This document shows positions 1 to 64,000 of a stretch of DNA of 64,000 nucleotides, piece by piece. The stretch is from an uncultured Desulfatiglans sp. GTDB lineage: Bacteria; Desulfobacterota; DSM-4660; Desulfatiglandales; HGW-15. The position numbers were made by a program, and so were the translations under genes. The notes beneath the pieces were generated by a model. That model saw only the letters and a program-made list of their open reading frames with translations, was not told where the DNA came from and searched no databases. The stretch's first letter is position 1. The number at the start of each line of letters is the position of its first letter. The stretch is taken from the NCBI GenBank assembly GCA_964460435.1, contig CAYWRH010000002.1, forward strand, positions 15,500 through 79,499, written 5' to 3'.

Positions 1-183
1 GATTTCAATGAACTTGAGGCCCTGGAGCTCTATTGCAGCCAGTGCCGCAGGGCAGTGCCTGTAAGAAAGCATCTCCTTTTAGTCCTGCCAGAGGGAGATA
101 AATATGAATACAGGTGCCAGTACTGCGGCTCAAAGGTAGGGGATAAAATAGACAAAGGCGTCAGGATGAAGGGATTTTTTTAA
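1..183 (+). CDS. 3' end of a small zinc-ribbon protein (5' end outside window)
   Basis: Frame +1 is open from base 1 to TAA at 181-183. The translation ...LELYCSQCRRAVP...YEYRCQYCGSKVG... has two CxxC pairs. It is absent from the ORF track because no start lies in the window. Confidence 0.4.
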   Translation, partial: DFNELEALELYCSQCRRAVPVRKHLLLVLPEGDKYEYRCQYCGSKVGDKIDKGVRMKGFF

Positions 184-207
184 ACTATTCTTTAAAAGGA
201 GCTCAGA

Positions 208-1137
208 TTGGAAGAAAAGGAGATAATCATAATAGGTTCAGGCCCTGCCGGTTTAACTGCGGCAATCTACGCATCAAGATCGGGTTATGTACCACTTGTT
301 ATTGAAGGGGTTCCAAGCGGTGGACAGCTCCTTGTTACCACAGATGTGGAAAACTTTCCTGGCTTCCCGGAGGGTATTTCAGGCCCTGAGCTGATAGAAA
401 ACATGCGAAAACAGGCTGAAAGATTCGGCACACAGTTTGTTATGAAGGATGTAACCGCTGTGGACCTTAGCGTATACCCTTTCAGGGTAACAGCAGAAGA
501 TACAGAGTATCTTGCTAAAAGCCTTATCATAGCCACAGGCGCAAGGGCAAAATATCTTGACCACCCATCTATCGAAAAATTCAAGGGAAGGGGTATTTCA
601 GCATGCGCCACATGTGACGGGTTTTTCTTCAGGGACAGCATTGTCTTTGTAATAGGCGGGGGCGATACTGCCGCTGAGGAGGCCCTGTTTCTGGCCAGAT
701 TTGCAAAGGAGGTAACCATTGTCCACAGACGTGACAAGCTCCGGACCGAGAAATATGTACAGGAAAAGCTCTCAAAAAACCCGAAAATAAAGATCATCTG
801 GGATTCTGTTGTTGAGGATATACAGGGCTCTGAGGAAAAAGGCGTCGAAAAGATCATCCTTAAAAATCTCAAAACAGGCGTGGTCTCAGAACATAAGGCA
901 GACGGCATATTCATGGGTATTGGCAATGCGCCAGCCACAGAAATATTCAGGGGCCAGCTCACGCTTGATGATGCGGGCTATATTGTCTGCCATGACGGCG
1001 CAAAGACCAGCGTGAATGGGGTATTTGCAGCAGGGGATGTAAGAGACCCAATGTTCAGGCAGGCAGTGGCAGCTGCCGGCACAGGGTGCAAGGCGGCAAT
1101 CGAAGCAGAACGTTTTCTTGACAAAATGGGGGGATAA
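208..1137 (+). CDS. trxB: thioredoxin-disulfide reductase
   Basis: 309 aa. FAD-binding GSGPAGLTAA, redox-active CATCDG and NADPH-binding GGGDTAAEEA are present. TTG start is preceded by AAAGGAG. Confidence 0.95.
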   Translation: MEEKEIIIIGSGPAGLTAAIYASRSGYVPLVIEGVPSGGQLLVTTDVENFPGFPEGISGPELIENMRKQAERFGTQFVMKDVTAVDLSVYPFRVTAEDTEYLAKSLIIATGARAKYLDHPSIEKFKGRGISACATCDGFFFRDSIVFVIGGGDTAAEEALFLARFAKEVTIVHRRDKLRTEKYVQEKLSKNPKIKIIWDSVVEDIQGSEEKGVEKIILKNLKTGVVSEHKADGIFMGIGNAPATEIFRGQLTLDDAGYIVCHDGAKTSVNGVFAAGDVRDPMFRQAVAAAGTGCKAAIEAERFLDKMGG

Positions 1138-1161
1138 GTTATTTTTTGGGATATTTCAATG

Positions 1162-1231
1162 TGTTACAATATTTTCACAGATAGCATTCAGAGTTCTTTA
1201 TGTTGACAAAACAGCCACCGCATGCTAATTC
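1162..1231 (+). promoter_or_regulatory. candidate trxA promoter region (two alternatives)
   Basis: One option is an extended -10, TGtTACAAT, at 1162-1170. The other is TTGACA (1203-1208), a 17-nt spacer, then weak TAATTC (1226-1231). Both lie upstream of trxA at 1264. Confidence 0.3.
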
Positions 1232-1263
1232 ACCCTTTAATATTAATATGAAAGGAGCAGGAG

Positions 1264-1587
1264 ATGGGAAATATTCTTGAGGTTACTGATGCCAATTTCG
1301 AGGCGGAGATTATAAATGCCGAGACACCATCAATGGTTGACTTCTGGGCAGAATGGTGCGGCCCGTGTAAAAAGGTTGGGCCTGTTGTTGAAGAGCTGGC
1401 AGCTGAATACAAAGGCAAAATAAAGATTGTCAAGATGGATGTGGACAATAACAGGGAGACCCCTGCAAAATATGGCATCCGGAATATACCGACACTTATC
1501 TTTTTCAAGGGCGGAAAGGTGGTAAACACCATTGTAGGGGCTCAGCCTAAGAGCTCAATAGATGGAGAGCTTAAAAAGCTCCTGTAA
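1264..1587 (+). CDS. trxA: thioredoxin
   Basis: 107 aa with the WCGPC active site and typical thioredoxin length. An AGGAGCAGGAG RBS precedes the start. Confidence 0.95.
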   Translation: MGNILEVTDANFEAEIINAETPSMVDFWAEWCGPCKKVGPVVEELAAEYKGKIKIVKMDVDNNRETPAKYGIRNIPTLIFFKGGKVVNTIVGAQPKSSIDGELKKLL

Positions 1588-1664
1588 CTTTTCCACACAA
1601 TAGCAACAGGTGTTATCTTATAAATACAAATGAACGTCATACCGTTTTTTGGAAGAGTATTAAA

Positions 1665-2363
1665 ATGATGTCAAGACCCCTTCTCTTTATTAAATACCTT
1701 GTATTTATTTTATCACTTTTTATGATTGCCTCCGGCTGCGCTACCAAAAAGGCCCGCAAGATTGATGAAATGGGTCATGCGGAACTGCTTGAAAAAGGGC
1801 TGGCCCAATTGAAAAAAAGTGATTATGCAAATGCGCTTGCAAGCCTTCAGATGGTTAAGAACAGGTACCCTTATACAGACTCAGCCATTGTTGCATCGCT
1901 TAAGCTTGCTGATACCTATTATGAGCTTGGTGAATATGAATCCGCATATGATCTGTATAACGAATTTGACAGCTATCATCCAAAGGATGAGAATATCCCC
2001 TATGTAAAATACCGCAAGGGGATGTGCTATTTTACCAGGATAAAGGGCTTTGACCAGGAACAGACCTATGCCCAGAAGGCAAAGCTGGAGTTTGAAAGAC
2101 TTATTGCCCTGTTCCCTGATAATGAGTATTCAAAACAGGCGAGAAGGCACCTCAGGAGCTGCCTTATAAATCTTGCCCATTTTGAGGTCTACACAGGCAA
2201 CTTTTATTACAGGCAGAAAAATTACAGGGCAGCTCTCCAGAGATATTTATTTGCCCTGAAAAGCTACCCTGATGTAGGCCAGTATTATGAGGCCATTAAC
2301 AAGATCAGCATATGCAATATGAAGATCGCTGAAATGGAAAAAGAAAAACCGGCTGGCAATTAA
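1665..2363 (+). CDS. bamD: outer membrane protein assembly factor BamD (TPR lipoprotein)
   Basis: 232 aa. Signal peptide ends in lipobox IASGC. TPR-like repeats fit the YfiO/BamD pattern (ADTYYELGEYESA, YPDVGQYYEA). Confidence 0.8.
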   Translation: MMSRPLLFIKYLVFILSLFMIASGCATKKARKIDEMGHAELLEKGLAQLKKSDYANALASLQMVKNRYPYTDSAIVASLKLADTYYELGEYESAYDLYNEFDSYHPKDENIPYVKYRKGMCYFTRIKGFDQEQTYAQKAKLEFERLIALFPDNEYSKQARRHLRSCLINLAHFEVYTGNFYYRQKNYRAALQRYLFALKSYPDVGQYYEAINKISICNMKIAEMEKEKPAGN

Positions 2364-2370
2364 CTCACCA

Positions 2371-5007
2371 TTAACCGGCAATAATTTTATCAATTGATTC
2401 CAGGGCCTGAGCAAGTTTTTGCGGGTTACTGCCGCCGCCCTGGGCCATATCTGGCCTGCCGCCGCCCTTTCCTCCAACAAGCTCTGACATCTCATTTATG
2501 ATCTTCCCTGCATTATATCTCTTTGTAAGGTCATCCGTGACTGCGCATATGAGCATAACCTTTCCTTCGCTCTTTGAGCCCAGGACTATAATCCCGGATG
2601 CCAATTTTTCTCTTATCCTGTCCACATAATCGCGGAGCTCCTTTGGTGACGAGGCTTCAATCTCTTTGGCAAGCACCTTTATTCCGCCAGTCTCTTTCAA
2701 GCCTGAAAGGATATCACCTGATTCCCTTGAAATGATCTTTGCCTTGAGGGCTTCAATCTCGGCATCCTTCTGCTTCTGGTCTCTTAATAACTGATTTATT
2801 TTTTCTATTAGCTGATCCGGAGCAGTCTTTAACAATGCGGCAGCCTCTTTTATCTCATTATCCTGTGTCTGCGAAAAAAGAACAGCTGCTTTGCCGGTTA
2901 CAGCCTCAATCCTTCTGACATTGGCAGCCACTGCCCCCTCTGACACTATCTTGAAAAAGCCTATATTGCCTGTGCTGTGCGTATGGGTGCCCCCGCAGAG
3001 CTCCTTGCTTACTCCTTCTCCTACACTTACCACCCTGACATTTGCGCCATACCTCTCTTCAAATATGGCCATAGCACCTGTCTTTGATGCCTCTTCCCTT
3101 GTCATCACCTCTGTCGTAACAGGGTGATTATCCCTGATATGCATGTTTACAAGGGCCTCCACCTCCATGAGCTTTTCCTTTTCAACCTGGGCAAAATGGC
3201 TGAAATCAAAACGCAGCCGCTCAGCAGATACCTGCGACCCTGCCTGCTTGACATGATCTCCTATTATCTCCCTGAGGGCGCTGTGTAAAAGATGTGTAGC
3301 AGTATGGTTTGCCTGTATGGCCCTTCTTCTTTCATAATCCACGAGTGCGGTTATCTCATCACCTATTTTTACAATGCCGTCCGCCACTTTGCCTTTATGT
3401 ATAATAAGGTCAGTGCCTGCCTTTATGGTATCTGTGATCATGATCTTTACACTGCTGTTACTGAGCGTGCCCTGATCCCCGACCTGGCCGCCGCTTTCGC
3501 CATAAAAGGGGGTGGATTCAAGGACTATTTCCACAGCATCATTCGCCTTTGCCATAGATGCCTCCCTGCAATCAACAAGGATGGCAGATACCTTTGATTT
3601 ATATGGCTGTATCTGATCACGGATAAAAAGAGACCGGCAGCCGCCTGAGGCAAGCTTCTTGTAAACCTCCGGTATCTTCTCTTCCCCGCTCCCCTTCCAT
3701 GATTCCCTTGACTGGTTTTTCTGGGATGACATGGATTTTTCGTATGAATCCATATCGATAGTCAGCCCTTCATCCCTGGCAACATCCTGCACTATGTCAA
3801 GCGAGAGACCATAGGTGTCATAGAGCTTAAAGGCAAGCTCTCCGGGGATTACATTGCCCCTGCCGGACTTGATCCTTTCTATCTCATCGCTCAGTATCTT
3901 CATGCTGTAGAAGAGTGTGTCAGCAAACCTCTTTTCCTCATTAATTAGAACCCCTTTGATAAATGATCTTGACCCCTCAAGGTCTGTATAGTGGCCGCCC
4001 ATTGCATCTATCACACTCTCCGCAACGCTGTGAAAGAATGGGCCTTTAAATCCTAAAACCTGTCCATACCTGATGGCCCTGCGGATTATGCGCCTTAATA
4101 CATAGCCGCGCCCTTCATTTGAGGGCATAATGCCATCGCCTATAAGAAAGGCGGCTGCCCTTGCATGGTCTGAAATAACCCTGAAGGAGAGATCATATCT
4201 CTCATTATCGCCGTATTTTATGGAGGAAAGCTCCTGGATTCGGTTTATGGGCACACTGAAGATATCTGTATCATAATTGCTTTTTACGCCCTGGATAACC
4301 GCTGTTACCCTTTCAAGACCCATGCCTGTATCAATGTTGGGTTTTGGCAGCGGTGTGAGTTTGCCTGACGGGCTTCTGTCAAACTGGGTGAATACAAGGT
4401 TCCATATCTCCAGAAACCTGTCACAGTCGCATGCAGGGCCGCAGTCAGGCCTGCCGCAGCCAACAGATGCCCCCTGGTCAAAGTGTATCTCAGAACATGG
4501 GCCGCATGGGCCTGTGTCACCCATTGCCCAGAAATTATCCTTTTCACCGAGCCTTGTTATGCGCGAGGCAGGGATGCCTATCTTTTTTTCCCAGATATCA
4601 TGGGCCTCATCGTCATCCTTGTATATGGTGATATGCAGCCTATCCCTATCAAGCTTATAGCCCTCCATAAGCAGTTCCCATGCCCATGTAATGGCCTCCT
4701 CCTTGAAATAGTCGCCAAAGGAGAAATTGCCGAGCATCTCAAAAAAGGTGTGATGCCTTGCAGTATAGCCCACATTTTCAAGGTCATTGTGCTTTCCGCC
4801 TGCCCTTACGCACTTCTGGGAGGTGGCAGCCCTGGTGTAGCCCCTTTTTTCTTCCCCTAAAAAAAGCCCCTTGAACTGCACCATCCCGGCGTTTGTAAAC
4901 AGGAGGGTCGGATCATCCCTGGGGATAAGTGATGAACTTGCTACAATCTCGTGGCCCTTGCCCCTGAAAAAATCAAGGTACTTTGCTCTGATTTCCTTGT
5001 GATCCAT
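2371..5007 (-). CDS. alaS: alanine--tRNA ligase
   Basis: 878 aa. Class II AlaRS signature HHTFFEMLGNFSFGDYFK, editing-domain HTATHLLH and C-terminal GGKGGGRPDMAQGGG are all present. Confidence 0.97.
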   Translation of the reverse strand: MDHKEIRAKYLDFFRGKGHEIVASSSLIPRDDPTLLFTNAGMVQFKGLFLGEEKRGYTRAATSQKCVRAGGKHNDLENVGYTARHHTFFEMLGNFSFGDYFKEEAITWAWELLMEGYKLDRDRLHITIYKDDDEAHDIWEKKIGIPASRITRLGEKDNFWAMGDTGPCGPCSEIHFDQGASVGCGRPDCGPACDCDRFLEIWNLVFTQFDRSPSGKLTPLPKPNIDTGMGLERVTAVIQGVKSNYDTDIFSVPINRIQELSSIKYGDNERYDLSFRVISDHARAAAFLIGDGIMPSNEGRGYVLRRIIRRAIRYGQVLGFKGPFFHSVAESVIDAMGGHYTDLEGSRSFIKGVLINEEKRFADTLFYSMKILSDEIERIKSGRGNVIPGELAFKLYDTYGLSLDIVQDVARDEGLTIDMDSYEKSMSSQKNQSRESWKGSGEEKIPEVYKKLASGGCRSLFIRDQIQPYKSKVSAILVDCREASMAKANDAVEIVLESTPFYGESGGQVGDQGTLSNSSVKIMITDTIKAGTDLIIHKGKVADGIVKIGDEITALVDYERRRAIQANHTATHLLHSALREIIGDHVKQAGSQVSAERLRFDFSHFAQVEKEKLMEVEALVNMHIRDNHPVTTEVMTREEASKTGAMAIFEERYGANVRVVSVGEGVSKELCGGTHTHSTGNIGFFKIVSEGAVAANVRRIEAVTGKAAVLFSQTQDNEIKEAAALLKTAPDQLIEKINQLLRDQKQKDAEIEALKAKIISRESGDILSGLKETGGIKVLAKEIEASSPKELRDYVDRIREKLASGIIVLGSKSEGKVMLICAVTDDLTKRYNAGKIINEMSELVGGKGGGRPDMAQGGGSNPQKLAQALESIDKIIAG

Positions 5008-5025
5008 ATATAGAATAATCCTTTA

Positions 5026-6057
5026 TCATTCCTGAGTTTCAGACTCGTTCGCAGATTTTGCCTTCCAGATACCTGCCTTTTCCCTGACAAGATCAGATAT
5101 CCGGTTTAAAATATCCACATTTTCAGAGAGGAATTTTTTTACATTCTCCCTGCCCTGGCCAATCCTCTCACCTTCAAAGGAGTACCATGCACCGCTCTTT
5201 TCAACTATGCCCATATCAGCTCCAAGGTCAAGCACATCACCCTCCTTTGATATGCCATGCCCATAGATGATATCAAACTCAGCCTCCTTGAAGGGCGGGG
5301 CCACCTTGTTCTTTACCACCTTTACCTTGGTCCTGCTGCCTATTACATCGTTCCCCTCCTTTATGGCGCCTGTGCGGCGGATATCGAGCCGCTGGGTCGC
5401 ATAGAATTTAAGGGCATTACCGCCAGTGGTGGTTTCAGGGCTACCGAACATTACCCCTATCTTCATCCTGATCTGGTTGATAAATATTACGCATGTCTTT
5501 GATTTGCTTATGGTGGCTGTAAGCTTCCTTAATGCCTGTGACATGAGCCTCGCCTGAAGGCCCATATGCTGATCGCCCATATCGCCCTCAATCTCTGCCC
5601 TTGGCACAAGGGCCGCAACAGAGTCAATAACAAGCACATCAATGGCGCCGCTTCTTACAAGTATCTCCGCTATATCAAGCCCCTGCTCGCCTGTATCGGG
5701 CTGTGAAACAAGGAGGCTGTCAACATCTACCCCAAGATTTCTGGCATAGGCCATATCAAGGGCATGCTCTGCATCTATAAAGGCGACCATACCATCTCTC
5801 TTTTGTGCCTCTGCGGAGATATGCAGGGCAAGGGTGGTTTTGCCGGAGGATTCAGGGCCATATATCTCAACAACCCTTCCCCTTGGCACACCGCCTACCC
5901 CAAGGGCAAGGTCAAGGGCGAGGGAACCTGTGGGGATAGCAGGCACAGCAATGATATTATCATCGCTCATCTTCATAATGGAGCCCCTGCCAAACTGCCT
6001 TTCAATCTGGGAAATGGCCTGTTCAACCGCCTTGTTTCTTTCTAAAGTTTCCGCCAT
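5026..6057 (-). CDS. recA: recombinase RecA
   Basis: 343 aa. Walker [10 protein letters not shown], the FIDAEHALD motif and L2-loop region are present. Gene lies 18 nt upstream of alaS. No recX lies between them. Confidence 0.98.
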
Positions 6058-6116
6058 AAATTACCCCCTTGTTATCTACATGTTTTTTTATAAAACAGTT
6101 AAATCGTCTTTATTAG

Positions 6117-6175
6117 CAAACAAAGATAAGATGACCTGTCAATGTAAGCCCATTCTTATACTACAAACAAAGATA
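6117..6175. repeat. perfect 12-bp direct repeat CAAACAAAGATA x2 in the recA upstream region
   Basis: Copies lie at 6117-6128 and 6164-6175, 47 bp apart. They bracket a minus-strand TTGACA (-35-like) element upstream of recA. Confidence 0.6.
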
Positions 6176-6180
6176 GAAAG

Positions 6181-6897
6181 TCAATACTTCCATTCCGCAT
6201 GACTTGCAGGCAGTTTATTGAGCTCTTTTTTCAATTGCGCCCAGTTTGGCAGGTATTTGTCAAGAAAATATAAAAATCTATCGTTATGGTGTCTTTCCAT
6301 AAAATGAACCATCTCATGCACAATGATATATTCAAGGCATTTTTCGGGTTTTTTAGCCAGTTCCAGATTAACCCATATCCTCTTTTTTTCAATATTACAT
6401 GATCCCCATCTGGTCTTCATATGACGGACCTGCCAGTCATTTACCTTTACATCCAGCCGTTTTTCCCATTTTTCAATTATTAAGGGCACCTGTTTTTTAA
6501 GTTCAGCCCGATACCATTCAGTTAATATTTCATGCCTCTTGGCTATAGATGCTCCGGGTCTTATAAAAAGGTTGATATGCCTCTTGTTTTTAATAATGAC
6601 CTTTGGTTGGGCATCAGTCTCAATGATATTTAACAGATACCTGTGCCCCTGGAAGTAATGGCTCTCCCTGTTCAGGTACTCCCTTTCCGGGAGTCTCTCC
6701 TGCCTCTCGAATTTCTGCCTGTTTCTCTTTATCCAGCCGATTTTTGAAATAATAAAGAGTCGGATAGTATCATCATTCACTTTATGCGGCGCTGCAATAC
6801 GCACCCTTCCTGCCGGAGGGTAAACTCCCAGGTGAATGTTCTTGATATCTTTACGAACAACATCAATCTTAAAATTGCTTACAGTAATCTGTCCCAT
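6181..6897 (-). CDS. M48/DUF45 (YgjP-like) zinc metallopeptidase
   Basis: 238 aa with an HExxH motif (IIVHEMVHFMERHH). Its start overlaps the hsdR stop as TAATG, indicating translational coupling. Confidence 0.8.
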   Translation of the reverse strand: MGQITVSNFKIDVVRKDIKNIHLGVYPPAGRVRIAAPHKVNDDTIRLFIISKIGWIKRNRQKFERQERLPEREYLNRESHYFQGHRYLLNIIETDAQPKVIIKNKRHINLFIRPGASIAKRHEILTEWYRAELKKQVPLIIEKWEKRLDVKVNDWQVRHMKTRWGSCNIEKKRIWVNLELAKKPEKCLEYIIVHEMVHFMERHHNDRFLYFLDKYLPNWAQLKKELNKLPASHAEWKY

Positions 6898-9800
6898 TAA
6901 TAGTCTTTCTGGTTTTTAACAATGTCGAATATTCTGGATACTTCAGCATCATCTTTTATCCCGTATCTATTTAATGCCTCAGAAATAGCATGCCGAACCG
7001 CCTTTGATTTCTGGAAGTGATCTCTCCACCCATCCTTTTTTGTAGCCATGATTCTTTTATCAAGTTCCTCAGCGATTTTTTCATTTTTCTCAAGGTTGTC
7101 ATATAAAGCCCGTTTAGCTTTCGTGTCCATTGAAAGCGGGTAGTCAGTTGCAGTATCCGGTTTTTTTATCTTCCCTGAAAGGGCAATGACCTCCTCAAGA
7201 TATTTTTCATATTCAATGGTGGCCTCTTTCCTTAGCCGGATGAGTTCCTTTAAAAGCACACTCATTTTTTCATAATATACCGGGTTGGTCGGGCTTTCCT
7301 CGATTATCAGCCTTCGCAGGTTATTTTCAATAACCTCAGCCATTGCATCTTTGTTATTTCTGATATTTGCGGGGAATTCTTTTATGGCATCCTTACCTCT
7401 TTCAATCAGTAATTCAACCAGACTCAAGTCATCAAAGTTGGCGAGCATCCGGCTTTCTTCTGCCCCAATATAGCTGTCTATCAGATGCCGCATTGCAGGC
7501 TCATACTGCTTTAAATCCACATAATCACCGCTTGCAAGCTGTATCTCCTTACGCAGGTTCTCAAAATGTTTAACATCATTTTTGATCTGCTCTGCTTCTC
7601 TATCTGAATAGCCCGCCTCTTTCATCTCATCCGCAATGTTTGCATATGCCCTGATAAGTGAAATGGTGTTTTTATACAAAGAGACGCGCCTGGGTTCAGT
7701 ATCTTTTAGCTCATCAGGGTTTTCAATATCCTTTCCGCAAAAGTAGCGTATATTGGAAATGGTGTCTTTTGGAGGATCAACAGCCTCACACAGCGCCTTT
7801 ATGGCCTCAAGGGCCTCATCCAGCCTTTCCTTCCCCTTTTGCAGGCGGTCCTTTAAAAGACCGTCAATATCTGTCTTTTCATACCCGCCAAAAACCTCAG
7901 AGGTATAATCCTTAAATGCCGCCTCAAGGCTCCTGAAAAGATCCATATAATCAATTATATATCCATACTCCTTGTCATCGCCATCAAGCCTGTTTACACG
8001 GCAGACCGCCTGAAAAAGCCCATGATCTCTCAGCTTTTTATCCAGATAAAGGTAGGTGGCCGGAGGCGCATCAAACCCGGTAAGGAGTTTATTAACTACA
8101 ATCAGCAATTTCATCTGTGCCGGTTCTTCCACAAACCTTTTCTTTACCTCCAGCTCAAACTGCTCCACCTTGTTTATTGCAGTTTCAGGGGATTCATTAA
8201 AATAGTCTGCCAGCATCTTTTGGTAAATCTCAAAACGCTGCAACCTTTCCGTATACCCTTCGCCTGATTCTTCCAGCTTTATGTCCCTGTGGGATGGCAC
8301 AAAAGATGTAACAATAGCGCACTCTTTTAATCCTGCGCTCTGGAACAAATCATAATAGCGGCAGGCATTATATATGCTGTCGGAAACCAGAATGGCATTT
8401 CCCCTGCCATTCTGTAAACGTTCCTTTCTTGCCATATCCAGCATAATATCCAGCACAATCTTTTCAAGCCGCGACTTCGAGCTGAACACCTTTTTCAAGG
8501 TGCCCCATTTCTGTTTCAGCTCTGTCCTGGCAAAATCACTAAGCCCTCTGGTTTTAAGATCAAACCATTCATCAATCCTTTCCGCTGATGTGATCTTCTG
8601 CTCTATATCCCTTGCCTCATAGCGTAAATCCAGCACTACCTTATCGTTAACAGCCTCATCAAATTTGTATGTATGGATGTATCTGCCAAAGGTCTCAAGG
8701 CTGGTCTGTTTGTCGGATTTTAATAATGGAGTGCCGGTAAAACCAATAAAAAGGGCATCAGGCAAAAACTGTTTCATTGCCTTATGGAGCTTGCCCGTTT
8801 GCGTTCTGTGACATTCATCAACAAAGACATATAGATCCCCTTTGGCCTTAAAGTTTGAAGGGATATTGTTTCGCAGTTCCTCCAGATAGGCATCCACATC
8901 TCTGTCATCAACCTCCTCCTTGCCTCCAAATTTGTGAATGAGCGAGCACATCAAAAGAGGCGAATTGTCATTTAGCCTGTTAAGCAGGTCTTTTCCGCTT
9001 ATTGTCCGGTAGATTTTTTCATTAACGCCCTTAAATACCTTTTCAATCTGTTCATCCAGCTCATCCCGGTCAGTAATAATCAGCACCCTGGCATCAGGAT
9101 TATGTTCCCTAAGCCACCGGGTGAGCCACACCATGGTAAGGCTCTTGCCGCTTCCCTGTGTGTGCCAGATTATTCCACCCTCTTTACGTTTCACAAAATC
9201 CTGCGCCGCCTTGATTCCAAAATACTGGTTAGGCCGCGCAAGCTTCTTCTCTCCCCTGTCATAAACAATAAAATCATGGATCAGCTCAATAAACCTCTCC
9301 TTGTTAAGCAGTTCCACAATGTTTTTATCAAGGGGATAGTCATATTTGGAAGCCCTGTCACGGATGGACTTGGTGAGGTTAAGAAGGTAAGGATAGTCCC
9401 TGTTAAACTCTTCATTTACCTCTTTCCACTTGAGAAAGTATTTCTCTTTTGTGCCTACTGCCCCGTATTTAAGTCCCTCAACATCGTTGCCTGCCATGAT
9501 AAATTGTATTGTATTAAAGAAGGGCTTTATAAAGATATGCTTCTGGTTATCCAGGTTCTGCCTGATACCCTCGGAGATTGACACTGTGCTGCGTTTAAGT
9601 TCCAGAACCCCTAAAGCTATGCCGTTTACATATATAACAATATCAGGCCGCTTCTTATGAAAGCCCCTGATGGTGACCTCCTCTGCAATAGAAAAATCAT
9701 TTTCAAGCGGATGCTCCCAGTCAATGAGCCACACAGTTTTTTTATTCTGCCCGATATCAGGCAGGACATCCACGCCATAGCGGAGCATGGAATAAAGGTC

Positions 9801-10088
9801 TTTGTTAGCATCATACAAAGACCTGCTCTGGTCATTGGCTACATTTCTGAGTTCGTGGAGGGCCTTGCCTATAAGGTTTTCGCTGTAATACTTACGGTTA
9901 AGATATTCTCTCAGAATATCTTCTTCAATGTTGCTGTTCTCATCACGCTCTTTCCAGTTTCCGAGATAATTATATCCCAGTTCTTCATTAAGTAGCAGGA
10001 TTACCCTGTTTTGCGTTTCTCTCTCTTGTTTGCCGAGGTTTGATAATGGTGAATGGTGAGTTGTGAATGGTGAATTAGTTTTTATCAT
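6897..10088 (-). CDS. hsdR: Type I restriction endonuclease subunit R
   Basis: 1063 aa. Helicase motif I (HTQGSGKSLTMV) and DEAH-type motif II (VFVDECHRTQ) are present. The N-terminal GKQERETQNRV...SNIEE block is typical of this family. The first ~15 codons lie inside a GTGAATGG repeat arm. Confidence 0.95.
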   Translation of the reverse strand: MIKTNSPFTTHHSPLSNLGKQERETQNRVILLLNEELGYNYLGNWKERDENSNIEEDILREYLNRKYYSENLIGKALHELRNVANDQSRSLYDANKDLYSMLRYGVDVLPDIGQNKKTVWLIDWEHPLENDFSIAEEVTIRGFHKKRPDIVIYVNGIALGVLELKRSTVSISEGIRQNLDNQKHIFIKPFFNTIQFIMAGNDVEGLKYGAVGTKEKYFLKWKEVNEEFNRDYPYLLNLTKSIRDRASKYDYPLDKNIVELLNKERFIELIHDFIVYDRGEKKLARPNQYFGIKAAQDFVKRKEGGIIWHTQGSGKSLTMVWLTRWLREHNPDARVLIITDRDELDEQIEKVFKGVNEKIYRTISGKDLLNRLNDNSPLLMCSLIHKFGGKEEVDDRDVDAYLEELRNNIPSNFKAKGDLYVFVDECHRTQTGKLHKAMKQFLPDALFIGFTGTPLLKSDKQTSLETFGRYIHTYKFDEAVNDKVVLDLRYEARDIEQKITSAERIDEWFDLKTRGLSDFARTELKQKWGTLKKVFSSKSRLEKIVLDIMLDMARKERLQNGRGNAILVSDSIYNACRYYDLFQSAGLKECAIVTSFVPSHRDIKLEESGEGYTERLQRFEIYQKMLADYFNESPETAINKVEQFELEVKKRFVEEPAQMKLLIVVNKLLTGFDAPPATYLYLDKKLRDHGLFQAVCRVNRLDGDDKEYGYIIDYMDLFRSLEAAFKDYTSEVFGGYEKTDIDGLLKDRLQKGKERLDEALEAIKALCEAVDPPKDTISNIRYFCGKDIENPDELKDTEPRRVSLYKNTISLIRAYANIADEMKEAGYSDREAEQIKNDVKHFENLRKEIQLASGDYVDLKQYEPAMRHLIDSYIGAEESRMLANFDDLSLVELLIERGKDAIKEFPANIRNNKDAMAEVIENNLRRLIIEESPTNPVYYEKMSVLLKELIRLRKEATIEYEKYLEEVIALSGKIKKPDTATDYPLSMDTKAKRALYDNLEKNEKIAEELDKRIMATKKDGWRDHFQKSKAVRHAISEALNRYGIKDDAEVSRIFDIVKNQKDY
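10041..10085. repeat. GTGAATGG-type octamer array (downstream arm of the degenerate 4HB cassette)
   Basis: The sequence ttgataatggtgaatggtgagttgtgaatggtgaattag matches 11624-11659. It overlaps hsdR codons 2-16. Confidence 0.8.
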
Positions 10089-10090
10089 TT

Positions 10091-10237
10091 TTATTCCTTT
10101 ATACAGATTGCCGTACCGCTTCTTAGCAATTGCTTACTTAAGATGTACTCCTTCTTTTCATCCTGCAAATATTTAAAGAGCTTAACCACTCGCAAGGCAA
10201 AGGCAAAACTTTTATCTTTAACAACATTTTCTCTCAT
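10091..10237 (-). pseudogene. internally deleted four-helix-bundle (23S rRNA IVS-type) gene remnant
   Basis: It keeps ~44 N-terminal codons (MRENVVKDKSFAFALRVVKLFKYLQDEKKEYILSKQLLRSGTAI) that align with the intact copy at 11881-12022. It then jumps to the last ~20 nt of that gene (tagtttttatcatttttat). About 190 bp are missing. The frame ends at TAA 10091-10093, 2 nt before the hsdR ATG. Confidence 0.65.
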
Positions 10238-10270
10238 GCCATTCACCCTTTACCATTCACAATTCAGAAT
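10238..10270. repeat. CCATTCAC-type octamer array (upstream arm of the degenerate cassette)
   Basis: ccattcaccctttaccattcacaattc is identical to 12024-12050. Confidence 0.8.
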
Positions 10271-10273
10271 TAA

Positions 10274-11623
10274 TTAAAGAATCTCCCAATGACCTCCCTT
10301 TTTAGGGCCTTTATAAGCTATCTTTCCTTCCTTCTGTAATCTGGACGCAGCTTTTTCAACGGCTCTGATTGACTTCCCTATCTGTTCTGATATTTCTACA
10401 AGGGTGATATTCGGATTTTTTTCTATTTTATCCATTATTGCATCAGTGGTTTTTACCGTCGTTTTTACCGTCGTTTTTACCGTCGTTTCTACCGTCGTTT
10501 TAGTATCGACCTCTGAATCGGAAAAGTGGAATATCATCCATAAACCATTCGGTTCATATTCTATTTCAAATCTGGCAGTCCCTGATTCCAAGCATGCTTC
10601 GGATATTTTTTCAATTCCGCGGCCCCAGGCCTCTATCATTCCGGCGCGGAAGAACACGTCTGCTATATCAGGGTTAAAAGGCTGTGAAGAATGCTTTTTT
10701 ATAAGGGTATCAACTGTCCATCCTTCAGGCAAGGTTCCCGGATTCCATAGCATGACCTTGTTGTCATAAACGCTTATCTGGATAGGAATAGAACTCCCAT
10801 AATCCTTATGGGCTACCGCATTAAGAAGAGACTCCCGCAGGGCTTTTTCCGGAACCGGATAGGATTCTATTCGCTGGACACCCTTGTATGAAATCCTTGC
10901 ATGAAGATATTTTGTAAGTAGAATATCCATGGTTTTATCAACCTGAGTGAACAGGTTCCCATGAATCTCATCATGAAAGAGAAGGTCAGCATCACTCTTA
11001 AAAAATCCCACCTTAATAAACGACCCGGTTACATATTTTTCAGGATCAGGGTGAAATAGCAGGATAGACGCCCTTTTGAAGTATGTTTTCTCCTTGAGGT
11101 GAAGTTTATCCATCAGGGAACTATCAGAGTCATTCAATATCTCTGCTGGCAAACGCTTGCTTAACAGCGCCTTTTCTCTGAAGATACTTATTGTCTTTTT
11201 ATCAAAATCAGCAAGTTTAAGATTCGGCACAGGAACACCATCCCAGTGTCTGCCCTGTTTGCTGAGTAAAAACCGGTCAAGGGCAGCGCCTTTCAGCTCC
11301 TGTTTTGTGCTGCCGCTCCGGTAATGGTATTCGCCGCAATAGCTTACCGGGTAGGGGTAGGGAGCAACCACAATTTCAAGGTATTCCTTTTTCTTTTCCG
11401 ATTTCAGGTTTACATCAACCATAATTCCAAGGATGTCACGAACCTTATTCGGGATATCTTCAAGGAGTTTTTTGACATTGGATAATCCTACAACGTTACC
11501 ATTGTCATCTTTACCAATATAAAGAACCCCGCCTTCAGCATTTGCATAACCGCAAATCCATTTAAGGTAATCATCACGCCATGATGTCTTGAATTCTATA
11601 TTCTGGTTTTCTTTCATAAGCAT
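10274..11623 (-). CDS. AlbA_2 (Schlafen-like) domain protein with RecG-C-like/HATPase_c_4 region and C-terminal wHTH
   Basis: 449 aa. The N-terminus ENQNIEFKTSWRDDYLKWICGYANAEGGVLYIGKDDNGNVVGL fits the AlbA_2 pattern. The C-terminus (IEKNPNITLVEISEQIGKSIRAVEKAASRLQKEGKI) looks like a winged helix. Family call is from memory. Confidence 0.75.
   Translation of the reverse strand: MLMKENQNIEFKTSWRDDYLKWICGYANAEGGVLYIGKDDNGNVVGLSNVKKLLEDIPNKVRDILGIMVDVNLKSEKKKEYLEIVVAPYPYPVSYCGEYHYRSGSTKQELKGAALDRFLLSKQGRHWDGVPVPNLKLADFDKKTISIFREKALLSKRLPAEILNDSDSSLMDKLHLKEKTYFKRASILLFHPDPEKYVTGSFIKVGFFKSDADLLFHDEIHGNLFTQVDKTMDILLTKYLHARISYKGVQRIESYPVPEKALRESLLNAVAHKDYGSSIPIQISVYDNKVMLWNPGTLPEGWTVDTLIKKHSSQPFNPDIADVFFRAGMIEAWGRGIEKISEACLESGTARFEIEYEPNGLWMIFHFSDSEVDTKTTVETTVKTTVKTTVKTTDAIMDKIEKNPNITLVEISEQIGKSIRAVEKAASRLQKEGKIAYKGPKKGGHWEIL
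10449..10508. repeat. in-frame 12-nt tandem repeat (gtttttaccgtc x4 plus one degenerate unit)
   Basis: Units lie at 10449-60, 10461-72, 10473-84 and 10485-96 (one substitution), with a degenerate unit at 10497-508. They encode TTVETTVKTTVKTTVKTT in the linker before the wHTH. Confidence 0.9.
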
Positions 11624-12073
11624 TCCAATTGTGAATTGTGAGTGGTAAATGGTGAATTAGTTTTTATCATTTTTATCACCTTTTGCGGTAAGGATGATAG
11701 ATGCAAGTAATTTTTTTAGTTCAGTTATATCAGGGATTATTGAATTGTACTGCACTGTTTCTAGATATTCCGATTTATATAAAAGATCAAGCCAGTATTC
11801 GGTTTCGTTTGCTTCCTTTTGAGCGATCGCCATTTTGTGAATGAAATCGGCTTTGCTTTCCGCCTGTTCTGCCTCACGTATCAAAGCTCCGATTGCTGTG
11901 CCGCTTCGAAGTAGTTGCTTACCTATAACATATTCTTTCTTTTCATTCTGTAAGTACTGGAAAAGTTTAACGATCCGCAAAGCAAAGGCAAAACTTTTAT
12001 CTTTAACAACATTTTCCCTCATGCCATTCACCCTTTACCATTCACAATTCATCATTCACCCTTCACCATTACT
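11624..12073 (-). mobile_element. four-helix-bundle gene cassette bounded by inverted octamer arrays (IVS-like element)
   Basis: A GTGAATKG array (11624-11656) and a CCATTCAC array (12023-12073) are reverse complements and flank the ORF directly. A second, deleted copy and an ORF-less arm pair occur in the same island. Confidence 0.45.
11657..12022 (-). CDS. four helix bundle protein (23S rRNA intervening-sequence protein family)
   Basis: 121 aa from the ATG at 12022; the track extends to a GTG at 12031. MRENVVKDKSFAFALRIVKLFQYL...SGTAIGALIREAEQAESKADFIHKMAIAQKEANETEYWL is the typical family pattern. Confidence 0.85.
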   Translation of the reverse strand: MRENVVKDKSFAFALRIVKLFQYLQNEKKEYVIGKQLLRSGTAIGALIREAEQAESKADFIHKMAIAQKEANETEYWLDLLYKSEYLETVQYNSIIPDITELKKLLASIILTAKGDKNDKN

Positions 12074-13273
12074 TCAAATCAGTCTAACCTTCCCTGTCAG
12101 CAAAACCTGCATCATGCCCTGTTTTATCATTCGGTATTTATCCAGTTTTTTCTCAAGGGCTTCTATTTCGGCATCCATGTCAGAGAGAATTTGCGCGATT
12201 CGGGTTTGTTCCTCTTTTTCTTTTGGTAAATGGATTTTTATTTTATACATTTGAGATTTATTCAATTTTGCTCTGGTTCCACTTGCTAATAAATCTAAAA
12301 TATTTTTATGAACTAAAGAATAGTAAATGAAATTCTGATCAAATTGTGCTTTTGCTTTTAAAATGTGCGCATGATTATTTACCCAAAATTTACCTTTCAT
12401 TTTGTATGCTATCGGCCTTGTTGCATATTCATCAAAGTAACCACCATCTTCTGCAATTAGAATGACGTCATCATTTATTTTATAATCATTAAGATAATCT
12501 AAAATACCATTCGCACCACAATAGGGGTAATCACCTTGCATGGCTAGCCTTTGTGTTTCATTTAATGGCAACCTCAGATTGTCTAAACAATCAGTCATTT
12601 TTTCTAAGTTGATCCCTTCCCAGCTTCGCTTCGGTTTAAGCAACTCCTGCATAGCCCCCTGCTTGACGGCTCGCTTTTTTGCAATGAGTTTTTCCAATTG
12701 GGTAATGAGAGAATCGACATCATTTAAAGCAGTGGCTATGGCGGTCTGCTCGGCTTTTGTGGGGGGAAGAGGTATTTGAAACTTTCTTATTCTTGCAAGT
12801 GCTAATTTGGGTTGTGCACCTAATGTTTTTTCAGCTTCAATTTTATTTTGGATCAACCAAGACATTAAAACATAAAGTAAATAATCTCTAACGCAAGAAA
12901 TATTTGTAAGTCTATCTGCGTTCTCAGTAAGATTCGCACCATTTAATATAGGAGGGATTTTGCCCACTAATCCTAATGTTCCTGCGACAGAGATAAAAAT
13001 ATCATCATTAAAAATACAATAATTTTTAATTGAAGGATATACATCATTAGGTAAATATTTGATGTCATTTAAAGAAACACTTCCCATAGACATATCTGCA
13101 ACACGAATATAAAAATGATCTGTTTCTTTGTCTGTAAGTGATTTGCCTAATGGTAATCTTTTCCCACTTCTTACTTCTGAAACATCGTTGATAGCTAATA
13201 CTCTCCAATCATTTGGAATAATCCCAACTTCTGTTTCTTTGAACCCTTCCGGTATTTTTTTAAGATTTACCAT
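12074..13273 (-). CDS. hsdS: Type I restriction-modification specificity subunit S
   Basis: 399 aa. Two variable target-recognition regions are separated and followed by conserved helical spacers (IPLPPTKAEQTAIATAL..., LPKEKEEQTRIAQILSDMDAEIEALEKKL). Confidence 0.9.
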   Translation of the reverse strand: MVNLKKIPEGFKETEVGIIPNDWRVLAINDVSEVRSGKRLPLGKSLTDKETDHFYIRVADMSMGSVSLNDIKYLPNDVYPSIKNYCIFNDDIFISVAGTLGLVGKIPPILNGANLTENADRLTNISCVRDYLLYVLMSWLIQNKIEAEKTLGAQPKLALARIRKFQIPLPPTKAEQTAIATALNDVDSLITQLEKLIAKKRAVKQGAMQELLKPKRSWEGINLEKMTDCLDNLRLPLNETQRLAMQGDYPYCGANGILDYLNDYKINDDVILIAEDGGYFDEYATRPIAYKMKGKFWVNNHAHILKAKAQFDQNFIYYSLVHKNILDLLASGTRAKLNKSQMYKIKIHLPKEKEEQTRIAQILSDMDAEIEALEKKLDKYRMIKQGMMQVLLTGKVRLI

Positions 13274-13306
13274 TCAAGCTGCATCCATTTTAAAACAATA
13301 AACTGG

Positions 13307-13329
13307 ATTCCCCGATCAAGTCGGGGAAT
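13307..13329. repeat. REP-like hairpin attccccga-tcaag-tcggggaat
   Basis: A perfect 9-bp stem lies in the hsdM-hsdS spacer. It belongs to the short GC-rich palindrome class seen elsewhere in the window. Confidence 0.6.
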
Positions 13330-13360
13330 GACGTGGTGGTTGATATTGTCTTTTTATTAA

Positions 13361-15805
13361 TCAAAATGAAAACCCCATTTTAGCAAGATGCATTCTAACT
13401 TTGTCTTCAAGCTTACTGACCTCCTCCATTTGAGCAGGCAAAGGCGTTTCATACCGTTCCGCAAGCTCCTTAATACGCTGCGTGAGCCTGTGGCTGATAT
13501 TATCCATCTCTGTTTCAATTCTCTTTCCGATATTTTGCATCCACTTCTTTTCCACAACAATATGTTTTATCTCATCAATGGTCAGTTTCGGGTACTGAGC
13601 TATCACCTTCTTTTCAAGTTCAGCCTTTGCAATCCTTATTTTCTCCCTTGCCTTTTTTTCATCCTCCATGAGCCCTTTATACTTATGGAGCAGGTCATAC
13701 TCTTCAGCATTATCAGCACTCCTTTTACCCAGCTCCCTTATTGCCTTATCTAGGGAGACTTTGCTGATCTTCCCTTTGTCATCCACAGCGTTGCCAAGCA
13801 GACCTTCTTCGCCACTATGCTCTTCTCTAAACTCTTCCATGCTGGCAGTTAAGGATTCAACCTGTATTTCGAGATCATCTATGACCTTCTGCTCTTTTTC
13901 AAAATACTCCTGAATCATCAGGACAGGCGGTATAAGCCTTCCTTCCAGCCCTTCAATCCCCTGAACCTCTTTTACTATCTCCCTGTCGCCCTTTTTTGTC
14001 TTCTTTTCTACCCTGTTCACAATATTGCCTGCTGACCAGCCATCGGCTGCAAGCTCATAAAAATCATCCTGCATGGTCTCTGCCCAGTAATCCATAAGAT
14101 GCTGGTATATGGTGTATTTATCAATGAGCGGTTTATCTGTGTAATGCCCAAGCAGGCTTTCTGAAATTCTCTTTATCTCATGCTTTGGCTTTATTCCCTT
14201 TTTTAGCGCCATAAGATATATAGCGGTCTCTTGTTTCCAGCGTCTAAACACAGAGCTCATCTTTTTGGCAAATGCAATAAACTCAGGGTGTGAAAAGATC
14301 TCATCCCTTATTTTTGAATAGGGAATGGATAATTCAAGATAACCTTTCCTGCCATTTTTAAATAAATGTTTTTTTAAAGTGGGGTACACCTGCCAGTATT
14401 TTTCAAGGGCATCAATATCCCTTTGGGGTATGCCTCCCAATAAATGGGCCTCTATGTCCTGGAGATCTTCCTCCTCCTGACTATCGATATACCTTGGTAT
14501 ATTCAGGTTATAATCGTTTCTGGGGTCTGCGATTTCCTCGACAGGAATGATACGTGAATATTTGGGGATCTCAATGCGGCGGTTGAACGTATCCACAATC
14601 CTGTGTATATCCTGTTCCCTGAGCCGGTTTTTATTGCCATCCTTTATAAACCCCTTGCTGGCATCAATCATGAAGATATCTTTTCGCTCTGCGGCCTTTT
14701 CCTTGTCTATCACGACCAGACTTGCTGCAATGCCTGTCCCGTAAAACAGGTTGGGAGGAAGGCCTATGATACCCTTTATATAACCCTTCTGAATTATCTT
14801 CTTCCTGATCTGGGCCTCCGCATTGCCACGGAACAGCACGCCAAGGGGAAGAACAATACATGCCTTGCCCTTAGACTTTAGGGATTTTATCAGGTGAAGC
14901 AGGAATGCAAAGTCACCATTCTTTGCAGGCGGAACAGCATCATAACCTTCAAACCGCTTATAGATATCATTAACAGGATCAACTCCATTCATCCATGACT
15001 TATAGCTGAAGGGCGGATTTGAGACCGCATAATCAAACTGCTTTAGTTCTCCGGTAGTATCATTTTTAAACTCAGGGGCAGCAAGCGTATTTCCCTGTAC
15101 AATCTCTGCATCAGGGTTGTCATGGAGCCACATGTTCATAACTGCAAGCGCCCGGGTTGCATTGTCATTTTCCTGGCCATATATGGTTATTCCATAAGGG
15201 GCTTCATCAGCCGCCTTTAAAAGTAATGACCCTGAACCGCATGTGGGGTCATATATGGTTTCGGACTGGCTTTTGGAATTTTCGATCCCGATCACCTTTG
15301 CCATGACTCGGGAGACCTCGGCAGGGGTATAGAACTGCCCCTTGCTCTTGCCGCTTTCTGTGGCAAAGTGCCGCATGAGGTATTCATAGGCATCGCCAAG
15401 CAGGTCATCTCCCTCTGCCCTGTTGCCGCTGAAATCCAGCTCTTTCTTTTCAAAAATGGTTATGAGATTGGTAAGTTTGTCAACCTTGTCTTTGCCCTTG
15501 CCAAGTTTTTCATCATCATTAAAATCAGCAACTGTGATAACGCCGGTAAGCCCGTTTGCCTTTGCAAACTCGCCTATGATTTTATTGATCTGGTCGCCGA
15601 TATCGGATTTGCCTTTGTGTTTTACCATGTCGTAAAAACTTGCATTTGGAGGGATATCAATAAGAGGGTCTTTTTTGTCAGAGACATATTTCATGAAGAG
15701 CATAACCAGCACATAATCCTTGTACTGGCTGGCATCCATGCTGCCGCGGAGTTCATCACAACTTGCCCAGAGTGAACTGTATAATTCTGATTTTTTTATA
15801 GCCAT
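13361..15805 (-). CDS. hsdM: Type I restriction-modification DNA methyltransferase subunit M (long form)
   Basis: 814 aa. SAM-binding DPTCGSGSLL and catalytic NPPF (VSNPPFSYKSW) are present. A ~300-aa coiled-coil-rich C-terminal extension follows. Confidence 0.95.
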   Translation of the reverse strand: MAIKKSELYSSLWASCDELRGSMDASQYKDYVLVMLFMKYVSDKKDPLIDIPPNASFYDMVKHKGKSDIGDQINKIIGEFAKANGLTGVITVADFNDDEKLGKGKDKVDKLTNLITIFEKKELDFSGNRAEGDDLLGDAYEYLMRHFATESGKSKGQFYTPAEVSRVMAKVIGIENSKSQSETIYDPTCGSGSLLLKAADEAPYGITIYGQENDNATRALAVMNMWLHDNPDAEIVQGNTLAAPEFKNDTTGELKQFDYAVSNPPFSYKSWMNGVDPVNDIYKRFEGYDAVPPAKNGDFAFLLHLIKSLKSKGKACIVLPLGVLFRGNAEAQIRKKIIQKGYIKGIIGLPPNLFYGTGIAASLVVIDKEKAAERKDIFMIDASKGFIKDGNKNRLREQDIHRIVDTFNRRIEIPKYSRIIPVEEIADPRNDYNLNIPRYIDSQEEEDLQDIEAHLLGGIPQRDIDALEKYWQVYPTLKKHLFKNGRKGYLELSIPYSKIRDEIFSHPEFIAFAKKMSSVFRRWKQETAIYLMALKKGIKPKHEIKRISESLLGHYTDKPLIDKYTIYQHLMDYWAETMQDDFYELAADGWSAGNIVNRVEKKTKKGDREIVKEVQGIEGLEGRLIPPVLMIQEYFEKEQKVIDDLEIQVESLTASMEEFREEHSGEEGLLGNAVDDKGKISKVSLDKAIRELGKRSADNAEEYDLLHKYKGLMEDEKKAREKIRIAKAELEKKVIAQYPKLTIDEIKHIVVEKKWMQNIGKRIETEMDNISHRLTQRIKELAERYETPLPAQMEEVSKLEDKVRMHLAKMGFSF

Positions 15806-15861
15806 GAGTTATTCTTTTGTTTTGGTTTTTGGGGATAATAACACTTGAAGGCAAATAAGGA

Positions 15862-15919
15862 AATGGTGAATTGTGAATGGTTAATAATGAATGATTTTTT
15901 CTTGCCATTCACCATTCAT
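15862..15919. repeat. ORF-less inverted pair of GTGAATGG / CCATTCAC arms
   Basis: aatggtgaattgtgaatgg (15862-15880) and ccattcaccattcat (15905-15919) are separated by a 24-nt AT-rich loop. The right arm overlaps the lpxB stop codon (15916-15918). Confidence 0.75.
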
Positions 15920-17070
15920 CCCTTCATCATCTCAAAGGCGAGCTGTGCGGTTCTTTTTGAGGCGCCGGGCCCGCCGAGGCTTTCAGTGACCCTGGCCAGT
16001 TTTTCCTTGATCTCTTTCTTTTTGTTCTCGTCACAGAGAATGCCAACGGCCCTTTCAGCTATGATATCAGGGCGAACATCCTCCTGTAAAAGCTCGGGCG
16101 CAACCTCTTCCCCTGCCACAAGGTTGACAAGCCCGGCATACGGGACCTTAACCACCCGTTTGGCAATGCTGTATGAGATTTTAGACATGCGGTAGGTAAC
16201 AATCATGGGCACGCCCATGATTGCTGTCTCAAGGGTGGCGGTTCCTGATGCCACAAGGGCAAGATCGCTCACCTTAAGGGCGCGGTAAACCCCCTTAGCG
16301 GTTGTGATAACATTAAGGCGTGAACCCCGTATCATCCTTTTAATATGATCCTGCGATATGGTGGGCGCGACAGGTATTATACATTTAAGGTTTGGCACAC
16401 GTGAGGATATTATACCTGCTGCCTCAAGCATGACAGGCAGAAGTTTTGAGACCTCTTCATCCCTGCTTCCCGGCATAAGGGCAATAACAGTCTCCTCCTT
16501 TTTCAAACTGAACTCCTTCTCTATGGCCATCCTGTTCATGGATAGGGGCACCTGATCCATTAATGGATGGCCCACATATTCGACAGGGATATCAGCGCCT
16601 GTCTTAAGGTAAAAATCCTTTTCAAAGGGGAGGATTACAGCCATGCGGTCCACCCTTTTGGCAAGTTTTTTGACCCTTCCGCTTCTCCAGGCCCAGAGCT
16701 GCGGGCTTATATAATAGAGCACAGGCACGCCGAATTTTTTTGCAGCGCCCGCCAGGCTGATGTTAAAGCCAGGGTAATCGATGAGAATGAGGAGATCGGG
16801 TTTTTCCCTTTTCAGTATGGAGCGCATCCTGAAATAGGAGCTAATAATAGCACCTGACCTTGAAAAGACCTCTGTTAAACCTACAGCCGCCATCTGGGAG
16901 GCATGGGTAACTATCTCCACCCCGGCAATGACCATCTTGTCGCCGCCAATGCCCCTGAACATGATATCGCGGTCAATATCCTTCATGGCCTTCACAAGAT
17001 TTGCCCCGTGCAGGTCGCCCGAGGCCTCGCCTGCCACTATAAGCACATATCTGGAACCATAGCTGTTCAT
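15916..17070 (-). CDS. lpxB: lipid-A-disaccharide synthase
   Basis: 384 aa. N-terminal VAGEASGDLHGANL and the family-wide pattern are present, within an lpx cluster. Confidence 0.93.
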   Translation of the reverse strand: MNSYGSRYVLIVAGEASGDLHGANLVKAMKDIDRDIMFRGIGGDKMVIAGVEIVTHASQMAAVGLTEVFSRSGAIISSYFRMRSILKREKPDLLILIDYPGFNISLAGAAKKFGVPVLYYISPQLWAWRSGRVKKLAKRVDRMAVILPFEKDFYLKTGADIPVEYVGHPLMDQVPLSMNRMAIEKEFSLKKEETVIALMPGSRDEEVSKLLPVMLEAAGIISSRVPNLKCIIPVAPTISQDHIKRMIRGSRLNVITTAKGVYRALKVSDLALVASGTATLETAIMGVPMIVTYRMSKISYSIAKRVVKVPYAGLVNLVAGEEVAPELLQEDVRPDIIAERAVGILCDENKKKEIKEKLARVTESLGGPGASKRTAQLAFEMMKG

Positions 17071-17097
17071 TTCACTCTTTTACCAAAGGAATCGGGT

Positions 17098-18075
17098 TCA
17101 CTTTGCAGGCATGAATGTCCTGCACCCTTTCTGTATCTGTTCAATAACCTGAAGGGCTATATTAAGCGCCTTTCTTTCATCCCTTCCTAAGGTATCAGAC
17201 CTTTTGCCCTTTCGCACAGATGCCAGAAAATAGTTGATCTGGTCTGCAAGGGGGTCGCTGTTCTCAAATGTAATATTCTCTGTCTTGAGGTTTGCGAGGT
17301 TTACCCTGTCGCGGGCCCCCTCGTTAAGCCGTGTGATGCTGAATTCCTTTTTATAGCAGTTTGCATGGATATAGGCATCGGGCTGGAAAACGCGTATCTT
17401 TCTCAGGGTCTTTTCAGCGATCCGGCTTGCCGTAAGGTTTGCGACTGTGCCGTTTTCAAAGATGAGCCTTACATTTGCTATATCGGTCTTGTCCGTAATC
17501 ACGCACATGCCGATGGCATGTATCTCCTTTACCTCGCTCGGAACAAGGTTTAGGACAATATCCAGGTCATGTATCATAAGGTCCAGCACCACATCTACAT
17601 CTGTTCCCCTTTCTGTAAACTTGTTCATCCGGTGGGTCTCTATAAAAAGGGGATTATTCAGATAATCAGAGATCCTTACAACAGCAGGGTTGAACCGTTC
17701 AACAAGCCCTACATGCAGGATAAGGTTTTTTTCATGGGCAAGATTAAGGAGGAGATCCGCGCTTTCAAGGTCATATGTAATGGGCTTTTCTATCAGAAGG
17801 TGCACCCCTGCGTTCAATATATCCTTTGCCACATCAAAATGTTTTTCAGTGGTGACCGCCAGGCTTGCAGCATCAACAAGTTTCAGGAGATCCATATGAT
17901 TTTCAAATACCTTTACCCTGTATTTCTCACCAATCTCCCTTGCCCTTTTTATATTCACATCCGATATCCCTACAAGTTCAACGCCAGGGTTAACAGAATA
18001 TTTTGACACATGTTTTTCACCCATCTGGCCGACGCCTATTACGCAAACCTTTATCTTTCTGTGCTCTTTAACCAT
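17098..18075 (-). CDS. Gfo/Idh/MocA family NAD-dependent oxidoreductase (possible GnnA-like)
   Basis: 325 aa with an N-terminal Rossmann motif (KVCVIGVGQMGEKH) and EKP motif (LLIEKPI). It sits between lpxI and lpxB. Confidence 0.85.
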   Translation of the reverse strand: MVKEHRKIKVCVIGVGQMGEKHVSKYSVNPGVELVGISDVNIKRAREIGEKYRVKVFENHMDLLKLVDAASLAVTTEKHFDVAKDILNAGVHLLIEKPITYDLESADLLLNLAHEKNLILHVGLVERFNPAVVRISDYLNNPLFIETHRMNKFTERGTDVDVVLDLMIHDLDIVLNLVPSEVKEIHAIGMCVITDKTDIANVRLIFENGTVANLTASRIAEKTLRKIRVFQPDAYIHANCYKKEFSITRLNEGARDRVNLANLKTENITFENSDPLADQINYFLASVRKGKRSDTLGRDERKALNIALQVIEQIQKGCRTFMPAK

Positions 18076-18098
18076 TTTATTAATCCAGTTTATATATT

Positions 18099-18926
18099 TT
18101 ATACATCCTGCAGCCTGCAGGAGATAATAGATATTTTATTTCTGTCAGCAAGGTCAACCATTTTTTCATGGTCAAAAACAAGGGTTTTCCCGGCCTCAAT
18201 TGCAAGCGCTCTCGCCTTTACCTCAACCATGGCCTCTATTGTTTTAAGGCCAACCGAAGGGACATCAAACCTGAGATCCTGATCCGGCTTGCTGACCTTG
18301 ACAACAACAGCCTTTTCTCCGGCAAGTTTACCGCCCCTCAGGATGGTGGCATTTGTCCCGTCTATCGCCTCAAGGGCGAGAACCGTCCTGTTTCTGATTA
18401 CAACACACTGGCCTATATCAAGCCTGCCAAGCTCCTTGGCGATCCGCCATCCGATTTGTATATCCCGATCCTCTTCATCAGAGGGTTTGCGTTTTGTAAA
18501 ACATCGTTCAGGGGCAAGCAGTTCAGGAAGATATATGGTTGAGCTTACGATCTCTATCCCCTCGTCAAGCAGTTCCCTGGCGAGCGCCCTTAATATACTG
18601 TCATCATGAAATATTGCAAACTTCGATATAAAGGCAAGCCCTTTAAGGTCTGGCTTGATATTGCTGAACATCTTGCCCTTGCTGATGGTGCCTGCCATAA
18701 GGGCCTTGCTAACATTCCTCTTTTTAAATGCCTTGATCAGCTTTCCCAGTTGTCCGAGGCCTATCCATTCCGTGTGGTGGGCCATTCCGGTGATTGCAGG
18801 GTCTGCCTCTCCCTCAAAGGCAACCGCAGTCACAATGAGCCCCCTTTTTCTGGCAGCCTCTGCGGCCAGAAGAGGAAACTGGCCTCCGCCCGCAATAATA
18901 CCGATTGTGTCGGCCTTATCCGCCAT
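18099..18926 (-). CDS. lpxI: UDP-2,3-diacylglucosamine diphosphatase LpxI (DUF1009)
   Basis: 275 aa. N-terminal IGIIAGGGQFPLL is characteristic of LpxI. It lies directly downstream of lpxA. Confidence 0.85.
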   Translation of the reverse strand: MADKADTIGIIAGGGQFPLLAAEAARKRGLIVTAVAFEGEADPAITGMAHHTEWIGLGQLGKLIKAFKKRNVSKALMAGTISKGKMFSNIKPDLKGLAFISKFAIFHDDSILRALARELLDEGIEIVSSTIYLPELLAPERCFTKRKPSDEEDRDIQIGWRIAKELGRLDIGQCVVIRNRTVLALEAIDGTNATILRGGKLAGEKAVVVKVSKPDQDLRFDVPSVGLKTIEAMVEVKARALAIEAGKTLVFDHEKMVDLADRNKISIISCRLQDV

Positions 18927-18929
18927 CAG

Positions 18930-19736
18930 CTACTCTTCTTCATCCTTTTCTGTTGATCTGTGTGTTATGCCCCTCTTTGAACCGGATGTGAGAAAGTCCA
19001 GAAGAAAATCGAGCTCAGGGAAGGGGGGTATCTCCTCTTTTACCCTTTTTATGCCTTGGTTCAAAGTTGTGGATTCACGCCAAATAATCCTGTATGCCTT
19101 TCTTAAACCTGTAATGGCCTCACGCTTAAACCCTCTGCGTCTTAACCCGACGAGGTTAAGGCCATAAAGGGAGGCCCTTGAACCTGATGCCATCATGTAT
19201 GGAGGAATATCTTTCGGCACACCGGTAAGGCCGCTTATCATGGTATATGCGCCGATCCTCACAAACTGGTGACAGGTAATAAAGGCGCTAAGGGTGGCAT
19301 AATCACCAATGATCGTATGCCCTCCAATGGTGGCGCCATTGACCATTATGACATTGTTGCCGACAACACAGTCATGTGCTATATGGCTATATGACATCAG
19401 ATAGTTATTATTTCCGATTACAGTGACCCAGTCCTGCTTGGTTGTAGCCCTGTGGATAGTGGCATATTCCCTTATGGTGTTGTTGTCACCAATCACAACA
19501 CGGGTATCTTCGCCCCTGTAACCAATATCCTGCGGCGGGGTCCCGATTGTGACAAGGTGTGAGATATTATTGTTTTCACCGATCTCGGTATTGCCCTCTA
19601 TTACCGTATGTGCGCCGATCCTTGTATTCTTTCCGATCTTTACCTGTCTGCCGATTATCGCATATGGGCCTATCTCGCACCCTTCACCTATAATAGCCCC
19701 TGCATCAATTACTGCTGTTCTATCTATCTTTGTCAT
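18930..19736 (-). CDS. lpxA: acyl-ACP--UDP-N-acetylglucosamine O-acyltransferase
   Basis: 268 aa with left-handed beta-helix hexapeptide repeats and the LpxA-type C-terminal helical domain (LNLVGLRRRGF). Confidence 0.95.
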   Translation of the reverse strand: MTKIDRTAVIDAGAIIGEGCEIGPYAIIGRQVKIGKNTRIGAHTVIEGNTEIGENNNISHLVTIGTPPQDIGYRGEDTRVVIGDNNTIREYATIHRATTKQDWVTVIGNNNYLMSYSHIAHDCVVGNNVIMVNGATIGGHTIIGDYATLSAFITCHQFVRIGAYTMISGLTGVPKDIPPYMMASGSRASLYGLNLVGLRRRGFKREAITGLRKAYRIIWRESTTLNQGIKRVKEEIPPFPELDFLLDFLTSGSKRGITHRSTEKDEEE

Positions 19737-19757
19737 TTAATCCATCTTATAAAATAT

Positions 19758-20207
19758 TCATAGCAGTTGTGCGGTCATCTCCGCCTCTGCTGCAACATCT
19801 TCATCCACAAAGGCCTTTCCGGCCAGCTTCCATATCTTTGAACCTGTTCTTATGGTTTCAACAACAAACTTGAGCTGATCGCCAGGCACCACCTGCCTTC
19901 TGAACTTTACATTATCCATTGCCAGGAAAATCATGAGCCTCGGCTCAACCTGGCTTTCATCACCCTCCATCATGGAAAGGCGGGATAATATACCGCCTGT
20001 CTGGGCCATTGCCTCTATTATTAGCACCCCGGGCATAATGGGGTTTCCGGGAAAATGGCCCTGAAAGAACTCCTCGTTTGCTGTTACATTCTTATACCCC
20101 ACTATCCTTTTCAGGGGCTCATACTCTGTAACCCTGTCTACAAGCAGAAAAGGGTACCTGTGTGGAAGCAGTTTGACTATATCCTGAAATTTTATTGGCA
20201 GTTCCAT
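19758..20207 (-). CDS. fabZ: 3-hydroxyacyl-ACP dehydratase FabZ
   Basis: 149 aa with LPHRYPFLLVDRV and HFPGNPIMPGVLIIEAMAQ motifs. Confidence 0.95.
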   Translation of the reverse strand: MELPIKFQDIVKLLPHRYPFLLVDRVTEYEPLKRIVGYKNVTANEEFFQGHFPGNPIMPGVLIIEAMAQTGGILSRLSMMEGDESQVEPRLMIFLAMDNVKFRRQVVPGDQLKFVVETIRTGSKIWKLAGKAFVDEDVAAEAEMTAQLL

Positions 20208-20219
20208 ATCATCTCTCTA

Positions 20220-21260
20220 TTACTTTTTATTGACCTCTTGCTTTTCTTCCATTTCCTTAAGTCTTTTTTCAAGCTCCCTTACCTTTTTATTGAGTTCGGG
20301 GAGCTTACGGATATGGGCCCTTGTCTCCATCCACAGCCTTGGCGGCATTTCAGGGTTGCCCAGCACTGCCTCGCCCTCTGCTACGGATTTATGCACACCT
20401 GCAGCAGAGCCAATAATGGCCCTGTCGCCTATGGAGATATGATCCTTTATCCCGACCTGGCCGCCTATTATAACATTTTTACCTACCTTTACACTCCCGG
20501 AAATCCCTGAAAGTGCAACAACAATACTGTGCTCGCCGATAACCACATTATGGGCCACCTGCACCAGGTTGTCTATCTTTACTCCCCTTTTTATATGCGT
20601 TGTGCCGTTTGCCGCCCGGTCTATGGTGCTGTTTGCCCCTATCTCAACATCGTCATCTATCATGACATTGCCAAGCTGGGGCACCTTTACATTACCTTCA
20701 TCACTCTGGACATATCCGAAACCATCGCTCCCGATCACGCACCCGGCATGGATGATCACATTAGAACCTATAATACAATTCTCATATACAGCAACATTGG
20801 GATGGAGCACACTGTTGCTCCCAACCTTTGCGTTGTTGCCGATAAAGACACCCGGGAAAAGTATTGTATTATCACCGATAACAGAATTTTTGCCCACATA
20901 GACAAAGGGGTAGATTGATACGCCGCTGCCTATCACAGCCGTTTTGTCTATGCATGCATCCTTGCTTATGCCATCGTAATGAGGGGCCTTAGGGGCAAAC
21001 ATGGCCGCAAGCCTTGCATAGGCAAGCTTGGGATTTGCCACAAGTATCTGCTCGCCTGAGTAGCCCTCCAGTTTTTCTGAAACAATAAGGGCAGAGGCCT
21101 TTGTTGAAATGGCCTGCTCTTTGTATCTCACGTCATAGAAAAAGGCTATATCTCCCTCTTTTGCATTATCAAGGGAATTCATGCCCGATATAATGCATGC
21201 GCCATTTCCGGCCACTGTGCCTTTTATGAGCCCTGCAATCTTTTCGAGTGTAAGTTCCAA
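20220..21260 (-). CDS. lpxD: UDP-3-O-acylglucosamine N-acyltransferase
   Basis: 346 aa with an LpxD N-terminal domain, hexapeptide repeats and a C-terminal coiled helix. Confidence 0.93.
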
Positions 21261-21308
21261 ATCATGCCCCCAAATATATACCCTGGCAAGAGACCCTGTA
21301 TGCCTGAA

Positions 21309-21833
21309 TTACGGTTTAACCTTGTTAAGCTCGCTAATGACCTGATCAGTAATATCAAGCTCCTTTGTAAAATACATTATATTCGCCCTTTCTGCTATCA
21401 GGTCAAACTTCTGTTTTTTGGCAATTGTATCAACAACGCTGTTAATGGTGGTAAGTATGCTGATTCGCGCATCTGTCTGCAGCTTTTTATACTCTTCATT
21501 CAGGTCCTGCATAAGGTACTGGAGGTCACGCTGCTTTTTCTCAAATTCCTTTTCCCTTTCGTTCTTTGCATCCATGCTCAGCATCAGGCTCTGCTTATCC
21601 ATATCCTTCTGCATATCAATCAGTTCCTGTCGCTTTTTATCAACCTCTTTCTGCATCTCAGCCTGTTTATTCTTGAGGGACTCATCTATCCTTTTGCCCT
21701 CATTTGATTCCTGTATGCACCTCTGGAAATCAACCACCCCTATCTTTATGGGTTCCACAGCTGATACACCGAGTTGAATAAAAAGAAGAGTAACTGCAAC
21801 AACTAATATTTTGGTTAAATGTTTCATTCTCAT
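21309..21833 (-). CDS. skp: OmpH/Skp family periplasmic chaperone
   Basis: 174 aa with a signal peptide and a long charged coiled-coil core. It lies between bamA and lpxD, as in the canonical cluster. Confidence 0.85.
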   Translation of the reverse strand: MRMKHLTKILVVAVTLLFIQLGVSAVEPIKIGVVDFQRCIQESNEGKRIDESLKNKQAEMQKEVDKKRQELIDMQKDMDKQSLMLSMDAKNEREKEFEKKQRDLQYLMQDLNEEYKKLQTDARISILTTINSVVDTIAKKQKFDLIAERANIMYFTKELDITDQVISELNKVKP

Positions 21834-21886
21834 ATCCCCCTTAAATTTATGTTAAACGTTATCTAAACCATTTTCCAAGACTGTAA

Positions 21887-24637
21887 CTAAAAAGTTCCGC
21901 CGATCTTGAATTCAAACTTGCCGGAATCAGTGTCATTCTCCCGGTCTTTAAGTTTAAAGCCATATTCAAGCCTCATTGGCCCCATTGGCGAATACCACCT
22001 TATGCCAAACCCTACAGACGCCCCTGCCCCCTTTTTCCAGCTGTCATCCTCTACCAGTGGATTGCCAAAGGCATTGCCTGCATCAAAGAATACAAGCCCT
22101 GTAACCCCCTTGCCCTTTGCAAAGGGTATCCGGTATTCTATCTTGTAGAGCCACATCTTTTCTCCGCCTATTTCAACAGTTGTGCCGGGGAAAAGCGGCG
22201 ATATGGTGCCCCATTCATATCCCCTAACAGTGTCTATGCCCCCAAGCTGGAATTTTTCATAAATTGGGAGGTAACCGCCAGACCGGCCCTCTACATAACC
22301 TAGCTCTGCGCTTGCAACCAGCACCGTGCCCTTGAATAGGGGGAGATACCAGGTTGAATTCAGGGAATATTTATTAAAGGCTATATCCCCTCCCAGAGGG
22401 CCGCCTGCATACTCAAAGGTTAAGGAGTTAAGGGATCCTTTTGTTGTATCCCACCACTTATCCTTGCTGTTGCGTTCAATGCCAAAGATCATGCTGCTTG
22501 TGAGGTATTTATTTTCCGCAATATCCTGTATGGGGTCAATTGAACTTGTGTAGACATCAGTTATTTTTGTTCTGTCATAGGTGTAGAATACGCTCCCCCT
22601 GGTATAGTCATCCAGCCCCAGCAGGAAGGAGATGCCTGTAGTGCCGCCCGTCTGTTGCCTTGTGTAGTCATCATAGTCTCTATCCCAGTTGTAGGCAGAT
22701 ACTGAACCCCTTACAGGCCTGTCAAACATCCAGGGCTCGGTGAATGTTGCATTGAACCTGGTTGTGCGGCTTCCGGCCATAGCCTCAATGCTGAAATTCT
22801 GCCCCCTGCCAAAAAGGTTGTTATTAGCGAACTCAAGCTGGAACATAAACTTTTCATAACCGCCATACCCTGCGGAAAAGGAAATTGACCTCTGGAGCTG
22901 TTCCTTGCCCTCTATATCCAGTATCATTAGGTCATCACTGCTCCCCCTCCTGGTTTTAACCTCATGTTTTTCAAAGATCTCAAGCCGGTCAAGATTCTCC
23001 CTGCTTCTTGCCAGCTTTTCACTGTCATAATACTCCCCCTCTTTTATCTTGAGCTCCCTTCTTAAGACCTTGTCCTTTGTGATCTCATTGCCAAAGATAT
23101 TGATCCTCTCTATGCGCACCCTCTTCTTTTTTTCTATCTTTAGGGGCACATCCACAAGGTTAGTGCCCTCAATAAACCTTTGTGAAGGGGTCACCTCCGT
23201 ATATGCGTAACCCATGCTTCCGTACAGGTTTTTTATATTATCAATTTCTGTGTAGATGGTGCGCCTGCTGAAAGGATCACCCTTTTTAACATTTATAAGT
23301 CTCCTCAGTTCATCCGCAGGCCGCAGAAGGTCGCCTTCAACAATAATATCATTTATAAAGTACTGCTCACCCTCAACAATATCTATTACAAGCCTGAGCT
23401 CCTTTTTCTCTTTATCATACAGCACCTCAGGCTCACCCACACGTGCCTTTATGTACCCGTGACTGTCATAAAAGGCCCCCAGTCTCTGCACATCATACTC
23501 CAGCTTCTTTTTATCCAGCACCCCTGAATCAGTAAACCATGAGAGCCAGTTTTTTTTCTTGGTAAGCATCTCCTTTTTTAGTTTCTTGCTCTTAAACACC
23601 TTGTTGCCCCTGAACTCTATGTCAGAGATAAGCACCTTTTCCCCCTCCTTTATCACATAGGTAAGCGTTACCTCATTATCAGGGAGCTCCTTGATCTTTT
23701 CCTGTATATCAACATTATAATACCCATCATTCTTGTAGAACTCTGTCAGCCTGTTAATGCTCTGCTTTATCTCATTACGGTTAAGAACAGAATAGGCCTT
23801 TATACCTAGCTCTTCTGTCAGCTTGTCATCCTTTTTCTGTTTATTTCCCTGAAAGCTGATCTTGATAATAGTGGGCTTTTCTGTGAGGCTAAAGGTTATC
23901 ACCTTGCCATCCGGGCTGTCTGATGTGACCAGATTTACATCATCAAAAAAGCCCATTTTATAGATGGTCCTGAGATCCCGGTCAAGCTTGACCTGGTCAA
24001 ACGGCTCCCCCTTCCTGCTCTCCATGATCATAAGTATTGCATCATCACCCACCCTTTTATTACCCTCAATTATGATATCCGAGACCAGGGCCTTTTTATC
24101 CATCTGGGAGTTCAGGCTCTCGGCAATCTTTTTTAAAGAGGCAGGGATATTGTTTTTGTCATTTTCCACCATCATCACAGAAAATGGGGATCTGCCGGTA
24201 CCAGGGTCAAGCACCCTTACATTGAGCTGGATGCCCCCCTCTTTCCGGTTATACTCACCAATGATAACCCAGTTTGCGCCATTGGCCTTTGCAAATGGGA
24301 TTATACCCTTTTCAGGCTCTGAATAGGAGATATTGTCTCCAAGGGTTCTGTTAACAAGTTCCGCGCTTAACACATCATAACCCAGACCGGACATCTCTTC
24401 AGAAAGCCATTTCTGCAGTGTGGTATTGAGATTTGCCTCAGACTCGGCGGATTCCACCATAAAAGGTACCACAACAATCTTGTCCATGCCTGATGCAAAT
24501 GCAGGGATAAAAAACATGCTGCAAAAAAGCAGTAACATGAAGAGGACTATAAAATTTATCCTTTTGACAGGTTTAATGCGGGCTGTTCTGTTCAGGGATA
24601 ATTCCTGCTCTTTTCTATTGTAATTTGCCATCGACAA
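21887..24637 (-). CDS. bamA: outer membrane protein assembly factor BamA with extra N-terminal domain
   Basis: 916 aa with POTRA repeats, a C-terminal 16-strand barrel region and terminal ...FKIGGTF. About 135 extra residues precede POTRA1. Confidence 0.93.
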   Translation of the reverse strand: MSMANYNRKEQELSLNRTARIKPVKRINFIVLFMLLLFCSMFFIPAFASGMDKIVVVPFMVESAESEANLNTTLQKWLSEEMSGLGYDVLSAELVNRTLGDNISYSEPEKGIIPFAKANGANWVIIGEYNRKEGGIQLNVRVLDPGTGRSPFSVMMVENDKNNIPASLKKIAESLNSQMDKKALVSDIIIEGNKRVGDDAILMIMESRKGEPFDQVKLDRDLRTIYKMGFFDDVNLVTSDSPDGKVITFSLTEKPTIIKISFQGNKQKKDDKLTEELGIKAYSVLNRNEIKQSINRLTEFYKNDGYYNVDIQEKIKELPDNEVTLTYVIKEGEKVLISDIEFRGNKVFKSKKLKKEMLTKKKNWLSWFTDSGVLDKKKLEYDVQRLGAFYDSHGYIKARVGEPEVLYDKEKKELRLVIDIVEGEQYFINDIIVEGDLLRPADELRRLINVKKGDPFSRRTIYTEIDNIKNLYGSMGYAYTEVTPSQRFIEGTNLVDVPLKIEKKKRVRIERINIFGNEITKDKVLRRELKIKEGEYYDSEKLARSRENLDRLEIFEKHEVKTRRGSSDDLMILDIEGKEQLQRSISFSAGYGGYEKFMFQLEFANNNLFGRGQNFSIEAMAGSRTTRFNATFTEPWMFDRPVRGSVSAYNWDRDYDDYTRQQTGGTTGISFLLGLDDYTRGSVFYTYDRTKITDVYTSSIDPIQDIAENKYLTSSMIFGIERNSKDKWWDTTKGSLNSLTFEYAGGPLGGDIAFNKYSLNSTWYLPLFKGTVLVASAELGYVEGRSGGYLPIYEKFQLGGIDTVRGYEWGTISPLFPGTTVEIGGEKMWLYKIEYRIPFAKGKGVTGLVFFDAGNAFGNPLVEDDSWKKGAGASVGFGIRWYSPMGPMRLEYGFKLKDRENDTDSGKFEFKIGGTF

Positions 24638-25277
24638 TCTCCATTACCTTTGTCATGTTATCTGCGAGCTGCTGATTATGGGTAACAATCACCATGCTCA
24701 GACCATCCTCTTCCCTGATGCGGAGAAGAAGATCAACTATCTCTTTGCCTGTATTTCGGTCAAGATTTCCTGTGGGCTCGTCAGCAAGAAGTATCTTAGG
24801 GCTCATCATAAGGGCCCTTGCTATGGCAACCCTCTGCTGCTCGCCGCCTGACAACTCGCCAATCCTGTGATTAAGGCGATTACCAAGCCCGACCTTCGCC
24901 AGCATGTTTTCCGCCATTTCCATTGCTTCCCTTTGCCCCATCCTCGATATAAGGGCCGGCATCAATGTATTTTCTATTGCATTAAATTCCGGGAGCAGGT
25001 GATGAAACTGGAAAACAAATCCTATCTCCCTGTTTCTCATGCGGCAGAGCGCATTTTCATCCAGGTTAACAGTATCCCGTCCATTGATCCTTACGCTGCC
25101 CGATGAGGGCAGTTCAAGTGCGCCCATGATATTAAGGAGTGTGGATTTGCCTGCGCCTGATGCGCCGATTATGGCTAAGGTATCCCCCTGATTTATGGTG
25201 ATACTGATCCCCTTGAGAACATCTATGCTGTTCCCGTTATTTTTGTATGACTTATAGATATCTTTTAATTCAAGCAT
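24615..25277 (-). CDS. lolD: lipoprotein-releasing ABC transporter ATP-binding protein
   Basis: 220 aa with Walker [10 protein letters not shown], signature LSGGEQQR and Walker [12 protein letters not shown]. It lies downstream of the LolC/E-type permease gene. Confidence 0.85.
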
Positions 25278-25297
25278 ATATCATATCCCAGGATCAT

Positions 25298-26521
25298 CTA
25301 CTCATACCTCAGGGTCTCAACCGGGTTAAGCCGCGACGCATGCCATGAGGGGTATATAGTAGTTAAAAATGACAGGAGGAACCCTGCTATTGTCACAGCC
25401 GTAACATCAACATAATCAACCAGCACAGGAAGTGTGGACACAGGATAGACATCAGATGGTATCTCGATAAATATATATTTTGAGATCAGAAAACAGATGG
25501 CCAGGCCCGATATCACCCCTGCAAGGGTGCCGGTTATGCCTACAATAAGCCCCTGTATCATGAATATGCTCATGATGCTCCTTTTTGAGGTGCCCATTGT
25601 CCTCAAGATGGCAATATCCTTTGCCTTTTCCAGCACTGTCATAACAAGGACGCTTATGATATTAAGCGCCCCCACCATGACTATCATGATCTGTATGATG
25701 AACATGGCGGTTTTTTCAAGCTTGAGCGCCCCGAGCAGGCTGCGGTTGAACTCCTTCCAGTCAATAACTGAATAATCACTCTTAAGTATTTCCCTGATTT
25801 TTTTGGCTGAAATATCAGACTGTTCAGTATTGTCCACCTTTACCTCCAGGTGTGTTGCCTGCCCTTCCATGCCAAAGAGCCTCTGTGCCTCGCTAAAGGA
25901 TACAAAGACAAGCCGCTGGTCATACTCCATCAGCCCTGAAGAAAAGATGCCTGTCACCCTGAAGTTTTGCTTTCTGGGGATTCTGCCAATGGGGGTAAGC
26001 CTTCCGTTTGGAGAATTGAGCTTTATTATGTCCCCCTCACCGATCCTGAGGCTTTTTGCAAGTTCACTCCCGATAATCACATTAGGGATATCTTCGCCAG
26101 TGCTTTTAAGGGATAAGATATCCCCGCTTTGCATCATATTCTTTATGCCGATTATTTCTGTTATCCTTTCAGGATCAACACCTCGCAGAATTACCCCTGT
26201 TGTGTAGGAGGACTGAAGGATCAACTCCTTCATGATGGATGGGGATATATCTTTCACCCCGTGAACAGATTTCAGGCCATCTATAATCTTGTCATAGCCG
26301 GTTATATTCCCCTCATGGCTGCTTATCCATATATGGGGCATTATCCCTAATGACCTTGACATGAGCTCTGCCCTGAACCCGTTCATTACAGAAAGGACAA
26401 CAATAAGGGACATCACACCCACCATTACGCCCAGAATGGAGATGACCGATATTATGGAGATAAAGGCCTGTTTTCGTTTTGCCTTCAGGTATCTCAGGCT
26501 TAAAAAGAGTTCAAGTATCAT
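25298..26521 (-). CDS. lolC: lipoprotein-releasing system permease (LolC/E family)
   Basis: Likely starts at MILELFLSLRYLKAKRK (ATG 26521; the track ORF extends to 26545). MacB-like periplasmic domain and FtsX-type C-terminal TM bundle are present. Confidence 0.85.
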   Translation of the reverse strand: MILELFLSLRYLKAKRKQAFISIISVISILGVMVGVMSLIVVLSVMNGFRAELMSRSLGIMPHIWISSHEGNITGYDKIIDGLKSVHGVKDISPSIMKELILQSSYTTGVILRGVDPERITEIIGIKNMMQSGDILSLKSTGEDIPNVIIGSELAKSLRIGEGDIIKLNSPNGRLTPIGRIPRKQNFRVTGIFSSGLMEYDQRLVFVSFSEAQRLFGMEGQATHLEVKVDNTEQSDISAKKIREILKSDYSVIDWKEFNRSLLGALKLEKTAMFIIQIMIVMVGALNIISVLVMTVLEKAKDIAILRTMGTSKRSIMSIFMIQGLIVGITGTLAGVISGLAICFLISKYIFIEIPSDVYPVSTLPVLVDYVDVTAVTIAGFLLSFLTTIYPSWHASRLNPVETLRYE

Positions 26522-26568
26522 TAAAAAAATGAAACCCCCGCACAATTTACGGGGGCATCCCTTTCATG

Positions 26569-28053
26569 TCATTGCTGTTTATGTCTCATATGAGGGAAGA
26601 GTATTACATCCCTTATTGAGGGCGAATCAGTTAGAAGCATAACTACCCTGTCTATGCCGATACCCTCTCCTGCAGTAGGCGGCAGGCCATATTCAAGGGC
26701 AGTAACAAAGTCTTCATCCATGTACTGCGCCTCATCGTCACCGGCCTCTCTCAAGGCCACCTGTTTTTCAAACCGACCACGCTGATCATCCGGGTCATTC
26801 AGCTCTGTAAATGCGTTCGCAATCTCCTTGCCTGTAATATAGAGCTCAAACCTGTCAACAATATCAGGATTTTGATCATTCTTCCTTGATAAGGGTGATA
26901 TCTCAGTAGGATACCCTGTAACAAAGGTGGGGTTCACAAGCTTATGTTCAACCAGTTCGTCAAAGATCTTTTCAAGCACCCTTACATGGCTGTCTGTCTT
27001 GAGTATGGGTATCTTTTTTGACTGGGCAAAATTGACTGCCGCTTCAAAATCCTTTAATACCTCATCACCTGTGCCGCCTATATCCCTGATAGCATCATAT
27101 AGAGATATCCTTTTCCATGGAGGGGTAAAATCGATCTTTTGGCCCTGATACTCTATTATGAGGCTCCCCTTTATCTCTGCAAGAAGCCTGCTGAAAAGGT
27201 CTTCAGTAAGAAGCATGAGATCTTCATAGGTTGCATAGGCCATGTAGAACTCTATCATGGTAAACTCAGGATTGTGTTTTACTGATATCCCCTCATTCCT
27301 GAAATTCCGGTTAATCTCATAGACCCTGTCAAGGCCGCCCACAACAAGCCTCTTTAAAAAGAGCTCAGGCGCTATCCTCAGATAAAGGTCCATGCCCAGG
27401 GCATTGTGATAGGTCTTAAAGGGCCTTGCTGTTGCGCCGCCCGGGATGGTCTGCATCATGGGTGTTTCAACCTCAAGAAAGCCCTGTGAGTTGAAGTAGT
27501 TTCTGAAAAAACTGATTATCCTGCTCCTCGTTATAAAGACCTCCCTCACATCATCATTTACGATAAGGTCTACATAACGCTGCCTGTATCTTGTTTCAAC
27601 ATCAGTTAACCCGTGCCACTTTTCAGGAAGCGGCCTTAATGATTTGGTAAGGAGCCTTATTTCGGTTGCGAGTATGGTCAGCTCATCGGTCTTTGTCTTG
27701 AAAAATGAGCCTGTTATACCTATATAGTCGCCTATGTCCATCAGCTTGAAAAGCTCATAGCCCTTATCACCCACCTTGTCCTTTCTGATATATGCCTGTA
27801 TCTTACCGGCGTTGTCCTTGATATGGATAAATGCGGCCTTGCCGAATACCCTCATGGCCATTATCCTGCCTGCAAAGGTGTATTGGGTGGTGTCCTTTTC
27901 GAGCTCCTCACCCGAAATCCCTCCGAACCTTTCAATAGCCTTTTTTGAATCAAAGTTGAATTTGAAACCTGCCGGGAATGGATTAATGCCTAACTCTTTT
28001 AACCGATCAATTTTTTTTCTGCGATCTTCAGTAACTGTGCTTGCTTTTTCCAT
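26569..28053 (-). CDS. lysS: lysine--tRNA ligase (class II)
   Basis: 494 aa with an OB-fold anticodon-binding N-domain and class II motifs ([22 protein letters not shown]). Confidence 0.97.
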
Positions 28054-28284
28054 AATTTATAAACCGCTATAAGTATTTAAAATAATAGTAAATGATTAAT
28101 TTTTTTAGTTATTTTAATAATTTGAACATTTACTTTTAATCTATATACCTCTCTTAGTCAAGGTAAAAGATGGCAGAAAATGGCCATATAACGGGGTTTA
28201 GACATGATATTTACGGTTTTGTTCCTGCCTATTTTTACAGAAGAGAAAAAGAGAAAAATAAAGCAGGACAAATAAAATAATGCT

Positions 28285-28491
28285 TTAATCTTCAGGTGGA
28301 TAATTCATATCAATAAGGGTTTCACGGATGGTTTTAAGTGCATCAGGGGTCTCATATTCCACTGTTATCAACTTTTTTTCAGGGTCGCCATCCACCCTTG
28401 ACACCCCGATGATCTCTTCAAGCTCATCTTTAATGCTCCTTACGCAGTGACCGCACGATATATTCGGGATATGAAAAGTTTTCGTTATCAT
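28285..28491 (-). CDS. heavy-metal-associated (HMA) domain protein, CopZ-like
   Basis: 68 aa. The ISCGHC metal-binding motif sits near the N-terminus, as expected for a ferredoxin-like HMA fold. Confidence 0.8.
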   Translation of the reverse strand: MITKTFHIPNISCGHCVRSIKDELEEIIGVSRVDGDPEKKLITVEYETPDALKTIRETLIDMNYPPED

Positions 28492-28564
28492 ATTTACTCC
28501 ATGAAATACCTTGTATTAAATGTCCTTTCTGTCAGACCTATTATTCCAAACACCGTAGAGACAA

Positions 28565-28592
28565 GGCATGCCTTGTCTCTACAATTACTGGT
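28565..28592. repeat. perfect 28-nt palindrome GTAGAGACAAGGCA|TGCCTTGTCTCTAC (REP-like)
   Basis: The two 14-nt halves are exact reverse complements. It lies in the 320-bp non-coding gap 28492-28812. Confidence 0.8.
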
Positions 28593-28610
28593 GTTATGCA
28601 TTTTTATACC

Positions 28611-28683
28611 TGACCACAGAGCATGTAGAACACCAAATGAAAGCTTTAAAAAAAAACTCCGTGTTCTCCGTGCCCTCCGTGGT
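28611..28683. repeat. degenerate inverted repeat containing three 9-nt-spaced CTCCGTG units
   Basis: CTCCGTG occurs at 28657, 28666 and 28675. The upstream accacagagcatgtagaacac is a degenerate reverse complement of that array. Confidence 0.6.
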
Positions 28684-28812
28684 TAAAATTTACATTAATT
28701 GCTACTCCTGCATTCAAAACACCCTGATCCCGGCTTAATTTCTTAATGTGCCCTGACAGGTTAGCTCCTCCTGAATGTCTTTGATTCATGATTCAGGAGG
28801 AGGCAAAAATAC

Positions 28813-29574
28813 CTACATCACAGACCCTCCTGATACATGCAGTACCTGGCCTGTTACATCAATGGATATATCTGATGCAAAGTACAGTGTTGCATTTGCT
28901 ATATCCTGAGCTGAGGTTGCCCTTCCAAGGGGGAGCTCCTTTTTCAGAAACTCAATAACCGCCTGTTTATCAGGGGCCTTGATAAAGTTTGTTGGTGCAG
29001 GGCCCGGGGCAACGCAGTTTACCCTTATCCTGTTTTTTGCCTCTGCTGTTGCAAGCTGCTTTGTAAACACATCAAGGGCGCCCTTTGCCTGGGCATAAAC
29101 ACCCACACCGTGCGTGTACATGTGTGAGCTGCCTGAACCAATATTAACGATAGCGCCCTTTCCCTTTTTCCTCATGCATGGAAGGACTGCTGCTGATACA
29201 AACATGGGAGAAAAGAGATTGAGAGAAACCTCTTTCATCCATATGGCCGGGTCCTGTTCTTCAAATGGGCCTGTAGACATGATTGCGCCTGCTACATTGC
29301 ACAGGATGTCAATATCACCCAGCTCCTTTATCATCTCCTTGACCATCATATCCACTTCGGCCTTGTTTGTAACATCGGCCTTAAGCGCTATGCTCTTTAC
29401 GCCAAGGGCCTTTACTGCCTCGCAGGTAAGCTTCGCATCATCAAGATTGATATCTGTCACACCCACTGCTGCACAGCCTTCACGTGCGAGAGAGAGGGCA
29501 ATCTCTTTACCAAAGCCTATCTGGCTGCCTGCCCCTGTCACCAGCGCCACCTTTCCTTTAAACCCAAGATCCAT
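28813..29574 (-). CDS. SDR family oxidoreductase (FabG-like)
   Basis: 253 aa with the cofactor motif TGAGSQIGFG and catalytic YAQAK (YxxxK). Confidence 0.9.
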   Translation of the reverse strand: MDLGFKGKVALVTGAGSQIGFGKEIALSLAREGCAAVGVTDINLDDAKLTCEAVKALGVKSIALKADVTNKAEVDMMVKEMIKELGDIDILCNVAGAIMSTGPFEEQDPAIWMKEVSLNLFSPMFVSAAVLPCMRKKGKGAIVNIGSGSSHMYTHGVGVYAQAKGALDVFTKQLATAEAKNRIRVNCVAPGPAPTNFIKAPDKQAVIEFLKKELPLGRATSAQDIANATLYFASDISIDVTGQVLHVSGGSVM

Positions 29575-29717
29575 TTGCTCCTCCTTGCTTCATGTTGTAA
29601 ACCGTTATATGTATGATTAATCCAATATATTGATTTTTTAAGTGAAACTGTGAGCTACCACAACTATTTTTATTAATCAAGAGATCATTTCTCCATTGCA
29701 TTATGCTAAAAGGCCTC

Positions 29718-30302
29718 TCAGTCGCCGGAGTATTTAATATAAAGATAATTTATTGCCTCTTTTATAAGTAGATCAGCAGGAATGCCGGTCTTACTGGAGA
29801 GCTCTGTAAAGGGTTTCAGGGTCCTGTCACACACACTCTTTTCAATAGACTCCTCTTCAGGAACATCAGGGGGCATCTCCTTATGGGAAAAGGACCTGTC
29901 ACAATCGGATTTACCCTCTCCATAACCTGTCTGTCTAATCTCCTTTAACACACTCCCCTTAAATGAGAGGATATAGCTGAAATTGCGTGGGCCACAGTTA
30001 TAGTACCAATCCTCCATCTTTACTGTCTTGCTTTCGTATGCGCCATCCCTATACTTTTCTTCAGGAAAGAGCGGACCCTCCTCTCTTTCAGAATAATATC
30101 CCTCTTCATCAGTGCCGATAACCTCTTTTGATGTAGGCTCCCCGCATATGGTCATGATGTCAACCTTTTTATCGCCAACCTTTACGACCCTGTTTCCGCA
30201 TCTGAATGATCTGACGCTGGGCCCCGCATATAGGGGCAGGGACATGAAAAAAACCAGAAAAACGCAGAAACATAGTCTTGCAAAAGGTAATTTAAACATC
30301 AT
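29718..30302 (-). CDS. secreted DUF2845-like protein
   Basis: 194 aa with a signal peptide (…SLPLYAG). CGNRVVKVGDKKVDIMTICGEPTSKE ... WYYNCGPRNFSYILSFKGSVLKEI resembles the DUF2845 pattern. Family call is from memory. Confidence 0.55.
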   Translation of the reverse strand: MMFKLPFARLCFCVFLVFFMSLPLYAGPSVRSFRCGNRVVKVGDKKVDIMTICGEPTSKEVIGTDEEGYYSEREEGPLFPEEKYRDGAYESKTVKMEDWYYNCGPRNFSYILSFKGSVLKEIRQTGYGEGKSDCDRSFSHKEMPPDVPEEESIEKSVCDRTLKPFTELSSKTGIPADLLIKEAINYLYIKYSGD

Positions 30303-30324
30303 ATTTCTCCATTAAATTATTTTT

Positions 30325-31137
30325 TCACCACTGCCAGTCAGCGCCTATCCCTGCCTCATTTATTACCTCTCTAACACCTTTAACCCCTCTTGTAACCTCA
30401 TCAATTGCTGTTAGAGATCTTTTTGAACCTACGCTGCCTGATACGGTAACCTTTCCATTATCACTAACCACCTGAAGGTTTGCGTTGTTTGTCCTTTTAT
30501 CCTTTGCAAGGGCTGCCCAGACCAGGCTGCTCAGCACCTGATTATCAAGTGCGCGTACAGAGTTTTCATCAGGCCTGAATTCATCCATGCCGGCCATCCT
30601 TGAGATGATATCCACAGCGCTCCCCACGCTTATACGATCAAGATTAATAACTATATCGTATAAAGCAGGGTCATTCCAGTCCACACCGTATAAAAATCTT
30701 GTCCAGTTGAGCCCCTGTTTATCAAGTTTTTTTATAAAGTTAATAGCCTCTTTGCGCGTCATTTTTTTATCTTCTATTGCCGCCTTGATGCGGTATTCCA
30801 TGTCAGCTATCACCCTTACACGGATTACATGGGAGATATTGCCAAGAAGCAGGTGTCCGGCATAACCGTGATAGACAAGATCATTTTCTTTTGCACGTTT
30901 GAGCAGGGCATATCTTACATAATTAAGATGTGCGATCTTTTTTGCTGGGGTCTCGATCCATGCCTTTGGGGGCTCCTCCATTGCTGCGGTGAGCTTGCTC
31001 TCAGGCACACCGAACTCTTCGGCTGCATCAAGTATTATCTCCTTGCTGATGCACGGATACCCCAGTTTACGGCCCAACTCCTCTGCTACCGCCTTGCCCC
31101 CGCTGTAGGTGCCTCTTGAAATCGTGATAATAGCCAT
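30325..31137 (-). CDS. cytidylate kinase-like family protein with C-terminal BON domain
   Basis: 270 aa. N-terminal IITISRGTYSGGKAVAEELGRKLGYPCISKE is P-loop-like. The C-terminal VSDNGKVTVSGSVGSKRSLTAIDEVTRGVKGVREVINE is BON-like. Confidence 0.7.
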   Translation of the reverse strand: MAIITISRGTYSGGKAVAEELGRKLGYPCISKEIILDAAEEFGVPESKLTAAMEEPPKAWIETPAKKIAHLNYVRYALLKRAKENDLVYHGYAGHLLLGNISHVIRVRVIADMEYRIKAAIEDKKMTRKEAINFIKKLDKQGLNWTRFLYGVDWNDPALYDIVINLDRISVGSAVDIISRMAGMDEFRPDENSVRALDNQVLSSLVWAALAKDKRTNNANLQVVSDNGKVTVSGSVGSKRSLTAIDEVTRGVKGVREVINEAGIGADWQW

Positions 31138-31378
31138 AGAACCTCCTTATATTATAGGTTTGGATTATAAAGAACTTACAAAGCAACCCTTCATACAGAC
31201 AAAGCCATGACTAACTTTTTCCTGTATTGTATATCAGTTATACCTCCATTGCAAACACTCATGCCGACAATCAGAAACCAGGCTAAAGATATATATTGCA
31301 GTAATAAATCTCTTTTCTTTTGTCTCATTTATGTCTATAACCCTCTAAAAAAATAAGGTATTCAAGCCGGAGGATATA

Positions 31379-32602
31379 ATGATAAGGATAAACGAGAACT
31401 ACAAAAAGCTTCAGTCATCTTACCTCTTTTCTGATATTGCAAAGAGGGTTGCTGCCTTTCAGAAGGAAAACCCCGAAAAGAAGATAATTAAACTCGGGAT
31501 CGGAGATGTTACCAGGCCGCTTCCACAGGCGTGTATTGATGCAATGCACAGGGCCGCAGACGAGATGAAGGATATTAAAACCTTCAGGGGATATGGCCCT
31601 GAGCAGGGTTATGATTTTTTGAGGGAGGCTATCGCAAAGAATGATTACCAGTTAAGGGGTATTGATGTTTCCCCTGATGAGGTCTTTGTGAGCGATGGCG
31701 CAAAGTGTGACTGCGGTAATATCCAGGAGATATTTGCAACAGACATTACTGTTGCCATACCTGACCCTGTTTATCCTGTCTACCTTGATACAAACGTTAT
31801 GGCAGGCCGCACAGGTTTTTACAACAATGGCAGATATGATGGTATTGTTTATCTTGATGGCACCGCTAAAAACGGTTTTGTGCCTGAGCTCCCTGATAAG
31901 AAGGTTGACCTTATTTACCTCTGCTTTCCCAATAATCCAACAGGCGCAACCATTTCAAAAGAAGAGCTTAAAAGATGGGTGGATTATGCAAGGGAAAACA
32001 GGGCGGTTATTCTATATGATGCGGCCTATGAGGCATTTATAAGGGATGACGCCCTGCCCAAATCCATATTTGAGATAGATGGCGCAAGGGATGTTGCCAT
32101 AGAGTTCAGGAGCTTTTCAAAGACCGCAGGCTTTACAGGCATAAGATGCGCCTTTACCGTGGTGCCAAAGAGCTGCTGCGCTTATACATCTACTGGTGAA
32201 AAGGTGCCATTGAACGGCCTATGGAACCGCAGGCACACGACAAAGTTCAACAGTGTGTCATACCCGGTTCAGAGGGCGGCTGAGGCGGTATACAGCAGCG
32301 AGGGCAAGAAGCAGGTCAGGGCGCTATCCGATTATTACCTTAAAAATGCAGCGCTGATAAGGAGGGAGATGAGGACCCTTGGTTTTGACTGCATAGGAGG
32401 CGAAAACTCCCCCTACATCTGGGTAAACGGGAAGACCGATTCATGGGCATTTTTTGACAGGCTGCTTAAGGAAGCAGGGGTTGTGGTTACACCCGGCGCA
32501 GGCTTTGGCAAATGCGGTCAGGGCTATATAAGGATAAGCGCATTCAACAACTATGAGGATGTGCAGAAGGCAATGGAGCGTATAAGGGAAGCGCTCGGAT
32601 AG
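31379..32602 (+). CDS. dapL: LL-diaminopimelate aminotransferase
   Basis: 407 aa. The N-terminus [21 protein letters not shown] and the PLP-lysine context [10 protein letters not shown] are typical of DapL. Confidence 0.9.
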
Positions 32603-32622
32603 ACGAAATAAGCGGGTCGTTT

Positions 32623-33369
32623 ATGAGACGCTTTTTTGTTGAAAAGATAATAGAGATTGACGGCATGTGTCTAATCCCTGAAAAGGAGGCAAGGCACATA
32701 ACAATGGTACTGAGGATGAAGGCGAACGACCCCTTTATCCTCATTAATGGAAAGGGTGAGGGTTTTGAGGCGGTTATAGAAAAGGCATCCCGTAATGGTG
32801 TTTATGCCCGCATTAAAAGAAGACTGCCAGCCACCCCGTCGCCACCAATCAATATTGAAATCTGCCAGGCGATTCTTAAACCCCGCATGATGGACTACAT
32901 GGTAGAAAAGACATCAGAGCTCGGTGTTTCCCTAATACAACCCTTTTTTTCGGAACGAACTGTAATCAAAGCTGATAAAGATTATATTTCAAATAAGACA
33001 AGACACTGGCGGATGATAGCCCTTAGCGCCCTTAAACAGTGCGGAAGACCCACACCTGCTGTAATAGCTGAACCAGCCGGATTTAAAGAGATGGTAAAGG
33101 CGGTTGCTGATAAAAACGGGGTAAAGGCGGTGCTTTGGGAAGGTGAAGAACGCTCTGACCTCAAGAGACTTCTAAGAGAAAAGGAGGCGGCAGAAGATTT
33201 TACAGGGATAATCGGGCCGGAAGGCGGGTTTACAGGCCAGGAGGTTAACCTGATGATGAATGAGGGTATTATCCCGGTATCTGTCGGCTCAAGGATATTA
33301 AGGGCAGAGACCGCTGCCATTGCCTTAACCACCATTATCCAGTATGAGTGGGGTGACCTGGGGGTTTAA
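32623..33369 (+). CDS. rsmE: 16S rRNA (uracil1498-N3)-methyltransferase
   Basis: 248 aa with a PUA-like N-terminus (MRRFFV...) and a SPOUT C-terminus (IGPEGGFTGQEV...LGSRILRAETAAI). Confidence 0.9.
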   Translation: MRRFFVEKIIEIDGMCLIPEKEARHITMVLRMKANDPFILINGKGEGFEAVIEKASRNGVYARIKRRLPATPSPPINIEICQAILKPRMMDYMVEKTSELGVSLIQPFFSERTVIKADKDYISNKTRHWRMIALSALKQCGRPTPAVIAEPAGFKEMVKAVADKNGVKAVLWEGEERSDLKRLLREKEAAEDFTGIIGPEGGFTGQEVNLMMNEGIIPVSVGSRILRAETAAIALTTIIQYEWGDLGV

Positions 33370-33373
33370 CATC

Positions 33374-34015
33374 TTACTCAATATATGACCGTACAAGCAT
33401 ATTGAAGAGCACCTGGCTTGGCTTTTCACATTTCTCCTTTTCAGGGAACTCTTTATCAAAGGCCTCCAGGTTGTCATGACTTATATTATACACATCGCTG
33501 TAAATAAACCTCCATGTCTTACTGCCCATGATTTTACCCTCATCAAGCAGATGTATAAGCTGGCCAAGGGGGTATTTTCCTTCTGAGTTAGAAATATTGA
33601 AATCCCTGCTGTTTTTAAAACCATGCCTGCAATAATTATGGGGGTCGCCCAAAATGATTATGGCCGGATATCCCATCGCCTTTGCCCCGGAGATACCTTT
33701 TCTTATCAGTTCACCACCAATTCCAAGGTGTTGATATGGAGGCAGCACACAGACAGGGCCAAAGGTTACTGTATCAAGCCTGCTGCCATTTGCATCTTCC
33801 AGATGTGAGGCAGTAAAGACGATACAGCCCGCTATCTTGTCTTCTGCAACTGCCACATAATATAGATTGGGTATAAAGTCTCTGTGTGTCCAGATATTGT
33901 GAATAGTCAGGTGTTCATCACAGCCCGGCACATAGAGGTTCCAGAATGCCTCCCGTGTAATATTTTCTACCTCTTTATAATCAGCAGGGGTTCCTTTTCG
34001 TATTATAAATTTCAT
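33374..34015 (-). CDS. GNAT family N-acetyltransferase (YhbS/COG3153-like)
   Basis: Likely starts at MKFIIRKGTPADY (ATG 34015; the track ORF runs to 34060). The acetyl-CoA motif region is QHLGIGGELIRKG. Confidence 0.75.
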   Translation of the reverse strand: MKFIIRKGTPADYKEVENITREAFWNLYVPGCDEHLTIHNIWTHRDFIPNLYYVAVAEDKIAGCIVFTASHLEDANGSRLDTVTFGPVCVLPPYQHLGIGGELIRKGISGAKAMGYPAIIILGDPHNYCRHGFKNSRDFNISNSEGKYPLGQLIHLLDEGKIMGSKTWRFIYSDVYNISHDNLEAFDKEFPEKEKCEKPSQVLFNMLVRSYIE

Positions 34016-34046
34016 ATCTTTCCTTTGTATGAAGTGTTGATTAATC

Positions 34047-34544
34047 TTATTTGAGGTCATCGATCTTTCTTACCGGAGAATAAAAACCATAATCTGTCAT
34101 CTTTTGAAGGATTGCATTTGCCTGACTGACTGTTATAGTCCCATCCAGAAGAGTTGCCTTGATAATACCTATTGTCCCGGTTACGACCACACCCATTTGA
34201 GAGCACACCCTTCTTGCCAACCTGTCATCTGTTACAACAATCAATCTCTGTTCACTTGCAACGGCGATACTGGATGCCTCTCCTTTACCAAGCTGGCCGC
34301 TTAACTCAATGTAAACCCTGCGCTCATTCCGGCTCATTTTACATATGCTGAAAATTCCATTTTCAATTAAGCTGTCTATTGTTTTGAGTAACGGGTATTT
34401 TGTAAATCCTGCAGAAAGCTCATCCAGAACCTGGGTGGTTATGATTGCCCTCTGCCTGTACCTGTTTTCTATTATATTGATCGATTCTGTCAGAAGGAAG
34501 TTGCTGAGGGTTACAGTATCAAAAATCCATCTCCTGTCAGGCAT
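34047..34544 (-). CDS. PIN-like nuclease domain protein (DUF3368 family), putative toxin
   Basis: 165 aa. Conserved acidic positions are present (FDTVTLSNF..., VVTDDRLARR). It overlaps the upstream UPF0175-type gene by 8 nt. Confidence 0.8.
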   Translation of the reverse strand: MPDRRWIFDTVTLSNFLLTESINIIENRYRQRAIITTQVLDELSAGFTKYPLLKTIDSLIENGIFSICKMSRNERRVYIELSGQLGKGEASSIAVASEQRLIVVTDDRLARRVCSQMGVVVTGTIGIIKATLLDGTITVSQANAILQKMTDYGFYSPVRKIDDLK

Positions 34545-34848
34545 TATTTATGTCGCTTTCAAAAAATGAATTGTTCTGGACAATATTGTGCTCTTTAAGC
34601 CACTCACGGATATCCCATATATTCATCCCAAACTCTTCTGCGAGTTTGCCCAGGCTGATATATTCACCCTGAAATGCCTCAAGCGCACGCCGCTGCTTCT
34701 CATTAAGGTTAATAATATCAAGTTGATAGCATGATATTACAGCCCTTCTTACCAATTCACCAACAGATGTATCTCTTTTTTTTGACAGCTCTTTTAATCC
34801 CTGAGCAATTTCAGGATCTATCTTTATATGGAGCGTAGCATTTTGCAT
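34537..34848 (-). CDS. UPF0175-family antitoxin with RHH-like N-terminus
   Basis: Likely starts at ATG 34848 (MQNATLHIKIDPE...), preceded by AGAGAGG. The C-terminus ISLGKLAEEFGMNIWDIREWLKEHNI matches the UPF0175 pattern. Confidence 0.7.
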   Translation of the reverse strand: MQNATLHIKIDPEIAQGLKELSKKRDTSVGELVRRAVISCYQLDIINLNEKQRRALEAFQGEYISLGKLAEEFGMNIWDIREWLKEHNIVQNNSFFESDINNA

Positions 34849-35014
34849 TTTGATACCTCTCTTTGCATATATGTACAAGATCAGGTATATAGTATGCCCT
34901 TTATTCTGGTTTTTCAACAGGAAATTGACATGAATTTATCTTGAAATAGATGTCATTCCCGCGCACAGGCTGTGACAAAATGTCATTTTTAGGTGATAGG
35001 CTGGTTTTTCGTAG

Positions 35015-35035
35015 GGTAGGGTTTTATACCCCACC
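35015..35035. repeat. REP-like hairpin GGTAGGG-ttttata-CCCCACC
   Basis: A 7-bp stem with one mismatch lies in the 34918-35094 intergenic gap. Confidence 0.5.
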
Positions 35036-35069
35036 AGTTGTAAGATGCTGTTTTATTAAATTAAATGTC

Positions 35070-35090
35070 GGTCGGGAGTAAATCCCGACC
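35070..35090 (-). terminator. hairpin GGTCGGGA-gtaaa-TCCCGACC just after the stop of the 35095-35709 gene
   Basis: A perfect 8-bp GC-rich stem lies 4 nt downstream of the stop on the minus strand. The following CGACATTTAATTTAAT is only moderately U-rich. Confidence 0.35.
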
Positions 35091-35094
35091 CTGT

Positions 35095-35709
35095 TTACCC
35101 ATTCTGAAATGCATCTTCTGCAAGCCTTTCGGCATATGCCCTGATATCAGAAGGCCATGAAGCAATCAGGGTTTTAAAGCGATCCGGGTCATTTGCATAC
35201 AATGCCCTTGTTGCCTCTTCATAACCAGGGAGGTTTCCTGCCATAGTGGTCATAAACCTGTATGTGGCCTCCTGCGCCTTTCGCACCCTCTCTTTACCGC
35301 TGTTCGCCTTTCTTGCCTCCTCAACAAGTTTACGAAGTGCAACAGATGCCCCTCCCGGTTGGCTGTTAAGCCAATCCCAGTGCCGCGGTAGCAGTGTGAC
35401 CTCACGTGATACAACACCAAGCCTTGGACGACCCGGCCCCGATTGTGGCCTCTGGTCTTTATCTGCCGGTGTCTCTTTTGGCTCCATTGCACCAATTACG
35501 GCCTCCACACTTTTAAGGACATCCTGAGCAGTGCCCCGAAAATCCACATCAATAACTTCACTTGTTTCATCATCAAAAATGAGTATGGAAGCATCCTTAT
35601 CCTGATCAATTATCCCTTTCACCTTTAATGCCACATCTAAAAGACTACCCGAAGCAACACACTTTTCACCTTTAAATGCAGTACAATTTTTTATATCTTG
35701 TTTCCCCAT
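35095..35709 (-). CDS. DUF2239-like protein
   Basis: Likely starts at ATG 35709 (MGKQDIK...), preceded by AAGGA. The central GPGRPRLGVVSREVTLLPRHWDWLNSQPGGASVALRKLVEEARK matches my memory of DUF2239. Confidence 0.6.
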   Translation of the reverse strand: MGKQDIKNCTAFKGEKCVASGSLLDVALKVKGIIDQDKDASILIFDDETSEVIDVDFRGTAQDVLKSVEAVIGAMEPKETPADKDQRPQSGPGRPRLGVVSREVTLLPRHWDWLNSQPGGASVALRKLVEEARKANSGKERVRKAQEATYRFMTTMAGNLPGYEEATRALYANDPDRFKTLIASWPSDIRAYAERLAEDAFQNG

Positions 35710-35845
35710 TTCCATTCCTTTATATTGAATTTTGAACAGAATAATACCCGGGTAATATTTAGATGTCAACAATAATATTATCCGGGTAAAAAGCCTTCTC
35801 TGATAAAGAATATTAGCAATAATTTAATTGAAATTATTATTAGTC

Positions 35846-35866
35846 GGTTTGTTGAGCGAAGCAACC
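35846..35866. repeat. degenerate GTTG-AGCGAAG-CAAC type REP-like element
   Basis: ggtttgttgagcgaagcaacc shares the AGCGAAGCAACC core with 37355-37384. The two copies flank the AAA ATPase gene. Confidence 0.5.
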
Positions 35867-36004
35867 TAATCAGACAAGCAACACCAATCATTTATCTTTT
35901 TATCCAATAAATAATGTTTGGTTGTTATTCCACCCTATCTGACGAAATCGTGAAAATCTCAAGTTAAAGTTGACATTTTCATGTTTATTTAATATCTTCC
36001 CCAC

Positions 36005-37183
36005 ATGATAACTCGTACAATCACAAAAGAGCTGATTGAAGCAAGTAAAGAATACCCGGTGGTAACTATATTAGGGCCGCGTCAGTCCGGAAAAACAACC
36101 CTTGTAAAAATGACCTTCCCTGACAAGCCCTATTATTCTTTTGAAAACCCAGATATCAGGCTGGTTGTTGAATCCGATCCAAGAGGTTTTTTAAATAATC
36201 TGCCTGATGGAGCCGTACTGGATGAAATCCAGAGAATTCCTCAACTGCTCTCTTATATACAAGGTATTGTTGATAATGCGCAGTCAAAAGGGATGTTCAT
36301 CCTAACAGGAAGTCACCAGCCAGAGCTGCATCAATCAATCAGTCAGACCCTGGCAGGAAGAACATCAATCCTTACTCTGCTTCCTTTTTCAACCGGTGAA
36401 CTGGCTGGATTTCAAAAAGAGATCAAACCATTTGAGATTATCTATCAGGGAGCCTTTCCCCGTATTCATAATGAAGCCATTAATCCTAATCGTTTTTATA
36501 ATGGGTATGTGCAAACATATGTTGAAAGGGATGTACGGGCGCTTATTAACCTCAAAGACCTGCGAATATTTCAGCAATTTCTCCTCCTGCTAGCGGGCAG
36601 GATCGGGCAGGTCATTAATTTTACATCTATCAGCAATGATATTGGTGTCTCTTCAACAACCATAAAAAACTGGATAAGCGTATTAAAGGCATCTTTTATA
36701 ATATTTGAACTTTCTCCATATTTTGAAAACATAGGTAAACGTGTAATTAAATCTCCAAAGATATATTTTACAGATACTGGCCTGGCATCATTTTTACTGG
36801 GGATAGATTCGGCTACTCAGGCGGAAAGGGACCCTCTAAGGGGTGGATTGTACGAAAATTTTATTATTCTTGAGGTATTGAAAGGTTATTATAACTCAGG
36901 CAAGAGGCCTGATTTATATTTTTACAGGGATACATATGGTAATGAGATAGACCTGATAGTAAGAAAAAACAGAAAGCTGACCCCCATAGAAATCAAGTCA
37001 GCGGCTACTTTTACAAAGGATTTTTTAAAAGGGATTGAACGGTTTATGAAAACCACAGGGGAGATATGTGAACCAGGCTTTGTGTTTTACAATGGCACAG
37101 AAGAATTTACAGTAAAGGGAACAAAGATAATCAACATAATAAAAAACAATGCGCTGGATAAGCTCGGAATTATGCGGGCTTAA
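36005..37183 (+). CDS. AAA-family ATPase with DUF4143 C-terminal domain
   Basis: 392 aa with Walker A GPRQSGKTT and Walker B VLDEIQ. The rest fits the AAA_14/DUF4143 architecture. Confidence 0.85.
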   Translation: MITRTITKELIEASKEYPVVTILGPRQSGKTTLVKMTFPDKPYYSFENPDIRLVVESDPRGFLNNLPDGAVLDEIQRIPQLLSYIQGIVDNAQSKGMFILTGSHQPELHQSISQTLAGRTSILTLLPFSTGELAGFQKEIKPFEIIYQGAFPRIHNEAINPNRFYNGYVQTYVERDVRALINLKDLRIFQQFLLLLAGRIGQVINFTSISNDIGVSSTTIKNWISVLKASFIIFELSPYFENIGKRVIKSPKIYFTDTGLASFLLGIDSATQAERDPLRGGLYENFIILEVLKGYYNSGKRPDLYFYRDTYGNEIDLIVRKNRKLTPIEIKSAATFTKDFLKGIERFMKTTGEICEPGFVFYNGTEEFTVKGTKIINIIKNNALDKLGIMRA

Positions 37184-37354
37184 GGCGCGTTATGAAAATC
37201 CATATCTTTAAGGAAGAAAAACAGCAAAACCAAGAGCTACCAGCTTCTCAGTGAGAGAGGTATTGAATCTGCGTTCAGCTAATGAAAAGAGATGGCCTGC
37301 AAAATATATCTTCATTTATTAATCACCGAATTAGTTGTTAAAGAGCACAGATAA

Positions 37355-37384
37355 GTAGGTTGAGTTAAGCGAAGCAACCCAACA
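37355..37384. repeat. REP-like hairpin GTAGGTTGAGTT-AAGCGAAGC-AACCCAACA
   Basis: GTTGAGTT pairs with AACCCAAC with one mismatch. It lies downstream of the ATPase gene. Confidence 0.6.
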
Positions 37385-37433
37385 ATATTCAAATCCATAT
37401 TCCGAATAATAACACGTTTAGATTACAATCCAA

Positions 37434-37673
37434 TCAATTACTTTTCATCCATCGATTAAAAGGCTGTTGGGTTGGAACCCAAACTACCTGACTGGGATGT
37501 TTGCTCGGCTTAAGTATCCAAAGAATGAGAAGCCTCTCAGAATAAAACTGGTGACTTAGACTCTGCGTTTCAAGTGCAGAGGCTTCAGCTGATAATCCGT
37601 AATTGACATCCGCACCATGCAGAATTGTACAATTCATCAGAACCAGAATAATAAAAAATAAAAACTTCGCCAT
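37434..37673 (-). CDS. small hypothetical protein with signal-peptide-like N-terminus
   Basis: 79 aa beginning MAKFLFFIILVLMNCTILHGA. I recognise no family and it may be spurious. Confidence 0.3.
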   Translation of the reverse strand: MAKFLFFIILVLMNCTILHGADVNYGLSAEASALETQSLSHQFYSERLLILWILKPSKHPSQVVWVPTQQPFNRWMKSN

Positions 37674-37738
37674 ATATCTCCCAATTGTAAGATTGCTTCA
37701 TATGACTGGATGATATCTTTTTGCCCAGTCATGTGAAG

Positions 37739-38191
37739 TTATTCACTTTTGGTTATTGCAAGTATTTCGGTTATTACTTCACCAAGTGTTTTAGTCTCGG
37801 AAAATTGCCAAAATTCTTCAGGTATTTTGTAACCTATGTGCTTTTCAATTGCTTCAATTATTTCTTCAATTTCACCACAACCAATCATATCAAACTTGGG
37901 ACCACCCAGGATAACTTCAAATTTATCTTCTGGTAAGAAATAGGGTGTAGGCCATCGAAGTAATTTATTACACTCATCACCGAAGATGTTTGCAAATTCT
38001 TTTTGATCAGTGCTCTCCCAAACAGACATACACTCGGATGTCCTCTCGCTCTGTTGCCTTCTTAAATCTTTGAAGAAAGAAAGATCGGGGCCAATCCACC
38101 GAACTCCAATAAAAAATTTCTTCCATTGATCCTTAGGAGGGTAATGCGGTGGATATGATAGTGGTTCGTTTGGTGTTTTCATACTTTCCAT
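37739..38191 (-). CDS. hypothetical protein (orphan)
   Basis: 150-aa ORF in an AT-rich islet. No recognisable family motif. Confidence 0.5.
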   Translation of the reverse strand: MESMKTPNEPLSYPPHYPPKDQWKKFFIGVRWIGPDLSFFKDLRRQQSERTSECMSVWESTDQKEFANIFGDECNKLLRWPTPYFLPEDKFEVILGGPKFDMIGCGEIEEIIEAIEKHIGYKIPEEFWQFSETKTLGEVITEILAITKSE

Positions 38192-38299
38192 ATGTGATTT
38201 ACCAATTCCGGCTACCTTTATTTTTTTGGATAATCATACAAAAAGAAAACCTAGAAAATTAGTAATTCTTTTAAATAGTTGTGTAATTCTTTATTTATG

Positions 38300-38369
38300 A
38301 AGCAGGTGCATCATCCCTGTCAGGGCAAAAATAATCAACTTTGAATATTTATTGACTTGCCATGACCGG
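38300..38369. repeat. 70-bp direct repeat, copy A
   Basis: gcatcatccctgtcagggcaaaaataatcaactttgaatatttattgacttgccatgaccgggggtttta matches 39068-39137 at 68 of 70 positions. Confidence 0.9.
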
Positions 38370-38386
38370 GGGTTTTATTTTCCAGG

Positions 38387-38842
38387 TTAACGTGTTTCAG
38401 TGTTTTTTAGATATGAAACATCTATTTTGTCTTGCTCTCTCCCACTCGCTTCCTTAGCCCGAATAAGGTCGGATTTGGATATAAAAAATATTTTTGATTC
38501 ATTCAATTCTACAACTTCACGATTTTTCCAAGCCTCATCAAACTCTACTCCTGGAATTGACATCATTATATCAACACGTAATGGAGGTCTACCCATTTGA
38601 TAGAAATAACCTTTTTGTGAAAAGTTATCCGCAGTAAGTTTTTCAAGGGGTGCACCAAATTCCTTTAAAGCGGTGTAAACACTATTTGCATTTTCCCGAT
38701 CAGTTGCAATAAATAAATCAAGCTCCTTCGTAAATCGTGGTTCGCTGTATTTCATCACTGCATATCCGCCTACTATTAGATAGCGGACTTTATACTTTTC
38801 GAAAGCTTTCAACAGTTCTCTGAAGTCGGGACTCGTCAGCAT
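38387..38842 (-). CDS. nucleotidyltransferase-fold protein (toxin-antitoxin-like pair member)
   Basis: 151 aa. FRELLKAFEKYKVRYLIVGGYAVMKYSEPRFTKELDLFI fits the minimal nucleotidyltransferase pattern (GG...D.D-like). It is paired with a small upstream ORF. Confidence 0.75.
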   Translation of the reverse strand: MLTSPDFRELLKAFEKYKVRYLIVGGYAVMKYSEPRFTKELDLFIATDRENANSVYTALKEFGAPLEKLTADNFSQKGYFYQMGRPPLRVDIMMSIPGVEFDEAWKNREVVELNESKIFFISKSDLIRAKEASGREQDKIDVSYLKNTETR

Positions 38843-38987
38843 TTATTTCTCGAATAAGAAAATAATCATTAAGCATTTCTGTAACAGCATTAAAAATTGC
38901 CAAATCTCCCTGGGATTGCCAGAAACGGATATCAAATATGCGTTTATCATCTGCTATACGTTGATAATTTTCCTCTATATTTTTCAT
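38790..38987 (-). CDS. small partner protein of the nucleotidyltransferase
   Basis: 65 aa (MKNIEENYQRIADDKRIFDIRFWQSQGD...RLQRTVESFRKV). It overlaps the downstream gene by 53 nt in a different frame. Confidence 0.6.
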   Translation of the reverse strand: MKNIEENYQRIADDKRIFDIRFWQSQGDLAIFNAVTEMLNDYFLIREINADESRLQRTVESFRKV

Positions 38988-39067
38988 CTCAATACCCTGA
39001 TAGTATAAGCCTTAATTATTCTTAATGTCTGGGATTTCCATTTAATTGTTAAGCTTTTTATTTATTT

Positions 39068-39137
39068 GCATCATACCTGTCAGGGTAAAAATAATCAACT
39101 TTGAATATTTATTGACTTGCCATGACCGGGGGTTTTA
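39068..39137. repeat. 70-bp direct repeat, copy B (contains candidate bioA promoter)
   Basis: It matches 38300-38369 at 68 of 70 positions and ends 44 nt before the bioA ATG. Confidence 0.9.
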
Positions 39138-39141
39138 GTAT
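39112..39141 (+). promoter_or_regulatory. candidate sigma70-type promoter of the bio operon
   Basis: TTGACT (39112-39117), an 18-nt spacer, then TAGTAT (39136-39141), ~40 nt upstream of bioA. The -35 lies inside the duplicated 70-bp segment. Confidence 0.4.
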
Positions 39142-39181
39142 TGTAGCCTATTTTTTAAAGAAGGTATAAGGCAGGTTTTTG

Positions 39182-40465
39182 ATGAATTTAAGTTCTTATG
39201 AACAGTTGATAGGTTTTGACAGGGAGCATGTCTGGCACCCGTATGCCTCAATGACCTCGCCCCTGCCTGTTTACCCGGTTGCATCAGCAAACGGTGTAAG
39301 GCTCAGGCTTATGGATGGAACCGAGCTGATTGATGGCATCTCATCATGGTGGTCGGCAATACACGGCTATAACCACCCTGTGCTCAACAGGGCTATTGAA
39401 ACCCAGTTAAAAGAGATGGCCCATGTCATGTTTGGCGGGCTTACACATAAACCGGCAATTGAGCTAGCTTCCCTCCTAGTCGAGATCACCCCTCATGGCC
39501 TTGAAAAGGTCTTTTTCTGTGACTCCGGCTCTGTGGCGGTTGAGATCGCTATAAAGATGGCAATCCAGTACTGGTATGCTGCTGGCAAGCCGGAAAAAAA
39601 GAGGCTGCTCACAATAAAATCCGGTTATCATGGCGACACCTTTATGGCCATGTCTGTATGTGACCCTGAAGGTCTGCACCAGATGTTCAAAGAGGTAATC
39701 CCAAAACAGTTTTTTGCGGATGCCCCGGCTACAGGGTATAACGAGGAGTGGAATGAAAATGATATTAAGGGCATGGAGCAAATCCTTCATGATCACCACC
39801 ATGAGATAGCCGCCATTATCATTGAGCCTGTTTTACAGGGGGCAGGCGGCATGCGGTTTTACTCTCCTCAATATGTAAAAAGGGTGCGTGAGCTTTCCAA
39901 AAAATATAATGTGCTTTTTATAGCAGATGAAATAGCAACAGGTTTTGGCCGGACAGGGAGCCTCTTTGCCTGTGAAAAGGCGGGAATCTGCCCGGATATC
40001 ATGTGTGTGGGCAAGGCCATTACAGGGGGCTACATGAGCCTTGCCGCCACCATTGCAACAAAAGAGGTGGCAGAGACCATATCATCCGGCAAAGAGGGGG
40101 CATTTATGCATGGCCCTACATTTATGGCAAACCCACTTGCCTGCTCTGTTGCTGTTGCAAGCATAAAGCTCCTTTTATCCATGCCCTGGAAAAGGAGGAT
40201 AGGTGAAATTGAGGCAAGGCTAAAACAGGGGTTAATGGCCTGTGCGAATGGCTCCAAAGTGGCTAATGTCAGGGCGCTTGGCGCAATCGGTGTTATAGAG
40301 ATGAAAAAGCCGGTTGATCAGAAATCTGTCCAGGAGAGGATTGCAGGATTGGGCGTATGGCTCAGGCCATTTGGCAGGGTTATCTACACCATGCCGCCTT
40401 ACATAATCCAGGATCATGAGCTTGATATAATAATAGATGCAATGATAAAGGTTGCAGAGGGGTAA
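39182..40465 (+). CDS. bioA: adenosylmethionine-8-amino-7-oxononanoate aminotransferase
   Basis: ~427 aa. HVWHPY is near the N-terminus, with DEIATGFGRTG and the PLP-lysine region (CVGKAITGG). Confidence 0.95.
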   Translation: MNLSSYEQLIGFDREHVWHPYASMTSPLPVYPVASANGVRLRLMDGTELIDGISSWWSAIHGYNHPVLNRAIETQLKEMAHVMFGGLTHKPAIELASLLVEITPHGLEKVFFCDSGSVAVEIAIKMAIQYWYAAGKPEKKRLLTIKSGYHGDTFMAMSVCDPEGLHQMFKEVIPKQFFADAPATGYNEEWNENDIKGMEQILHDHHHEIAAIIIEPVLQGAGGMRFYSPQYVKRVRELSKKYNVLFIADEIATGFGRTGSLFACEKAGICPDIMCVGKAITGGYMSLAATIATKEVAETISSGKEGAFMHGPTFMANPLACSVAVASIKLLLSMPWKRRIGEIEARLKQGLMACANGSKVANVRALGAIGVIEMKKPVDQKSVQERIAGLGVWLRPFGRVIYTMPPYIIQDHELDIIIDAMIKVAEG

Positions 40466-41636
40466 TTTTTGCAAATTGAATAAATACAGTTTTATATCCG
40501 CTGCACTTGAAGAGCGGAAAAACCGGCACCTTCTTCGCAGCCTTAAGACCGTGGTTCCCCTGACTGGCGGCGAGGTGGAGGTAAATGGGCGCAGGATGGT
40601 CAACTTTTGCTCAAATGACTACCTTGCCCTTTCAAACCACCCCATTCTTAAACAGCGGATGATTGAATATACTGAAAGGTATGGTGCAGGCTCTACCGCA
40701 TCTAGGCTTGTGTGCGGGAACCTTAGCTGCTTTGACGAACTTGAGGCAAGGCTGGCAAGGCTTACAGGCCAGGAGGGGGCCATTGTCTTTAACTCCGGGT
40801 TCCAGGCAAATGTATCCCTTCTTCCTGCCATTACCGATCCAGATACGCTTATCCTTTCTGATCTTTTAAATCATAACAGCATTATTCAGGGTTGCAAGCT
40901 CTCCCGCTGTCATGTGGCGCCATTTCAGCATAATGACCTTGATCACCTTGAAGGTATCCTTAAAAAAGGCGCAGCGAACTATACAAGAAGAATTATTGTA
41001 ACGGAATCCATATTCAGCATGGATGGTGACATGTGTGACATTGATAATCTCATCACATTATCAGAAAGGTTTAATGCCCTGCTCGTTGTTGATGAGGCCC
41101 ATGCAACAGGTGTTATTGGTAAAAACGGGATGGGCGTCAGCAGCAATAAAGATGTTGATATGGTCATGGGCACATTCTCAAAGGCTGTGGGCGCATTCGG
41201 GGCATATGTCTCATCAAACAATATGATGAGGGATTATATAATCAATTTCTGCAACGGATTCATATACACTACCGCACTTCCGCCAGGTGTAATCGGCGCA
41301 ATAGATGCCGCCATTGAGATGATACCGCAGATGGATAAGGAGCGTGAAGGGCTCATGGCAAATTCCGCAAGGCTCCGGAAGGGGCTGGCAGGACTGGGGT
41401 ATGATACTGGAAAATCCGTAACGCACATAATCCCTGTGATTATCGGGGATGAAGCAGAGGCATTAAGGCTATCCGCATGGCTTTTAGATAACAATGTGCT
41501 TTTAACCACCTTCCGCCCCCCCACTGTGCCTGAGGGCGGATCAAGGATACGAATTGCCATAACCGCTGCCCACAATGAGGGGCATATTGATATGTTACTT
41601 GATCTCTTCAGGAGGTGGCAGGAGATTAACCAATAA
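40452..41636 (+). CDS. bioF: 8-amino-7-oxononanoate synthase
   Basis: ~390 aa with FCSNDYLALS, DEAHATG and the PLP-lysine GTFSKAVG. No in-frame ATG lies near the 5' end, so the start is TTG at 40452 or 40476 (uncertain). Confidence 0.92.
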   Translation: MQRGNFCKLNKYSFISAALEERKNRHLLRSLKTVVPLTGGEVEVNGRRMVNFCSNDYLALSNHPILKQRMIEYTERYGAGSTASRLVCGNLSCFDELEARLARLTGQEGAIVFNSGFQANVSLLPAITDPDTLILSDLLNHNSIIQGCKLSRCHVAPFQHNDLDHLEGILKKGAANYTRRIIVTESIFSMDGDMCDIDNLITLSERFNALLVVDEAHATGVIGKNGMGVSSNKDVDMVMGTFSKAVGAFGAYVSSNNMMRDYIINFCNGFIYTTALPPGVIGAIDAAIEMIPQMDKEREGLMANSARLRKGLAGLGYDTGKSVTHIIPVIIGDEAEALRLSAWLLDNNVLLTTFRPPTVPEGGSRIRIAITAAHNEGHIDMLLDLFRRWQEINQ

Positions 41637-42283
41637 TGAGAGAGACAAAATTAAAATTTCCAGAGAGGCTATTCATTACAGGCACAGACACAGGCATTGG
41701 CAAGACCCTTGTCTCTGCTATGCTAATGTCAGGCATTAAGGCAAGGTACTGGAAACCTGTGCAGAGCGGGTTAACGGACATTACAGATACTGAGTGGGTT
41801 AAAAAACACACGGGTATTGATGAATCTTGTTTTTTTCCTGAAACCTACAGGCTTGGGGCTCCCCTTTCACCCCATGAATCAGCCGCGCTTGAGGGCAAAC
41901 ATATTGATATTGAACAGTTTATCATCCCGCAGGTTTCTCAGGGCGAAACCCTCCTGATAGAGGGGGCGGGCGGCATAATGGTGCCACTGAATGAAAAAGA
42001 GCTTATGATTGATCTTATGAAAAGATGTAATGCACCTGTATTAATTGTAGCAAGGAGCGGCCTTGGAACAATCAACCATACATTATTATCAATAAGCCGG
42101 CTGAGACAGGAGAATATCGGGATATTCGGTGTTGTAATGAACGGCCCGCTTAATAAAGGTAACCGTGATGCAATAGAGCATTTTGGCGGCGTAAAGGTGA
42201 TAGCAGAGGTAGAGCCGCTGGTGATCATAACCCCGGAAATACTAAAAGAGAGTTTCAGCAGATATTTTGGAAAGAGGATATGA
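41636..42283 (+). CDS. bioD: dethiobiotin synthase
   Basis: 215 aa with P-loop GTDTGIGKT and EGAGG. Its start overlaps the bioF stop (TAATG). Confidence 0.9.
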   Translation: MRETKLKFPERLFITGTDTGIGKTLVSAMLMSGIKARYWKPVQSGLTDITDTEWVKKHTGIDESCFFPETYRLGAPLSPHESAALEGKHIDIEQFIIPQVSQGETLLIEGAGGIMVPLNEKELMIDLMKRCNAPVLIVARSGLGTINHTLLSISRLRQENIGIFGVVMNGPLNKGNRDAIEHFGGVKVIAEVEPLVIITPEILKESFSRYFGKRI

Positions 42284-43263
42284 AAAATAACAGATACTAT
42301 TTAGAACTGGCAGAGGGCATTCTGGATGGAAAGGCCCTGGATGACTCAACATACCTGAAAATCCTTTCAGCCCCTGATGATGAGCTTTTATCCATCATGG
42401 GTGGAGCAGATATTCTAAGACAATATTTTTTCGGTAGAAAGATTCACCTCTGCACCATCTGCAATGGCAAATCAGGCAAGTGTTCTGAGGACTGTAAATT
42501 CTGTTCGCAGTCCTCCTTTTCAAATACAACAGCGCCAGTCTACCCTGTTTTGCCAAGGGAGGAGCTGTTAAGGGGCGGCCTCTATGCACAGGAGAGCCCA
42601 ATAAACAGATACTCCATCGTTACAACAGGGAGAGGTCTACCCCGCCGTGATGTAGAGGCGGTAATTGATGCCATGAAGGGGCTTGACCATAAAAAAATAA
42701 AAAAGTGCGTGTCACTGGGCATCCTAAAGGATGAGGATATGCAGCTTATAGTGAAGTCAGGCATAACCAGGTATCACCACAATCTGGAAACAAGCAGGAG
42801 CCTTTTTAATAAGGTGTGCACAACCCACGCCTATGACGAGAGAATAGCAACAATAAAGGCTGCAAAACGGGCAGGCATGGAGGTCTGTGCGGGTGGTATA
42901 TTCGGGATAGGTGAAACCGATGAGCAGATCCTTGAGCTTGCATCTGATATAAAGGGGCTTGATGTTGACTCAATACCCCTCAACTTTCTTGTGCCCATAC
43001 CGGGCACACCATATGGCGGGATGAACAGCCTTACACCAATTAAATGTCTCAAGATAATCGCCTTTTTCAGGTATTATCTACCCGATAAGGAGATCATCAT
43101 CTGCGGCGGACGTGAAAAGAATCTTAAGGAGCTGCACCCCCTTATATTTTTTGCGGGCGCAAGCGGCATGATGACAGGAAACTATCTGACCACAGAAGGG
43201 AGAACCCTTGAGCATGATCTTGCGCTCATAAGGGAACTTGGTTTTAGTGTGAGGGAGAAATAG
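42280..43263 (+). CDS. bioB: biotin synthase (radical SAM)
   Basis: 327 aa with the CxxxCxxC cluster motif (CSEDCKFC). A 4-nt overlap with bioD is present. Confidence 0.95.
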   Translation: MKNNRYYLELAEGILDGKALDDSTYLKILSAPDDELLSIMGGADILRQYFFGRKIHLCTICNGKSGKCSEDCKFCSQSSFSNTTAPVYPVLPREELLRGGLYAQESPINRYSIVTTGRGLPRRDVEAVIDAMKGLDHKKIKKCVSLGILKDEDMQLIVKSGITRYHHNLETSRSLFNKVCTTHAYDERIATIKAAKRAGMEVCAGGIFGIGETDEQILELASDIKGLDVDSIPLNFLVPIPGTPYGGMNSLTPIKCLKIIAFFRYYLPDKEIIICGGREKNLKELHPLIFFAGASGMMTGNYLTTEGRTLEHDLALIRELGFSVREK

Positions 43264-43270
43264 ATCTGCC

Positions 43271-45865
43271 CTATCTCAATACCACACTGTTACTGATGCC
43301 AAGATTTGTCAGCTCCGTGCTCAGTTCATCTGCCCCGGCCTTTGTAAGAAATGCGCCTACAAGGAGATTATCGTAATTTTCATCCGAAATAATATATGGT
43401 GAGAAATCATTTTGTTTCAGGATATTTATCATGCCCAGAAGGGCCTCTTTGTCAGTAAAACTCCCTGTATATACAGCATAGGCGGTCTTTTTTATCTCGC
43501 CATCCTTTATGGCCTTTTCATTGATAAAGGCCTCTGCGCCCTCTTTATCAGCAAACTCGCCTGAATAGACCCTGTACCATATCCCCTTTTCACCAAGATT
43601 TACCTTTACCCAGAAGGCGTCGATACCTGCCTTTGAATACTTATCAAGTGCACTCCTTGCCTGAGCAGTACTGTCAAATGACCCAAGGTAAACAGAATAT
43701 GGGTATCTGCCCTCCTGATAAACAAGCCCTGCCTCTGTCTCAGCGGGCGAAGGGGGTTCAGGGGCAATCACCTTTTCATTAGGTTTTTCCTCCTGCACAT
43801 TTGAGGCAGGAAGCTCTGGCTCCCGGCGCTTTACTTCGGCTCTATCCGGCTTTTGAGGTTTAAACACCGCATCTCTTTCACTGCTATTCACAACCTCCTT
43901 AATCTCGGGCCTTCCGGGAAAGATGGCATCATACTTCCAATACAATACGGCAATAATAATGATAATGGCAACAAGGGATATAAGCCCCCTTAAAAAGCCT
44001 TTCTTTTTATCAGGTGCATGAACTTCACTGCCGCCTGTTTGAGCCGCCTCATATTTTTCTCTGAGCGCATGCGGGATAAGGCCGGGCCTGACACGGTTAA
44101 GGACTATGCCCATGATATTGCTGCTTACCCGCGAAAGCTGCGCAAGGGTACGTTTAATGGCTCGCACAGAGACCTGTTCAGGGTTATATACTACAAATGT
44201 GCCATCTGCCTTTGCAGCCAGGATGGCAGCATCTGAGCTGGAAAGCAGGGGGGAAGAATCAAGGATTATAACATCATAGAAATTTTTTACCGTATCAAGA
44301 AACTCTGCAAACCCTTTTATACCAAGAAGTTCACCCTGTTTATCTGGCAGCGCCCCGCTTGTAATGATATTGAGTCTATCCAGGCCCGGCGTGGAGATAA
44401 GCTGGTCAAAGGTCATACCGCCCATAATCATATCTGTGACTGTCTTTACTGTCTCTTTCCATTTATAAGCTCCAAGCAGTATATCTGTCAGGCCGGGTGA
44501 TTCTTCAAGGTAAACCCTCCTGGAAAGATCAGGGTTTATAAGGTCTACCCCCACAAGAAGCGTCCTGAGGCCTGCCTGTGCAAGGCTTATTGCAAGGTTT
44601 ACAGATACCATTGTTCTGCCTTCGCCAGGGTAGCTGCCTGTTACCGCTATGGTCTTTATCTTCCCCCCTTCGCAGGCAGCCTGTATATTTGCCCTTAAGC
44701 CCCTGAAGCTCTCGGAAATAATTGTCCTGGGTTCAAGATGTGTAATAAGTGAAATGGATTTTTCAGATGATGCTCCTGCCCCTATCCGCCTGCTGCTCAC
44801 GGACGGAAAATCCTTTGGGTCTATGGCAGGGATTATCCCTATAACCCCAGTTTTCAGCTCCTTTTCCAGCTTATCAAGGAAGGCGTAAGAGTGGCCTATA
44901 TATTCAATTATTATGGTCAGGATCAGCCCGAGGACAATACCAGCTATAAGCCCTGTCAGCAGGATTTTCAGATAATCAGGTTTATTGAATGGCCGGAGGG
45001 GGCGCAGAGCCGGGCTTACAACCCTTGCATCATCCGGGTTTTCCGCCTTTCTTATCATGGCCTCCTGCCTCTTTTCCTCTAAAAAGGAGGCTATATTCCT
45101 TAACGATTCGACCTCCATCTTAAGCCGGTCAAATTCTATCTTTTTATCCATATGGAGGTCTATGTTCTCATTTACCTTTTCCAGTTCCTTTCCTATGGCG
45201 GCATCATTTTTACCACTCTTCCCCTCTATCTCATTTTTCTTCGAAAGCAGCGCCTCACCCTCAAGATCAATAGAGATTAGCCTGTTTTCCCTCATAAACC
45301 CTTCAAGCTCTTCCTCTTTAGCCTTAAGTTTATCGCCTGTGGTCTGCTGCTCTTCAATTATATGGGCAATAACCTCATCAAGCCTTTTATCATGGGCTTC
45401 CCTGTAGGATGCAATGAATGTAGAGGAGACTGTTTCTGCGATTCTAAAGGCCTTCTCGGGGTCTTTGTCCAGCACCTTTATGCGGAGGATATCTGTTTTG
45501 CCTTCCCTTTCAGTGTAAATTTTTGATCTTAAATCCTCAATAACCATCTGGTCTGCTGGTTTATCAGAATCGATCAAGGAGAGTTGTAAGGCAACCCTTT
45601 TAATAAAATCATGGCTCTGTATGATTACCTGCTGTGTCTCTATATTATCAGAAGGTGCAGAAAGAAGTCTGTTAATAAAACCGTCAGTGGCGCGGGCCTC
45701 ATCAATCTTTATGCTGCATGATGAAACATATACAGGCGTCAGGCCATTCCATGCTGCATATATAGCGCTAAAGAGCATGCAGGCTGCTATCACAGAGACA
45801 ATTCTGGCCCATCTTTTTTCAGCAACCATGAGGAATGCTGACGATTTGAATCGGTTGAAGATCAA
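43271..45865 (-). CDS. Wzz/PCP-type chain-length-determinant fused to a BY-kinase-like P-loop domain (Walker A K-to-R), third TM helix and two C-terminal SPOR domains
   Basis: 864 aa. TM1 spans ~aa 21-40, followed by a coiled-coil periplasmic region, then TM2 at ~aa 300-322. The CpsD/MinD-like domain has TGSYPGEGRT (R417, codon AGA at 44615-44617) and Walker B DVIILDSSP. TM3 spans ~aa 627-645. SPOR-like repeats are YSVYLGSFDSTAQARSALDKY...WYRVYSGEF and YAVYTGSFTDKEALLGM...LLVGAFLTKAGADEL. Confidence 0.8.
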   Translation of the reverse strand: MIFNRFKSSAFLMVAEKRWARIVSVIAACMLFSAIYAAWNGLTPVYVSSCSIKIDEARATDGFINRLLSAPSDNIETQQVIIQSHDFIKRVALQLSLIDSDKPADQMVIEDLRSKIYTEREGKTDILRIKVLDKDPEKAFRIAETVSSTFIASYREAHDKRLDEVIAHIIEEQQTTGDKLKAKEEELEGFMRENRLISIDLEGEALLSKKNEIEGKSGKNDAAIGKELEKVNENIDLHMDKKIEFDRLKMEVESLRNIASFLEEKRQEAMIRKAENPDDARVVSPALRPLRPFNKPDYLKILLTGLIAGIVLGLILTIIIEYIGHSYAFLDKLEKELKTGVIGIIPAIDPKDFPSVSSRRIGAGASSEKSISLITHLEPRTIISESFRGLRANIQAACEGGKIKTIAVTGSYPGEGRTMVSVNLAISLAQAGLRTLLVGVDLINPDLSRRVYLEESPGLTDILLGAYKWKETVKTVTDMIMGGMTFDQLISTPGLDRLNIITSGALPDKQGELLGIKGFAEFLDTVKNFYDVIILDSSPLLSSSDAAILAAKADGTFVVYNPEQVSVRAIKRTLAQLSRVSSNIMGIVLNRVRPGLIPHALREKYEAAQTGGSEVHAPDKKKGFLRGLISLVAIIIIIAVLYWKYDAIFPGRPEIKEVVNSSERDAVFKPQKPDRAEVKRREPELPASNVQEEKPNEKVIAPEPPSPAETEAGLVYQEGRYPYSVYLGSFDSTAQARSALDKYSKAGIDAFWVKVNLGEKGIWYRVYSGEFADKEGAEAFINEKAIKDGEIKKTAYAVYTGSFTDKEALLGMINILKQNDFSPYIISDENYDNLLVGAFLTKAGADELSTELTNLGISNSVVLR

Positions 45866-46932
45866 TTGGCCTCCTTGGTTGCCTTTGTTTCAGGCTGAAT
45901 GCATTTTTCAATATGAAGCGGTGGATTTGCCAAAAGGTCTATATAAAATCCCTCTTCCTTTTTTCGGCCTTCAGCGTCATAGAGTATCTCAAGCACAGGG
46001 CTCAGGGGGTGCCTCCAGTTGACAGAGATGACCCGCCCGATAAAACCATTATTGAGTCTCACGTGGGAGTTGACCGGGAAAATGGAGACCTCTTTCAGAA
46101 ATGCCTTTAAAGGCTTAACAGGAAAAAGCCCTCTCCCTGTTTCAGCTATCTGCCTCACTGCCTCATGGGGCAAATAAATATCTCTGTATGGCCTTTTAGC
46201 GATCATTGCACAATAGGTGTCTGCAATCGCAATTATGGATGCAAGTTCAGGGATACTGTCTCCCTTTATGCCACGTGGATAACCTGAGCCATTTGCCCTC
46301 TCATGGATGCATCTGGCAGCTTCAGCAAGCCAGGTGTATCTATCACCCATGGCAAGCAGGATATTGTAGCCTGTTTCAGGATGCCTTCTGATTATGGCAA
46401 TATCCTCATCAGACAATTTTTCAGTGCTGAAGATGATATCTTCAGGGATCATGTACATGCCCACGTTTTCAAGCATGGCAGCAAGGCCAAGCCTCATCAT
46501 CATCTTCATGTCATAGTTCATGGCCTTGCCTATCTTAAGTGCGGCAAAGGTGACATTGACTGTGTGGGAGGCAAGGTCATATGAATCCTTGACCCTGGAG
46601 ATGGCATAATCATAGATCCCCTCAACAATCCCCTTTTCCAGCACCATATGGAGATCTGAAAGCAGAGGGGCAGGGCTTATGGTCATATTGCCCTTTATGA
46701 TAGCAGCAATTTCGTTTGCCCTTTCCATAATGGCGATAAAATATCTCTCTGCCTCAGCGCCCTCAATTTTTTTCCGGGGGGGCTCTTTTATGACCTGGGA
46801 TACAATATTTACAGGTGTAAAAAGTGATGAATCGCTGAGCCGGAAGCCCTCCTCCTGTTTTGGAGGGGCAGGCTGCCTTTTGTCATTATCCTTTTTATCC
46901 CTGAGCCTGATTATATCAGAAAAGCGCACCAT
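45862..46932 (-). CDS. HD-GYP domain protein with degenerate metal-binding motif (HD replaced by EN)
   Basis: 356 aa. The alignable core is HTVNV...AAMLENVGM...RRHPETGY...IHERANGSGYPRG...IADTYCAM. E155-N156 (GAAAAC, 46465-46470) occupy the HD position, while GYP is retained. Confidence 0.8.
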   Translation of the reverse strand: MVRFSDIIRLRDKKDNDKRQPAPPKQEEGFRLSDSSLFTPVNIVSQVIKEPPRKKIEGAEAERYFIAIMERANEIAAIIKGNMTISPAPLLSDLHMVLEKGIVEGIYDYAISRVKDSYDLASHTVNVTFAALKIGKAMNYDMKMMMRLGLAAMLENVGMYMIPEDIIFSTEKLSDEDIAIIRRHPETGYNILLAMGDRYTWLAEAARCIHERANGSGYPRGIKGDSIPELASIIAIADTYCAMIAKRPYRDIYLPHEAVRQIAETGRGLFPVKPLKAFLKEVSIFPVNSHVRLNNGFIGRVISVNWRHPLSPVLEILYDAEGRKKEEGFYIDLLANPPLHIEKCIQPETKATKEAN

Positions 46933-47716
46933 CGCTGATTATCTTCTCCACCAGTTTTTTGCTGACATTTTCCTGTTTTGTGCCTGACCCCACCAGAAGG
47001 GATAAATCGCACAGGTTATTGATCTTTCTGGGTACCCCGCCTGTATATTCATATATCCTTTCCACTGCATCATCAGAAAACAGGTTGCACCTTCCTCCCG
47101 CCTTTTCCTGCCTGAATATAATATACCGGGCAGTCTCTTCAAGGTTAAAGGGTGTAAGATGGTATTTTATGGCGATCCTCTGGTCAAGCTGCTCTATCTC
47201 TTTAACCTTCTTTATCAGCTCCGGCTGGCCAATAAGGATAATTGTCATGAGAAACCTGTTGTTAAGCTGGAAATTTAACAGCAGCCGTATCTCTTCAAAG
47301 GATGCCTCATTAAGTATCTGGGCCTCGTCAACAATAAGTAGGGTCTCCTTTCCGGCCTCAAGGTTTGCGAGCATCCTTTCATTGAGCGCCCTCAGGCATT
47401 TTACCTTTGTGTCAGGGATCTCCTTTATGCCGAACTGGTACAGTATCTCCTGCAAAAATTCAAGGGATTCAAGCCTGGGGTTAACGATTATCCCTATGTC
47501 ATATTTTTCTACGGGGAGTTCCCTGACAAAAACCATTGAAAGGGTGGTCTTGCCGCAGCCGATCTCGCCAGAGAGCATGGCGCTCCCCTTTCTCATCCGG
47601 GCGGCATAGATAAGACGGGTCAGCCCCTCTTCATGGCCATTAGAGAGGTAGTAAAAGTCCGGGTCAGGGACACTTTCAAATGGGAACCGGTCAAATTTCC
47701 AGTAATTCAGGTACAT
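46916..47716 (-). CDS. ExeA/MshM-like AAA ATPase (secretion-ATPase family resembling TIGR03015)
   Basis: 266 aa. The N-terminus fits the family (FPFESVPDPDFYYLSNGHEEGL). Walker A GEIGCGKTT, Walker B LLIVDEAQ and LIGQPEL are present. A 17-nt overlap links it to the next gene. Confidence 0.85.
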   Translation of the reverse strand: MYLNYWKFDRFPFESVPDPDFYYLSNGHEEGLTRLIYAARMRKGSAMLSGEIGCGKTTLSMVFVRELPVEKYDIGIIVNPRLESLEFLQEILYQFGIKEIPDTKVKCLRALNERMLANLEAGKETLLIVDEAQILNEASFEEIRLLLNFQLNNRFLMTIILIGQPELIKKVKEIEQLDQRIAIKYHLTPFNLEETARYIIFRQEKAGGRCNLFSDDAVERIYEYTGGVPRKINNLCDLSLLVGSGTKQENVSKKLVEKIISDGALF

Positions 47717-47903
47717 CTGTCACCATGTCAAAATAGCGCTTATTTAAAAATGGCGCCATTATATCCTTTTTTAAACAATTTAAAAGCTGCTTGATCAGGG
47801 TTGATAAAGAAAAAGAAACAATATATGAATAGTTCGGTAAAAAGATCAAAAATGTTTAATAAAAACGGATATTATTCCGGTATCTGCTTTTGAAAAGAGG
47901 TAA

Positions 47904-48704
47904 TTGATGAAACCTGTCCCATTTTATGACCCCAAAAACAAAAAAGTTCCGATGAAGGTGGCAGCCTTTATGTCAGGATCAGGCAGCAATATCAGGATGC
48001 TCTTAAAAAGAGAAAGGGAGCTGATTCTGGCCAGAGGAAACTCCCCTTTCCATGTTGTATTCATATACAGTGACAGGTCGGATGGCGCATGCCAGGGTGA
48101 AAGGATCGCTCTTGAATACGGACTCCCATACTTTAGCTTTGATATCCGCAGGTTTCACACCATAGCGGGTTTAAACCGCACCACACTTACCTCTGACGGA
48201 CTTGAGGCGAGAAAAAAATATGACAGTGTCGCTGCAAATCTTGTGGCTGCATTTGATATTGATCTTATTGCCCTGGGCGGCTATATGAGCGTTACCACAC
48301 TTAGGGGCTGCGTCAATGTTCACCCGGCAGACCTCTCTATTCTAACCCCTGATGGCAAAAGGAGATACACAGGAGATCATGCTGTGGCAGATGCCATACT
48401 TGCAGGAGAAAGATATATCAGGGCATCCACCCTCTGGACAGACCAGGGTGTGGATACAGGCCCCCTGCTCATGGTTTCAGGGCCTGTTGAGGTAAAGCTC
48501 CCTGAATCTCTGGAGTTCCTTAAGAAAAACCCGGAGCTGTTAAAGCAGACTGTTTCAAGACACCAGGAGCTGCTGAAAGAACAGGGGGACTGGATAATAT
48601 TCCCCCGTACAATAGAGATGATAGCAGAGGGCAGGTTTGCCATGGATGAGAAAAACAGGGTATATGTGGATGGAAGGCCTGTGCCCGAGGGGTATCGGGA
48701 TTAA
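47904..48704 (+). CDS. formyltransferase-domain protein (PurN paralogue with C-terminal extension)
   Basis: 266 aa with MSGSGSNIRMLL, NVHPADLS (N/H catalytic pair) and VDTGPLL (Asp). It is ~60 aa longer than a typical PurN. Confidence 0.75.
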   Translation: MMKPVPFYDPKNKKVPMKVAAFMSGSGSNIRMLLKRERELILARGNSPFHVVFIYSDRSDGACQGERIALEYGLPYFSFDIRRFHTIAGLNRTTLTSDGLEARKKYDSVAANLVAAFDIDLIALGGYMSVTTLRGCVNVHPADLSILTPDGKRRYTGDHAVADAILAGERYIRASTLWTDQGVDTGPLLMVSGPVEVKLPESLEFLKKNPELLKQTVSRHQELLKEQGDWIIFPRTIEMIAEGRFAMDEKNRVYVDGRPVPEGYRD

Positions 48705-48748
48705 GTGACAGAGATATAACTGATCTCTATTGCAGGAAGCTTAAAAGA

Positions 48749-49654
48749 ATGGATACGGAAAAACGGATCAAGGATATCATTAAAGAAAAGGGGCCTCTTA
48801 TTGGCTCTGAGCTTATCTCCCATTTTAAAAAAGACCCCCTCATGGTATTACGGACATGCCGGCTGTCACCTGCCCTCAAGGTGCAAACCATAGGTACAAA
48901 ATATCTTCGCCTTGACAGGAGGATAAAGGGTTATGCCCGATTATCACCCTCCATCATGAGGGAATTTTTGACCTATTCTATAGTCGGATTTTCCGATGAA
49001 CCGGGGCCGCTAAATGAAAAGGCTGAACTCCTTACCCGGAAGATAGAAAATATCAGCCGGAGCAAGTTTGAGCTTGCATATAATATAGTCTCATCACTTA
49101 TGAGCAGGCTTGAATACGGCACAGAGGAGAAGGCCTGTTTTATTATAGCCGGAGATATAGTCTTCAACATGGCCCATGATGTGCCAAGGCCCGAAAGAAG
49201 CACCAAAAAGCTTGTGCAGGGTTCGGATATTGATATAGTTGTAATAGTAATGGATGAACATGCAGAGGCGGTTATGGAGAGGCTTGATCAGGAGATATAT
49301 AAAGAAAAGTACAGCCTTCTTATCAGCCCCTATGCCCGTGAGGAGATAGATTATATAGTCAAAACAGTCTCAACCGTAAGGGAACAGCTTGAATTTGATA
49401 CCTTTAAACACATGGTTGCCTGCAAGATACTTGATGAAGGCAGATACCTTTTCGGTAATGAGGAGCTCTTCAAACGGATTAAGCAGATGCTTGTGGATGA
49501 AGGGGTAAGCCAGAGGATTAAAGAGATGGAGGAGACGGCCCTTGTGTTCAGAAATAGAGCAGAGGAGAAGCTCCTTGGTGACAACCCTGAACAGGCCCTG
49601 CATGATGATGAATACCTCTTTTACCCGGTGGAGGAGTCAGAGGAGTTTGAGTAG
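48749..49654 (+). CDS. hypothetical protein with possible minimal nucleotidyltransferase core
   Basis: 301 aa. The central FIIAGDIVFN...VQGSDIDIVVIV resembles the Pol-beta-superfamily motif. The C-terminal tail is acidic. I recognise no family. Confidence 0.5.
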   Translation: MDTEKRIKDIIKEKGPLIGSELISHFKKDPLMVLRTCRLSPALKVQTIGTKYLRLDRRIKGYARLSPSIMREFLTYSIVGFSDEPGPLNEKAELLTRKIENISRSKFELAYNIVSSLMSRLEYGTEEKACFIIAGDIVFNMAHDVPRPERSTKKLVQGSDIDIVVIVMDEHAEAVMERLDQEIYKEKYSLLISPYAREEIDYIVKTVSTVREQLEFDTFKHMVACKILDEGRYLFGNEELFKRIKQMLVDEGVSQRIKEMEETALVFRNRAEEKLLGDNPEQALHDDEYLFYPVEESEEFE

Positions 49655-49725
49655 AGTTGCAATTCCTGTCTCTCTTCATGCAGATTGATATACTTTTAGC
49701 GCAAAAAGGAGACCTCCTGCCTTAT

Positions 49726-49769
49726 CAGAAAAATTTCCGCACAACATGACATCATGCCATGCTGTGCGG
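49726..49769 (-). terminator. rho-independent terminator candidate for the porin-like gene
   Basis: On the minus strand, CCGCACAGCATG-gcatgatgt-CATGTTGTGCGG forms a 12-bp stem with one mismatch. AAATTTTTCTG follows it. The hairpin starts 25 nt downstream of the stop. Confidence 0.6.
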
Positions 49770-49793
49770 GTTAAGTATTAGACAATCTTCAGG

Positions 49794-51197
49794 CTAGAAG
49801 CTGTAAGTAACCTTGGCGGCGTACATCTCCCAGTCTTTTTCAAAGGTATGTTTATTATCCATGCCTGTGTTTTCAGACAGAGGAAGCCCTGCAACGCCCT
49901 CAATATGGTGGCCTTCCAATTTTACTGACCAGTACTGGTTAATGTCAAAACGGGCAGTCAGACACATATCATTGTTATATGCCCTGTACACCGGGTCAAG
50001 CGGTTGAAACAAATCTACAGCGGCTTTGGCGCCATCACGATCGTTCCTGTTTCCGTAGTTCTCAGAGTAGTAACCGCCCAGCTCGAACCAGTCGGTAAAA
50101 CGGTAGGTTGCCCCAACATACCAGCCGGCAGGCTTCCTGTATATGGGTGTTGATGGGTTATATACACCCGCCCATTCTGTCTGGCCCAGATAGGCAAAGG
50201 TCTGGTCAAAGGAATTGGCCATATCCGGGTATACACCCTGTGTATTGATTGTCAGTTCACGATCAGACCACATATACTCTGCAACCACCATAAGGTTATT
50301 CCATGTATATTCCGCAGAAACAACATAGTTTTCTGTTTTAACATCAGTAAAGGCATTAAAGGCATACTCACTGTAAAGTGGCATGCCGGTTTCAGGATCA
50401 ATTACAGGTATGCCGGTAACAGGGTCCATTTCCATAAACATATAGCTGAAAATCCCTGTCCCTGCAGGATATGCGCCATATGATACAAGGTCCATTGTAG
50501 CAACCTGTGCTGAGCCTCCAACCCTGAGGCCGTTTAGGGGTGTATCCCATGTAAGGCTCACTGCATATTTCTTGTCAACCTTGATATCCTGGTTCTGCAT
50601 ATAAGGATCAAATGTATTAATACCCATAAGTGACTGGGCAAGAGACTCATTGGCATCTATATTCTGGGTACCGATCATGGCCTGGTAAGAGAGCCCTCCA
50701 AACCGGCCAAGACGTGCATTGCCGTATACACCTACACCCATCAAAGAAAGGGCTGCATCGCGTTCGATCTCAGGGTATACGCTCTGTGGCAGGAAGATCC
50801 AGTTTCTAAGCATATCCACATCGCGGGTCTCATTGTAAAGACCGTGCGGTGTCTTGATCTTGCCAACACGCACACCGAGCCAGTCTTTCCAGCGGTAGTC
50901 ACCATAGGCCCAGTCCACTGTAATTTCGTTATTCCCGTAGTTGCCCAGGTCTCTTGAAAAGAGCTGTACACCGACACGCATATTTTCGGTAAGTTCTTTG
51001 CCGAAGTTAATTCCGATCTCGTTGAATTCAAATGAGCCCTCTGAGGTCTCCCCCATAAAGTTATTGTCTGTTGTGGTTAAATAGCCCTGTGATATAAAAC
51101 CATTAATTTCAATGCCCCCAACCTCCGCAGCGCCTGCACAGGTAAAACCTGATAATATTGATATAAATAATAAAGAAAAAATATATTTTAATTTCAT
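49794..51197 (-). CDS. outer-membrane beta-barrel porin-like protein
   Basis: ATG 51197 is preceded by GGAGGA. Signal peptide is MKLKYIFSLLFISILSGFTCAGA. Alternating aromatic/Gly-rich beta-strand pattern runs throughout, ending in the C-terminal ...KVTYSF. Confidence 0.65.
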   Translation of the reverse strand: MKLKYIFSLLFISILSGFTCAGAAEVGGIEINGFISQGYLTTTDNNFMGETSEGSFEFNEIGINFGKELTENMRVGVQLFSRDLGNYGNNEITVDWAYGDYRWKDWLGVRVGKIKTPHGLYNETRDVDMLRNWIFLPQSVYPEIERDAALSLMGVGVYGNARLGRFGGLSYQAMIGTQNIDANESLAQSLMGINTFDPYMQNQDIKVDKKYAVSLTWDTPLNGLRVGGSAQVATMDLVSYGAYPAGTGIFSYMFMEMDPVTGIPVIDPETGMPLYSEYAFNAFTDVKTENYVVSAEYTWNNLMVVAEYMWSDRELTINTQGVYPDMANSFDQTFAYLGQTEWAGVYNPSTPIYRKPAGWYVGATYRFTDWFELGGYYSENYGNRNDRDGAKAAVDLFQPLDPVYRAYNNDMCLTARFDINQYWSVKLEGHHIEGVAGLPLSENTGMDNKHTFEKDWEMYAAKVTYSF

Positions 51198-51248
51198 GAT
51201 ATCCTCCAATCTATTTTAGTCCGCATTAATATTTATGAGCCCGGTTCA

Positions 51249-51692
51249 CTATTTAACACTCAGGGTCTTGACTGAACCTGTATCTGCGCCGGATGAAACA
51301 AAACCTATTGAGCCCTTGTTCTCTTTGATAAATTTCAGCATCTCCTCATCAGATTTCAGCATGGGTGGCATCTCACCCTTTCCGGAAAAGACCTGGCTTC
51401 GCCAGTGACGTATATATCTGGTATTTGTGTAGTACATGTAATCCCTGAGGAATATCTTGTCGGTCGGGTCAAGCTGTAAAAAGGCAAATTTTATCTTGGT
51501 TCCATCTTCCCAGGTGGTCTGCTGCCCAAGAAAGATATTCTGAATTGCTTCCTTTGACAGAGTGGTCACTGGAAGGTCTTTGTTTCCAATAACTATTGCA
51601 TCTGAAGCAAAGAGATTGGCTCCATTAAAAGCAAGAAAAACCAGTAACAAAGTAATTATGAGCTTGATTCTTGATTTAAAACGATCTTTCAT
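51249..51692 (-). CDS. small periplasmic PstS/PBP-like domain protein
   Basis: ATG 51692 (MKDRFKSRIKL...) is preceded by GGAGGA and followed by a signal peptide. NIFLGQQTTWEDGTKI and GSIGFVSSG resemble phosphate-binding-protein-like motifs. Confidence 0.6.
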   Translation of the reverse strand: MKDRFKSRIKLIITLLLVFLAFNGANLFASDAIVIGNKDLPVTTLSKEAIQNIFLGQQTTWEDGTKIKFAFLQLDPTDKIFLRDYMYYTNTRYIRHWRSQVFSGKGEMPPMLKSDEEMLKFIKENKGSIGFVSSGADTGSVKTLSVK

Positions 51693-51943
51693 TTTCTCAT
51701 CCTCCATTTTAGCTGTAATAAATTCAGCCATATTGATCTTATTATAAAGGACCCGGGATTCACCGGGCCGCATCAGGGTGACAATCAGGGATGAGAGGTC
51801 ACAGAATACAAATGACCTTTATGAATGAGGCACACTATTAGCTTTCTATGAATCAGGCGGTAAGACTAGTATGGATATAGAAGTCTCCTTTGCCTGGGCA
51901 ATTTATTTACCTTTATATGCTTTATTTGGGTAAAACCGGGTTG

Positions 51944-52043
51944 AACAACAAAAAACAACAGTAAAACAACTTGAGAAAGGATATAACAGCCTTCCAGAAT
52001 TTACAACAGCATGAACAACAAAATAAAAAACCGGTACAACAAA
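51944..52043. promoter_or_regulatory. cluster of six ACAAC(A) motifs in a ~700-bp intergenic region
   Basis: ACAAC starts at 51945, 51955, 51966, 52003, 52015 and 52036, giving spacings of 10, 11, 37, 12 and 21 bp. AAACCGG precedes the first and last motif. Confidence 0.4.
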
Positions 52044-52400
52044 TATAAAAAATTTAAAGCAAATAATTTTTAGAACCTGCTACACTATTTGCCAAATAGA
52101 CCTCAATAAAATTCCCCTTTTATCCCCTTATGTCTCTGTTAAAAATCCCTGTGCAAGGTAGAGGCAAATATTTCAGCTATTCCATATCTCATATTTTCGA
52201 ACTGCTAATTAATTTGCATCCACATTACGCCTTTAACTGTTTTCAGACAGTTACTCATCTATCGGCAGATAAATTTGATTACTTAAAATATTTTTCATAA
52301 ATTCATAAAAACTTGACTCCGGGGAATGAAAAAGAGGGCATATATGGGGTTCAGTCAGGCAAGCGGTGCGCATCCGGGATTTACCTATTTCCTGGTGGCA

Positions 52401-54512
52401 CTATCTCAGAACATGATAACCCTTTCCATGAATGGTCAGAAGCGTGGGCATCTTTTCAACCTCGCCATCCTGGTCGAATGATATCTGGCCTGTCACGCCT
52501 GAGTAATTCTTGTATGAAAGGAGCGCCCTCTTGAAATCATCACGGGTACTGATATCATTTTCCGTAAAAAGCCCCCTTATCATCTTTATGGTGTCAAACC
52601 CTGTAGCGGCAAGAATACCCGGCGTTTTTCCATATGTTTCTTTGTATAGATTTACAAAGTCCATGATGCTAGCGGATTCATTATCCGCATAAAAACCGAC
52701 AGGGAATATTGCCCCCTGCAGGTAATCGGATGTGGTGTTCACAAGATCATCGGAGAGCCAGAGGCTTGTGCCTAAAAACGGCACATTAAATACATTATAA
52801 AATGGGAACTGGGGCGCAATAAGTGCAATATTCCTGCTGTTGTCAGGTATGAACACCGCATCAAAATCCACTATGGGGTCTCTCTTTGCATGATATTCTA
52901 TATAGGCCATGTCAGATGCCTCTGCCCCGGGCTTTATATTATCTGACTGTTCAATATCAGGCCGCTCAGTATCTATTTCTGCATCAGCTGTTTCATCAGG
53001 CAGGGTCTCTTCTGTGTAAGGAGCGGCATCATCCGCTGATTTACTGTCAACATCCTCTTCAGGCAAGGGTTTACCCTGGGCGCCCTCCAGGAGATCTTTC
53101 CTGCCGGGGATATTTTCCGCATCTGCCACCCCTTTAAGGGCAAGCCTCTCAGCCTTAAGCCTTTCAATAACCGACCTCGGACGGGGATAGTAAAGCCCGG
53201 CCATTTTTTTTATGCCGCTGCCAAAGTCCGTATCGCCCGGCTTATATGATTCAACAGCGGTTATTTCGCCGCCCATCTCATCCACCCTGTCCCAGAAGAG
53301 GTTCATCAGATACTTACCATAGGATGTGTCCGGGTAAAATATCCCGAACCTCAGCATGCCCATCTCTCCGATTGCCTTTGTCACAAGGGCATCCACCTCT
53401 TTATCAGGGGTCAGGTAGTTCCTGAATACCCAGTCTCCCTCTTTTATGATCGAGGGTTTCTGGGTAAAGGTTATGATCGGCACACCATGCTCCTGGGCCT
53501 TTTTTGCAGCAGCAGCAGATGCGGCCTGCGAAAGGGGGCCAAGTATGGCAATAACCCTCTCCTTCTGGATAAGCTCCTCAATGGCTTTAACAGTATCCTC
53601 CGGCGAGGCATTCGTATTCCTGATAACAAGCTCTATTAAGACCCCGGTATCTAACGTGTTAAAAAGATCAAGGCCAAGCTCTATGCCGTTCAGGAGCTCC
53701 TCACCGTATAGTGCATAGTCACCCTTGAGAGGCAAAAGGCAACCTATAACCTTTGTTTTTACCGTATTATTTTCTTCTTTTGCCTCGGTAATTCTGGAAA
53801 GAAGAGCCCTCCCCTTTGTGACTATCTTTTCATCGTTTTGTTCAGATGCGGAATTGACAGCAAGCGTTGCAAGCCTTTTTGCCTGTATGAATGCGTTTCT
53901 GCCAAGTGCTATTTCGGCCTGTCTCAGGTTTATTGCAGGCATGAACTGGCCTATGCCGTCAAGCTTTTTGATCCTGTTCAGGTCAGATTCATTCGTCAAG
54001 CTGATAATATCATTAACAGCATTTATAGTTTCACCCTCATAATCTCCGGAAACCCCTAAAGCTCTGGCAGTCTTCATTGAGACAATCATCCAGAAACAGG
54101 CCTCATGCATGAGGCCTGTTGCCCTGTTAGCATCCCCCATAAGCCTCTGCATCTTGTAACGCTCATGGCTTTCAGGGTAATCCTTCAGCCATTCCGCTGC
54201 CAGTGAAACAACGCCTTTATAATCACCTGTATGGTATAGAGAGAAGATCCTGTAATACCTGATAATACGGGCATCAGGATGATCCGGCCTGTTTTTGAGT
54301 ATCCTGGTGAATGCCTCAAGGGCATTGCTATACCTGCCTGCCTCGTAATCAGCAAGGGCATTTGAATAGCCCTGCGATGTTTTCACTCTTTTTTCAGGCA
54401 TTACATCCTTATGCACATCCTTATGCACTGCCCCGCAGGAAAAAAAGAGAAAGGCCATCCCCGTACAAATCACGGGGACAGCCTTTTTTATAAAAGGTTT
54501 AGTGAGGTTCAC
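52401..54512 (-). CDS. TPR plus type-1 periplasmic-binding-fold lipoprotein (LpoA/LivK-like)
   Basis: 703 aa. GTG start overlaps the dnaK stop by 1 nt. Lipoprotein signal ends ...GMAFLFFSCG. N-terminal TPRs are followed by a Peripla_BP_6-like region (VIGCLLPLKGDYALYGEELLNGIELG). That region is interrupted by an acidic low-complexity insert. Confidence 0.75.
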   Translation of the reverse strand: MNLTKPFIKKAVPVICTGMAFLFFSCGAVHKDVHKDVMPEKRVKTSQGYSNALADYEAGRYSNALEAFTRILKNRPDHPDARIIRYYRIFSLYHTGDYKGVVSLAAEWLKDYPESHERYKMQRLMGDANRATGLMHEACFWMIVSMKTARALGVSGDYEGETINAVNDIISLTNESDLNRIKKLDGIGQFMPAINLRQAEIALGRNAFIQAKRLATLAVNSASEQNDEKIVTKGRALLSRITEAKEENNTVKTKVIGCLLPLKGDYALYGEELLNGIELGLDLFNTLDTGVLIELVIRNTNASPEDTVKAIEELIQKERVIAILGPLSQAASAAAAKKAQEHGVPIITFTQKPSIIKEGDWVFRNYLTPDKEVDALVTKAIGEMGMLRFGIFYPDTSYGKYLMNLFWDRVDEMGGEITAVESYKPGDTDFGSGIKKMAGLYYPRPRSVIERLKAERLALKGVADAENIPGRKDLLEGAQGKPLPEEDVDSKSADDAAPYTEETLPDETADAEIDTERPDIEQSDNIKPGAEASDMAYIEYHAKRDPIVDFDAVFIPDNSRNIALIAPQFPFYNVFNVPFLGTSLWLSDDLVNTTSDYLQGAIFPVGFYADNESASIMDFVNLYKETYGKTPGILAATGFDTIKMIRGLFTENDISTRDDFKRALLSYKNYSGVTGQISFDQDGEVEKMPTLLTIHGKGYHVLR

Positions 54513-56434
54513 TAGTTTTTATCCTTGCCAACTTCCTCAAAGTCCGCATCAACCACATCATCATCCTTTGCCTTTCCTGAAGCGCCGCCAGATGCCCCAC
54601 CGGCCTGCTGCTGAGCCTGCTGCTCTGCGGTGGCCTTTGCATACATGGCCTCTGCTATCTTGTGTGATGCCTGGGTAAGCTCTTCGGTTAACCGCTTGAT
54701 CTCATCAACATTGTCGCCTTCCATTGCCTTTTTCAGCTTTGTAATGGCGTTTTCTATTGCTGTCTTTGAGGTTGCATCAAGATCCTTTACATCCTCCTTT
54801 AGGGATTTTTCTGTTGTATAGATCATGCTGTCAGCCATGTTCCTGGCGTCAACAAGCTCCCTCTTTTTTTTGTCCTCATCAGCGTGTATCTCAGCATCTT
54901 TCATAAGCTGCTTGATCTCTTCCTCTGAAAGCCCGCTTGATGCGGTTATCTTTATTGACTGCTCCTTGCCTGTTCCCATGTCCTTGGCAGAAACACTTAC
55001 AATGCCGTTTGCATCTATATCAAAGGTTACCTCTATCTGGGGTACGCCCCTGGGTGCAGGCGGGATGCCTACAAGCTGGAACCGGCCAAGGGTCTTGTTG
55101 TTTGCAGCCATCTCCCTTTCACCCTGAAGCACATGTATCTCTACAGCGGGCTGGTTGTCTGCGGCTGTGGAGAATATCTGGCTCTTCTTGGTCGGGATAG
55201 TGGTATTCTTTTCTATCAGTTTTGTAAATACGCCGCCAAGGGTCTCAATACCCAGAGAGAGAGGCGTAACATCCAGGAGAAGTACATCCTTCACGTCGCC
55301 CTTTAAGACACCTCCCTGGATTGCAGCGCCAACAGCGACAACCTCATCCGGGTTAACGCTCTTGCTAGGCTCCTTGCCGAATATCTCCTTTACCTTCTCC
55401 TGTACCTTGGGCATCCTGGTCATGCCTCCGACAAGGATTACCTCATCCAGTTCATTGACCTTGAACCCTGAATCCTTGATGGCAATATTGCAGGGGTTGA
55501 TCACCCTCTGAATAAGGTCATCAACAAGGGCTTCAAGCTTTGATCTTGACAGCTTCATGTTAAGATGTTTAGGGCCGCTTGCGTCTGCAGTGATAAACGG
55601 CAGGTTGATATCTGTTTCCATTGAGCCTGAAAGCTCTATCTTTGCCTTTTCAGCCGCCTCTTTAAGACGCTGTAGCGCCATCTTGTCGGTCTTAAGGTCA
55701 ATACCCTGATCCTTTTTAAACTCGTCAGCCAGGTAATTTACTATCCTGTTATCAAAGTCCTCTCCGCCAAGGTGGGTATCACCGTTAGTGGATTTAACCT
55801 CAAATACGCCATCGCCTATTTCAAGGATTGATATATCAAATGTGCCGCCGCCAAGGTCAAATACCGCTATCTTCTTATCACCCTTTTTGTCCACCCCGTA
55901 GGCAAGTGATGCGGCAGTAGGTTCGTTTATTATCCTTAATACATTTAAACCTGCAATCTTGCCTGCATCCTTTGTTGCCTGTCTCTGGCTGTCATTAAAA
56001 TATGCAGGCACGGTAATTACCGCCTCTGTAACAGGTTCGCCAAGATAATCCTCTGCGGTCTGTTTCATCTTGGTAAGGATCATGGATGATATTTCAGCAG
56101 GGCTGTAATCCTTGCCGCGGCAGGTTACCTGGGCATCGCCGTTTGGGGCCTGGGTTATCTTGTATGGAAGGATACCTAAATCCCTCTGCACCTCAGGAGA
56201 GGCATACTTTCTTCCGATGAGCCTTTTAACTGCAAAGATTGTGTTGTCAGGGTTGGTTATTGCCTGACGTTTTGCTATCTGGCCAACAAGCCTCTCGCCC
56301 TTGTCATTAAAGGCAACTATTGAAGGGGTTGTCCTGCTTCCTTCCTGGTTGGCGATAACAACAGGATCACCGCCTTCCATAACAGCAACGCAAGAGTTTG
56401 TAGTGCCAAGATCAATTCCTATAATTTTTCCCAT
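54512..56434 (-). CDS. dnaK: molecular chaperone DnaK
   Basis: 640 aa with [18 protein letters not shown] and full Hsp70 architecture. Confidence 0.98.
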
Positions 56435-56453
56435 TTTTATTTCTTATCCCCCT

Positions 56454-57110
56454 TTACTCTTTATTATTTTCTTCACATGCCCCCTGGAAGGTTCCGTCAG
56501 GGATGTTATCATCAGATGCACCCTTGCTGATAACAACCATGGCAGGTCTTATTAATCTTTGATTAAGAAGGTAACCCTTCTGGAACTCCTTAAGTATCTT
56601 GCCCTTTTCCACACTGTCGCTAATCTCCTGCTGCACAGCATGATGAAGGCACGGATCAAAATCTTCACCAATGGTTTTTACCTCGGAAAGGCCAGCCTTT
56701 GAAAGAATTTCCTTCAACCCCTTGAGTGTAAGCTCTACCCCTTCTATGTGGGCATTATATGATTGTTCATTACAGGAATGGCTTAGTGCGCTTTCAAGGT
56801 TGTCAATAACCTGAAGCAGCTCTTTTATGAGCGCCTCATTTGCATACTTATACCACTCCTCTTTATCCTTTTTGTTCCTCTTTATAATATTTTCTATCTC
56901 TGCCTGTGAGCGGAGATATTTGTCATAATAATTCCTTGATTCTTCCTTGAGCTCCTCTATCTTTTTTAGGAGATCTTCCCTTGAGACCTCTTCAGGAGTA
57001 ATTTCCGGGGCATCCTCTCCATCTTTTTCTGATGCAAAACCCTCTTTTGTTTCCGGTTCATCTCTCTTGTCATCAATTTTTTTACTCTTATCCACTAAAT
57101 CCCTGTTCAT
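56454..57110 (-). CDS. grpE: nucleotide exchange factor GrpE
   Basis: 218 aa with an acidic N-terminus, a coiled coil and the C-terminal beta-domain motif (KGYLLNQRLIRPAMVVISK). It lies directly upstream of dnaK. Confidence 0.93.
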   Translation of the reverse strand: MNRDLVDKSKKIDDKRDEPETKEGFASEKDGEDAPEITPEEVSREDLLKKIEELKEESRNYYDKYLRSQAEIENIIKRNKKDKEEWYKYANEALIKELLQVIDNLESALSHSCNEQSYNAHIEGVELTLKGLKEILSKAGLSEVKTIGEDFDPCLHHAVQQEISDSVEKGKILKEFQKGYLLNQRLIRPAMVVISKGASDDNIPDGTFQGACEENNKE

Positions 57111-57169
57111 AATCCCTGCGAATGACTCCTTAATTTGATCTGATAAAAGGCCTGTGAAAAACCTCTGAT

Positions 57170-57198
57170 ACCTTAAGCATCTGGTTTTGCTTTGTCAA
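57170..57198 (-). promoter_or_regulatory. candidate promoter of grpE-dnaK
   Basis: On the minus strand: TTGACA (57198-57193), a 17-nt spacer, then TAAGGT (57175-57170), ~60 nt upstream of grpE. No CIRCE element was seen. Confidence 0.35.
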
Positions 57199-57218
57199 GG
57201 CAGGGGGATAAAGCTTTA

Positions 57219-58118
57219 TTAATAATTCAGCCCCTTTCCTGTAAGCCTTTCAAGTGCCTCCAAATATTTTTCGCGGGTCTTTTCAATAACCTCAGATGGG
57301 AGTCTGGGTGGAGGAGGTGTCTTGGGCCAGTCAAGGCCGTTCAAATAATCCCTGAGGTACTGCTTGTCAAAACTCTTCTGGGCGCCTCCGGGTTTATAAC
57401 TGTCCATCGGCCAGAAACGGGATGAATCAGGTGTGAGCACCTCATCAATAAGTATGAGCTTACCCTCTATAAAACCGAACTCAAACTTTGTGTCAGCAAT
57501 TATTATCCCCTTTTCCCTTGCGTATTCTCTGCCGCTTTCATAGATTGTGAGGCTGTAATCCCTGATCTTTTCTGCGGTATCTTTCCCAAGTAGACTGACG
57601 GCCTTTTCAAAGGAGATATTCTCGTCATGCTCCCCCTGCTCTGCCTTTGTCGAGGGTGTAAAGATTGGCTCGGGCAGGATTTCAGACTCCTTAAGCCCCC
57701 TGGGTAGCGGGATGCCGCATACAGCGCCGCTCTTTTGATAATCATTCCAGCCTGAACCAGAGATATAACCCCTTACAATACACTCTACCGGGAGGGGCTT
57801 TGCCTTTTTAACAAGCATGCTTCTGCCGGCAAGATCATTTTTATATTTCCTTAATGGCTCAGGGTATTCATCAGGGTCAGTAGATATAATATGGTTTTCA
57901 ACAATATCTTTGAGCCTTTCAAACCAGAAAAGGGAGATGGTTGTAAGTATCCTGCCCTTGTCAGGCACAGGGTCATCCATTACAACATCAAAGGCGGATA
58001 TACGGTCGCTCGCCACAATAAGGAGCCTATCCCCCATATCATAAACATCCCTTACCTTTCCGCGCCTTACAGCGCCTATATCCTTAAAGTCAGTTCTGGT
58101 TATTACATTGCCGGCCAT
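57219..58118 (-). CDS. purC: phosphoribosylaminoimidazole-succinocarboxamide synthase
   Basis: 299 aa, long-form SAICAR synthetase, with GKVRDVY and DTKFEFG motifs. Confidence 0.95.
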
Positions 58119-58242
58119 TTCTACCTCCCTGAAGTATGTTGTTAATTGTTAAAGAGGGGGTATAATTTCCTATTTGGGTTTTAATGTCAAGAAAGGTGAT
58201 TGGCGCTCCAGGCTTTTTTTACACCCTGCCTCTTTTCATGAA

Positions 58243-58271
58243 TTGACATAATTTATGCAAAATTTTATAAT
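58243..58271 (+). promoter_or_regulatory. consensus sigma70 promoter for the SBP/sensor-kinase operon
   Basis: TTGACA (58243-58248), an exact 17-nt spacer, then TATAAT (58266-58271). It lies ~115 nt upstream of the ATG at 58386. Confidence 0.6.
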
Positions 58272-58385
58272 CTCAAACAAATCTTGGTTAAGCAATTATT
58301 TCAGCCTATAATTTAATAAAAAGTAGTTGCTTTTCCGAATTGTTCCATGCCTGTGTAAGTTTTGCTATCTATATTAGAGGCTTTC

Positions 58386-60002
58386 ATGCTTTTCAGGGTT
58401 GCCTGGTGTTTAAGGGGGTCAGGGGTGGCACATGGTATAGGGGATCAGTGCTTATGCATTTTTTTCCTTGAATGCCTTCTCTTTATTATCTCATTAACTG
58501 CCCATGCAACAGAGGCCCCTGATACAGCCGAAAAAAATAACCGCCTGGTGATCTGCATTCAGGAGGATGTTGAGTCAATGGACCCTGTAAACCATCGCAG
58601 CAGGAATACCCAGATTGTCCTGAAGAACATCTTTGACAGCCTCACTGCCAGGGATGCAGGCAACAGGGTAGTCCCTCAGCTTGCAAGCGGCTGGAAAACC
58701 TTAAGTGAAACTGACTGGGAGTTCACGCTGCGTAAGGGTGTAAAATTTCATAACGGTGACAATCTTACGGCATCTGATGTCGTCTTCACTATAAATCGTG
58801 TTGTTAACTCGCCCCTGACCGGGTTTCCCCCCTCTCCGAGAAAAGGGCTTTTTTTGCCTGTAAAAGAGGTGCGTGCAGGTGGCGACTATACTGTATTAAT
58901 AAAAACATACTTTCCATGGCCTAACCTGCCCCTTATGCTTTCGCTCCAGGAGATTGTGCCTGAAAAATATATGAAAAGGGCAGGAGCAGAAGGGTTCAAT
59001 CAAAGGCCCATAGGCACAGGGCCATATAAATTTGTCAGCAGAAAAAAGGGTGCAGAGATCACTCTTGTATCTTTTGATGATTATTATGGTGGCCCCCCTG
59101 AACTCCCGCCTGTTCAGGCTGCCCCGGTTAAAGATCTTGTTTTCAGGGTTGTGCCTTCATACATTGAGCAGGTTTCAATGCTTAAAAGGAGGGATTGCAA
59201 CATAATATTCAACATCCCGTCAGACCTGCTCCCTGTGCTCATGATGTCAAAAGATGTTGTCATACAAAGCATTGCCGCTACAAGGGCCGTTTTTGCGGAG
59301 ATTAACCTCTCGCGACATTACTTCAAGGATAAAAGGGTAAGGATTGCCCTGAACCATGCTGTTGATGTGGAGACAATAATAAAACAGAAATTCATGGGAA
59401 AGGGTAAGAGGCTCTCTACTATTTTTCTGCCGAATACAACCGGTTTCGATCCCGGGCTTGCGGCCTATACATATGACCCTCAGACTGCTAAAGGTCTCCT
59501 CTCTGAGGCAAACTTTCCATATGGGCAGACATTATTGATATACACAAGCCAGAGCGAACTGCTCTTTGCCGATGGCATATCACTCTATCTTACAAAACTG
59601 GGCATAAAAAACAGGGTTAAGGTTGTAAGCAATGCAAGGCCAGACATGACAGGCGCAGATGCCCCCTGGGATATCTTTGTGGGCTCATGGGGCAATTCCA
59701 CCCTTGATCCAATGGACATTATTGATCCCAAGCTAAAAAGCAACGGGTCTGCAAATTATTCAGGTTTTATTTCAGGCGAACTTGATATGATAATGGAGAA
59801 GGTTCAGAAAACCATGTCCGCCCCTCTCAGAAAGGAGTATTTAAAAAGGATACAGAGGATAATCTTTGATGAGGTCCCCATGATATTCGGATATGGGCCT
59901 GATGAATTCTATGCGGTCACATCAAATGTGAAAAATTTTCACCCCTCCCTATCGGGCATGCTTGAAATGCATGATGTCATCATAGAGGAACAGGAGAGAT
60001 GA
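58386..60002 (+). CDS. ABC-transporter family 5 (peptide/nickel type) solute-binding protein
   Basis: ATG 58386 is preceded by AGAGG; the track ORF starts at TTG 58362. Signal peptide ends ...SLTAHA. The SBP_bac_5-like pattern runs throughout (GTGPYKF...). Confidence 0.85.
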   Translation: MLFRVAWCLRGSGVAHGIGDQCLCIFFLECLLFIISLTAHATEAPDTAEKNNRLVICIQEDVESMDPVNHRSRNTQIVLKNIFDSLTARDAGNRVVPQLASGWKTLSETDWEFTLRKGVKFHNGDNLTASDVVFTINRVVNSPLTGFPPSPRKGLFLPVKEVRAGGDYTVLIKTYFPWPNLPLMLSLQEIVPEKYMKRAGAEGFNQRPIGTGPYKFVSRKKGAEITLVSFDDYYGGPPELPPVQAAPVKDLVFRVVPSYIEQVSMLKRRDCNIIFNIPSDLLPVLMMSKDVVIQSIAATRAVFAEINLSRHYFKDKRVRIALNHAVDVETIIKQKFMGKGKRLSTIFLPNTTGFDPGLAAYTYDPQTAKGLLSEANFPYGQTLLIYTSQSELLFADGISLYLTKLGIKNRVKVVSNARPDMTGADAPWDIFVGSWGNSTLDPMDIIDPKLKSNGSANYSGFISGELDMIMEKVQKTMSAPLRKEYLKRIQRIIFDEVPMIFGYGPDEFYAVTSNVKNFHPSLSGMLEMHDVIIEEQER

Positions 60003-62443
60003 AACTGCTCAGGATTATATTTAAGGATCGCAGCCTGTGGTATAAGCTCATGTTCCCTTCAGTGATCCCTGTAATGCTTGTTATTATAATCATAATTGTC
60101 ATACTGATCGGGTCATTTGAAAAATTGATGCTAAGGGAAGAGGAAGGCAGGGCTGATGCCCTTGTCAACCTGACACGTCTTTCAATGTCTAATGGCTTTG
60201 TCATCTATAACAAGGAGTTATTGGACAACTTTGTGGATGGCCTCGGAAAGATTGATGAGGTGAATCTTGCCCTGATTGTTGACAGTGCAGACAACCGGGT
60301 TCTTGCACATTCAGACCACGCCTTTGATGGAAATCTTCTTTCAGAACTCCCCGCAAATATGCGATCAGCCCTGGATACAGGCGATAGCAAGGTTATGGCA
60401 TCAGGCATGGAGAATAAGGGGTTGCTGTATACAAAATCCGCGCCTGTTATTATTGATGGCAAACAATATGCAACTATCTACATAATATTTTCATTTGATA
60501 GGGCACACGCAAAACTGCTCTCATTTAAACATAAAGTCATAAACATTAGCATTATTGCGATTCTTACAGCCATTGCCCTGGCCCATATAGCCGCCAAAAG
60601 GATCAGCGCCCCGATACATAAACTGGCCTCACATGCGGAACTCGCAGGGAAGGGAAGGTTTGATTACTCTCTTCAATATGATAGCAAGGATGCAATTGGC
60701 CAGCTTATCGATGCATTTAACCAGATGTTTGATAAAATAAAGATAAAGCAGACCCAGCTGACCGCCATAAACAGGATAGCCGATATTGTCTACAGCACCC
60801 TTGATATCAACACTGTGGCCGAGCGCGCAGTAAAGGCAATGATGGAGTACAGCAAATCCACAGCCGTGGCCTTTTTTCGGCTTAACAATGAAAGAAGAGA
60901 GCTTGAATTGCTTTATTCAGAAGGATTCAGTGAAAACACCCTTAAAAAGGCTGCCATCCTGCCTCTTGACGGCTCCCTTACAGGCAGGACAGTTAAGGAA
61001 AGAGAGGTGCTCTTTTCAACAGATATTGTCTCGGATCAAAGGGTTGAAAATGGCGTGCGTGATGCCCTCATACAGGAAAAGATGGTAAGTGTCTATTCAG
61101 TCCCCATACTTGCAAGGGAGGAGGTGCTTGGGGCAATGAATCTGATCCACAAGACAAGGTTTACAATAGACGAGCTTGAAAGGGAAACCCTTATGTCTAT
61201 CGGCAAGACTATTGGCCTTGCCCTGTCAAACGCCATCCAGGTCGCACGTATACAAAAGGAGATTAGGGAGCGCATGGAGGCTGAAGAGGCCCTCAAGGAA
61301 AGCGAGCTTAAGTACCGCAATGTAGTTGAAAGGGCAAATGACGGGATTATCATCCTGCAGGACGGGATCATCAGATATGCAAATCCACGTATTATAGGGT
61401 TATCAGGAGAGACTGAGAAGGATTTTGTGGGTCAGCCTTTTTCCGCATACCTTCACCCTGATGCAAAGAAAAATGTGATAGACTTTTACAACCGCAGGAT
61501 GCGAGGGGATTTGCCGGAGAGCATATATGAGACGATCCTTTTAAGAAAGGATGGCCAGGAGATATATGCAGAGGTAAATGCGGGCAGGATAACCTATGAG
61601 GATAAGCCGGCAGACCTTGTTATTATAAGGGATATTACCGAACGAAAACGGGCTCAGGAGGAGCTTATAAGGGCCTATGACCTTCTTGAGATAAAGGTGG
61701 CGGAGCGCACAAAAGAACTGGCAATCGCAAAGGAGCGGGCTGAAGAGGCGGACAGGCTTAAATCCGCCTTCCTGGCCTCCATGTCACATGAACTGCGCAC
61801 GCCCCTTAATTCCATAATCGGTTTTACAGGCATTATCCTTCAGAAACTTGTTGGCCCCCTGAATGATGAACAGGCAAAACAGCTTAATATGGTACAGGAA
61901 AGCGCACAGCACCTCTTAAGCCTGATAAATGATGTGCTTGACCTTTCAAAGATAGAGGCAGGCCAGCTTAATGTGGCCTCTGAACAGGTGGATATGGCTC
62001 ATGTTATAGGCCAGGTGATAAAAACAGTATCGCCAATGGCCTTAAAAAAAGGGCTCCTGCTGGAAGGCATAATATCCGATTCTATCCCTGTTGTAATGAG
62101 CGACAGGCGCCGCGCTGAGCAGATATTGCTGAATCTTGTCAACAACGCCATTAAATTTACTGAGAAAGGCGGTGTAAAAATAGTATGCAGGGCTGAAGAT
62201 CAGCGAATTATAACAGAGATAATTGACACAGGTATTGGAATTGCCGCCGAAGATATGAATAAGCTCTTCAGGGCCTTTCAGCAGATTGAAACCGGCCTTT
62301 CCAGAAAATATGAAGGCACAGGGCTCGGGCTTTCTATCTGCAGAAAACTGGCAGAACTGCTTGGAGGAGAGATAAGCGCATATAGTGACGGCCCTGGCAG
62401 GGGCGCAAAATTTACATTTATTCTACCTTTAAGGGAGAGATAA
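59999..62443 (+). CDS. sensor histidine kinase (TM/extracytoplasmic-HAMP-GAF-PAS-HisKA-HATPase)
   Basis: 814 aa with H-box SHELRTPLN, N-box LLNLVNNAIKFT and G-boxes DTGIGI and GTGLGLSI. Its start overlaps the upstream stop (ATGA). Confidence 0.9.
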   Translation: MKLLRIIFKDRSLWYKLMFPSVIPVMLVIIIIIVILIGSFEKLMLREEEGRADALVNLTRLSMSNGFVIYNKELLDNFVDGLGKIDEVNLALIVDSADNRVLAHSDHAFDGNLLSELPANMRSALDTGDSKVMASGMENKGLLYTKSAPVIIDGKQYATIYIIFSFDRAHAKLLSFKHKVINISIIAILTAIALAHIAAKRISAPIHKLASHAELAGKGRFDYSLQYDSKDAIGQLIDAFNQMFDKIKIKQTQLTAINRIADIVYSTLDINTVAERAVKAMMEYSKSTAVAFFRLNNERRELELLYSEGFSENTLKKAAILPLDGSLTGRTVKEREVLFSTDIVSDQRVENGVRDALIQEKMVSVYSVPILAREEVLGAMNLIHKTRFTIDELERETLMSIGKTIGLALSNAIQVARIQKEIRERMEAEEALKESELKYRNVVERANDGIIILQDGIIRYANPRIIGLSGETEKDFVGQPFSAYLHPDAKKNVIDFYNRRMRGDLPESIYETILLRKDGQEIYAEVNAGRITYEDKPADLVIIRDITERKRAQEELIRAYDLLEIKVAERTKELAIAKERAEEADRLKSAFLASMSHELRTPLNSIIGFTGIILQKLVGPLNDEQAKQLNMVQESAQHLLSLINDVLDLSKIEAGQLNVASEQVDMAHVIGQVIKTVSPMALKKGLLLEGIISDSIPVVMSDRRRAEQILLNLVNNAIKFTEKGGVKIVCRAEDQRIITEIIDTGIGIAAEDMNKLFRAFQQIETGLSRKYEGTGLGLSICRKLAELLGGEISAYSDGPGRGAKFTFILPLRER

Positions 62444-62445
62444 TC

Positions 62446-62808
62446 ATGTCAGAAACCGTGCTTGTTATTGAGGATAATGAACAGAACATGTACCTGATGA
62501 ATTTCATACTTGAAAAAAACGGCTTCAGGGTGATAAAGGCAATGGATGGACAGGAGGGGATAGAGCTTGCATGCCGTGAAATCCCTGACATCATCCTCCT
62601 TGACATCCAGCTGCCGCGCATGGATGGTTATGAGGTGGCAAGAAATCTCAGAAAGTCAGCAGATTTAAAAGATGTGCCCATAATAGCGGTTACCTCCTAT
62701 GCAATGGTTGGGGACAGGGAAAAGGCAATAGCTGCCGGATGCACCGGTTATATTGAAAAACCTATCAACCCCGGAACCTTTGTTGATGAGATAAAAAGAT
62801 ATCTGTAA
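62446..62808 (+). CDS. single-domain response regulator (CheY-like receiver)
   Basis: 120 aa with the DD-less variant EDNEQN, phospho-acceptor context ILLDIQLPRMDG, and conserved T and K (VTSYA, KP). Confidence 0.9.
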   Translation: MSETVLVIEDNEQNMYLMNFILEKNGFRVIKAMDGQEGIELACREIPDIILLDIQLPRMDGYEVARNLRKSADLKDVPIIAVTSYAMVGDREKAIAAGCTGYIEKPINPGTFVDEIKRYL

Positions 62809-62836
62809 TAAACTGCGATTTTGAAAGGTGATTATT

Positions 62837-64000
62837 ATGGAAAGAATACTGGTTGTAGATGACAATAAGCAGAACATATATATGGCCGAGATACTGTATG
62901 CAGGAAACGGTTATGAGGTTGAGACAGCGTCAAATGGGAAAGAGGCCCTGGAAAAGGCGCGGGCCAACCCGCCTGACCTGCTTATTTCAGATATCCTTAT
63001 GCCCGTTATGGATGGTTTTGCACTGTGCCGTGAGTGGCGAAAGGATGAAAAGCTCAAAAATATCCCCTTTGTCTTCTACACTGCCACCTATACTGAACCT
63101 GAGGACGAGCAGTTTGCCCTTAGCCTTGGCGCTGACCGGTTTATAAAGAAACCGCTTGATACAATTGAACTGATCAGGATCACGAAAGAGCTGATAAACA
63201 AGAAAGAAACAGGATCATACCCTGATAAGGAGCTGGAATCCCCTCATGAAGAGGTCTATCTGAGGCTTTACAACCAGGCGCTTGTGCACAAACTTGAGGA
63301 TAAGATCTTTCAGCTTGAAGAGGCAAACAAAAGGCTTGAGCATGAAATTAGGGAGCGTCAATATGCAGAACAGAAGCTGTACAGTTACGAGAAACAGATC
63401 GCCCAGTCGCAAAAGATGGAGGCATTAGGCAGCCTAGCAGGAGGCATAGCCCATGACTTTAATAATATCCTTATGGCAATAATGGCCCATGCGGAACTGG
63501 CGCTTCTAGACGGAAATGAAAATATTCCCAACAGTAAAAATATTGAACAGATACAGGTGGCATGCAACAGGGCAAAGGAGCTTATTAACCAGATACTCAC
63601 ATTCAGCAGGCAGGCCGGCATGGAAAAAAGGCCGATCAGGATAAGCGCTATAGCCCAGGAGGTGCTCAAGCTTATCAAATCCTCCCTTCCTCCCGGCATA
63701 GAGATAAAACAAAGGATCGATAGTGAATCGCAGGTGTTAGCTAATCCGACACAGATATATCAGGTGCTGATAAACCTCTGCACTAACGCCAGCCATGCAA
63801 TTAAAGAGAAAGAGGGGATTATTGAGATACGGTTATCTGATTGTATGATTGATAACCCCGAAGAACCTGCGCTTAAGGGGCTTGCTCCCGGAAGATATCA
63901 GAAGCTGGAGGTGATTGATAATGGGTGCGGGATAAAGGAGGATGATCTTGAGGAGATATTCGCCCCCTACTTTACAACCAGAAAGGAGGAGGGCGGCACA
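62837..64000 (+). CDS. hybrid response regulator-histidine kinase (3' end outside window)
   Basis: ATG 62837 opens 388 codons that run to the window edge, so it is absent from the ORF track. The receiver is [13 protein letters not shown]...[12 protein letters not shown]. The H-box [11 protein letters not shown] and ATPase N-box [11 protein letters not shown] follow. Confidence 0.85.

Follow-up and report, generated by a model that had tools for sequence, protein, structure and literature searches.

In Escherichia coli Wzc (PDB 7NHR, 9R68), two TM helices surround a periplasmic base with a helical arm, the tip of which is the interface with Wza and is essential for export (PMC12881504), and the cytoplasmic P-loop kinase-fold domain carries a Walker B motif and EX2RX2R, the motif with which BY-kinases oligomerise and form rings (PMC9800525). 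Mutation of the Walker A Lys abolished or reduced kinase activity in ExoP, VpsO and E. coli K-12 Wzc, one mutant, A. baumannii Wzc K547Q, being recorded as unaffected, and variants that are catalytically dead or have Tyr changed to Phe are expected to stabilise the octamer (PMC9800525). BY pseudokinase scaffolds are also on record, namely EcpK of Myxococcus and HfsB of Caulobacter, both of them stand-alone proteins that miss every Walker motif and are encoded within EPS clusters, and so are proteins in which PCP-2 and pseudokinase are fused (PMC12004946).

The protein described here resembles E. coli Wzc in its two helices around a periplasmic base and arm and in a cytoplasmic P-loop domain with EX2RX2R and Walker B, but it lacks the Walker A Lys, the Walker A' Arg, the Tyr cluster and the tip of the arm, has a third helix (TM3), a linker and two SPOR domains in addition, and is encoded in a locus without adjacent wza, wzb or wzy. 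With EcpK, HfsB and the fused PCP-2/pseudokinases it has in common a BYK fold devoid of catalytic and phospho-acceptor residues and a proposed scaffold role, a likeness of functional class. In contrast to EcpK and HfsB, it is fused to a truncated PCP part of its own and its degeneration is incomplete, as it retains Walker B, the O-motif and the glycines of the P-loop; SPOR domains are a further difference, as is the loss of export genes from the locus. We consider it probable, though well short of assured, that the protein is a BY pseudokinase scaffold, anchored to peptidoglycan and accompanied by a co-transcribed AAA22 ATPase and an HD-GYP-like partner, EN-GYP.

Architecture of the window protein

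The gene lies in a 64-kb window, by which we mean the whole stretch of DNA analysed. It occupies positions 43271..45865 on the minus strand, stop codon included, starts with TTG and encodes a product of 864 aa; the same protein, identical letter for letter, is found on 7 metagenome contigs from at least two samples, and the ORF is therefore no product of sequencing error. Hydropathy (hydrophobic stretches at residues 19-40, 297-330 and 621-650) and the AlphaFold2 (AF2) model (helices at 19-42, 298-324 and 622-644) define three TM helices. From the N terminus, and with all coordinates on the minus strand, the chain consists of TM1 (residues 19-42, 45740..45811), a Wzc-like periplasmic PCP domain with an alpha/beta base and a helical arm (43-297, 44975..45739), TM2 (298-324, 44894..44974), a cytoplasmic BY-kinase-fold P-loop domain predicted to be catalytically dead (376-595, 44081..44740), a tail with a single Tyr at the site of the Tyr cluster of relatives (596-621, 44003..44080), TM3 (622-644, 43934..44002), a disordered periplasmic linker rich in Pro, Glu and Lys (645-714, 43724..43933; pLDDT about 30) and two SPOR repeats, the second more divergent (715-789, 43499..43723, and 790-864, 43274..43498).

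A sequence-only reading of this DNA had proposed the Wzc-like (PCP-2a) order, which is borne out by hydropathy, the AF2 model and a Foldseek match of the full-length model to Wzc (E = 3e-27); the third TM helix and the two SPOR domains that it described are equally real, and the ORF, the Walker A motif and its AGA codon lie exactly where it had placed them. The protein scores 135 bits against NCBIfam TIGR01007, the BY-autokinase domain (cut-off 108), and is above the cut-offs of Pfam AAA_31, CbiA and ParA, while the model of the P-loop domain compares with CapAB at a TM-score of 0.87-0.89, and the domain matches CapA1B1 with E = 1.5e-29. The profile checks suggested by the same reading gave a mixed outcome: SPOR exceeds its cut-off, whereas for the periplasmic domain the Pfam matches to GNVR (18.8) and Wzz (17.9) are both sub-threshold. 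The NCBIfam scores for TIGR03018 (108.9, cut-off 230.65) and TIGR03007 (54.2, cut-off 278.85) also stay below.

Pfam SPOR (PF05036) matches the protein in two stretches with 65.1 bits against a cut-off of 21, and AF2 folds both repeats (residues 723-793 and 796-863) as beta-alpha-beta-beta-alpha-beta with a pLDDT around 90; a sequence comparison of the region with the PDB gave chance-level matches only, the faintest being to the SPOR domain of CwlC. The three helices and the homology to Wzc would place both repeats in the periplasm, and the charges flanking the helices agree weakly with a three-pass topology (positive-inside count). The SPOR proteins FtsN, DamX, DedD and RlpA are alike in scoring above the cut-off, in the fold and in the predicted periplasmic position, with a TM helix and a flexible linker ahead of the domain; the difference is that the domains of the window protein form a tandem pair on a Wzc-like protein. 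At the positions taken as equivalent to FtsN Q251, S254, W283 and R285, the first repeat has Y726, S729, W763 and R765 and the second Y799, S802, Y831 and N833. The equivalent of Q251 is thus Tyr in both repeats, and it is so family-wide; the matching Gln in the homologous SPOR domain of RlpA contacts the lactyl group of MurNAc.

By their sequence, the two domains would be expected to bind peptidoglycan, and the sequence-only reading went further, suggesting that they recruit the protein to denuded septal peptidoglycan and link it to division. Such recruitment is compatible with a scaffold, and the two well-scoring domains, the first of them with equivalents of FtsN S254, W283 and R285, are consistent with it, as is the statement, in bioRxiv 10.1101/2022.07.01.498525, that all characterised SPOR domains bind denuded glycans. 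Against it stand the Tyr at the Q251 position, which sets both repeats apart from FtsN, and a locus without a division context, no division genes being seen in the 64-kb window; the use of SH3-type domains in place of SPOR by part of the family, moreover, suggests generic wall anchoring. We therefore hold a septal role as possible but rather doubtful.

Motif losses and their order in the family

The Walker A motif of the window protein (residues 410-418, 44612..44638) reads GSYPGEGRT where G-x5-G-K-[ST] is expected, the catalytic Lys being replaced by R417 (AGA, 44615-44617). The sequence-only reading had seen this change and had left room for an error in the strain; the six closest homologue clusters, however, are K-less too (R, R, R, S, R, N; R, R, R, R, S, R, N over the seven closest clusters), and the replacement is therefore a clade trait. 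Together with the identical contigs, these clusters rule out a strain-specific sequencing error behind R417. The replacement codons AGA, AGG and AGT are all single-step changes. Overall, the Lys is kept in 111 of 120 homologues; among 256 homologues, for which the residue was called from an HMM alignment of the P-loop domain, it is kept in every one of the 141 without SPOR, and all 10 that are K-less also lack the Tyr cluster.

Three residues that are invariant across BYKs, K417, R443 and N509, are gone in the K-less clade only, and E385, R388, R391, T418, D441 and D536 are retained there. The Walker A' motif (LLVGVDLINP, residues 436-445, 44531..44560) is degenerate, LLVGVDLIN departing from hhhhDxDxR; the Arg is missing in the K-less clade only, whereas the first Asp is Gly across the whole family. 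The latter change was considered as a clade-specific loss and rejected, as the K-retaining members have Gly too, and S410G was likewise dismissed as a lost active-site residue, since E. coli Wzc carries Gly there. The PPNP motif has gone from the K-less sub-clade along with the Walker A Lys and the Walker A' Arg. Walker B is retained (VIILDSSP for hhhhDxxP; residues 532-539, 44249..44272), and so is EX2RX2R, kept in every K-less member and reading ESFRGLR in the window protein (residues 385-391, 44693..44713). Relatives have 5-8 Tyr in the tail that connects the P-loop domain to TM3; in the 26 aa of the window protein's tail there is one, Y605 (REKYEAAQ), just as had been noted from the sequence.

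With a BYK fold that lacks the catalytic residues and the Tyr tail, the P-loop domain is classed, as a prediction, with the BY pseudokinases, and it is presumably without kinase activity; the Arg in its P-loop may still bind nucleotide. One might argue that the domain has kept ATPase or kinase activity, with Arg417 in the role of Lys, and that it now serves as a nucleotide-dependent switch or has a different substrate: the spacing G-x5-G-[KR]-[ST], the following Thr, Asp441 and Asp536 are all retained, and Arg preserves the positive charge. In the sister lineages, however, this position is Ser or Asn, loss of the Lys went together with that of the PPNP loop and the Walker A' Arg, the Tyr cluster is absent, and the impairment of ExoP, VpsO and E. 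coli K-12 Wzc by mutation of this Lys (PMC9800525) tells the same way, which makes continued activity very unlikely.

The fusion of a PCP to SPOR had been called unusual, and in this lineage it is not. A SPOR tail is present in 115 of the 256 homologues that were retrieved and aligned over the P-loop domain and in 48 of 147 representatives at 50% identity, and the carriers of TM3 and SPOR, at least 115 and mostly from Thermodesulfobacteriota, form a subfamily of Wzc-type PCP/tyrosine autokinases. Literature searches found no paper describing this subfamily, and nothing relevant on SPOR combined with tyrosine kinases or on TIGR03015. Some members of the family have SH3-type wall-binding domains instead of SPOR. 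The further claim that TM3 and SPOR stand in place of the tyrosine cluster is true of the window protein but not of the family, where most SPOR-bearing relatives keep GK[ST] intact and have a Tyr cluster (YKYYKYYSYYGEE) ahead of TM3 and SPOR. The ancestral form was probably an active-looking autokinase of ~1000-1100 aa with GK[ST], a Tyr cluster and a full-length helical arm; forms of this length combine a YKYYKYYSYY cluster, absent from the short clade described below, with an intact GK[ST] and TM3 plus SPOR, and since the two occur together, SPOR is no substitute for the cluster.

In an NJ tree, which carries no support values, the window protein falls inside a derived, Desulfatiglans-like 'short' clade that is monophyletic, and the K-less clade is nested within it. 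Members of the short clade have shed OPX and Wzy_C from the locus; their proteins have lost the Tyr cluster as well, and the periplasmic helical arm is shorter by its distal 93 aa, a segment missing in the window protein relative to P0016 that maps to the arm tip. The window sub-clade has gone further: the PPNP loop and the Walker A' Arg have disappeared, and the Walker A Lys has given way to R, then S/N. A second K-to-R lineage (P0079, P0081), independent in the same tree without support values, has lost the whole periplasmic domain; within the same operon, it still has the P-loop domain, TM3 and SPOR.

The operon core and the lost export genes

Upstream of the PCP gene, and overlapping it by 4 nt, lies the gene for EN-GYP (45862..46932, minus strand), an HD-GYP-like protein in which HD has become EN and HHE has become IHE, with GYP kept. 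The first gene of the operon (46916..47716, minus strand) encodes the AAA_22 ATPase, AAA22, with intact Walker A and B motifs and very strong conservation; it resembles TIGR03015, the XrtA/PEP-CTERM-associated ATPase, at a sub-threshold score (230.5, cut-off 324.5). A divergently transcribed formyltransferase-like gene (47904..48704, plus strand) is present beside the module in nearly all loci. Scans for promoters and terminators gave no excess over the shuffled expectation. EPS loci of the XrtA/PEP-CTERM type (TIGR03015, TIGR03007, TIGR03018, TIGR03027) provide the best NCBIfam likeness for AAA22, for the OPX of the ancestral loci and for part of the PCP/BYK protein, but all scores are under the curated cut-offs, and neither an exosortase nor a PEP-CTERM gene was found among the ORFs scanned in the 64-kb window.

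In its ancestral, long form, the operon comprises the AAA22 ATPase, a degenerate HD-GYP, an OPX exporter, the PCP/BYK/SPOR protein and a Wzy_C-like protein, and in the long-form syntenic loci the PCP gene is flanked by OPX and Wzy_C. Every short-clade locus keeps the AAA22, HD5 and PCP genes; in the synteny comparison with the long-form loci, OPX and Wzy_C are absent from the short-clade loci and have left no remnants. No OPX (Wza) or Wzy/Wzx genes are found in the window operon or the 64-kb window, and no EPS genes were seen in the latter. The sequence-only reading had the architecture right but missed this history, in which the kinase decayed stepwise after the loss of OPX and Wzy within a conserved three-gene operon.

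Genes for OPX, Wzy and glycosyltransferases could be elsewhere in the genome, 64 kb of which was inspected, and with sugar-transferase genes and the other two at a distance the protein might still be a working PCP of a Wzx/Wzy pathway, free of phosphorylation like EpsV/EcpK or HfsA/HfsB. In Myxococcus and Caulobacter, BY pseudokinases do aid EPS synthesis, and PCP-2/pseudokinase fusions are on record (PMC12004946); the jellyroll-like base is still there with the greater part of the helical arm, at a dN/dS of 0.18-0.23, and the ancestral loci likewise have no adjoining glycosyltransferases. On the other hand, OPX and Wzy_C have been cleanly removed from the syntenic operon at every short-clade locus, the deleted arm tip is the OPX dock in E. 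coli, the sister lineage of P0079 and P0081 dispensed with the periplasmic domain altogether while keeping the P-loop domain, TM3 and SPOR, and the window is devoid of EPS genes. We regard a continued role in export as unlikely, though not far-fetched.

Selection and a possible role at the cell wall

The predicted-dead P-loop domain is under purifying selection. Among K-less members, the BYK-like domain has a dN/dS of 0.21-0.28 and SPOR one of 0.11-0.20, compared with 0.64-0.82 for the tail, TM3 and linker; the PCP domain, with its jellyroll-like base and helical arm, gives the 0.18-0.23 cited above, AAA22 gives 0.04-0.06 and BioB 0.09-0.14. Across the whole window protein the ratio is about 0.27, two- to threefold higher than in BioB, so that the constraint is real but relaxed. 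Values above those of housekeeping neighbours, together with the progressive loss of partner genes and catalytic features, might be expected of a functionless, decaying relic heading for a pseudogene. Such an end is extremely improbable, however, for an ORF of ~860-885 aa that has stayed unbroken in 7 or more clusters at 64-72% identity, whose folded domains evolve at a dN/dS of 0.1-0.3 against 0.64-0.82 in the linkers and whose overlapping start and stop codons and operon are conserved.

Because export partners, Tyr sites and then the catalytic Lys were lost, the window protein resembles a pseudokinase relic that is kept as a scaffold. The losses are nested, the short lineage having shed OPX and Wzy_C together with the Tyr cluster and the arm tip, and the window sub-clade then the Lys; in the scaffold model, both phosphorylation and docking to an outer-membrane exporter would have ceased. 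The O-motif would assemble the protein into a ring that phosphorylation could no longer dissociate; as the Tyr tail of Wzc adds to the ring interface, assembly without this tail is not guaranteed. The flexible linker of ~70 aa and the SPOR domains would tether the ring to peptidoglycan, and the protein would then serve as a membrane/cell-wall scaffold for its AAA22 ATPase and EN-GYP partners, a contact that we infer from the operon structure alone. Selection has retained the P-loop fold with EX2RX2R, TM3, both SPOR domains and the translational coupling to AAA22 and the degenerate HD-GYP.

A bolder proposal is that AAA22, EN-GYP and the dead-kinase/SPOR protein form a trio repurposed as a c-di-GMP-sensing, peptidoglycan-anchored inner-membrane ring unrelated to export, which might tether the envelope or have a function linked to division or to the cell pole. 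The lineage in which the whole PCP domain is deleted and the rest kept points towards such repurposing, which we nonetheless rate as speculative and unlikely. ExeA/GspA of type II secretion likewise spans the inner membrane, with an AAA_22-type ATPase on the cytoplasmic side and a peptidoglycan-binding domain in the periplasm. ExeA serves the assembly of an outer-membrane multimer and has both parts, the latter a PG_binding_1 domain, in one polypeptide; here, AAA22 would supply the one part and the PCP/SPOR protein the other.

The family provides a natural stepwise series from a bacterial tyrosine autokinase to a pseudokinase, and its nested losses can be used to ask which functions of Wzc outlast phosphorylation. 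It also brings to light a sizeable Wzc-type subfamily with a third membrane pass and predicted wall binding, which bears on how exporters are positioned with respect to peptidoglycan, and flags a conserved operon core, a TIGR03015-like ATPase and a degenerate HD-GYP, that accompanies exporters and outlives them. If the trio has indeed been repurposed, it would be a new envelope machine built from the parts of an exporter.

Architecture of the protein and distribution of the SPOR fusion

The gene for the polysaccharide co-polymerase (PCP) occupies 43271..45865 on the minus strand, opens with TTG and encodes 864 residues; gene calling gives exactly this protein on seven contigs, which derive from two or more metagenomes, and among genomes the nearest match, 68-77% identical, comes from an uncultured Desulfatiglans MAG. 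The sequence-only reading had described a Wzc-like order of domains, extended by a third membrane helix and twin SPOR domains, and this description holds: Kyte-Doolittle segments lie at residues 19-40, 297-330 and 621-650, Pfam SPOR scores 65.1 bits over two stretches against a cut-off of 21, and the whole AlphaFold2 model (mean pLDDT 73) matches Wzc with a Foldseek E of 3e-27. From N to C terminus, the model runs through a base and a helical arm resembling those of Wzc, TM2, the P-loop domain, a helix at 622-644, a disordered stretch at 648-713 and, finally, two beta-alpha-beta-beta-alpha-beta domains with a pLDDT of ~90. AAA_31, CbiA and ParA exceed their Pfam cut-offs, and the NCBIfam BY-autokinase model TIGR01007 reaches 135 bits, its cut-off being 108; the Wzz and GNVR profiles, suggested as a check, both matched but stayed below the Pfam threshold. 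Among solved structures, CapA/CapB chimeras (E = 1.5e-29) and full-length Wzc come closest in sequence, and the P-loop domain aligns with CapAB at a TM-score of 0.87-0.89 (Foldseek). From the three helices and this homology, the SPOR domains are predicted to be periplasmic; the charges flanking the helices agree weakly with this.

The fusion had been thought unusual, but it is a family trait, present in 115 of the 256 homologues whose P-loop domain could be aligned. A homology search returned 120 proteins, and most of the top 80, from Thermodesulfobacteriota/"Deltaproteobacteria" MAGs, combine PF05036 (SPOR) with P-loop and GNVR/Wzz domains; NCBI names the homologues "SPOR domain-containing protein" or "polysaccharide biosynthesis tyrosine autokinase". 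Of the 147 new top matches among 1.84 billion representatives, searched by HMMER with filters off, 48 have a SPOR-like tail, while a literature search combining SPOR, tyrosine kinase and polysaccharide found nothing relevant. Two homologues (P0072 and P0076) have bacterial SH3 domains (PF06347, PF08239) and no SPOR C-terminal to TM3, and thus, the periplasmic wall-binding module at this position appears exchangeable within the family.

We take S729, W763 and R765 of the first SPOR repeat to be equivalent to S254, W283 and R285 of FtsN, a set that the second repeat does not keep; on the same assumed correspondence with FtsN, Q251 is replaced by Tyr in both repeats and family-wide. Given this Tyr, the partial retention of the other residues and the roles of all these positions (PMC6895207), specific binding to denuded septal glycan looks plausible but is not assured. 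Septal recruitment via SPOR, as first proposed, would be compatible with the protein being a pseudokinase scaffold, and we consider it possible, if somewhat doubtful.

Loss of the catalytic residues

As claimed from the sequence, the Walker A motif reads GSYPGEGRT, with R417 encoded by AGA at 44615-44617. Lys occupies this column in 111 of 120 homologues, and the seven closest clusters (64-100% identity) carry R, R, R, R, S, R and N, so that the loss is clade-wide and no error of a single strain. The Arg codons are AGA or AGG and the Ser codon AGT, one step from AAR and then from AGR. In an HMM alignment of all retrieved proteins, the column is Lys in 141/141 SPOR-less sequences; the SPOR-bearing ones have 105 Lys, 8 Arg, 1 Ser and 1 Asn. 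A single Tyr indeed lies in the tail that links the P-loop domain to the third hydrophobic segment, and the Tyr cluster is absent from 10/10 K-less proteins. The view that SPOR stands in place of this cluster fails, however: the long forms (~1000-1100 aa) carry GK[ST], DLRKP and a Tyr cluster (e.g. YKYYKYYSYYGEE), followed by linker, TM3 and SPOR, and the SPOR domains were therefore added behind the cluster instead of replacing it. An intermediate group of 860-932 aa (P0008-P0015) retains Lys and has 0-3 Tyr in the tail.

Three BY-kinase-wide invariants are lost in the window's clade only: K417, R443 (the Walker A' Arg) and N509 (PPNP to PDKQ). The same clade retains E385, R388 and R391 of the EX2RX2R oligomerisation motif, T/S418, N423 and D441, and D536 and P539 of Walker B. 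That the P-loop domain is still an active NTPase, Arg substituting for Lys, could draw on the retained residue 418, D441 and D536, but has the loss of R443 and of the PPNP loop to explain and is improbable; the protein is very probably a derived BY pseudokinase. Two further candidates for lost residues were rejected: the Gly that replaces the first Asp of Walker A' is family-wide, and S410G is no loss because Wzc also has Gly there.

In the neighbour-joining tree computed from P-loop domains, which carries no support values, the short forms (the Desulfatiglans-like lineage) are monophyletic with the K-less clade nested inside, and a second Lys-to-Arg lineage (P0079, P0081 and also P0134) is placed apart from it; its substitution probably arose independently. 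This lineage has lost the entire periplasmic domain (query residues ~41-285), leaving two TM helices adjacent, and also lacks the Tyr cluster, but retains TM3 and both SPOR repeats along with the P-loop domain; at the locus of P0079, it sits in the same operon type as the window's gene.

Operon, loss of its exporter gene, and selection

Three overlapping genes run on the minus strand, with the PCP gene in last place. The first (46916-47716) encodes an AAA_22 ATPase with intact Walker A (GCGKTT) and Walker B (LIVDEAQ), its best NCBIfam match being the XrtA/PEP-CTERM-associated ATPase TIGR03015 at 230.5 bits, below the cut-off of 324.5; we found no described function for this partner. The second (45862-46932) encodes an HD_5 (HD-GYP-type) protein whose TGA stop overlaps the TTG start of the PCP gene. 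Aligned with the active enzyme PmGH (4MCW), it has EN for HD and IHE for HHE and keeps GYP; all SPOR-type loci have EN or QN and xHE, and more distant loci retain HD. This EN-GYP partner is probably not a phosphodiesterase but a non-catalytic, c-di-GMP-related protein, possibly a c-di-GMP sensor.

The same gene arrangement surrounds P0002, P0004, P0005, P0007, P0008, P0014 and P0079. The operon of the long form P0016 has, in addition, a Poly_export (OPX) gene between HD_5 and PCP and a Wzy_C-family gene after PCP, and in a phmmer survey of 88 loci, the full module of ATPase, HD_5, OPX, PCP and WzyC was found in at least 20, one of them a Candidatus Anammoxibacter locus without SPOR. Among the surveyed loci with the ATPase-HD_5 context, OPX and WzyC are absent in the short clade alone, with no room for remnants. 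At four loci (L013, L019, L032, L038), SPOR-bearing long paralogues with Lys and Tyr cluster intact have no ATPase, HD_5, OPX or Wzy neighbours within ~9 kb.

The protein has also lost 93 residues relative to P0016 (228-320), at a single site after residue 222. The site is the hairpin turn of the window model (helices 136-216, turn 217-221, helix 222-275), and in the P0016 model, the lost residues form the distal end of the arm (helices 141-244, tip elements 245-287, helix 288-373). Structures of E. coli Wza-Wzc show the arm tip, or "forearm", as the interface with Wza, and its mutation abolishes capsule production (PMC12881504); by analogy, the joint loss of tip and OPX gene would be coherent. 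That the protein still serves polysaccharide export with partners encoded elsewhere could draw on the retained base and most of the helical arm, but has to accommodate the missing tip, and we think it rather unlikely; glycosyltransferase, flippase and exosortase genes are all absent within the 64-kb window.

The rest of the window is housekeeping (alaS, recA, a type I R-M system, lpx genes, bamA, lolCD, lysS, dnaK), with bioB-bioD-bioF-bioA convergent and downstream of the PCP gene. A divergent formyltransferase-like gene (Formyl_trans_N only; 47904-48704, plus strand) lies upstream and adjoins the module at almost every locus, also where OPX and Wzy are lost. A 471-aa protein (49794-51209, minus strand) has a signal-peptide-like N terminus, ends in ...VTYSF and matches neither Pfam nor NCBIfam; it resembles an outer-membrane beta-barrel and is kept in the close relatives L003 and L088 but not in L005. 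Within hsdR, hsdS and hsdM (6897-15805, minus strand), a Schlafen/AlbA_2 + HATPase_c_4 gene (10274-11623) and a small ORF are inserted between hsdR and hsdS. A region that lies downstream of the bio operon and differs between close relatives holds a small, toxin-antitoxin-like UPF0175/DUF3368 pair and an acetyltransferase (33374-34917, minus strand; 21018-21819 in L001).

Pairs of K-less clade members are on average 75% identical in the P-loop domain, 73% in the periplasmic domain, 79-84% in SPOR and 44-56% in linkers and tail. Nei-Gojobori dN/dS (dS ~0.5-0.8) is 0.21-0.28, 0.18-0.23 and 0.11-0.20 for the three folded regions, 0.64-0.82 for tail, TM3 and linker, 0.26-0.30 for the whole gene and 0.21-0.31 for the HD_5 protein. 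The low values in the folded domains imply that the protein is maintained, under constraint looser than that of housekeeping genes, and a functionless relic, for all its lost residues, is barely credible. The ATPase is the operon's most tightly constrained member: its dN/dS of 0.04-0.06 is lower than that of BioB (0.09-0.14), and it is 93-96% identical between genomes whose PCP proteins are 66-73% identical.

A possible scaffold beyond export

In the BY-kinase cycle, an octamer that EX2RX2R holds together in the dephosphorylated state alternates with phosphorylated monomers, and variants that are catalytically dead or have Tyr changed to Phe should stabilise the octamer (PMC9800525); a scaffold role has been proposed for the BY pseudokinases EcpK and HfsB (PMC12004946). 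While Wzc-type PCP-2a proteins, BY pseudokinases and SPOR domains are already known, we found no description of the TM3-SPOR subfamily, of the conserved ATPase/EN-GYP operon core or of a graded natural decay series such as the one ending in the window protein. As a fused pseudokinase, with the oligomerisation motif intact and both the acceptor tyrosines and the catalytic Lys gone, the protein would form a ring that phosphorylation cannot open. A ~70-aa linker and two SPOR domains in each subunit would tether such a ring to peptidoglycan, and the ring may work together with the ATPase and the EN-GYP protein while no longer docking an exporter; to a scaffold with a function other than export, we would give an even chance.
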